From positions 1 to 38,774 of the forward strand of contig DF237696.1 of NCBI GenBank assembly GCA_000708835.1: a stretch of 38,774 nt of DNA, in the 5' to 3' direction. The translations under genes were made by a program, and so were the position numbers. The notes under the pieces were generated by a model. It was not told where the DNA came from. It ran no database searches and was given only the letters and a program-made list of their open reading frames with translations. The first letter of the stretch is position 1. Every line of letters begins with the position of its first letter. Below are positions 1 through 38,774 of the stretch, piece after piece. The DNA is from Klebsormidium nitens. Lineage: Eukaryota; Plantae; Klebsormidiophyceae.

Positions 1-432
1 CATATCAATGACTCAGCATACTTATCTTGCACTTTACGAACTATTCGGTGGCGTAATTAATCAGCTAGCATTAACTACGTCACATCAATACTGTGCTCAT
101 ACGTCGCAACCTGACGTAGTCGCTTAACTCAGGGGTTATTCTCGCAACGACGTGCGGTTAGACTTAACCAAAGCCCGTTCGTTACACTTCTCGAGCCGGG
201 TACAAAGTAGTAGATATGATATTCTGTCTTTTGGAAGAAGAATATTGATGTCGAAGACCGATACTTAAGGCCCAAGGTTGCGACTGTAGGCCGTGACGTT
301 TTGCAATCTGACAAAGCATCATCCTTCAGAAATAAAGCATAATCCTTCAGGAGTTGGGTTCCCGCTCTTTCTGGTTGCCGTTGCACGGGCTTTATCATAG
401 GTTTGCTCACTCGGTTCTGAGGTTTATCGCAG

Positions 433-3400
433 GTACAACTTGCTTCCTCTCTTCTACGAAAATGATGACGTCAGCAGGAACGTCACGTACAATACGCAGC
501 TCAAGCACTTCAAGCAGGCGTACCGCGAGCAGGAGATTGTATCCAGCAAGCTTACTCATGCGCCGCGCGGCGCATCAGTGCGGCATGCTGAGAATAACGG
601 GTGAGCATTCACACTATTCGGGACCCTTCGAGAAAAATGTTTCCTCGTCAGATTGTCAATTCCAAGCTCAAGCTGCCACAACCCGTTATCCGAACGCACT
701 TGCGTGTTGCTCTGGATGCACGGGCAGAGAAGTGTCGAGAGTGCAAGGTCGTCAGTCCAAATGAGTTCTTGAGGGCGTGCTTCTCGTCAGCCAAAGCCAA
801 CCCTTCGAGCATGACTGACACCACAAGTCTGCAATGATGTGTGGGGTCCCGCCGAGATGATCTCGGGAAGGCATTAATTACAGGGCTCTCAACCAAAGAT
901 TACTAATCATCTCCGTATCTTTTGTGCAGCGGCAAAGAAGTTGAGAGTGCTCGGCTCGGCCGTTGGATCTACGACCACTTTCGGACTTCGTACCTGCATC
1001 AGCTTCCAGTTGGGATCATGCTAGTTCAGGCGGGGTTCAAGGACGATCGCAAGGGGTACTTCCTGCCACGTGGTCGGGTGCTCCCCTCCGAGGACGAGTA
1101 CCCAGGGCTTGCGAACCAGATCTTTCCATGGCCGACGAGGAACTGCGGAAGGTGAAGCAGGTATACTTCTTACACTGCTTGAACACCTGTCCAGCATCTT
1201 GACTTCGGAGACGACTGTTTCTACTCTGCAAGCACGCCGCTTGCTCTGCTTGTTACCGTTGCCGCTTTCATCAGGATCTCTTGTAGCAGCCGCAGTGTTG
1301 GGAAAAAAAGGCTTTTCCTTTGTGCAGAGGAATCTGACGGGACCAGCCGGCCAGTGCGACATCGCTGCGCAGAAGTTGCTGGAGCTGCTCATTGCGCTGC
1401 GGGCGGTGCTGCTGCAAGACGTGGCACTCCTTCAACGGATGGGCAAGTACGAGAACCATCCCATCAGTTACCACCACTTCTTCGACGGAGAGGAATGGGA
1501 AAAGTTTTGCGGCGCTGTGGCAGAGGTGTGCAACAAGCCTGCTCCTCCTCCGGAGCTCGCGAACATTCCCCCTGAGGTAAGGAAGGACACGGCCCGAGAT
1601 CCTCACTATTGAGGACGTCACGTGCTAGAGGACTCCGTTGATGATGTCGAACAGGGCACGAGCCTGTATTAGTAGGGTTGATTGTATATGAACTCAAGCG
1701 ACTACGTTTGTGCAGCCCGCCGCTGTCTGTCGGGAAGGAAGCCACTTCGAACTGAAAAACATTTGCTGCGACAATTCGAGGGACAGCAGGATCCACAATT
1801 AGTTCATGCGGACAGGCTCAGATGAACGGCAGAACATTCTGTCAAGCTTTTGTCCTGATGAACACAAACACTGGTCCATGGATCCGTAGGTTTGACTTTC
1901 AAGGTCACCACGCCCTTAGCTTGTGATGAGGGCAGATGCTTCTCAGAAAAGTAGTTCACAAGATAACAAGCGAAACAGCTCAAGCTGTATTGGGCAGGTC
2001 ACTTCTCGCATAATTTGAAGACACTGAAATGCTTTTCCGTCGGGAGGGGTGTCTAATAAATAGCAAGAGCCAGCTTTCCTTCCGCCTTTGAAACCGGCTC
2101 GTGGGTGCAGTTGGTTGCCGTTTTGCAAGACCAACAGGTCCAGCTCGCGCGTATCGAGCGAGAGAGCCAAGCCTCGAGGGAGCGCGAGCAAGCCCTGCAG
2201 AGCCAGATGTCCGCCGTGCTGCACGTGCTCGAGCGGCTTGTGTCAGCGTTTCCTGGGGTTGACAGCCAGGCACCGACACGTGCCCGGTCGGCCAAGGCCG
2301 CTGCCCAATCGCCAGCAGCCCCGGAGCCACGGCGGACCGCCATAGGGTTTTTTGCCCGCCCTCCGTCGGCGCCTGTCGCGGCCGCTGCGGAAGCTGCTCT
2401 TCGAGCTGTTGCTGAGGCCGCACGAGCGGCAGCAACACAAGCCGACATTGAACAGGCCACTGCTTCGGATCCGAATGAGAGCGGTCAGGCGAGCGACGAG
2501 GGGCGCGAAGCGGCGGGTGAGAGGCCGGGCTCTGCAAACACCGAAAACATTAATCTTCTTGGTCCGGATCAGGCACTGTCTAGGGCCTAGATTGCGTCAA
2601 ACGGTGTCAATTGCTGTTAATCTCGAGAGTCGCTCTGGAGCACCTCTTATAAGGTGTCAAAGTGCGGACTGCCTTATTGCAAGCGAATTCAGGTTCCAAA
2701 GATGTCTCAATGAATCACAGCTCGTTCTCAACCCCTTTCATATTTGATCTGAAACTGAGTCGCTTGTGACCTTTACTGCGAAGCAAGGGGTTCCTTCGCA
2801 TTCAGGTACAAGAACGGGCCGACAGTCAAGCGCCTTAGCGCTTCTGACGGAGCTAAGTTAGATTTCACCATGATTGTCTCCAGGTGTCGACTCGGTTGTC
2901 CGTCCTTCCTCCGCTCCTGTTGCGGCCGCGGCTGAGGCGGTCCTCAGAGCCGCTGCCGAAGCAGCTAAGGCTGCTGCCGCGCAAGCGGCAGCTGACGCGG
3001 CCGCCACCCAAGATCCGGACGCGCTAAGCGGCCAGGACGAGAACGAGGCACGTGCCCCTCGGACAACCGCCCAGGAGACCGTTCAGCCTGAGACAGGTAA
3101 TTGGGAATCTGAAGCACGCAGTAGTGATATTGATCGCCGTGGGTTTGCAACGAGACTTACAAGTTGGTGTCACTTGTAAAAACTTCAAAGTTTGCAGATG
3201 TTGCTGAGCGTTGCATTTGTTGATTGAGACTCATCTTTCGCTCAATCACTGTCGTTAAGTGATCGAGAAGCCTTTGCATCTTCATCGGAGTTTCCAGTTC
3301 GCATACGACAGAGGTTCCGCCCAACATAGTCCACCAGGATAAGTCGGCATCTTAACAGGTCTACAGTAGGAACACATATTCTTCAAACATTGAGGTTCGA

Positions 3401-4403
3401 AGGTCCTGAAATCTCATCGACTTTCCTTGAGGTATTAAGGAACATTCTTCCAGTTATCAGTAAGCCTTATATTCTTGTCAATCAATGAATGGGTCCTTCA
3501 AACGTCTTTATACTAGAGTCCGTATGCTTTAAGTGAATTTGACGTTGTTCTCTGCACTGATCAGGTTTGCGTGAAGGGCTCGAGTCTGGGGCTTTCGAGC
3601 CGGCAAACGGCAGTCAGAACGTGACGAGCTTTCTGGAAGGTGAAATGGAAACGGAAGAAGCGACCGGGGAGGGCTGCCGGCAGCCTCAGTCGGAGGAGGA
3701 AGGGGCGAAAGAAAGTGAAAACCGTTCGGAGGGCGATAAAACAGGAGAAGTGGAGAGTGAGGCAGGCGGGGAGAGTGGGACAACTTCGCAACCTTGTTCG
3801 GAAGGAAACAACGGAAAAGACGACGGGGAGGAAGCGGGTACTTTTAGAAGCTGTCCGACAGCAAGTCAAGGCGATGTCGCCGTCGGGGTTGTCGGGGTTA
3901 GCCCAAGTGGCTCGAGGAGTGGCGGTTTAGGGGCAGCCGATGAGGGGATAATGGAAGATGCTTCGGTGGTCCCCGAGTGGGCTTTGAGTTATATGATTGG
4001 GAGACACTACACCTCGGTTGCAGAAATTTGGCAAGAATGGGCATACGGACAAAAAGGGTACCCCTTGTCTTTGAGACGTATGGAGGAGCTGTGGGGTACT
4101 CGCTGGAGAAGAGGGCGGGAAAACGAAAGCAAACGTCTCTCAAAATTCCGGAAGATTACAAGTCTGGTCGAAATTGTGTTGAGGCAGGGCAATGTAGGCG
4201 AGGCGGCAGCAGTACAGGCCGTTGAGAATAGCATGATTGCATGTGGCATAGATCCGGCGCAGCCATGGGAATATTGTGAGTTGCTTCGAGAGTCAAAAGC
4301 TGGCAATTCTGATGAACAAGACGAACCGGCCAGGCAAAAAGGAAAGCGGAAAAGAACAGGTCAGTCGGAGTCAAATAGGAAACGCAAGAAGTCCATCGCC
4401 TAA
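433..4403 (+). pseudogene. Crypton-type (CryptonF-like) tyrosine recombinase gene, NDC10_II-like YR plus C-terminal GCR1_C; spliced, one frameshift, 5' end degraded or outside the window
   Basis: Hand-built exons 433-600, 930-1160, 1328-1576, 2111-2516, 2884-3096, 3565-4403 are joined by GT-AG introns with matching phases (2,0,0,1,1). The spliced protein reads TYNTQLKHFKQAYREQEIVSSKLTHAPRGASVRHAENNG/GKEVESARLGRWIYDHFRTSYLHQLPVGIMLVQAGF..YFLPR..LANQIFPW..DIAAQKLLELLIALRAVLLQD. This matches the Crypton/Ndc10-II pattern, with catalytic-type HxxR, W and Y residues. A 1-nt loss near 1128-1130 (FPW-PTRN instead of FPW-ADEELRKVKQ) shifts the frame. A possible decayed GKTNQ-like motif lies at 156-172 (weak). 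Confidence 0.85.
3987..4230 (+). other. GCR1_C (Gcr1/Hot1-type DNA-binding) domain in the last exon of the Crypton gene
   Basis: YMIGRHYTSVAEIWQEWAYGQKGYPLSLRRMEELWGTRWRRGRENESKRLSKFRKITSLVE matches the GCR1_C pattern Y.M.R...TV.DLW.EW..G....PS..ELE..YG..WR. It is followed by a basic NLS-like tail (KGKRKR, RKRKK). Confidence 0.85.
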
Positions 4404-7400
4404 TTGACGAGTTCACATAGCTAGGTTTGCAGTAACTTCAAGTACGAGTTGGGGAACGAGAAGTAGACTGCAATTGCTGGCTGTTCAAGTTGTGAGTACT
4501 GGCATATTGCAAGCAGATTAGCGCAGTACTTTGCCGCAGGATCGACACAAGCATGAACGCATATGCTGTATGGCTATTTTGAACCACTCCGGATTGATGC
4601 ATGTGTTGTCACTATATACGCGCGTCACGTACATGCTTGACGTTGGCAAAACTGTTCGATATGTTCTCAGTGCAGGTAGGTATGCATGCAATCATTGCGC
4701 ATGTTAAACGTGAACTTCGAAAACAATCATCTGAACGGGCGCTCATGCCAGCAAACGCAGCAACGTCACACTACGCCTACGTACTGATCGGAGGTACTAT
4801 TTATCCGTGTCACATTAGAATCTGATTGGCTAGACGTACGGGAGTTGCGATCCGCGTGATTTGCATTGGCATGACTGAGAGACTCAGCAGTGCATGCTAA
4901 ATATGTAAGCCCTAAGTCACAAGGCCGCCGCGCCGGCTGCATATGACGCGCATATATCCATTGCAATCATACGAACTTTTAGTGATCGCACAATTGAATG
5001 CGTCCGTCTGTTGCAACAATTGAGCTAGTCGAGATCGTCCTTTGAGCTGACAAAATTCTGTAGGCTACTAAAGATTCACAGTGGTAGACAAGCTTACTAC
5101 TGTGCGCGGCGGCGTGATACGATGGTGGCCGCGCGATTGCCAGTTGGCGTGAATACCAGAACACGGTTCATGCACCTTAGACCTGACCAAAGGCGTGCTC
5201 AGAACCTTGTATTCCGAAGATCTTGGCTAATAGTTCTGCCCGAAAGTTCTCTCCCAAGATTTACCACCATCGTCGCAGGGACAACAGCCTTCGGATCTCA
5301 TGCTTGCGCGGTTCAGTGGGCCCCCTCCGGTGTTGGCCGGGTTCTATATGCCCCCCCTCAGGCTGGCCGAGACACCTGCAGGCTGTCCATGGAAATGTGT
5401 TGGGATGAGACAGTGGGAGAAGCGAAGTAACTTCAAAGTCCCTACTTGAACCGCCATTGATATGGCATTCTGTGTTCTTTTCGGGCCCGACCATCCTCCA
5501 CTACTACTCCACAAGTTTTTTCGACCTGACCCCGGTTGCAAGACAGAACTTCAACTTTCTAGAGTGGAATGGAACGACCTGCACGACTTCCGAGAACTTC
5601 AAGGAGCAGATTGTAGGGCGGTCAGGTCCCATCAACAGTGAACCGATGTCCGTTTCGATGCGTGCTTTCTATCTACGAGTCAATTGTATAAGTTTCTTCG
5701 AAAGTTTCACAGTCCGTTTCTTCATTCTGAATAAAGACAAGCACAGACATCAGGATGTCAAGATTCCAACTAGGATAAGATTACCGCCTTTCCGCGAGGA
5801 CGGCGACGTCAGACTGTTCACAAGAGACTAGATTCAACGTATGAAAACGTAAGCTGACAGCCTGGCTGTACGTCAAAGGAACTAAGCTGGCAGGATCCTT
5901 GCAACAACAGCCCAAGCCTACGCTTCCAAGCGAATAAGTCTTCCCTCACCGTATGGCGATGAGATGAACTCCGCTGCTGGGTTCTTCAAGGCTCAGTACT
6001 CGTGCCCCGTGTCACAAATTGTCTTCGAAGCGGCGGGCTTGGACGAACTCCGAGAGAGGAACTCCCAAGAAATTGCATCCTGCAGGTTATGATATAAATG
6101 TTAACAAAGGTTAGACTGATCTGCACAATAAAGCAGATTGAACCTGCTCTTGCTCGAAAGACTTAATATGCAGTCGGCTCAAAAGATGAGCTCAAGAGAT
6201 GATTGAGTGGCAGTTGATGAAAGGCCAGATCATTGCGGTTATTATTTGGAGGACTGCTCAAGCTCACACGGTACTCTGTATCCGCTCCATTTGAATAACG
6301 AGCTTCGAAAAGGAACAACCATATCCCCTCCATAACCTTGGATGATTCTCGAAGTTGGACAAGCTGAATCTAGCCCTGAAAGCTCTACTAGTACACAACG
6401 TCTTCTGAAAGACCATAAAAAGACTGACAATCGACTCAACGTCGGTTGGACATCTGTAGTTCTGCCGAAACTGTTGCTGCAAACTTCACAACGACCTCTA
6501 CTCTTGCAAGGAAGGCATCTCTTTTCCTGATTTGAAACAAGAGATGCATATACTGCTGACTTAGCCTGAGGCCTATAACCAATCTGCATTTGCAGAAGGA
6601 CGCAGAAAGGGCAACCATAGAGCTTGTTGATAAGCTTGTTTTCGAGACTTGGCTTCCTTGCATTCTTTTCTGACCAGACCCAGCAAAAAGTTCTGATAGA
6701 GGACAGCATTGGTCCATGAGTTTGCACCAATGCTGTGCTCCATCCTTGGTAGACCACATGCTATGACTAAGCAAGGCCCAGCTGTACAAAGATTGTTCAA
6801 ATCAAAGCTGCGTGCCGACGCTGCATAACTTACCACAAGCTCGTGCTGAACTCTTCCGAGAGCATCTTGACATGACATCTTAGCTGGATACTGCCTCGAT
6901 TTCAGGCCCTGAGCAACTCATATCAAAGAGCCAAAGAGCTCAGCTTCCTAAACTTCCTTGCTTCTGATGAATTCAAAAGACTGCCTTGAGCGTATCCATG
7001 CCTTCTAAGCAGAAAGCTCCTTACCTGAGCAATGCTGGCATCAGCAGTGCAGCTGTGTCCAGTGCTGTAGCGGGGCTGTAGCCAGCTGGGGCTGTAGCCA
7101 GCTGTGCAGCTGTGTCCAGTGCTCAAGGCAGCTCAAGGGTCTGCCAAAAAGGCGCCATGGAAGATCAGTGAAGCTATGCAATGGCAAACTTGTGCTAAAC
7201 TTGTAAGGCTCAGCTAGGGGGCAGTACGGTAATAGGTCAGATAGGTTACAGGCTGCAGCCCACCAAGGCTGGACTCGGGATGCAGTGGAACCCTAAAACC
7301 ACGATGCGGTAAAGGATGGCATGTATAGCTTATTAGCCTCGGTTGGGTTAAGTCGAAAACCATTCTCAAGCTTCTGCTTTAAAAGTCCCAAATAACCGAC

Positions 7401-7755
7401 CTCGGGGCATCCGACCTGGATGGAAATTCCTCAATATCTCAGGAGCTGGACCGACAAGGAACTTCGCGTCGAAAAAACAGGGCCAGGCTCAAGGTCCTCT
7501 CGCGCAACTGAAAAGCGACGGTAAATTGAGGTGACCGGTCCGACCGTGCGACGGAGCCTGGCATTCGCCGCGAAACCGTGCGATACCGGCGGTCCGCCGG
7601 CTGAAATGTTATAAACTACAAGTACAGTCGTGGCAAGTGTCAAGGACCTTGGCACGCAAGGTTGGTATCGGTGGTACGTACAGACGATCCGCAAAGTACA
7701 GCATACCATCATAGTACACACAAACACAATGTTTGATTCCAAATATTACTTGCTG

Positions 7756-8268
7756 NNNNNNNNNNNNNNNNNNNNNNNNNNNNNNNNNNNNNNNNNNNNN
7801 NNNNNNNNNNNNNNNNNNNNNNNNNNNNNNNNNNNNNNNNNNNNNNNNNNNNNNNNNNNNNNNNNNNNNNNNNNNNNNNNNNNNNNNNNNNNNNNNNNNN
7901 NNNNNNNNNNNNNNNNNNNNNNNNNNNNNNNNNNNNNNNNNNNNNNNNNNNNNNNNNNNNNNNNNNNNNNNNNNNNNNNNNNNNNNNNNNNNNNNNNNNN
8001 NNNNNNNNNNNNNNNNNNNNNNNNNNNNNNNNNNNNNNNNNNNNNNNNNNNNNNNNNNNNNNNNNNNNNNNNNNNNNNNNNNNNNNNNNNNNNNNNNNNN
8101 NNNNNNNNNNNNNNNNNNNNNNNNNNNNNNNNNNNNNNNNNNNNNNNNNNNNNNNNNNNNNNNNNNNNNNNNNNNNNNNNNNNNNNNNNNNNNNNNNNNN
8201 NNNNNNNNNNNNNNNNNNNNNNNNNNNNNNNNNNNNNNNNNNNNNNNNNNNNNNNNNNNNNNNNNNNN
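7756..8268. other. Assembly gap (N run)
   Basis: Run of n characters; ORF-track entries crossing it are artefacts. Confidence 1.
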
Positions 8269-8434
8269 GTGACGTCTTTTATAATTTTCCGGACCCTATG
8301 GTTAGTGACGTCAGAGACCTCTTTTACAATCCCTGTTCCGACTTGGTCCGTCTTGGTGTCAAGGAACCCTCTTGGTGGTCTTTATGTTCCCGTGAAGAGC
8401 CGGGACAGCATAGTGAAGCAAAATGGTCAATCTA

Positions 8435-9253
8435 CGCTATTTTATTAGTGTCTCCGGTCGACTTGTCAGGGTAAATTGTTTCGCATGGCGTCAATCTGTG
8501 CACCCATTGGCTCGTGGTCTGACGTGTGTCAGAGCGAACTGTTTGCTCGGATCCGCTAACTGCGGTCCCTTTGAATGGGCCCTACCACGGTACCGGGCTA
8601 CTTTTTGGTCTACGGAGCATACGCCGGGGCCCGGTACCCGGGACGACTTCTGAGGTACGCGTACGGGTTCGAGAAACCCAGGTAGGTATATCACAGCGGT
8701 GTCATTGAACGGGTCAAGTTCCGTAAAATTTGTCATAAGTAGTTTCAGTCATATTTACAATCACAAATCTGGTCAGGTAATAAGGATTAAACAGACCTGA
8801 TCGACCAGGATTTCCGGTCACTTGTCACAATTTACAGTCATACAATCACAGTCACAGTCAGAATCACATTCACAATTCACACTATTGTAAGTTCGAAATA
8901 TAACAATTCGCTTTAATAACATACCGGTTGGTTCACATCAAGTCAAACCGTCGCGGTCACTGTCACAGTCACGGTTAATACAGTCGTGTTACGGTCACAG
9001 TCACAGTCACAGTATTAAGATTGACACAGTCACAATCACAATCACAGTCACGTAGGCATCGGGTCACGGTCAGCTGTAAACCTTGCAGGGTTGATTCCAC
9101 CCATACAACTACCCGGCCGTCAATAGTAGTGCCCGGGGGACCGTTGTGCAAGGTGTGGTACCGACCGGCCAGTTAGTGGATGTGGTCATTTATGTTCGCG
9201 GCACGGGAGGGTATTAACACAAGAAGCATGCCAAAGACACTAATAAAATAGCG
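8435..9253. mobile_element. Non-autonomous TIR element (MITE-like), TA-flanked, Tc1/mariner-type junctions
   Basis: Perfect 21-bp inverted repeat TACGCTATTTTATTAGTGTCT (8433-8453) / AGACACTAATAAAATAGCGTA (9235-9255). The outer TA can be read as a target-site duplication, leaving a 19-bp TIR. No transposase ORF inside. Confidence 0.6.
8824..9051. repeat. Degenerate hexamer repeat (CACAGT/CACAAT)n inside the TIR element
   Basis: Repeated cacagt/cacaat units, e.g. atcacagtcacagtca, ggtcacagtcacagtcacagt, gacacagtcacaatcacaatcacagtcac. Confidence 0.8.
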
Positions 9254-9269
9254 TACTTCGTCCTACTTG

Positions 9270-11330
9270 CATCAGTGAACGAGAAATGAGCATAAACAGT
9301 GTCAACAAGAATGAGCCTCCTGAACACCATCTGAGCGTAAGAATCAGATCGCGTGGCATGGCGAATCTCAGACAAGAAGTCGGGATCAGGCTGCACACTT
9401 GACACTGCAGCGAGTACGGGTTGGTCACCAGTAGGTACCGGTTTGTGGTGTGGTCTGCGCGAAAGGGCGTCTGGTAGTGTGTTGAGCCGGCCCTCCCGGT
9501 AGGTGAGCTTTAGGTCGAACTGGTTCAATTGCTCCTCCGACCGGTGATGGCGCGACTGAGTCATGAACTCGAGACTGAGAGGAAAGAGAAGTGGTCGGTG
9601 GTCACTACGGACAGTGACCGGTCGGCCCAACAGGTAGTGTCGCCACTTAGTGCGTGGCATGCACGAGTGCAAGCTGCTCCCAGTCGCGAGCAGAGTATTT
9701 CCGCTCAGCGCGGTTGAGTCGCTTGGACTCGAACGCGACCGGTAGAAGATCGCGATCTGTAGCGGTTCCCTGGAGCAGCACTGCACCAACTGCAAAGTCT
9801 GAGGCGTCAAGATCAAGTGTATAGGGGAGGTTAGGGTCGTACGGGCGGAGGATGGGTGCGTGGGTTAGGGCAATGTTGAGGGATTGGAACGCATGTTCCT
9901 GTGCGTCCGTCCACTCGAATTTTGCCGTTTTGGTTAGCAAGTCGTTGAGGGGTGCGGCAATCTGCAAAAACCTGCTGCGGACAAATCGGCGATAAAATCC
10001 TGCAAGGCCGAGGAACGAGCGGATATCGCCAGGGTCGTTTGGCCGTGGCCACTGGCTTATGGCGTCCACCTTGCATGCCTCCATGGACACCCCATGCTCG
10101 TTGATGACGTGACTGAGGAAGGTCACCTCGGTACGCCACAATTCACACTTGGACTCCTTGGCGTACAACTTGTGGTTGCGCAGGCGTGTGAATACCTCCC
10201 GAAGGAGGCGCTCGTGCTCATCTGCAGTCTTGCAGTAAATGAGAATGTTATCCAAGAAAATGACCACACCCCGGTCGAGCAGATCACGGAAGATGCCGTG
10301 CATGAGATCCGTGAACGCGGCTGGGGCATTCGTCCGACCAAATAGCAAGACCAACCACTCAAAGTGATTGTACCGCGTGCAAAACGCAGTTTTAGCGACG
10401 TCAGCAGGATCGATGGGAAGCTGCCAATAACCGGAGCGCAAATCAATCTTATAAAAGATTCGCGCCCCGTGCAGCTGATCGATAAGATCGTCTGCCCGGG
10501 GTAAGGGGTGAGCATTCTTCACCGTCTGCTTGTTCAGACCCCGGTAGTCAATGCAAAACCGGAGGCCCCCGTCCTTTTTCGGGGCGAAGAGAACATGTGC
10601 CCCCCACGGTGAATTGCTGGGCCGGATGAAGCCCTCAGCAATCTTGAAGGTCGTCCAGAGTACGGCGGAGTTCTTTGAGCTCAGAGGGGGACAGGCGGTA
10701 GATGTGGCGGTTGACCGGGGTAGCCCCCGGTTCGGTCTCGATGTGGAAGGGCATCCCCCGGTCAGGTGGTAGGTGGGCGGGTAAATCAGGACTGAGGAAA
10801 AACATCGGGGATGTCAGCGCCTTCAACCGAGTACATCTGTCAGATTCAGGTGCCAGATTGGGTACAATATCAGGCGAAATGCTGGGTGTAACTTGAAAGA
10901 CCGGTTGCTTCTTCTTGAGCAGCTTGTTAACCTGCACAGAGCTCATCCGATCAACCGGTCATCATACTGCGCACGCAAGGCCCGCTTGGAGGGCCTTCCG
11001 GCCTCTAGCGTTACAAATCGAGCGTCGTGGATGAAAGAGATGGTACGTTTCTTCCAGTCCACGCGCTTATAATTACCCAACCCCAACCAAGGTAACCCAA
11101 GAATGATATCGTAGGTTATGTCTGTTACAGTGAATGGTAGGTCCTCAGTGTAAGTGGAACCGATGGAGAAGGGCATCGGGTTCACTCTACGAGAGACCGA
11201 TTGCTGTGGATCGTGGGCCAGACCACCTGACACACTCACACCCTCAACAACAGAAGTTTCTATTCCTAACCGAGCAGTAAACGATGCAGACATGCAGATG
11301 TCGGTCGACCCACAATCGAGAAGTATACCC
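9270..11330 (-). pseudogene. pol: Gypsy pol remnant: aspartic protease, reverse transcriptase, RNase H
   Basis: PR motifs LLDCGST and YDIILGLPWL. RT motifs FAPKKDGGLRFCIDYRGLN, KIDLRSGYWQ, FGRTNAPAAF and FLDN (catalytic YxDD broken). RH motifs LDASDFAVGAVL, VAFESKRL, SDHRPL and DALSRRP. Stops at 10943-10945 and 10635-10637, and a frameshift near 9650. Confidence 0.95.
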
Positions 11331-11468
11331 TACATGCACGACCCGAAACCTGACCACGCAGAAATATCAAGCGAGAAGATAGCGGGGCATTTTGCCCCGG
11401 TTTGGCTGTTTGGTCCCTGGGATGTGGAGACTTAACTCTGTGGCCACCAGTAGACGTCCCGAGATCAT

Positions 11469-12331
11469 CTACTGGGGCATGGAGTTTTCATGCTCCCTAG
11501 TAGGCTCATACCCAAAGTCGATCAGGTCGGGCTGCTCCTTCTGTGGCCCCGTCTGCTCGACTTGGGCGACCTTTCGCTGCATGGGAGCCTGCATGGGGGG
11601 TTTGTTTGGGCAATCGGCAATCATGTGCCCTGGTTGCCTGCAATAAAAGCGTCCCCCCTCCTTGAGCAAGCGATTTCGCTCAGACTGGGTTAGTGGAGCT
11701 GGTCTGCACCTGAGGGCGTCGATCTCCATCGGGATTGGGCCAGATCCGTTCGGGTTAGCAGACCTGCTTGGCACATTGTTAGTGAAAGCGAGAGGCGGTC
11801 TGGCACTGGAGCACTGAAGCGGGACAAGAGCTCAACCGAGAAGGCACCCCAAGCATACAGTGTCATGTTCCCAGCATGTGCCTGGCACGTATAACGCCAC
11901 TAGGACTTAGCACCCCCAGAGAGCAATCCTGCTGCAAGAATCACATGCTTATCTGCGGGTGTCTCCATCCCCAGGAAGTACTACCCACAGTCAAAATTGA
12001 AGTTCTCCACAGCCCCTGGGGTGAAAGAACCATCATGGACTTCTGGGAATTTGAGCTTGGGAGTTTTACCTCCCGTCCCAGTGCTTGCGCCAAGCCCCGC
12101 CTCAGGTGCTTGCGCAGCTGGTGCTGCCTGGGTCACTCCAGCATCAGCAGCACCAAGTACAGCCGCGGCCACAACAAGTACAGTCTCTTCCAGCTCACGC
12201 TCCCCGAGCTGAGCCTGTACCTGCCGAAGCTCGCCCTGGAGCCCTGCCACTAGGCCTGTGAGCTGCTGGAGAGCTGCAGTGAAGCTCGCAGCTCCTCCTT
12301 GCGCCTCCCCAGGGTCTGCCGGCGTGATCAT
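11469..12331 (-). pseudogene. gag: Gypsy gag remnant
   Basis: KLKFPEVHDG..AVENFNFDCG*YF..LLSGGAKS*W..AWGAFSVELLSRF, then GPIPMEIDAL..ERNRLLKEGGRFYCRQPGHMIADCP (zinc knuckle with its first Cys lost). Two in-frame stops and an apparent internal deletion near 11790. Confidence 0.9.
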
Positions 12332-12423
12332 GGTCCCATGGTGTTACAGGAGAAGAGATTGAGCTAAGAAAAGAGAGGAAGAGCTGAGAAAGAGCGGGAC
12401 AGGAAGGAGAAGGATCATAAATC

Positions 12424-12435
12424 CTCTGAATACCA
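12424..12435 (-). promoter_or_regulatory. Primer-binding site, tRNA-iMet-like
   Basis: The minus strand reads ...TTTACA T TGGTATTCAGAG immediately after the LTR end. The canonical iMet PBS is TGGTATCAGAG; this one has an extra T. Confidence 0.75.
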
Positions 12436-12436
12436 A

Positions 12437-12712
12437 TGTAAACGGAAGCTGATTTCGCTAAGGCATTCTCCGCTTATACAAGGTAGAAACTCCTAGAGTA
12501 CTTGAGCCAGTGAGAAACTTGTAGAGAAGTTGCTGCCCCAAAACCAGAGAACTGAGAATGAGGGCTTACGTGGTCACGAGAAAGTCCACCTTTATAGTGA
12601 GCCGTAGCTCTCAGACACAAGATGCAAAACCAGAAAATATCGCAAGACTGAATGTGCAGTACAAGATTCGAATGTAGGCAGGGAGCCGTTAGGCGAGGCG
12701 AAGTGGCTTACA
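12437..12712 (-). repeat. 5' LTR of Gypsy relic 1
   Basis: Starts TGTAA next to the PBS and ends TTACA at 12708-12712 (5-bp inverted termini). The minus strand has a CTATAAAGG TATA-like box near 12590-12598. There is no partner LTR in the window, so the distal end is inferred. Confidence 0.65.
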
Positions 12713-13856
12713 TAGGACGGTTCAGATGTGTCAAGCATGCCAGCTGGATGTGAGCTGGATGCAATAACGGTCGAATATGTAATTCAAAGATCCACGTGTT
12801 ACACACTTGGTCCCTCGAAGCATATTCGGTGCCTTCGTTGTGTCGAAGTGTTGTACCTAATCTTTGTTGCCTATCTGGAGCAAACCCAATTGTCGCCTTT
12901 CAGGCGCCAATTTGTCGGGGGGGCAAGTTTGTGATGTGCGAAACGCCACGTATGCTCGATTTTTACAGGGGCTGCTTTATTATAGGGTGAAGAAGTCTTG
13001 GACAAGTCCAAGATGCATTGGCGACGGTACACTTGGCAAGTTGGCGGGGCCGCATGTTGTCCTATCCAACATGTGTCATTCTCGATACCGAGACACGAGG
13101 AGCAGTATAAGTGGATGTCCGCGTAACTATCCGGGCATTTCCCCAAGTCCGTGAAGAGTCTTGGAAGAGTTTGTCACGTAGCTACCGGTAAGATGTGAGT
13201 AGCCCGGTACTGATAGTATACGCAGTCAGTTCATGGCACGAGGCTATCTTATGCAGACTCGTATCAAGCATTACGGCACGCCGCAAAAGTTACTTCACAC
13301 GCGCCTTGAAAAAAAAACGAGACGGCAAATTGCTTCGAACCATCGAAATCACCAGTCGATGACTTACCGGTCTGTGGCCTGCCAAAACAGCGTTCGATGG
13401 ATAAAATCTGCTTTACCGAGTGGCGATCCAGTCGAGCATTCTCACGTTCGGGGTTTTCAAACGCTGGTGGGGAAAACGATAGCTGGTTTTTTGTAAACCA
13501 AAAAAACCGAGCAAAACAGAAGTGTCGCAACACTGAAAAGTACATTTTCGACATTCGATCTTCATACGTGACGAACATAACCGGCCGCCAAGTCAAATTG
13601 TGAGCCTACTAGGCTTACATCGTAGAATCGAAAATTTTCCGATAGCCGGACGGCATATTCGGGGCATATTCGAGCGCAGGCCTCGCGATGCCCGACAACT
13701 TCATCACTGTGAAAGCGTGTTGTCGAAGCATATTGACACCATGACCATTTCAAATTGCCAAATTGAAACACTTCGCAGTATGTTACAGGCACCTACGCCT
13801 GCTTGAAGTAAGTACCGTTTCTTCGAGCGACGGTGATACGCCGTGTAAAACCTTTT

Positions 13857-13880
13857 TTTGCCCCTATTTATAGGGGCAAA
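13857..13880. promoter_or_regulatory. 11-bp-stem palindrome centred on TATTTATA, ~125 bp upstream of the methyltransferase ATG
   Basis: TTTGCCCCTAT-TT-ATAGGGGCAAA is seen directly; a promoter role is inferred from position only. Confidence 0.35.
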
Positions 13881-14005
13881 TTACTGAGCAAGTGTCGCAG
13901 AAGTGTTGCAACACTTTCGGAGTGTCGCGTAGTTGTTGGCCGACGGTCGGTTGCGACCGTCGAGGGACCGTCGCAAACCTAGGTCCGCATATAACTAGCA
14001 TTTGC

Positions 14006-15524
14006 ATGATGGCTCATTGTCCAGAGATAACCAGCATGAAGCAGTTTAATGCAAAAAGTGCGGTGTTTCTGGTCAGAGGCGGCATACTTCTTCTTTTAAG
14101 CGTCATAACGTTATCTGTGCTCATTGTTCTCCTTCCTCAAGGTACCCTCAATCAAGCATGGTTTCGGCAGGTATGTGTTCATTGACCTATGCAATGGTGG
14201 CTAAGCAATGGTTGCTCTTTTTGGAACAATCAATGCAACATGTTCAGAATTCCATATCAACTCTCTGAGGAAACAATCTTTGAATTCCACCGCCAGTCTT
14301 CAATGTTCTACAACATTCTGCTGCGAGCAAGAGGTATAGTGTGGTTTGCAAAGGTAGTGATATTTGATTTAGATGTAGACTAGGACGGGGGGCAGAAAGC
14401 AGAGTTATCATGGAGCATGCTTTTTTGTTGATCTCTAGGCTTGGAGACAAAATTGTTAATTCTATGCCACATGTACCAGGGTTTGTAGGTCAAAAGCTGC
14501 TTGTGTGTAATATTTGTGGAACACATCAGGTAACACTTTTGTTTGAGAACCCTGACCATCATTTGCATATGGACATGTTATCTTGAAAGCTTAACACGGT
14601 CTATCTTTTCGTTGTGTCCACTTTCTCGTCAGAGACCAACTGCCAGCCAATGTTTGATATATGTGTGCATGTTGATTCTTTCTGCAGGCATGCACCAGTA
14701 GGACAGAGGGCTCCACTTCTGGGGCCTATGGGGGAGATCCATACTGGGACAATGCTGCAGCAAGCCTTTCACAGTGGCAGAATACTTTGTTTCTCAGGCT
14801 ATCGGCCCTTTATCGATTGAGCACCGTATGCAGCCAGTTAAGCTGTCCTAATGTGCCAGACGAGCCACCTGCCCATGACCGATTTGATCTGTTTGATCCT
14901 GTGGTTGGCTGCCCAACCTCGCTGTCTCTTGCCCGTTGGGGAGGAAAGGGCGATGGGGGCAAGTGGCTGTGTGGGGTGGACACTTTGAAAGAGGGGTGCA
15001 TCATACTCAGCCTTGGAAGCAAGGGCCAGTATGGCTTTGAGAAATCGATGCTGACAAACACACCTTGCGAGGTGCACACTTTTGATTGCACTTTCGATGG
15101 ATCCAGCCAAGGACCTCGCCATCACTACCACAAGCTATGCCTTGGCAGCGCTGAGAAGGCGGCTGAAGACCCATTGTTTGTCAGCCTTAGTGAAGCGGTA
15201 AAGATGCTTGACGTCACAGTAGTGAGCATCCTGAAAATGGATATTGAAGGTTTTGAGTACGACGTTATGGCAGCGTGGCAGAAGACAGACCCACTGCCAT
15301 CCCAAATCTCGTTCGAGTTGCATTGGAGTGGTGTGTATTTCAAGACAAATCCAGGTCCAGATTCCAAGACTGTGATGTGGAAGGGCAGGGTTGTAAGTGT
15401 AGCAGAGTTGGCAGTTTTCATGACACATCTGGCCAATCTAGGCTATGCCGTGGTCAGTAAGGAGAACAATATCAGGTGTGGCCATTGCAGCGAGCTTACC
15501 ATTATCAGAGTCCGTCAAGGTTGA
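14006..15524 (+). CDS. Membrane-anchored SAM-dependent methyltransferase, METTL24-like / Methyltransf_22 family; two exons (14006-14170, 14688-15524), ~333 aa
   Basis: Exon 1 encodes a hydrophobic anchor (GGILLLLSVITLSVLIVLLP) and ends CAG|GTATGT. The acceptor TTTCTGCAG at 14687 resumes in phase 0 and stays open to TGA at 15524. Motifs: GDGGKWLCG, CIILSLGSKGQYGFE, CEVHTFDCT, ILKMDIEGFEYDV, QISFELH, ENNIRCGHCSELT. The start codon could be 14006, 14009 or 14034. Confidence 0.85.
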
Positions 15525-17890
15525 ATTTAAGTCTCTTTTTCTTTAGAATCCCTTCCAGTCTGTTACCTTAGAATTTCTTCCAGTTCACAGATGATCCGGA
15601 AACAAAGACCGTCAGTCGATCTTTGCTTTTTTGGGACTCTTGTTGATAGTACTAGAGGAGAATACGTTGTGGTTAATCGACTAAAGATACAAAGATTTTG
15701 CACATTGTGGGTGACTGCACAACCTAGACAACTCCCTACAATGTCGTTTGCCTTCCCAATCATAAGGGTGTACATAGGACTCTTTTTTTCAATGGCTTTA
15801 GTTTGGGGTTTTGCCACATCATCTGGTTGGTTTTGTTGGACAACTCGAATGACCGCATGCCACGTACTATCCGGCATCATGTAGACAAGTCTACTATTGC
15901 GTGACACCCTAACACTAACTCTCTGGTATCGGCAACTTCCGCGCAATCATTATTGGACTGTCCATATGACACCCTCCTAGGGATCAGTCCGCATGTCGAA
16001 GATCCTCACTCTGTAGTAGTGTGCAATTCTCAGCAACCGCCTTTTGGCTCAGTAGTGTACCGGGTGGTGGGGGTGTCATATAGGCTGCGCGGCAAATTGT
16101 TTTTTAACAGATCACACTCTTTTTTACATTCATGGATCGAATTGAAACTCGCTGCTTAGCTTATCTGGAACAAAGCATTTTGGAAGTAGCTTGGGAATGT
16201 GTGCCCCTAAACCCGCCCCAGTGAGTCAGCCCGGCCCGTTGTTTGATGGAGAATTGGTAGGGGAATTCCAGAATTCGGATGAGATAAGCTTTGAAGACAG
16301 TGCTGGGGCATTGGGGGGCGGCTGAGCCCGGGGGAAAATAGCACCCGAGCACTATGAGACGGACCGGCAGCTAGTGCATATCATAGCTATTGGACTCGGG
16401 GGGGCCCTCGCAGCCTTAGCTGTCAGTATACTTTTCACTGCGCCGTTCAAGACCGGCGTAGCTCAAATCACTGACAACAAGTTAAATCGATACCGGCCTC
16501 GACGACGTATTGCCCTCTTATCCGATGATCGTGCGTAGGTCTACCAAGTGCGCACGTGCCAACATCAACTTCAATCTATATAGACCGCAGAGTGTATCCT
16601 TCTAACGCTCGCGCCTGCGCCCTTCTGTGGCAATTGCGTACCCCCGGCTTTTTGTCCCACGTGGTTGGGGTGATTGGAGCACGGTTGTGGCGCACTTAGC
16701 TCGTGCGGGGCAGCGCGGCCAGCTTAAGGCATGCGCGCTCAGCCGCGATAGTCGCCTGCGCGGCGGATTTGTGTGACGATTCGTGTCTATTAACTGCATT
16801 CCGAACTTGTCACTGTATTTTACTGTGCCTATTGGCGCATCTACTCTAGTCTTTTACATGTAATAGTGTTACCTTAGAAATCGCCTTGCTCGGAAACATG
16901 CTAGCTAGGTGCATGATGCAGATAGGTCATTAATGCATAACAATGATGCAGACTGGCTGGTTGGTCATATCATCAAACAAGCCCACGGGAAGCCCACCTA
17001 ATCAAAAGTTCATCAAAAGCATTCACCAACATTTAGATAGTTGAAGCGGGTCGGTCGGCGCGCAATGAAAACAGAAAACAGTGGGTCAAGCACTTGGTGG
17101 CCGCAAGGCGGCGCACACAAGCGGATTCTTCCTATCTCTTCCAGGAAAGAATGTTCAATTTCTTCTTGTCTCTTCTCTTTTGATCGTGTCTTTCCCATCT
17201 AGCCTATCACGGGCAGTCAGCGACCAGAAGTCATGCTGGCAACCGACCCCGTATCTACTCGGCTCTTTCTAGAATTTGGGTCTTAGTTCCACGTGATCTA
17301 CTGCGTACCATCTTTAGATTCTAATTGAAGACTACGAAGCTTCCGGTCACTTTCTTCTGATTCTAGAGTGTTCCGAAGGGTCGCCACGTGTCGCCTCCCG
17401 ATTCGGCGCGCAGAAGTAACGCCACTTACTTTAGCCAATCAGATGATGCTCGTTTCCGCTTGTATGGTCGGGGTGTCGCCACCAATGATTGATTCCGATT
17501 CACAGGGTTTGCACGGTTGGTGTCTGTCGCGCGTACGCGCGCGCAGGGCGCTCAGTCACGTAGTGGGTCTTTGAGGATAGTAAGTTTTTGAGGTAACATA
17601 GACTGGAGTAGATGCCCGCATTTCGATTCCGATGCGTCTGGTCTTCTATGTTTCCCGTTCTTCAATATGCTCAGCAGCGGATCACGTGCGTCTCTGGCAA
17701 TCAGACTTTTTCCGGTCACATGGTGATCATTGTCATGATTTGGCAAACGAGATGCCGCATATCTTTCATCATGTGCGAGTCTGCAAGTATATCTGCATAA
17801 TGCATAGAATGAACGTCGTGACATTGCGTGCATGCATAAGTTAGACTGAAGCCGAAGGTTCGTCCCTAACTTGCTTACCTATTCTGCCTA

Positions 17891-18167
17891 GGCATCGTGT
17901 CAAAACATATGTGCAGTGGCGTCCGGTTTTAGCAATTTTTCTGGAGGGGCTGGTGGCCGGTTCTCGGAGCACCGCCAAGATGACTCGAAGGGGCTGGTGC
18001 CAGTGCCCGGCTTAGAATCAGTTCGATTTCGCGTATGGGCATCGTGTCGAAACATATGTGCAGTGGCGTCCGGAACTCCGGCTTTCCGAATTTCCTTGGT
18101 TGGGCTGGTGGCCGGTTTTCGGAGCTCTCCCTGGCAAAGAGTCGAGGGGGCTGGAGCCGGTGCCCGG
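17891..18167. repeat. Two diverged direct copies of a ~120-130-bp unit (period 147)
   Basis: GGCATCGTGTC(A/G)AAACATATGTGCAGTGGCGTCCGG...GGGCTGGTGGCCGGTT.TCGGAGC...GGGGCTGG.GCC.GTGCCCGG occurs at 17891-18010 and 18038-18167. Confidence 0.85.
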
Positions 18168-19305
18168 TTGACCTTAAATGACAGAGTTTAAAAAGTCATG
18201 AACTTCATGAACTTCCGCCTTCAAATGTTTAATCAGCCTCGTCTGATGTATCCATGTACCTACTCTCGCCAGCCCTCTGCAAGAGGTCCAGGCACACCCC
18301 AAGTTCCAACCGACCGGTCTCAGAGAAGATATGGTCAAATTACGGGTTTTGTCGACAATGATACTTAAGGGCCCAGCCGCATATACATCCGTATCCTTGC
18401 CTTATACAGCTCCGAAGTGGACTCTAGTAACCAATGGGAAATCCAGTGGTCGTGTTTTTTAAATAAAACGTAATGATTTGCAGGCCCCATCTATATGTAT
18501 CTGATTCCACTAATATTTGCCGTCGGGGCTTCGGCAGTGGGCACCCCCCTGGTGGCCGGTGTTTTTCGGGTCGATTTCTGGCCGGGCCGTACCGTAGCCT
18601 AACTGTGAAGTTTGCTACGAATTTTTGCTACTACGCGGATTTTGGCGATGTTGGCGACCCCTGAGGATGCGCGAGCTCTGAGTCGTGTGCAAATCGCTCT
18701 GGTGATTTTGCACGTACGATCACTGAATAAAACATTTAAATAAGAAGTGTGCTACAATAATGCCTAGGTGTTGGATCAGTGTAATTCTGGAGCCTTTGCA
18801 TAACTTGTCAGCATTCGTCATAGGTAGCATTGTTGGATACTTCGAAATTGAACGCTGTTCCGATTGTTTCATGCGCTATGCACCTGGGTGTGCACGCGTT
18901 CATTAATACGAAGTGACCATCACTCCTGATGTGCGCGCCAATTTTGCCCGCCGGCTCGGACTTCATTTGAAGAAGTTTGGATTTGCAAAGCGCGGTACCC
19001 TACCTGGCAGCCAAGTATGGTACCGGTAAACTAAGCTAGAGTGATATTACGTGCGAGCATTCCTACTTGAAAGGTCTCCGTACAAAGGGGAGTCGGAGCA
19101 GCTGGCAGTTGCTTTCTCGGTCTCGCGCCAGGGCCGCGCATATCTACATGCGAAGGATAGCCAAGCTGGATTGTAGTACTAATATCATACTAAAATAGCC
19201 ATAGGTATTCCTCTTCAGGGCTAGTATCTAGACTAGGATGTGGTAACATCACGGACCTGAGTTCCCGAGGTATTACTTCCCTATTCAATATTCCCTATGC
19301 AATAA

Positions 19306-19658
19306 GGTTGCGCGTCGACCGAAAACCTACCACCCCCCACTCTTATGTTGTTAGAACACGTGGTTCAGAAAACCTTGGTTTCGGCAGAGGTTTGCAGCAA
19401 ACCCTTCACATCTGTGCGCCCTGTATCACCCAATTCTGCACCAAAATGCTCCATCCAAAGCAAGTAGGCAATGGCCATGTGTGGTGGCAATTGCCGACAA
19501 GGCTTCTTTGAGCAGAAAAGATGCGAAGTTGATAGATGTAGGCGACACAATCACTTCAGTGTTGCAAACCTCTTACAAACCCAGATTTATGGAAAGCAGG
19601 CCTCTGATTGGTTGAAAAACCTGGGATGACCTCGGAGGTTTTCGGTCGACGCGCAACC
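19306..19658. mobile_element. Tourist-like (PIF/Harbinger) MITE, 353 bp
   Basis: Perfect 23-bp TIR GGTTGCGCGTCGACCGAAAACCT (19306-19328) / AGGTTTTCGGTCGACGCGCAACC (19636-19658), flanked by TAA on both sides (19303-19305, 19659-19661). TAA is the PIF/Harbinger target-site duplication. Confidence 0.88.
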
Positions 19659-21500
19659 TAATCAACTTCCCAATTCAACCTTAGGTCGGATCATTTGCCG
19701 CCAGCCTCCGGCCAGCCAGCAGTCCGACTGAAGCTCCCTGAGCTGCCAGATAATTGCACATTGCACGTATGCATCGACGCAATGCCAGTGATAGCATGAG
19801 CTTTAATGCATCGTGTGTTCAATAATTGCTGCATTTTTAGTACGCCCCACAGTATTACTGCATGCGTATGGCCATAGGCTGTACTACTATTATCATATTA
19901 GTACACTGAGCAGTAATTCGTTTGCTATTGCCTAGTTTATCTTTCTATCTTTCGCAAGCCTGACAGTGATGGTCGGCTGAGGGCCCTGCTGAGCTGGAGC
20001 AGGTTCCTAGTGCCTAGTCAGCTGGGGCGAGGCTGACACTTGGACACGTCACGGCAGCTTACACCGCTGCAACTTAGCCCCGCTACAGTAGGTGCTCCCA
20101 TCACTCCAGCACCAAACAAATGTATACCAGCCACCATCAGCCGCAGCCAACGTTGGCAAAGCAGATGTCAACGTTTAAGTCTCCAGGGCAATTGATATCC
20201 ACCGCTTGGAGGACAATCCGCCGTCCAAAACCTAGCAGCACTGCTGCCAGTGACAGCCAAGTCGTGCATCGAAGGCTTGATAAGCTGTTCACCTTAGCAC
20301 AGTCAGACGTCATGATCTACACGACTTACTAGCTGGGCCGTCCCCGCTGCGCCTTGAGAACTGGTATTGGGCCGCCTTATCAGTCAAGAGGAGCTCATTG
20401 AAAAGCTTTTGATGTACGTACGTAAGCAGCGCAGTTAATGGCGGGTGGAATGAATCAAACTACTCGGTAGAATCTACTTTCGAGGGGCAGACTCGTGATT
20501 GCTTAGCTCAAAGTTTGATCAAACGTCACGTTCTTCCAGGAGCTTTCCGTAATGCCTTCCGTACTGACACGTTGGTGGGTTGCAACAAAAGCAGCGTGCG
20601 CGGATCGGAGCACATCTCGTGCCTACCCACAACCTGATAACAGTGTCCCTCCACAAACACTGTTCCAAAAACCTTTCTAGGCGTCTGCCTGAGGTTCTCA
20701 GACGAAGAAGGGTAAGCCTTGCGTTTGTCTTGCTTGCTGTCCAAATGCGGTCTTTCTTTCTTTTTAAGCCACTTGAAGGAGTACATGGCTTCTCAAATGC
20801 AATCAGCAAATACACAGCTTCAATGATACTAACGCATGCTTTAGGCAGAATCTTTGAAGCGAGTAGCTAAACCTTTAGGAGCTTCCAGTAGGTGTAGCTG
20901 TTGTTCTATATTGGCAGCCTCCATGCCTCTTTTGTACTTTCCTTCGGCCCGATTTCTGGCCATCTTCCGTTCCTTGCTCATCCACATCAGGCCTACCAGC
21001 CAGCTGAGAGGTGTGACTCAGAGTCAAGCGTGTGTTCACCCAATTGACAAAGATCTGAGGTCGATCACCTTCCTGACTAGGACTTCTCATTCCGCATGCT
21101 CGACTCTAGAGTGGCACACAGCCCCGTCCAACATCTGCTCTGTACATTTTGACAACGTTTTTGGCAGAGTGAATGGTACTGCACGACGTCTTTATTGAAA
21201 GGGAACGAGTCGCCTTCGCGTGTCCAAGTGCAGGAAAGTCTGCCCGCGCTGCCCGCGGTGAGTCATTTCTGCACACAAGTGAGCTTTCGTGCTTGTAGCA
21301 CACAATTAGACATTCTATGATTCAAATCTGCTTGTCAAATCTATCAGATAAAGGATCGACGGACTCCGAAAAGACTACCTAGTGTCACAGGCAAGGAAAA
21401 TGTGTCTGGACGAATAAGTGTACTGGAAAGGTTACCTCTAACCATACTGGATTTCCGCGGAAATCCGGTTACCTACACTAAAACCTAAGGTTAAGGTGAC

Positions 21501-21660
21501 GAAACCCTAAAATCGTCCCGGGGAGGTGGTTAACCCCCCACCCTACTCTAACCCAACCCCAACCCTAACCGCCGACCAGCCCCACCCGTCCCAGGGAGGT
21601 GGCGTACCCGCCACCCTACCCTAACCCACCCTAACCACCAGCCAGCCCTACCCGGTCCCA
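21501..21660. repeat. Degenerate telomere-like (CCCTAA) repeats within a ~70-bp tandem unit
   Basis: AAACCCTAA at 21502-21510 and several ACCCTAACC/ACCCTAC motifs. The unit CGTCCC(A/G)GGGAGGTGG...CCACCCTAC.CTAACCCA starts at 21514 and 21587, with a partial third copy at 21654. Confidence 0.7.
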
Positions 21661-22171
21661 GGCAGGCCCGACCCGAAACCACGTACCGTACGGTTCATAT
21701 AAGTTACGCAAACCGGTCACTACAGCGAGTCGGCGGTAGCGTAGCGGCTAGCGTTAGCCTACTGTAGTGTCTCAGAACAGTGCATCGGTTCAGTTCCGGT
21801 AGGAACACCGAGTTCCTTTTGCTACGACAGTGTTCTGACTTAGTCCTAGTGTGGTTGCCGCGATTTTCGCGGAATTCCAGCTTGGTAAAGTTTAGCTTCC
21901 CCCTAAATAAGTGTGCAATTTGCAAATTGGTCTTTGGTATTTCCACTCTGTTTCGCAAAAGCTAAAGTTCGAGCGCGGCAACTCGATCGGCCTGGCAGAT
22001 GCAAGCCCGCTCTCCTCGCGCTGTCGCGCCTAGCTGTCAAGTGCGTTTACTATCAGTTGGACACTTTTCGGTGCTTCTGATCTGGGGATCTTTATCCATT
22101 GTTCCATCAGATGATGCAGCTCACTATACTTCACCATCTGCGCTGCGCATGCTCATTGTAAGCTTTGTTTT

Positions 22172-23614
22172 TTGCAGGTTCTCAAGGTTCCCAAAAAGCC
22201 GCTTGTGTGGGAACCAAAACCAGCTCTTCCCATTTCCGGAGTGGTCGTTCTTTTGTTAGACGTCAGCAACTCTCTGTTCCAAATCAGGATGGTGCATCTG
22301 AGTCTTAGAATGTTAGCATTCTGGCTTTCTTGCAGGTCCTTAGGGGGACGCCGCCCTCACCCAAGCCTGATCAAAGGGACTGGTCCATTTAGATCTTCGG
22401 GGTGCACCAGCTCCTTAGCTGAGAATCTGGGCCCTCTCCAAATCATATTTGTTATACTTGTCACCGTTGGATTCCCTTCCCGAAAGGCTGGTGACCTCGG
22501 TCAGAAAGCGTAATTTGCTCCGAAAGGCAGCAGCTCTAACTTGAAAGTTTCGGGTATGCTGGTTTTGAACGGGGCTCGAGTTTTGAAAACGGATCACCGG
22601 AAGGTTCACATCTCTTCGATTCCTCACACATGCTAGTGGCCCTAAGGGTAACCTATGAGCGGCCTGCAAAGACTCATGCTCTAGGTCCATTGCCCTTGGG
22701 CACTTAGACCACTTTCCTTGATGAGTCAACCGGCTTCTACTAGTGAATCGAAGCCGCTTCAAAGTTCAAAGCAGCGTGATACGACTACATCAAAACGCTC
22801 TAGTTTGCAGCTTGATGAGACGCTCGAATGTTTCGTCTCCCTTGGTACGGGACTCGCAAAGAGAAAGACTTGGACGTTCATTCCCAACTTCGTTTCTCCT
22901 CTCCTCATCCTTCTCCAAGGGTTCTCCAAGCTGACACGTGGCTTAATCTGGACGGGTTGGGTGCCTCTCGATCACACCTGCCCGATCTCAAAGCGCAGGA
23001 GGACGCGCTTTCCGATCCGAGAGGCAGCAATATAGCCCCCCGGAACGCTTCCGAGTCGGAGCTTGTTGTTTTGGTCACCTCGTCGGATCCCGTTCTCACC
23101 GCGCCCATCACATGCTCGGCTCCAGAGCCCACTTTGGCAAGCGGTCCACAGATCCGAAGCAGCCCCATCACCGCTTCTCGTTTGCCAGCCGCATCGACTG
23201 ACGACTTCCCACTTACAGAGGTGGACATTGCGAGATTGAAGTCGTCCAAGCAGAAGGATGTGAACGAGGCGCTGACAGGCAAGCCAGATTCTTTGTTCAC
23301 TCGCAACTGTTTGCTCAGAGATCCGAGATACTATGAGTCTGGCCTTCATACATTTTTCATAAAAAGCACGAGTTGCTCGAAAAGGTCGTATTTGGATGGA
23401 CATTCAAAGATCACTGACTCCAAGTTCTGGTTTCGAAAAATTTCGGGGCAAAGTTGAGGACATGCTGGAGTACGTCACAAATCTCGACGACCTCTATGGA
23501 CAAGCCGAACCTGATTTCCGGGCTTCGCCCCTCCTAAAGCATACTGCTTCACTTTCTAATTTAGCTAGTCCGTCATTTTTTTCTGCATTCCTAAGACCCC
23601 AAAGTGGGTTTTAA
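22172..23614 (+). pseudogene. Decayed coding-like region of unknown family
   Basis: Chained ORFs 22172-22513, 22718-23035, 22828-23457 and 23396-23614 can be joined by frameshifts into protein-like text (e.g. DFPLTEVDIARLKSSKQKDVNEALTG; KFWFRK-FRGKVEDMLEYVTNLDDLY). No recognisable domain. Confidence 0.3.
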
Positions 23615-24719
23615 AAAGAACCGTTGACCCGAGACGCTCAGGAGACAGGTCCTCGAGTCCCCGCATGTCACTATTGCTCGAGCTTTCCAGGTCCAAGGAA
23701 TTGCGCGCGGGTCTACAACAACTGTCGGACATACAAAAGTTGCACTGGCTGACGTCACAGCGTTGGACCCAGTTTTCCATGGACTAGTAAAGACTCAGTC
23801 TGATCCATTGTTCTGACATTGTTCGTAACGTCGATCTTTTGCTCCCACATTCAGCTACCGGTCTGCTTGTAACAGATTTTGGGCTTTGATTTCATCACGA
23901 TGACGTCAAACTTTAGATAGTATCCTGCCACTTGTGGATAAGTCGATCTGATTTTGGTCCACGTTCTTTCCTCGAAGCTCATGCAAGAAACCGTCTTTGC
24001 AGGTCGGCTCCTTCAAAATTGTTGGGCTTCAACTCCTGTCTGATGAAGGACGTCCCTGCGTTGAACCTTTCTTGCTATTCTTTGCCTCAAAGCTCTTTCT
24101 TTGCAGGTTTGCCCGTTTCAACTAGCTTCATAAAGTTCGGTTAAGAGAAGGCTTATACGCAAGGGCCACGCCTTTTGAAACTATCTGCCCGGAGGCAGCT
24201 ACCTTTCGAACACCACAAAATCGAAGGCTCCTTAAAGAGGGCGTCCCGTGACCCGTAACGCCTGACGTCAGCCGCATACGGTGAAATTCAATCGCACGGA
24301 AAGTCTGCCCGCGTGACGTGAAATTGAAAACCGGTGTGAGTTCGACCTGCACGGCGTGCGGAAAAAGGAGCAAAGTTGCTCCGACTGAGTTTCGATCGCT
24401 CGTTTTCACGGTGAAATTCGAGCGCCCTTGCCAACTGTGCTAGGAGTCGATGTGCTTCCGAGCTGGTCTGGAGAAACTCGAGCCGGGACGGTATCTATAG
24501 ACTGACGCCCTCTTTAAGAAATTAACCATGTGGCAGTTAACACCTCCACACAACCGGATCAAATGAGCGGAAACCCTTGAGATCTTGTAGAAGAATGATG
24601 ATGATGAAGTGAAAGATAAAGGGGGAAAGGGGGAGGGGCTGATGCATGGGCCTTTATACTATATTTCAACCCGTTCATCATCATCGATTTGGCCCTACGG
24701 CGGATTTTGTAAGGAAAGC

Positions 24720-25410
24720 GATGATGATGAAGGCTATGAAACGGGGGTATAGGGGATCATGGGACCCCAAGACAGCCTATGATGATGATGAAGGCTTTGA
24801 AACGGGGGTATAGGGGGTCCTGGTAGTCCGGGGACCCCCAAGACAGAATGATGATGATGACCGCAGTGAAACGGTGGTGTATGGGGTCCCGGGACCTCCA
24901 AGACAGAATGATGATGATGATCGCAGTGAAACGTGTGTACAGGGGGTCCCGGGAACCCCAAGACATAATGATGATGATGAATGCAGTGAAACGGGTGTAT
25001 AGGGGGTCCCGGGACCCCCAAGTTGAATTGATGAAGATGATTGCAGTGAAACGGGGGTATAGAGGGTCTTGGCTTAAAGGGAAGTGATGATTCGGATGAA
25101 GGGTTTGAAATGGGGGTATAGGGGGTTTGGGACAGAAGAAAAATGTTGATGATGAATGCTTTGAAATGGGGGTATAAGGGGACCCGGGATCCAAGAGGAG
25201 TTGATGATGATGAATGCTTTGAAATGGGTGTATAGAGGGTCCCGGGACCCAAGGGGAATTGATGATGATGAAGGCTTTGAAATAGGGGTATAGGTATAGG
25301 GGGTCCCGGGACCCAAGGGGGATTGATGATGATGAAGGCCTTGAAGTAGGGGTATAGGGGGACCCGGGACCCAAGGGGGATTGATGATGATGAAGGCTTT
25401 GAAAGGGAGG
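24720..25410. repeat. Minisatellite, ~58-60-bp unit, 11 full copies plus a partial, with palindromic GGGTCCCGGGACCC core
   Basis: Units of the form TGATGATGATGAAGGCTTTGAAACGGGGGTATAGGGGGTCCCGGGACCCCAAG start near 24720, 24780, 24849, 24909, 24969, 25029, 25085, 25147, 25202, 25260, 25325 and 25382. A perfect 18-bp palindrome GGGGGTCCCGGGACCCCC is at 25002-25019. Confidence 0.95.
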
Positions 25411-25989
25411 TCACGGTATATGGGGTAGTATATGGTAGTATGAGGAAGATGTATATGATTGCACCTCTATATATATGCAATATTATGATGAAAGTGATAA
25501 ACGTGTATATATTCACGGCCCATTAGTACTCTCTCACGCAGGGGGAAGCGGGAACGAGCACGGGAGGTGTGTCGCCGCCGCCGCTGCCAGAACCGGCGCG
25601 GCCCAAGCGCAGGCTCACAAACGCGATGATGATGCACGAGAGCCTGGAGGCAGCGAAGCACCGGCGGCGCGGCCACCTAACGGCGGATCTACTTGGGGAC
25701 CAGTTGGCGTACATTGAGGCGCACTGGTTAGGCAGCACCCAGTACGAATGGGGGGTGCCAGAAGCCCCGGGCCCCTACCCGCCTGAATTCGAGCAGAACC
25801 CGTTCTTCAAACACCCCGAACCCCACTCCAGCCTCTCCATGTACCCACCCCGCGGGTATGAACCGCCGCCGGACTGGGAGGAGTACTACCCGCCAGGCCG
25901 CAGGCCCAAGGGGCCCCAGGTGGAACCCCCGCCACCGCCTCCATCGGCGCAAATGGCGATAGCGTGCAAGGGGGCCGCGTCCTACCTCG

Positions 25990-26520
25990 AATGGTAGAGC
26001 CATCGGCGCACGCACTGCTGGCGCAAAGAATGAGAGACTTACCAGCGTTCCGCGGGGACCGGCGGCTGGAGCGAGTGAAGGCGCCGGTGATCCGGACGGA
26101 GGAGCGCAGGGTGTGGGTGAACGGCAAGCCGCCGACGGGGACAGCCATCTTCAACACCGACGCGATGCCGTTGCTGATCGGGAAGAAGGGGATGAAGCAG
26201 CTCGGTTGGGGCAAAGACAACATCATCCCCGACGCCATGACGCTGGGGCTAGCGGACGGGAAGTCCTTCAAGCCCTTCCCCCTCACCCAAGAGCCGGTAG
26301 AGTTTGTTTTCAAAAAGGGGACGGCAGCGGAGACCTCGATTCGGGCGCGCGCAGTCGTGACGCAGGCGCCATACGACTTTCTCGTGGGCAACGTTGTGAT
26401 GTGGTCGATGGGAATGGTAATCAACGCGTGGCGGGAGCAGGTGCGGTACCGAGTGGGAAGGCGCCAGGGCAGAGAGCACGCGGGCGAGGCACAGGGCTAC
26501 TTCCCGGTGGACTACGAGCG
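25990..26520 (+). pseudogene. Aspartic protease domain of Gypsy relic 2
   Basis: VWVNGKPPTGTAIFNTDAMPLLIG has NTD at 26153-26161, two G-to-A changes from the DTG active site. Also MTLGLADG and YDFLVGN. Confidence 0.75.
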
Positions 26521-27472
26521 CGACGTGGGCTTGGGCATGCTCCCACCGGCTTTCCTGGCTGATGACAAGTTGGAACCTCCCGCCGGGGGGGGGAGACGCA
26601 AACAGTGGGGAGCTAGGGGCGGAGTTGTGGCCGGTCACAGACGAGGAGGGGCCGCCGGCGCTAGCGGACGCAAGCAACAGCGAGAGCGAGGGCGACGAGG
26701 AAGAGGAGATGCCGATGCTGCTCGGCCTGGTTGAAATTTTTGATGATGAGAGCGCAACGCAAGGGCCCAAACCGCGAGGAGCCGGAGAAGAGGCGCATGC
26801 GGGGGAAGACAGAGCGTTGGGACCGGCGGGAGGGACAACTGCGAACGGGGACGAAGCCCTAGGAGCAGGAGGAGCGGTCGCCGGCGCAGCTTTTGCGTAC
26901 TTAGACGAGGTCTACCACGTGCGCGGGGCTGAAACAAGGAGGGTGGGCCCGGTGCGGAACCCGAGAGCGGCCCTGGTCCCGCACGTTGTGGAAGTTGACG
27001 AGGCGGGCCGGCGCCCGCTTCCCCCAGGCTGGAGGTACATGGAAGGGGGGACCCGGGTGGTTCACGCGGGCGCCCTCAGTTTTGACGGACGGCACTGGCG
27101 CGGCGAAGAAGAGTGGGAGATCCAGGACAAGGCCGACGCGCAATGGTGTTGGAGTTGCAGCGGGAGTGGCCACAGTGGGGCGACGCGCTGCGCTTGATGG
27201 GGCAGTTGCAGAGACATCGACCCCCACCGCCGCCGGACCAGGACGAAACTCTGCCGGCAGTACAGTTCGGACGGCTCGGGGGAGAAGGCCCTGGGTCGGA
27301 TGGGGAGTACGAACCACCGCTGGGGGAGCCTTGAGGAGACTTACCGGGGACCTACATGGTGGGGTTGCCGGAGGCGAGAGAGCGCCGGCGCTCCCTGGAA
27401 GAACAGCTAAGGAAGATGGAACGGGACTAGGGCCAACAGTGGGCAGGGATAGGACCGGAGCGGCTGCCGGCG

Positions 27473-28406
27473 TTGACGCCGTTTGCGAGCCAGCACATCA
27501 CGGTGCTCAGCCTCTTCGCTGGAATCGGTGCGGAGCTCGAGGGACTACTAATGGCGGGGGTAAGTATCTCCAAGTTCCTGTATGTGGAGATAGACACTGT
27601 TGCCCGCAGAGTCATGGAGCATCGCGTTAGATGCTTGCATCACCNNNNNNNNNNNNNNNNNNNNNNNNNNNNNNNNNNNNNNNNNNNNNNNNNNNNNNNN
27701 NNNNNNNNNNNNNNNNNNNNNNNNNNNNNNNNNNNNNNNNNNNNNNNNNNNNNNNNNNNNNNNNNNNNNNNNNNNNNNNNNNNNNNNNNNNNNNNNNNNN
27801 NNNNNNAGAGCCCGGAGGCGCGGTGGGCGTTTGAGCTGATGGGGCGGGTGTGCTGCAGAGGGCCTGAACGCTGGGTGCGGATAGACGCGGCGAAAGTGGG
27901 GTCGCCGGCGCACATGGTGCGAGTCTTCGGGACAAACCTGGCGCCCCCAGAAGAGCTGCAGGCACGGTACAGAGAACTTCAACGGGAGTGGTGCAACGAC
28001 AAGCGGGAGGCGCATGACGTGCTGAACACCGGGCGGATAGTTTAAGTAGCGCGGGCCAACGACGTGGAAGTCGGAGGCTACCACCCAACGAACGTCGCCC
28101 GCGAGCCCCTGCGGATCTTTCCTGGGGCCCACGCTAGTGTCCACCCCGCGGTCGTATGCCTGGCGTCTGCACTCAGAAGACGTCCCGGGGCCTGGAATGG
28201 TCTACGACGAAAACATGAGAGAATGGCAAGAGCCAAACGCCGGTGAGCGGGTGCGCATCATGGGGCTGCTGAGGGGCTCCACCGAGGCATTGGGGGTCAG
28301 CGAAACGGACCGCTCGCGGCTAATTGGGGCGGCGATCAACGTGCGCGCGTACGTATTGCTCTGCAAGCAGATCATGCGGTGGCGTGAGGCCGCCAATCAC
28401 AACTAG
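27473..28406 (+). pseudogene. DNMT3-like C5 cytosine DNA methyltransferase domain embedded in Gypsy pol
   Basis: Motif I ITVLSLFAGIG (FAGIG 27515-27529) and motif II YVEID (27581-27595). Motif VIII-like IDAAKVGSPAHMVRVFGTNL (27881-27940; compare DNMT3 IDAKEVSAAHRARYFWGNL). Motif IX/X-like EPNAGERVRIMGL..VSETDRSRLIGAAINV (28230-28345). Motifs IV (PC) and VI (ENV) would fall in the gap 27645-27806. There is an in-frame stop at 28043-28045 and a frameshift near 28125-28135. Confidence 0.88.
27645..27806. other. Assembly gap (N run) inside the DNMT domain
   Basis: Run of n characters. Confidence 1.
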
Positions 28407-28789
28407 GGGCACGCGGGGGTCGCAGCGCCCCCGCAACAAGGGTGTTCCGAGTCACCCGAAACAAAACCCAGCAAGTGAACCTGCTGGCGGGCAGCCGGAG
28501 CGTCAACCCGCAGGTGGGGGGGGGGCGAGGATCCCAGGGGCGTGAGAAACCCAGAGAGAGCGGGGGGCCGGGGGGCCAGGGCGGGGATCGGAGAGTTTTT
28601 CGCTCCAAAAGGTTCCGGCGCAGAAGAGGAGGCGGTTGAGATCGAAGGGTTGCGCTCGCTCGCGCACGGCAGACAAGAAGTAGGGCCTGAGTGGCCGGAA
28701 GCGGTGCCGGAGGGGTTGGTCCGAACCCCAAGGAGAAAGGAGCGGAGCAGTTCGGGAAGGGCGCGGAGGAGCCATTCGAGTGGGGAGCC

Positions 28790-30240
28790 GAGCAGATCTG
28801 GCCGGGGTTGACCGAGGCGCAGAGAGAACGGGTTGTGGAGCTGCTCGAGACGTTTCGGGAGATCTTTGGCTGGTCGATCTACGACCTCAACGATACGGCG
28901 ATAGAGGGGGTGGAGTTCGAAGTGGAGTTCACGGCCGACAAGCCCATCTTCGCGCCCCGCCAGCGGTTCTCCCAGTACGAACACGAGCTGCTCAAGGCCT
29001 ACTGCGAGGAGCGGGAAGCAGCGAAGCTGATAACGAGGCTGAAGCTGCCGCCATGGGTGAAGGAGCCAACTGCGCGCCGACGGTGATGCCACGGAAGAAG
29101 GACGCTGAGGGGAACTGAACAGAGCGGTGGATTTGTGGAGTTTACCGCCGGCACAACGACAAGACGGTGCCGAACAAGTACCCCATGCCGGTGGCGGACG
29201 AGCTGTTCGATGACCTGGGGGGGAGAGATTGTTTCTCAACCCTGGACCTGCGGATGGGGTACCATCAGATCCGCATCCGGGAGGGGGACCAGTGGAAGCT
29301 GGCGTTCTGGGGGCACGACGACATCTACATGCCCCTGCGCACCCCCTTCGGCCCAAAGAACGCGCCGGCGCTTTTCCAACGGCTCATGGACCGGGTGCTG
29401 CGGCAGCTGCGGGAGGTGGCACGCGCCTTCATCGACGACACGATCGTGCACTCATGCGGGTTCGAGGCGCACCTGGACGCGTTCCGCGCGGTGTTCGAGC
29501 AGCTGCGCAAGTACAACATTAAGGTGCACCCGAAGAAGATCAGGATCCTCTTCCAAGAGATCCCCTTCCTAAGGCACCTCGTGAACCCGGTCACTGGGCC
29601 TGAAGCCGCATGAGCTGAGGGTGGCGGCGATCCAGCGGATCCCGTACCCCACCAGCGTGACGGCCCTGAAGCAGCTCGTTGCCGGTTGGCATCATCAACT
29701 ATTACCGGCGCTTCCTCAAGGGCTGCAGCGTCATCGCCCGGCCGCTGAACAACCTGCTGAAGAAGGACTTGGAGTTTCCGCGGAGCTGCCCGACGGAGTG
29801 TAAAGCGGCGATAGACCAGTTGAAAGCGGGGCTGTGCGCGGCGCCGCTACTGGTGAGGCCGGATCCGGGACGGGAGTTCGAGCTGCACACGGATTGGAGT
29901 GCGGCGGGGTGCGGGGCGATCCTCCAGCAGAGATACGAAGCGGGGAACGAGCGGGTAGTGGCGTACGCGAGCCGGAGCAATAACAGAGCGGAGTCGAACT
30001 ACAGCAGCTACGCCGGCGAATGCCTACCAGCAGTGTGGGGGTTGCGATACTTCAGGGTGTACCTCTACGGAGTGCACTTCAAGTTGTACACGGATCACCG
30101 GCCCCTGGAGTGGCTGATGACGAGCCAGAACCTCACCGGCATGCACGCGCGGTGGGCGCTGATGCTTCAAGAGTTCGACTTCGAGGTGAAGTACCGGAAG
30201 GGGCTGGTTAACATGAACGCCGACGGGCTCAGCAGAAGCC
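28790..30240 (+). pseudogene. pol: Reverse transcriptase and RNase H of Gypsy relic 2
   Basis: APTVMPRKKDAEGN*TE, KYPMPVADELFD, FSTLDLRMGYHQI, PFGPKNAPALFQR, FIDD (intact), INYYRRF, LHTDWSAAGCGAIL, VAYASRSNNRAESNYSSYAGE, YTDHRPLEW, NADGLSR. Several frameshifts. Confidence 0.95.
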
Positions 30241-30689
30241 CCTTGCCGGAAACGGAAGACCTGACGGGGGCGCGGGTGCATGACGACCCGCCGGCGGAGC
30301 CGATGTGGGCAGCGTCCGCGCTGCTCGCGTGGCAAGCCTGGGCGGTGGGGCCGGCGCTGGGCAACGACCAACAATTCCCTTGGGCGTGGGAAATCGGGGG
30401 AGAAGAGTACCCCGATGACCCCACAGGTTAGCTCGAGGACTTGGCTTTGCCAGCACCTCTCGACTACGGGCCTGCTGACGTGCAACTGCCTGTGCCGGCG
30501 GAAGCAGAACTGGGAGGAGAGAGGGCAAAGAGCCTCACGGACATATGGGAGGATGTCCACCGCCTACAGGTGATGCGCGGAGAGCAGCCCGACCCAGCCT
30601 GGAGCGAGAAGGAGCAAGAGAGAGTGCGCCGGCGCAGCCTGTCATACAGGTTTGAAGACGGGGAGCTACTGCGGCGGCTGGGGAACGGG

Positions 30690-31400
30690 GAAGAAAAGGT
30701 TGTGCCACCGCCGGCGGAGCGGGAAGGCGTGGTGCAGGCGGTACACGAGGAAACCGGCCACTGGGGAGAGAAGCGGACGGTTCATCTGTTGAAGCGGGCG
30801 GGGATGTACGAGTCGGCACGGCGGGGAGTCGCGGGGTGTCACCATTGTGACCGGACGAAGGCGGCCTTTGCGAAGGAGATGAGCGTGATGCAGAGTCTGC
30901 CAATCATGGGGTTGGGGTATCGATGGAGCCTAGACTTTGCGGGGGGCGGCCCTGATAACCACCCGGTCCAAAAAGCAGTTCGTGCTCATTGCCATTGAGC
31001 ACTTCTTGAAGTGGTGCGAGGTGTGGGTGATGCCTTCCAAGCATGCCGGCAGGGTTGCGGAGGCGTTCCTAGGGGTGCTGACGCGGTTCGGGGCATGCGC
31101 GGAAGTGTTGACGGACAACGGCAAGGAGTTCGAGGGGGAGTTTGATCAGCTCTGCCAGCAAGTGTTGCTTGACCACCGAACGACGTCGCGCTACCACCCC
31201 AAGTCGAACGGGCTGACGGAGCGGCTAGTGCGGACAATCAAGGCGGGCATCACCAAGTTCGGGTCGGAAGCGGACCGGCGGACGTGGGACGAGTGGCTGC
31301 CGTGAATGGTGATGGGCTACCGGATGAGCCGACAGGCGGCGCTCGCGGGGTATTCACCCTACTTCCTCATGTTCGGCCGGGAACCCATGCTGACGGGCGC
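30690..31400 (+). pseudogene. Integrase (HHCC + DDE core) of Gypsy relic 2
   Basis: HEETGHWG...CHHC zinc site, WSLDFAG, LTDNGKEF, YHPKSNGLTERLVRTIK, YSPYFLMFGREP. One frameshift near 30945 and a TGA at 31303-31305. Confidence 0.95.
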
Positions 31401-31638
31401 TGCGGCGCGGGGATTACTCGGTGAGCCGGTCGATTTCGATTCCGAAGATGTGTGGATGCAGGCGTGTGAGCAGCGGGCGGCGGCGTTGAAGCGGGAGATG
31501 CCTTTGGCGCTGCGTGGGCAACCCGCTGGCGGCGCAACATCGGGATCGGCGGCGCTACGAGCACGTGCGAAAGAGCGGATACCGGCCGCGGGAGCGGAAA
31601 TATGAGAGCGGGGACGTGGTGTACTTGCGCCGCTAGCC

Positions 31639-32526
31639 NNNNNNNNNNNNNNNNNNNNNNNNNNNNNNNNNNNNNNNNNNNNNNNNNNNNNNNNNNNNNN
31701 NNNNNNNNNNNNNNNNNNNNNNNNNNNNNNNNNNNNNNNNNNNNNNNNNNNNNNNNNNNNNNNNNNNNNNNNNNNNNNNNNNNNNNNNNNNNNNNNNNNN
31801 NNNNNNNNNNNNNNNNNNNNNNNNNNNNNNNNNNNNNNNNNNNNNNNNNNNNNNNNNNNNNNNNNNNNNNNNNNNNNNNNNNNNNNNNNNNNNNNNNNNN
31901 NNNNNNNNNNNNNNNNNNNNNNNNNNNNNNNNNNNNNNNNNNNNNNNNNNNNNNNNNNNNNNNNNNNNNNNNNNNNNNNNNNNNNNNNNNNNNNNNNNNN
32001 NNNNNNNNNNNNNNNNNNNNNNNNNNNNNNNNNNNNNNNNNNNNNNNNNNNNNNNNNNNNNNNNNNNNNNNNNNNNNNNNNNNNNNNNNNNNNNNNNNNN
32101 NNNNNNNNNNNNNNNNNNNNNNNNNNNNNNNNNNNNNNNNNNNNNNNNNNNNNNNNNNNNNNNNNNNNNNNNNNNNNNNNNNNNNNNNNNNNNNNNNNNN
32201 NNNNNNNNNNNNNNNNNNNNNNNNNNNNNNNNNNNNNNNNNNNNNNNNNNNNNNNNNNNNNNNNNNNNNNNNNNNNNNNNNNNNNNNNNNNNNNNNNNNN
32301 NNNNNNNNNNNNNNNNNNNNNNNNNNNNNNNNNNNNNNNNNNNNNNNNNNNNNNNNNNNNNNNNNNNNNNNNNNNNNNNNNNNNNNNNNNNNNNNNNNNN
32401 NNNNNNNNNNNNNNNNNNNNNNNNNNNNNNNNNNNNNNNNNNNNNNNNNNNNNNNNNNNNNNNNNNNNNNNNNNNNNNNNNNNNNNNNNNNNNNNNNNNN
32501 NNNNNNNNNNNNNNNNNNNNNNNNNN
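31639..32526. other. Assembly gap (N run)
   Basis: Run of n characters. Confidence 1.
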
Positions 32527-32585
32527 TGCATGATTGGAGCCGAAGCCTCGAGAAAGGGAGAAGTCACAATGGCCATGAGCATTGC

Positions 32586-33539
32586 CACTGTGACAAAAAG
32601 CTCAACCCTGAACCGCCCCTGGGCTCGCCAGGTACGGAATTGAGTTCAGGGGCCCTACAGCGCCGCGCCAGGGCCGGCGAAATTTGGATTTAGGCCCGGT
32701 TCAGGGTGCGCACGGTACCCTCGAAGTACCCCCCAAAAGTTTGAACCAATTCAGGGTTCGTCGGGAGTCGCGAGAGTGCCCCAACCGACCCCTGAACTCG
32801 GCCTGAACGGTGAAGGCCGGTTTAAGGGTTTGTTGAGGTACGGTACGGTCCGAGGGACAAAAAGGACCGAACTCTCGGATCATAGGTGGCTACCGCCGGG
32901 AATTGATTTTCTGATCATTACAGTTATTACAGTTATTACAAAAGTAAACTTATCTGCTAAGCGACTACTCTAACCACTACGCTACTGTATGTTCTATGCT
33001 GCTTGTAAGTGAAAATTCCAAAAAACATTATATACTGTGGAAATTGTTCAAGCTAGGCCTAGGCTGCCCAAGTTCCTTGTCACTACTTTACGACTTTTGG
33101 AACATAGAATTTGACCAAGTCCTTTTTACTATCTGCTCTAGTCTAAGATTTAGGATTCCCCTGGGCACTTCCGTTCCGGAGATACTGGCATTTTGTAAGA
33201 ACCGGGCAGAGAACCTCAATGAGAATGCTAAAGATTCTAATCTCGCCGGAAACGACGGGATGCACTCGAAAATGTTGCAAACCCTGAAGTGACCCTTCTT
33301 TGTTTAGCTAGGGCCCTTTTAGTGGGGATTCAGGTAGCTCGATATATTGAGCCGTTACCCCTGACAATACGCTGATTGTTGAGGCCTAGTTTAGGGTCCG
33401 ACCAGCGCCGCCGCAAATTTTCCTTACGGTACCCGGCCGAGCCCTTAAATTTTCAGGGTCCGACCAGTACCAATCGGGAAGTTCAGAGGTAATTTGGCGT
33501 CCGTAAGGCCGGTTCAGGGGGTGAACTTTTCTCACAGTG
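32586..33539. mobile_element. Non-autonomous CACTA/EnSpm-type element with CACTG termini, 954 bp
   Basis: Left end CACTGTGACAAAAAGCTCAACCCTGAACCG; the right end reverse-complements to CACTGTGAGAAAAGTTCACCCCCTGAACCG. A 3-bp TGC duplication lies on both sides (32583-32585, 33540-33542). There are many subterminal TTCAGGG/CCCTGAA repeats near both ends and no transposase ORF. Confidence 0.88.
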
Positions 33540-33805
33540 TGCATGATCCGGTGATGTGCATCCTGCATCAGAGAGCAGAAAGAGATCTACAGCACTTGCA
33601 GCGCCTCCACGCCGCCAATGTGTTTTGCGTGCAAGAAAATTGGCACGTCATCTATGGATAGGCCCGGTCGAATAGGGTCGTTTTGTTCATTTTCATCATG
33701 TGGCGAGGAGTCAAGGGTCGAGTAGGCCATGTATAGTGAGTGCCGGTATGGATAGACAGGTAGGATAGGCCACGTGGCCGTTCCCGATGCCAGCCGGCAG
33801 AAGAG

Positions 33806-34815
33806 ACGATACCGCACGGCAAGAACCTTCTCAACCTTCCACTCCAGGTTCCCATCAACAAGCAGAGGCGCCGGCAGTGGTTGCACCCGTCCATCTGGCT
33901 TGTAGGGATTCAAAAGACTAACGTGAAAGACGGGGTGAATCTTCACGCTTTGATGTCAAGTCAAGTTTATACGGCACAGCCCCAATGCGTTCCGTCACTG
34001 GAAACGGACCAATAAAACGAGGCCAAAACTTAGGCGTATTTGGAAATTTGATAGGAAGATGCTTTGTTGAAAGCAACACTGTGTCACCAACTTGCAACTC
34101 CAACTCCCGACGATTTTGATCAGCGAAGACTTTCATACATTGACGCGCACTACTCAGTACGGAATTAGCCCTGGATAGGCCGGTACTGAGGCGCCTAACG
34201 AAAGTCCCGGCAGCAGGCACTTGAGCATTGCCAAGCCCCAATTAAGGGGGTTCGGGCTTGCTAACCAAAATTCAACTCGAACGGAGAAGCTCTTACCGAC
34301 TCATGCCACGCCGAGTTATACACAAACTCGGCCGTGGAAAGCAAGCGATCCCAATCGTCATGCTCCGGAGAAACGTAATACGTAATATCGTAATACGTTT
34401 CAAGAGTTTAGTTAGAACGTTCCGTTTGCCCATCTGATTCTGGGTGAAATGCGGTTGAGCGACACAACTGCGTGCCGAGCAGACGCGTCGCCTCCTCCCA
34501 GAACTTCGATGTAAAACGAGAGTCCCTATCGGAAATGAATCCCTTAGACACTCCGTGCAAGCGATAAACCCAATCAAGCCAGAGCTCCGCAAAACCCTCA
34601 GCCGAAACGTTCGAAGTAGTAGGCGCAAAATGACGCACCTTTGTCAGCGTATCTACGAACACACAGATCGTATCATAGCCACGTGCCGTCAAGGGCAGCT
34701 GGACAATGAAGTCGAAACTCACCGAGTTTCACGGTCTTTCGGGAATCGGAAGAGGTTGCAACAGTCCAGCTTTCTGCAATCTGAGGGGTTTGTTTCGCCG
34801 ACACACTGGGCAATT
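33806..34815 (-). pseudogene. Gypsy (chromovirus) relic 3: integrase core, GPY/F module and truncated chromodomain
   Basis: CPVCRRNKP..LLQPLPIPERP*NSVSFDFIVQLP, FVDTLTK, ISDRDSRFTSKFW, AFHPESDGQTERSN, AEFVYNS, FIGPFPV, IHPVFHVSLL, then EWKVEKVLAVRYR (chromodomain start, 33806-33844). Confidence 0.93.
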
Positions 34816-35815
34816 ACAAAAGAGCAACGCAACCTCAATTCAAGCAGTACATCTCAAACTGTCAACGTAAGCTGAACCCCCTCAACTTCCTGAGAAGATC
34901 ACATCCATATAAGTTTGATCAATCTCCAGAAGCATGCATAGCAAGGTGAGTCTGTACAGGTACCCACCTTCAACTTAAGCAGCTCAGGTAGGTTGCATCA
35001 GCTCAGTAACCCCAGGCACTCCCTCAGATACCCCCACCTCAGGTACAGGCTCCATCAAACAGCTCGCACGTAAGCAGAAAGTTCTGAACACCTGAAAGCC
35101 GGCAGGCCGAGATACTCAAGCCCCTGCCATATGCAGCCCTTATGTACAGGATACGGCGGCTCTCAAACGCGCTGTACAGGCTAGTATGAGGACATGACCT
35201 GCTAAGAGCTCTATCCCGGGGACGGAACCAATAAATCACTCCCCTCAAAAACTAGCTACTCACTGTCTACGGCATGACTGTACACACTGCGCACTCGAGG
35301 TCGGCGGAGAAAACATTACAATCTCAGCACACAAGGTGCTCAGGACATGCACTATACACAATTAACACACTAATCTACCCCATGATGCTATAAAGACAAT
35401 CTGTGCCGCGGCGCTATCCGATGCAACTCACTTTCGTACACGGCGGAAGCTAACGTAAGCAACTATCATAGAACACTGTGGGCATGGATGGCTGTGAGCA
35501 TGAAGACAAGATCGATGGTTGTAAGCGCTTATTTGCTTGAAAACTTCTCTCTTAAAGTAGGCCCGGGTCCTTCTTCTTTGCTTCTCCTTAAAGTCTGATT
35601 TTTACCTAGCAAAAAGTAGAATCGGACTCTAGTCGAACACTATATACAATCTGATTGTCATCTTTTCTTTGACCTGATTCTAGTTCCGGAACTCACTTGG
35701 CACGTGTGAAAGAGTTTAGCTAACAGAGTTTCACGTGAAACTTACTGACGAGCCAATCAGGTCTCTGACACGCTGTACAACTTCACCTGGCATTGGCTTC
35801 AAAATTGTTAGTGCC

Positions 35816-35854
35816 GGGGATCCGCCGAGGTTACTGGGGATCCGCCGAGGTTAC
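35816..35854. repeat. Exact 19-bp tandem duplication (period 20)
   Basis: GGGGATCCGCCGAGGTTAC at 35816-35834 and 35836-35854, just upstream of the integrase remnant. Confidence 0.9.
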
Positions 35855-35889
35855 AATCACTAAGCACTCGGTTAAGTCTTAACTCTGGT

Positions 35890-36833
35890 AGTCGATTTCT
35901 ACGGTAGCAAATTTTTGAGCTAACACAATCCTAAAGCTAATGGTCAAATTGAACGTTTTGTGAGAATCCTTCGTGCTGCTACTTGTCACTCTCATCGATG
36001 AGAGTGACAAAGGATCCTTTGGGAATGGCAGAAGTTTGTTTCTACAGTCACCTTTCAGTATGACGTCGATCACCTATCAGGATACCCTTCAATGCAGTCC
36101 CTTTGTCTGCGTCTTCGGTCGCGAACCCGTTTTGCCCGCTAATCATATTTTCCCTTCTCAATCTTCGCTTTCTGATTGGTCAAGCTGTTGAACCGTCTGC
36201 TGATGATCATCGATCAGTCGTGTTGACCGTTTGCATAATGTCCACGATCATGCTCAGCAGAATATTGAGAGATATCAGGAAAAAGCAAAAGAAAACTTCG
36301 CCCGTTGGAATTCTTCCAAACGTTCTTCCAAGTATGTCTTGACTGGAAGCCTAGCGGTTACGTTCAAATGCTGAAGCCTGGAAAGCTTCGTGGTTTTGTT
36401 CTGCATTAGGAAGGTCCCTATACCTTTGTCGCTTGGGCTGATGATCAAAAACTTAAAGCTTGACTTTTAAACGGCAAGGGTCAAGAGTGGAATCGTAGTA
36501 TAAATGAGATCGTCGCTTTCAAATTCCGTGAGCTTTTCCATAAGAAGATAATTGAACCTTTATTGCAAGCTAGGCCTCAATCTCGAGTCTCAGTCTGAAC
36601 ATGTAGAAAATGTAGAACAACTCGAGTCGGAGCCAACTAGGGAAAATTTCGATTCTGAAATTGTTCGCGAGTTTGATTCCAGACGTCCTCAAGATTTTCC
36701 TGATTACACACCGTTCAATCCTGATTCGAATGTAACTTCCGTTCAGAACGAAGAGGAAGAGGAAGAGCTTCCTTTGCATAGAACAAAACGTAGAAAGAAA
36801 ACTTCAACTCGCCTTGAAGAAATTGAAACCTAA
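35890..36833 (+). pseudogene. Gypsy relic 4: C-terminal half of integrase with GPY motif and acidic/NLS tail
   Basis: HNPKANGQIERFVRILR (35924 onward), CSPFVCVFGREPVLP, LH*EGPYTF (TAG at 36407-36409 in place of W), and the tail ..NEEEEEELPLHRTKRRKK ending at 36833. Multiple frameshifts. Confidence 0.8.
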
Positions 36834-36929
36834 TCTCAGCTTTCCAATGGACCCCGTCTTAGTACCCTTTGTAGTCTTTCCAGATCTGATTATAGATATG
36901 ATTATAAATTATCTATATCTTTTGGCCTC

Positions 36930-38195
36930 ATGGCGACCCTCATAACTTCTGCTCGAGTCTCTGCTGTGTCTTCCAATCAGCCGCCGTTGCTCCCGCGACC
37001 TCCATCTCGCGTCACCGGCGCGACGTACCGTACACCACCTGGGTTTCCGGTAAGACCTCCTCCTCCTCCTCCAACTCCTCCGAAGCGTTCTTTTGAGGAG
37101 ATCTTGGAATTACATCGTGATTACTCTCGCCCTCAGACTTGGGTAGCCCTTCTTCTCGTCGCTCTTTATGAGCGTGATCTTCCCACGCATATGCAGAAAG
37201 TAACCGTTCCTACCACTTTACAGTATCCGAAAGCTGGATTCTTCTCTGAGTTTTTCGATGGCAAAGAATCTGATATTGAGACGATCTGTGCTGATAATCC
37301 CGTTCTGAAACACGTTCTCGAAATTCTCAAACCCATCACGCTTGATCCCAACTTCAACATGCGCCACACTTCGATCAACACGCTCATTTAGGAGAAACTA
37401 GGATCCCATATAGACTTTCAGAAGTGGTTGTACACTGTTGAGCAAGACTATTCGGCTGAGAGCATGGTTCGCCGTTTGGGTTATTGGTGGTACCGCATGG
37501 AAGGCATCTTTGAACGTCCTATCTTTTTACCTCCCCGTTTTCTGCGCTTCGGACAGCCGTTGACTCCTGAATTGCTTAAGGAGCAAGTTGTCCCTGTCTC
37601 TGCTCTTGCTCAGCAAGTTACCCAAACCATCCAACAGCCTCCCGCGGCTGCGGCCCCCCTTGTTTCCGCTCCCCCTGTGTGCAAGCCGCCAGACATTGTC
37701 CCCGTGGACGTGAACCCGTCGATCCGCTCCACGCCACCGATCATACAGCCGAAGCAGGAATCCGCAGACATCCTCATGACGGAAGCGTCTTCCGCTCAGT
37801 CGACACCTCAACAGCTAAGTCAATCTAACCCGCCTGTTCTTCCCTCTCCTTCGACTTCTGGTGCGTCTGGACTTCTGGGTTCTTCTACACTACCGCCTCT
37901 TCTCACTTTTTCTCCTTCGAGTCCTCCGCTTCCGAATCTTCCCCGTTCTGCCGGTGACTTCGTGAAGTTTATCCCTATCCATCACTTAGGTCCAAAGATT
38001 TACGACTGGATTACTGAGTTCCACATCTACGACCCTCAGCATAAGCACTTTATTATGATTCGTGCCAATAACGACGGCCCTCACGGTATTATTGGACTCA
38101 CGGTTGATTACGTTTTCGAGAATGACTATCGTTTGGCACAGTACAACACCCGTAAACACATGCCTGTGAACATCAATCCCAATAACAAGGTCTAG
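36930..38195 (+). pseudogene. Extra ~421-codon ORF downstream of the Gypsy integrase, unknown function, one in-frame TAG
   Basis: ORFs 36930-37391 and 37428-38195 are in the same frame, separated only by TAG at 37389-37391. The ATG is 96 bp after the pol stop, with TATAAA at 36903-36908. Two globular-looking segments are separated by a Pro/Ser linker. Confidence 0.65.
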
Positions 38196-38774
38196 TTTCC
38201 GTCCCCCATTCTTGCGTCTTTCTGTCAATCTATTCTTTCTCCAGCATTTCCCCCGCCTCTACCATCTTGCTCTGTAGTTAAGGTCTTCAGGCAGGTGATG
38301 AATCCCGACCTTAGTCGCAGCTTTAAAAGTTTCCCTTGATCTATCTGAAGTACGGTGTCCCTTGTAGTTTCCCGCCTCTCTGGATCAAGCGATCCCGATT
38401 AACTTGTCTCGAGTCAGTGCTTGGGCCGTTTTGAAAGCATCTGCGTGTGTTGCTGAGACTTGGAGTGTCAAGTGGGTTAGTGATTGTCTTAGAACGACTT
38501 GGACAAATGGTCAATATTTCGGGCCATCCTTTCCTCATACAACGCCACCGCCTTCCTTCTCAACCTTTTGATATAGCTACATCCTCTGCGAAAATGTCTC
38601 AAGTCTTTGAAACCTTCATCGTCATCGAGTGACCGTCACGTTCATTGGGCGTGCGCTTTGGGATTTCACCTTTTTACAGGTGATGAAATCATGACGTACA
38701 TAACCCACGTAGGGACAAGGGTTTGCGGTCCTTTGCAGCTCTTGACTTCTTCACTGAATCTGGAGTGGGTTCGG

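Follow-up and report, generated by a model that had tools for sequence, protein, structure and literature searches.

A probable CryptonF-type transposon gene copy, truncated and frameshifted, from Klebsormidium nitens or an alga very close to it

The left end of the window, a stretch of 38,774 nucleotides, carries a + strand gene modelled as six exons between 433 and 4403 (Table 1). All five predicted introns are bounded by GT..AG, and the phases agree at the junctions E1/E2, E3/E4, E4/E5, and E5/E6. The first-pass annotation had described six exons with phase-consistent GT-AG introns. The exons, the intron borders, and these four junctions stand, but an open frame is not kept across all of the introns, because exon 2 has a 1-nt deletion. 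The tyrosine-recombinase (YR) and GCR1_C motifs that it quoted are all present. Exon 4 did not match any Pfam family. The repeat unit reaches at least 4466, since the stretch after the stop codon is still homologous to P0089, a paralogue from K. nitens.

Table 1. Features of the predicted CryptonF-type gene and the nearest reverse transcriptase in the window.
Feature	Position	Strand	Description
Exon 1	433..600	+	Split codon at acceptor; encodes YNLLPLFYENDD...SKLTHAPRGASVRHAENNG
Exon 1 HxxR box	His 557-559, Arg 566-568	+	Own profile aligns 'skkTHagR'
Exon 2	930..1160	+	Encodes GKEVESARLGRW, IYDHFRTSY, YFLPRG, IFPW
Exon 2 catalytic residues	Trp 964-966 in GKEVESARLGRW; Tyr 991-993 in IYDHFRTSY	+	
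Exon 3	1328..1576	+	C-terminal end of NDC10_II/YR domain (DIAAQKLLELLIALRAVLLQD...)
Exon 4	2111..2516	+	Coiled-coil-like stretch (QQVQLARIERESQASREREQALQSQ), then Ala-rich stretch
Exon 5	2884..3096	+	Ala-rich; repeats the end of exon 4 (PSAPVAAAAEA.LRA...; repeats D1, D2)
Exon 6	3565..4403	+	Acidic/Gly-rich linker, GCR1_C (about 3993-4229), basic tail, stop codon 4401-4403
3' untranslated stretch	4433..4466	+	NFKYELGNEK* matches C-terminal tail of P0089
RT/RNase H ORF	9214-10519 (RT given as 9647-10519)	-	RVT_1 + RT_RNaseH_2, Ty3/gypsy type

Searches with the window gene were run exon by exon. Of the two Pfam domains that the first-pass annotation expected, GCR1_C (PF12550) clears its cut-off in exon 6 (residues 143-221; 46.4 bits, with the threshold at 23; E 4.8e-12). 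The NDC10_II matches of the single exons are weak but collinear, with exon 2 at profile positions 192-258 (E 0.25) and exon 3 at positions 273-315 (E 0.0062). A profile of our own, built from seven full-length NDC10_II+GCR1_C proteins from elsewhere, was searched against the six-frame translation of the window, 1157 pieces in all. Only four of these matched, all in order, namely exon 1 (E 1e-9, hmm 275-322), exon 2 (E 4e-12, hmm 329-385), exon 3 (E 8e-13, hmm 402-468), and exon 6 (E 2e-10); the next best piece had an E-value of 1.6. A family profile also matches the yeast Ndc10 structures 4ACO/6GYP (E 2e-14), and a PDB search with exon 3 alone returned noise only. The protein P0001 is 55% identical to exon 6 along the entire exon. 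In the ESM Atlas, the known members of NDC10_II clusters are mostly Streptophyta or Oomycota, which is taken as a lead only. No Rfam family matched the window.

The NDC10_II domain is present in the window as its C-terminal half only. From the catalytic set R-K-H-R-[H/W]-Y, the His, Arg, Trp, and Tyr lie in the window, and the exons with Arg I and Lys lie outside it. The Arg and Trp are 23 residues apart, and the Trp and Tyr 9 residues, a spacing exactly like that in Cre. CryptonF is defined by the combination of YR and GCR1_C (PMC3212892). The GCR1_C match and the ordered matches of our own profile support the earlier proposal of a CryptonF-type YR + GCR1_C gene with spliceosomal introns.

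A close relative is GAQ91375.1 (P0089), the product of K. nitens KFL_007750010 on a different scaffold (35,526 bp). Over the six exons, its identity to the window gene is about 90%, with identical junctions (exon 3, 91%; exon 4, 89%, with the same junction; exon 5, 93%), and it matches Pfam NDC10_II at E 9e-19. The two are members of one transposon family. The paralogue retains the upstream exons with LRG and GKTN (Arg I and Lys). Its exon 1 is without the half that carries HxxR, and most of GCR1_C is spliced out in its gene model. No further copy was found within the window, and two metagenome scans, one using P0089 and the other an alignment of exon 6 relatives, returned no related locus. 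The host had been thought to be possibly a charophyte; an about 90% identical, identically spliced paralogue annotated in Klebsormidium nitens confirms a charophyte-grade streptophyte alga. It had also been expected that automated annotation would miss such a gene. This does not hold for the family, because KFL_007750010 has a spliced NCBI gene model, and UniRef names its product "Ndc10 domain-containing protein".

The window copy cannot be regarded as intact, as it is frameshifted and without its 5' part. In exon 2, the frame with LGRW..YFLPRG..IFPW ends at a TGA (1153-1155), and ADEELRKVKQ lies in the next frame and reaches the donor (1161), which is in phase with exon 3 only via that other frame. 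P0089 reads IFPWADEELRKVKQRNLTG at this site. Because the paralogue continues IFPW-ADEELRKVKQ-RNLTG, one G is absent after 1131 in the window, and this 1-nt deletion just after IFPW causes the frameshift and the premature TGA. At the 5' side, exon 1 opens with its split codon and the window is cut at its left edge. In P0089, YNLL is preceded by a Trp; coding for it requires G433 plus a TG supplied by an exon further upstream. Neither positions 1-275 of our profile nor residues 1-97 of the paralogue matched anywhere in the window. An upstream exon within 1-432 was considered, where the sole similarity is TSHQYC (77-94) to TSHQFC of P0089 (followed there by LRG). An equal score was reached in 76 of 2000 shuffles and in 7 of 144 real control segments, and the candidate was rejected as chance level. 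As assembled, the window copy cannot make the protein of an intact family member, because the Arg I and Lys exons are absent and a stop stands at 1153-1155. By its sequence, it is dead or assembly-truncated, in a transposon-rich region.

The best explanation, to which we assign a probability of roughly 85%, is that 433-4466 on the + strand comprises the last two-thirds (3' side) of the gene of a single CryptonF-type DNA transposon copy, with K. nitens or a species very close to it as host. Judged from full-length relatives, an intact member of the family would encode a predicted protein of about 650-760 aa. This would consist of a Cre/Flp-like tyrosine recombinase (NDC10_II), a coiled-coil linker, and a C-terminal GCR1_C domain. 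By analogy with the proposed Crypton model and the observation on CryptonF-1_cRei, the protein would catalyse excision of the element and its re-insertion.

The defects could be a matter of assembly, so that the missing G is an error, the 5' exons lie beyond the scaffold end, and the element is a full-length, possibly active Crypton. The missing G sits in a short G run (tgg|gcc), where an assembly error could be the cause, and three N gaps mark the window as a draft assembly. The window edge falls exactly within the gene, and HxxR, W, Y, and GCR1_C have all been preserved. However, the annotated paralogue is itself defective, with the HxxR segment and most of GCR1_C absent; therefore, decay is the rule among the two copies seen. 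The protein divergence of about 10% between both copies also speaks against recent activity, and a living element is considered rather unlikely here.

The neighbours of the Crypton gene are retroelement fragments. The nearest RT in the window belongs to the RT/RNase H ORF about 5 kb downstream, and its proximity raises the question of whether the recombinase belongs to a YR retroelement (DIRS/Ngaro/PAT-like) and not to a DNA transposon. This reading is extremely improbable. The RT is encoded on the other strand and belongs to the Ty3/gypsy type, and the + strand of 1-6000 contains no RT-like ORF and no methyltransferase match, the 5' part of the unit being outside the window. Moreover, the pair of NDC10_II and GCR1_C is the CryptonF architecture (PMC3212892). 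No direct repeats of at least 60 nt, as LTRs of the neighbouring retroelement, were found in 4400-24000, and 1-6500 gave only short repeats, no more than expected by chance. For the neighbouring methyltransferase ORF, the closest among named proteins is a K. nitens protein, which also speaks for a charophyte-grade host.

A DNA transposon copy also has to be weighed against a domesticated, Crypton-derived host gene, such as a transcription factor or centromere protein comparable to yeast Gcr1 or Ndc10. The intron-rich structure resembles that of host genes, and the Crypton-derived genes of yeast (Ndc10/Cbf2, Gcr1/Hot1/Msn1) share the NDC10_II and GCR1_C domains with the window gene (PMC3212892). 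However, the yeast genes are single-copy host genes that have lost their catalytic residues (PMC3212892), whereas the window sequence is a decayed repeat copy that retains the catalytic H, R, W, and Y. A transposon copy is preferred over a host gene because of the 90% paralogue on another scaffold, the frameshift with its premature stop, and the retroelement fragments in the transposon-rich surroundings. The copy-number evidence for the transposon consists of one paralogue protein. Domestication is regarded as very unlikely.

CryptonF elements of fungi and oomycetes were reportedly treated by Goodwin in 2003. They are also covered by Kojima and Jurka in 2011 (PMC3212892). The domain order of YR (NDC10_II) followed by GCR1_C is common to them and the Klebsormidium gene. 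Residues 1-290 of P0089, the YR part that is about 90% identical to the window exons, are 27-31% identical to fungal proteins of Tilletia, Coprinellus, and Apiospora, with conservation of the motifs LRG, GKTN, THAxR, GRW, Y, YFLPR, and LRxVLLQD. In contrast to the fungal and oomycete elements, the Klebsormidium gene has at least five predicted spliceosomal introns, and its YR and GCR1_C parts are joined by a long, Ala-rich, acidic, and internally duplicated linker. Word-based protein searches returned one relative within the length limits for exon 6 and six for the YR region of P0089. Neither result contained a Crypton protein from Chlamydomonas or an oomycete, and no other search turned up one from Chlamydomonas.

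The first-pass annotation had supposed that, with a charophyte host, this would be a Crypton in a lineage with no described family known. For the green lineage as a whole the gene is not a first, as intron-bearing CryptonF elements with YR + GCR1_C, among them CryptonF-1_cRei, are described as active transposons in Chlamydomonas reinhardtii (Lopez-Cortegano et al. 2023, PMC9977147). The target of CryptonF in this species is CACCG/CAYCG (PMC9977147). The Klebsormidium gene is likened to CryptonF-1_cRei by description, not by sequence: both have a green-alga host and one intron-containing YR + GCR1_C gene without RT. The Klebsormidium host is a streptophyte (Klebsormidiophyceae), not a chlorophyte, and the window copy differs in being truncated and frameshifted. 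No paper describing Cryptons in streptophytes was found in the literature searched, and novelty within streptophytes specifically is possible.

The window copy is a degraded example of an already known element type. Its individual value is small because it is dead or incomplete and because public protein databases already include sequences closely related to it. The finding is a modest addition and no surprise, since activity of this element type has already been described for Chlamydomonas. It can tentatively be suggested, with more doubt than confidence, that CryptonF elements are long-term residents of streptophyte algae, forming an intron-rich, diversified lineage undescribed for Streptophyta. 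Such elements may go back to the ancestor shared with chlorophytes, and they may have supplied GCR1_C/Ndc10-like host genes to the plant lineage. On the preferred reading as a CryptonF copy, CryptonF, so far documented in chlorophyte green algae, would also be documented in a streptophyte alga near the base of the plant lineage, where the elements carry host-like predicted spliceosomal introns. This would bear on the age of Cryptons in the green lineage and on the origin of GCR1_C/Ndc10-type DNA-binding domains.

The gene at window positions 433-4403 is a real CryptonF-type gene, present as a broken or incomplete copy in a streptophyte alga. Five introns, all GT..AG and 329, 167, 534, 367, and 468 nt long in order, divide it into six exons (E1-E6). 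Unspliced reading through any donor reaches a stop within a few codons (the ORFs end at 604, 1612, 2590, and 3179), and therefore splicing is required to connect E1-E6. Every motif quoted in the first-pass annotation was found in this gene. The phase-consistent spliced gene proposed there holds for the six exons and their GT..AG introns but not for the frame of E2, which is broken by a frameshift.

All database searches were run per exon. Pfam placed GCR1_C in E6 well above the cut-off (E 4.8e-12, 46.4 bits vs 23) and gave NDC10_II matches that were weak but collinear (E2 on profile positions 192-258, E3 on 273-315). A custom profile of seven full-length NDC10_II+GCR1_C proteins (P0142, P0134, and P0160-P0164), none from the window, was run unfiltered against the 1157 stop-to-stop pieces of its six reading frames. 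Four pieces matched, E1, E2, E3, and E6, in collinear order, and the next best had an E value of 1.6. The gaps of 6 profile positions from E1 to E2 and 16 from E2 to E3 are small, indicating that intron removal yields a continuous protein.

Features of the window, with matches to the custom profile
Feature	Position (nt)	Strand	Character	Profile positions	E value	Aligned part
E1	433-600	+	open stretch between GT..AG splice sites	275-322	1e-9	skkTHagR on SKLTHAPR
E2	930-1160	+	open stretch between GT..AG splice sites	329-385	4e-12	GrW...Y...YflpR...fpw
E3	1328-1576	+	open stretch between GT..AG splice sites	402-468	8e-13	LRtVlLQD
E4	2111-2516	+	open stretch between GT..AG splice sites
E5	2884-3096	+	open stretch between GT..AG splice sites
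E6	3565-4403	+	last exon, stop codon 4401-4403	574-662	2e-10	GCR1_C
RT/RNase H fragment	9214-10519	-	Ty3/gypsy-type, RVT_1 + RT_RNaseH_2
Methyltransferase ORF	14787-15521	+	Methyltransf_22/FkbM domains
Gypsy-type element	~25.5-31.6 kb
Ty3/gypsy-type piece separate from the RT/RNase H fragment	29679-30995	+	RT_RNaseH + Integrase_H2C2
Assembly gaps	7756-8268, 27645-27806, 31639-32526

E1 encodes the catalytic His (557-559) and Arg (566-568) of HAPR, and E2 encodes the Trp (964-966, GRW) and Tyr (991-993, TSY). The spacing of these residues (R to W 23, W to Y 9) is identical to that of Cre, in which they are R292-W315-Y324. In eight aligned family members the Trp and the Tyr never vary, nor do the Arg of LRG and the Lys of GKTN, and the family profile matches the yeast Ndc10 structures 4ACO and 6GYP at E 2e-14. 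Yeast Crypton-derived genes have lost the catalytic residues, whereas the window gene keeps those encoded in the window.

An exhaustive HMMER search, with the GCR1_C portion of E6 as query, recovered P0089 (GAQ91375.1, KFL_007750010), a K. nitens paralogue named "Ndc10 domain-containing protein" in UniRef, whose gene lies on a separate 35,526-bp scaffold. Each of the six exons is 89-94% identical between the two copies, and the junctions are the same. The Ala-rich end of E4 (2360-2516) and E5 (2905-3060) form an internal duplication (PSAPVAAAAEA.LRA.AEAA.AAA.QA), which also occurs in P0089 and thus predates the divergence of the copies; the introns flanking it have no clear similarity. P0089 is itself defective, as the HxxR half of exon 1 is missing and its gene model is without most of GCR1_C. 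The NCBI model ends in ...AYGQKG joined to NFEYELGNEK, implying a GT(4058)..AG(4432) intron that excises most of GCR1_C and, with it, the regular stop codon. The window has both of these splice sites and the tail NFKYELGNEK* at 4433-4466, and this splice could be a true alternative or an annotation artefact.

In the window copy, the E2 frame carrying LGRW...IFPW hits a TGA at 1153-1155, and the donor at 1161 matches the E3 phase only in the neighbouring frame (..ADEELRKVKQ). P0089 reads ...NQIFPWADEELRKVKQRNLTG... at the corresponding site, which together with the E2/E3 phase indicates that one G is absent from the tgg-gcc run after 1131, either as a real frameshift or as an assembly error. 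The first base of E1, at its acceptor, completes a split codon that reads Trp in P0089, so that TG is required from an upstream exon. Profile positions 1-275 and P0089 residues 1-97 had no match anywhere in the window, which places the exons expected to encode LRG, with the first catalytic Arg, and GKTN, with the Lys, beyond its left edge. A candidate upstream exon at 77-94 was rejected, as its six-residue similarity is at chance level. The presumed intron 5' of E1 contains a 17-nt motif twice (AAAGCATCATCCTTCAG / AAAGCATAATCCTTCAG), 21 nt apart, at 313-350.

The preferred reading is a CryptonF-type DNA transposon whose copy here has decayed or been truncated in the assembly. The points weighed for this were the 90% paralogue elsewhere, the defects of P0089, the window frameshift, the transposon-rich surroundings, and the retained catalytic residues. 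The YR would excise the element and then insert it site-specifically, recombining a short terminal sequence with a target that matches it, as judged from the literature (PMC9977147). A DIRS-like element was considered in view of the nearby RT and rejected, since that RT is gypsy-type and on the opposite strand. Two metagenome scans for related loci found none. The methyltransferase ORF has a K. nitens protein as its best named relative (64% identity), followed by chlorophyte proteins (~45%); relatives at 64-77% come from K. nitens, JGI metagenomes, and Logan assemblies, and the search, within its length limits, gave no identical protein. The occurrence of these relatives suggests that algae of the Klebsormidium type carry this gene as a family of several copies.

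The combination of YR and GCR1_C defines CryptonF, which has been reported in fungi and oomycetes (PMC3212892). P0089 and the methyltransferase ORF point to K. nitens or a very close relative as the host, a charophyte-grade streptophyte alga in line with the supposed charophyte host, but the gene is not the first of its kind in the green lineage. In Chlamydomonas reinhardtii, Lopez-Cortegano et al. reported two Crypton families that are autonomous; one of them, CryptonF-1_cRei, the most active transposon of strain CC-2931, is drawn with YR and GCR1_C domains and introns, as in the window gene (PMC9977147), so this architecture is not new to green algae and plants. No published description of Cryptons in Klebsormidium or other streptophytes was found in the literature searched; the Klebsormidium family is nevertheless in databases through its NCBI and UniRef annotation (KFL_007750010), contrary to the expectation that automated annotation would probably miss it. 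NDC10_II clusters in the ESM Atlas have known members mostly from Streptophyta and serve as leads only. The best non-Klebsormidium matches to the GCR1_C exon (P0074, P0076, P0084, and P0092) carry 5-7 tandem GCR1_C domains without a recombinase domain; one is from the Mortierellomycota fungus Gryganskiella cystojenkinii and the rest are from ENA assemblies.

Among the matches listed, the named relatives are all fungal (27-31% identity), and none is a Chlamydomonas, oomycete, diatom, or animal Crypton protein. A long residence of the family in the host lineage is hinted at by the at least five introns common to both paralogues, by last-exon ORF fragments of 46-65% identity in other public assemblies (P0001, P0077, P0078, and P0081), and by the start of P0001 at the same exon boundary as E6. 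The window copy is of a known kind with family members already in databases.

Follow-up and report, generated by a model that had tools for sequence, protein, structure and literature searches.

A conserved amber codon divides the DNMT3-type domain from reverse transcriptase in a Klebsormidium nitens Gypsy element and is a candidate readthrough site

Capture of a DNMT3-type methyltransferase (DNMT) by a Klebsormidium Gypsy retrotransposon has been published, and the argument that such an enzyme acts in cis on the element's cDNA had rested on fusion of the DNMT to reverse transcriptase (RT) (PMC5890265). In the passages on this element, KnitGypsy-Dnmt3, the authors assign the DNMT, RT, and RNase H (RH) to a single ORF, and a DIRS-like terminal-repeat arrangement is part of their description; the Klebsormidium DNMT gave no methylation in yeast, a result they called inconclusive (PMC5890265). 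SymbioDIRS-Dnmt3, from a dinoflagellate host, is described there as having a DIRS order with the DNMT fused to RT in Pol, and it methylates CG de novo in yeast (PMC5890265).

Retroelement coding regions may also be divided by a stop codon or an intron. In MuLV, an in-frame UAG between gag and pro-pol is followed by G and, after an 8-nt spacer, by a pseudoknot (PMC3159437). The same source gives the Type III readthrough context as UAG-G plus 3′ structure, with spacers of 7–12 nt among its examples. In-frame stops are read through in other Ty3/Gypsy elements as well: the fission-yeast elements Tj1, Tcry1, and Tosmo1-3 have a single in-frame stop in a TGA-CT context at the Gag/protease (PR) junction, read through for the enzymes, and carry no methyltransferase (bioRxiv 2022.12.06.519325). 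Ogre elements join GAG-PROT to RT-RH-INT by partial splicing of an intervening intron, on average 274 bp long (PMC6317226).

Here, we describe a decayed Ty3/Gypsy copy in K. nitens contig DF237696.1 (assembly GCA_000708835.1), of which positions 1 to 38,774 (38,774 nt, the window) were analyzed. The copy shares with KnitGypsy-Dnmt3 its host, a Gypsy backbone, a non-permuted and intronless Dnmt3-type domain, and divergent copies. It differs in that a conserved amber codon splits the DNMT from RT, whereas the published element is described with both in one ORF, and in that its subfamily has a FEMV motif VI and marginal PF00145 scores; both ends of the copy, which would bear on the terminal-repeat arrangement, are missing. 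Compared by description, the published copies may be members of this clade whose stop was overlooked, or another family. With SymbioDIRS-Dnmt3 it has in common a retrotransposon-borne Dnmt3-type enzyme. As in MuLV, an in-frame UAG is followed by G and by G-C-rich structure a few bases 3′, but here the spacer is 6 nt, simple hairpins are predicted, and the stop follows both PR and DNMT. Like the fission-yeast elements, it has a single in-frame stop within a Gypsy coding region, and in place of the Ogre intron there is one in-frame codon, with the DNMT closing ORF1.

A decayed Gypsy element with a DNMT3-type domain

The preliminary description had proposed a Gypsy element with a DNMT3-type domain between PR and RT, and all the parts that it named were located, in the order PR-spacer-DNMT3-type domain-RT-RH-INT. 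The features are as follows.

25527..25997, + strand: left remnant of ORF1, Pro-rich, ahead of PR; aligns to K. nitens P0227 from 25898 on
25991..26560, + strand: aspartic protease region; tblastn 48% to P0009 and P0049, 63% to P0054
26561..27496, + strand: acidic, Pro/Gly-rich PR-DNMT spacer with frameshifts and stops; 80-86% to K. nitens sister model P0002
27497..27643, + strand: DNMT3-type domain, N-terminal part; motif I LSLFAGIG 27497-27529, motif II YVEID 27581-27595
27645..27806, no strand: assembly gap, 162 N; site of motifs IV and VI in relatives
27809..28403, + strand: DNMT3-type domain, C-terminal part; motif VIII, target-recognition region, motifs IX and X, last helix
28404..28406, + strand: conserved amber codon at which ORF1 (Gag-PR-DNMT) ends and readthrough may occur; also in sister contigs and L001
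28407..28720, + strand: linker from stop to RT, with an open frame in L001 but frameshifts here
28721..29592, + strand: reverse transcriptase, FIDD 29428-29439; RVT_1 E 6.9e-23, 72-85% to L001
29862..30176, + strand: RNase H; RT_RNaseH E 2.4e-34
30705..31638, + strand: integrase, comprising a zinc-binding segment, the core, and a tail segment; Integrase_H2C2 E 3.2e-07, rve E 7.7e-08
31639..32526, no strand: assembly gap, 888 N; relatives have a PHD finger 3′ of integrase, not seen in this copy

The order PR-RT-RH-INT is that of Ty3/Gypsy, and RT, RH, and INT were matched by Pfam in the copy itself. That the copy is inactivated, as first described, was borne out. Within the protease site (26147-26176) the active-site motif has decayed to IFNTDA (26147-26164), compared with ILDTGA in relatives, in which Asp_protease_2 matches are weak. 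RT is interrupted by a frameshift near 29070 and a TGA at 29116-29118, and integrase by frameshifts and stops (TGA 31303-31305, TAG 31634-31636). The copy also appears truncated at its 5′ end: about 2140 residues precede the aligned part in the full-length relative P0049, and the ORF1 remnant at 25527..25997 gave no Pfam match and no visible Gag core. No long repeats were found flanking the copy, whose 5′ end is missing and whose 3′ end falls within the 888-N gap. The relative L001 likewise has no terminal repeat, but its sequence starts inside the DNMT. The PHD finger after integrase was matched at E 4.2e-09 in L001 and 7.2e-10 in P0227. A scaffolding chimera of DNMT and RT, raised initially as a possible artifact, was ruled out, as 27807-31638 contains no N and single relatives align colinearly across 27645-27806.

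On profile comparison against PDB, the best 35 of the 39 listed matches were DNMT3C/A/B and DRM-type enzymes (best E 1.5e-10), and by sequence kinship the domain is of DNMT3 type, with DNMT3/DRM as its nearest solved relatives. The AlphaFold model is of low confidence (mean pLDDT 49.5) and serves only to corroborate the DNMT3 type. The proposed PF00145 search gave a divided answer: none of the three DNMT pieces from the window matched, nor did a gap-spanning piece, while the relative P0011 did (E 9e-07). This null result is no refutation, since scores for this family lie close to the Pfam cut-off or under it. Identification of the domain in the copy rests on relatives, for which there were 14 hits, together with the P0011 match and the profile comparison. 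Codon positions 1-2 of the DNMT are better kept than position 3 between the window and L001 (0.69 versus 0.45).

Motif order in the relatives is I, II, IV, VI, VIII, IX, X, without permutation. Motif VIII reads AHMVR at 27908-27922, as noted at the outset, though the Met proved private to this copy, with Arg in sisters and relatives (HRxR); motifs IX and X lie at 28245-28265 and 28320-28343. The target-recognition region carries a premature TAA (28043-28045) and a frameshift near 28123-28128; neither the RxR of motif VIII nor the open frame is intact in this copy. The PC and ENV motifs had been expected inside the first gap. Motifs IV and VI do lie at this place in relatives, which carry SPCQ and FEMV there, not ENV, so that absence of ENV would be a false refutation. 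Since relatives have ~98-106 codons at this place, the gap is undersized or the copy carries a deletion. Among contigs from four sequencing runs none spans it; loose ends of sister contigs enter from both sides, and the right-hand one reads FEMV. The subfamily as a whole retains the catalytic Cys and Glu as well as the two Arg of motif VIII. The suggestion of a distinct family is supported to the extent of a separable subfamily, a FEMV clade of 18 rows with support 100 in the DNMT tree (DNMT and RT trees were built with FastTree, support values are local, and the RT tree was rooted on a single outgroup with unnamed clades for reference). The underlying concept had been described by de Mendoza et al. 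2018, and as the host is the very species of KnitGypsy-Dnmt3, DNMT capture itself was already known and is of lower novelty here.

The amber codon at the end of the DNMT

The TAG at 28404-28406 is unchanged in two sister contigs (runs X2 and X10), in which all listed changes were accounted for and none falls on it. In L001, a distant intact relative, a TAG occupies the same place (848-850), in frame with a 1194-aa RT-RH-INT-PHD ORF; the linker is fully open and in phase, and apart from this single stop there is no lesion over 4.4 kb. The first Met of that ORF2 is residue 223, inside RT, whereas 72% identity to the window already extends over residues 102-216, so constrained coding sequence precedes any AUG. 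The claim that the DNMT frame continues past the TAG toward RT was partly upheld: in the DF237696.1 copy it closes after 23 codons at TGA 28476-28478, with RT in another frame, but in L001 it stays open as far as RT, and the net length of indels implies the same for sister contigs.

All relatives that match the last-helix pattern (21/21) terminate no more than 19 residues from the Trp of that helix. The window falls in a 23-row clade of the DNMT tree (support 98), of which 20 rows end at the DNMT, one is cut short, and two are fused. A K. nitens ENV-type subfamily (P0062) also ends at the DNMT. The position of the stop is shared by subfamilies whose identity in this domain is only 45-60%. Searches for longer proteins of the subfamily found no uninterrupted DNMT-RT fusion, and the 3049-aa P0049 ends at the DNMT. 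Downstream DNA was seen in one distant intact locus (L001) and the sister contigs, the other relatives being protein records. On these comparisons, the TAG is the conserved end of ORF1 and not a lesion, and the initial view that the open frame reflected one ancestral polyprotein is not supported.

Three public K. nitens models (P0002, P0160, and P0227) seem fused because they skip the stop, each from a different point. Reassignment of TAG to sense in the host was discounted, as K. nitens nuclear genes use the standard genetic code. Scans for further DNA loci yielded no relatives in viral contigs, none among 211 pattern matches in prokaryote genome contigs, and one locus out of 374 pattern matches in metagenomes. 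The stop-hairpin pattern also matched at three bacterial sites, which we attribute to chance in GC-rich DNA.

Sequence behind the stop and routes to the downstream frame

Two hairpins are predicted shortly 3′ of the amber codon.

28413..28434, + strand: predicted hairpin 1; 8-bp stem (7 G-C), 6-nt loop, six bases after the stop
28440..28457, + strand: predicted hairpin 2, GGGUG/CACCC; also in L001, with weaker support and lost in longer folds

The stem of hairpin 1, but not its loop, is common to the window and L001, as are four other stems of at least 7 bp. The L001 fold has a z of -4.4 and the lowest energy against 219 tiled L001 windows; that of the window is not significant (z -1.6, 13/200 shuffles). 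Between the two full sequences the stem differs by one G-U/G-C change, and there is no two-sided compensatory change. Third-position identity with L001 is 15/18 behind the stop, in a 57-base stretch chosen after the alignment was seen, versus 0.45-0.58 in five longer regions. Rfam gave no match behind the stop. The UAG-GGG context (in-frame UAG, then G) is common to the window, sister contigs, and L001. The 8-nt spacer and compact pseudoknot of the Type III signal are not seen in the DF237696.1 copy, in which 6 nt separate the stop from simple predicted hairpins (the folding tool does not predict pseudoknots); this spacer is shorter than the 7-12 nt of Type III examples (PMC3159437).

From these features we infer that ORF1 (Gag-PR-DNMT) would terminate at the in-frame UAG, with the predicted G-C hairpin behind it, and that occasional readthrough would yield RT-RH-INT-PHD; the downstream proteins are quite probably made by such programmed readthrough. 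With the DNMT closing the Gag-PR ORF and the pol part made by readthrough, output of the methyltransferase would match that of Gag. This whole arrangement we regard as reasonably probable and as the best explanation of the domain order, DNMT3 kinship, stop conservation, in-frame L001 ORF2, and decay of the copy, all of which stand as observed.

Were the element a single polyprotein, as published and as first proposed here, the TAG would have arisen by nonsense mutation, either in this copy or in a sub-lineage that is dead. PR-DNMT-RT fusions do occur in more distant relatives, RT follows the DNMT in 12 of 197 proteins, and a pair of identical records from Closterium stops at the DNMT although close kin are fused, so such ends can be sporadic. 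Against this, the same position is kept across subfamilies 45-60% identical and in the otherwise lesion-free L001, P0049 ends at the stop, and the subfamily yielded no uninterrupted fusion; for this subfamily the polyprotein is largely refuted and very improbable. An Ogre-type intron over the stop, removed in some transcripts to join ORF1 to RT-RH-INT, has a precedent in the partial splicing of Ogre (PMC6317226), and P0002, P0160, and P0227 cross the junction without the DNMT end as if by a predicted intron, two of them resuming at a similar linker spot. The three models, though, leave the DNMT within the target-recognition region, just before motif X, and just after motif X, differing exits expected of a predictor avoiding a stop; P0010, a 94%-identical cluster mate of P0227, has motif X and a normal end; and splicing does not require the single stop and open in-phase linker of L001. 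We therefore consider splicing unlikely. ORF2 could instead be translated separately, from a sub-genomic RNA, by reinitiation, or from a non-AUG start in the linker, with the hairpin serving initiation or packaging, and readthrough does not follow merely from a stable hairpin 3′ of a stop. Separate translation is nevertheless improbable: ORF2 remains in phase with the stop in L001 and, judged from net indel length, in the X10 sister contigs, no Met lies ahead of the conserved RT N-terminus, and incorporation of RT and integrase into particles normally occurs as Gag fusions.

Methyltransferase dosage, activity, and distribution

Under readthrough, PR would release the DNMT, which would then be packaged at many copies per RT or integrase, as general retroelement biology suggests. 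Made in bulk with coat protein, the methyltransferase may methylate the element's own cDNA; we give action on cDNA cytosines an even chance. Observed/expected CpG is 0.99 in the DF237696.1 copy and 0.82 in L001, and there is thus no clear mutational trace of CG self-methylation. The EMV of motif VI in place of ENV may also bear on activity.

Expression could be as proposed while the DNMT is no active cDNA methylase, and serves instead in binding DNA or RNA, or in trans on host chromatin. The EMV replacement and the lack of CG depletion in this copy fit such a role, as does the inactivity in yeast of the tested Klebsormidium domain, but human DNMT3B failed the same yeast test (PMC5890265). With its catalytic residues (Cys and Glu) and the two Arg of motif VIII retained across the subfamily, we find an inactive DNMT rather unlikely. 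More tentatively, and with some doubt, the leaky amber may load particles with active DNMT, ration RT and integrase, and pre-mark the cDNA, in one branch of an old, widespread, and little-described green-lineage Gypsy clade in which a DNMT3 has moved between the arrangements PR-DNMT-stop-RT, PR-DNMT-RT, and RH-DNMT-INT.

If the DNMT does end the Gag-protease ORF, most of its molecules would be made without RT, at the level of the coat protein. The expected stoichiometry would change, and action in trans on host chromatin would become more plausible. The natural C-terminus of the enzyme would also be defined, which is relevant to repeating the failed activity test. The junction is a candidate short readthrough cassette in a streptophyte alga, unusually placed after PR and not after Gag, at a stop that public gene models hide. 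The searches also point to a much wider distribution of DNMT3-bearing Gypsy elements than the one algal genome from which they have been reported.

The Gypsy copy and its DNMT3-type domain

The decayed Ty3/Gypsy copy lies in the window alongside several other features:

25527-31638 (+): decayed coding stretch of the element, GC 0.64
24589-25420: minisatellite, 58-64-bp units, 13 copies, core GATGATGATGAA, adjoining the element's truncated left end
9217-10813 (-): second Gypsy RT/RNase H remnant, about 35% identical to the DNMT-Gypsy family; served as outgroup
33587-34241 (-): integrase tail belonging to a third Gypsy-type element, with Tf2-like SH3 domain (E 2.7e-10)
3561-4400 (+): ORF encoding GCR1_C (E 4.9e-12), a domain frequent in DNA transposons, e.g., Cryptons
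14676-15521 (+): ORF encoding a Methyltransf_22/FkbM-type domain (E 2.2e-22); probably an exon of a host gene without relation to the DNMT
8414-9274: two imperfect inverted copies of a 40-nt repeat, separated by 781 nt, adjoining a 513-N gap

The element was scanned against Pfam in 13 pieces, four of which gave matches, in Gypsy order: reverse transcriptase (RT, E 6.9e-23), RNase H (RH, 2.4e-34), and the zinc finger (3.2e-07) and core (7.7e-08) of the integrase (INT). The protease (PR) and DNMT pieces had no Pfam match. The motifs named in the preliminary description were found where it had placed them, and its reading of the copy as inactivated held: the protease site is NTD versus DTG in relatives, the DNMT has one stop and one frameshift, and the RT and integrase have multiple frameshifts and stops. 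The copy is dead. Its 5′ end appears truncated against the minisatellite (here 58-60-bp units), and its 3′ end enters an 888-N gap.

The DNMT domain is genuine, and its motifs and profile matches assign it to the DNMT3 type. In relatives, FAGIG, E(I/N)D, SSPCQG, FEMV, AHRVRAFW, ERERIMG, and motif X follow one another in unpermuted order, and motif VI is EMV in every member of the window's subfamily. With an E cut-off of 1, a 10-row DNMT profile (seven relatives and three window pieces) matched 39 PDB sequences, of which the top 35 were DNMT3C/A/B and DRM-type (E 1.5e-10 to 2.2e-07) and the remaining four were insignificant. DNMT3A also ranked top for a low-confidence structure model (pLDDT 49.5) of the related protein P0011.

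Relatives have about 98-106 codons where the window has a 162-N gap; the gap length is therefore underestimated, or the window copy carries a deletion. Loose ends of sister-copy contigs enter this gap from either side and match relatives, FEMV included. At motif VIII, sister copies in contigs from four public sequencing runs have Arg, with Met retained in one contig identical to the window across that stretch. A scaffolding chimera of DNMT and RT was ruled out, as the C-terminal half of the DNMT and the RT lie on unbroken sequence. At 28516, a G run is one base shorter in both contigs of run X10, one of them otherwise identical to the window, and may be a homopolymer error in the window assembly.

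The stop behind the DNMT

The DNMT is followed by a stop (TAG, 28404-28406) and then by the RT part. Sequence comparison indicates that this stop is conserved. L001, the sole metagenome locus recovered (from 374 pattern matches), is a distant relative with 48-58% identity to the window in DNMT and 72-85% in RT, and extends over 4.4 kb without a lesion. Its DNMT terminates at TAG 848-850, and a 1194-aa ORF containing RT, RH, INT, and a PHD finger opens at the following codon. The comparison across sister contigs rests on runs X2 and X10, for which all counted changes are listed (30 and 31 places, respectively) and none falls on 28404-28406; in X1, one change is unlisted, and X9 was unusable for this comparison. 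By hand arithmetic, the net length of small indels in X10 sets the stop in phase with RT, taking two overlapping contigs of like depth as one copy.

Related proteins end at the same place. The helix pattern following motif X was matched by 21 of 53 proteins, the other 32 being truncated or members of other clades; the C-terminus lies 16-19 residues from the helix Trp in 20 and 8 residues in one, and none continues. P0049, a 3049-aa protein with Gag-like, PR, and DNMT parts, shares this end point. Searches for longer proteins, both limited in sensitivity, gave P0049 plus four fusions with another layout.

The window and L001 have in common UAG-GGG and, after a spacer of 6 nt, a predicted 8-bp stem whose 6-nt loops are unrelated, together with a second predicted stem, GGGUG/CACCC. 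The L001 fold had a z of -4.4 (0 of 200 shuffles) and was more stable than each of 219 tiled 60-nt windows; values for the decayed window copy were z -1.6 and 13 of 200 shuffles, with 6 of 189 windows equal or better. Across 3901 aligned columns, there were five shared stems of at least 7 bp, among which the stop-proximal stem alone has seven G-C pairs and alone falls outside integrase. Of the 18 codons following the stop, a stretch picked after the fact, 15 agree in third position, versus 0.45-0.58 in five longer regions. The signal agrees in kind with the Type III readthrough context in the available text of PMC3159437, though it differs in detail.

Proposed expression and alternatives

We propose that ribosomes would translate Gag-PR-DNMT and stop, while a minority would continue through the stop into RT-RH-INT-PHD. 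The domain layout itself is observed, and such readthrough is probable. Gypsy elements that read through an in-frame stop have been described before, with the stop lying at the Gag/PR junction (bioRxiv 2022.12.06.519325, available text). Alternatively, Ogre-type splicing, as in the available text of PMC6317226, could join the ORFs, or ORF2 could be initiated separately. Against separate initiation, the first Met of L001 ORF2 is residue 223, and the preceding residues 102-216 are 72% identical to the window.

Following readthrough, PR would free the domains, the particle would contain many DNMT molecules per RT, and DNMT would mark cDNA ahead of integration. We give cDNA methylation by the DNMT an even chance. 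The rival view is a DNMT that is non-catalytic or acts in trans. The available text of PMC5890265 reports purifying selection on element-borne Dnmt3-type domains, and a yeast test of the domain that showed no activity and that its authors call inconclusive. The PHD finger may guide integration, and PHD fingers occur in retrotransposons (PMC6673714, available text).

Family, published account, and gene models

When 1.84 billion representatives were searched with a profile, 208 clusters scored E 1e-30 or better and 660 reached 1e-10; the listing covered 150. Sorting 197 proteins by architecture with home-made domain profiles placed RH before and/or INT directly after DNMT in 76, RT behind DNMT in 12, PR-DNMT only in 16, DNMT alone in 92, and PHD-DNMT in one. 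P0050-P0053 and many profile matches represent a large Gypsy polyprotein clade (76 of the 197 proteins) in which the DNMT3-type domain sits after RNase H and ahead of integrase, with a PHD finger at the C-terminus, and of which no description was found in the available text of the literature searched.

In a FastTree DNMT tree of 144 cores (54 partial proteins left out), the window falls within an 18-row FEMV clade (support 100), nested with the K. nitens FENV subfamily in a 23-row clade (support 98). Of these 23, 20 terminate at the DNMT, one (P0008) is truncated, and two (P0161 and P0160) are fused. P0161, a Gypsy polyprotein with its DNMT3-type domain upstream of a protease-like stretch, has a long branch, weak placement, a different layout, and a distant RT; its DNMT is possibly a separate acquisition. 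Genuine PR-DNMT-RT fusions occupy more distant clades, Closterium records among them, and an RT tree (55 rows, one outgroup) gave the same three groups. Organisms named among 30 protein records were K. nitens or Closterium. In the Closterium proteins P0064, P0065, P0070, P0131, P0137, and P0139, related DNMT3-type domains are preceded by PR and/or followed by RT, which extends the element type to Zygnematophyceae.

DNMT capture in K. nitens is already known. A protein search with 27431-28042 gave 14 matches, the best a 100% identical K. nitens hypothetical protein. From this same species, the available text of PMC5890265, the only place in the literature searched where the name occurs, describes KnitGypsy-Dnmt3, a Gypsy element whose Pol ORF contains Dnmt3-type domains free of introns. 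Its stated feature, a DNMT sharing an ORF with RT, is absent from the window family (compared by description only), and we therefore class the family as a variant of KnitGypsy-Dnmt3. Whether the published copies share the stop is finely balanced. No account of a retrotransposon DNMT with a stop or readthrough following it was found in the literature searched, most subscription journals lying outside it; PMC12344493 and PMC11244446, in their available text, restate the 2018 account or leave the point unaddressed.

Public K. nitens gene models pass the conserved stop with the DNMT end left out (P0002, P0160, and P0227). P0160 is fused and lacks the last DNMT helix; P0227 (3109 aa, PR-DNMT-RT-RH-INT-PHD) is missing motif X, whereas its cluster mate P0010 (94% identity) retains that motif and then terminates. 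Predicted introns placed around the stop are the most plausible explanation of these models. Such models may lie behind the published account of a shared ORF, and P0002, P0160, and P0227 would mislead surveys of domain architecture.
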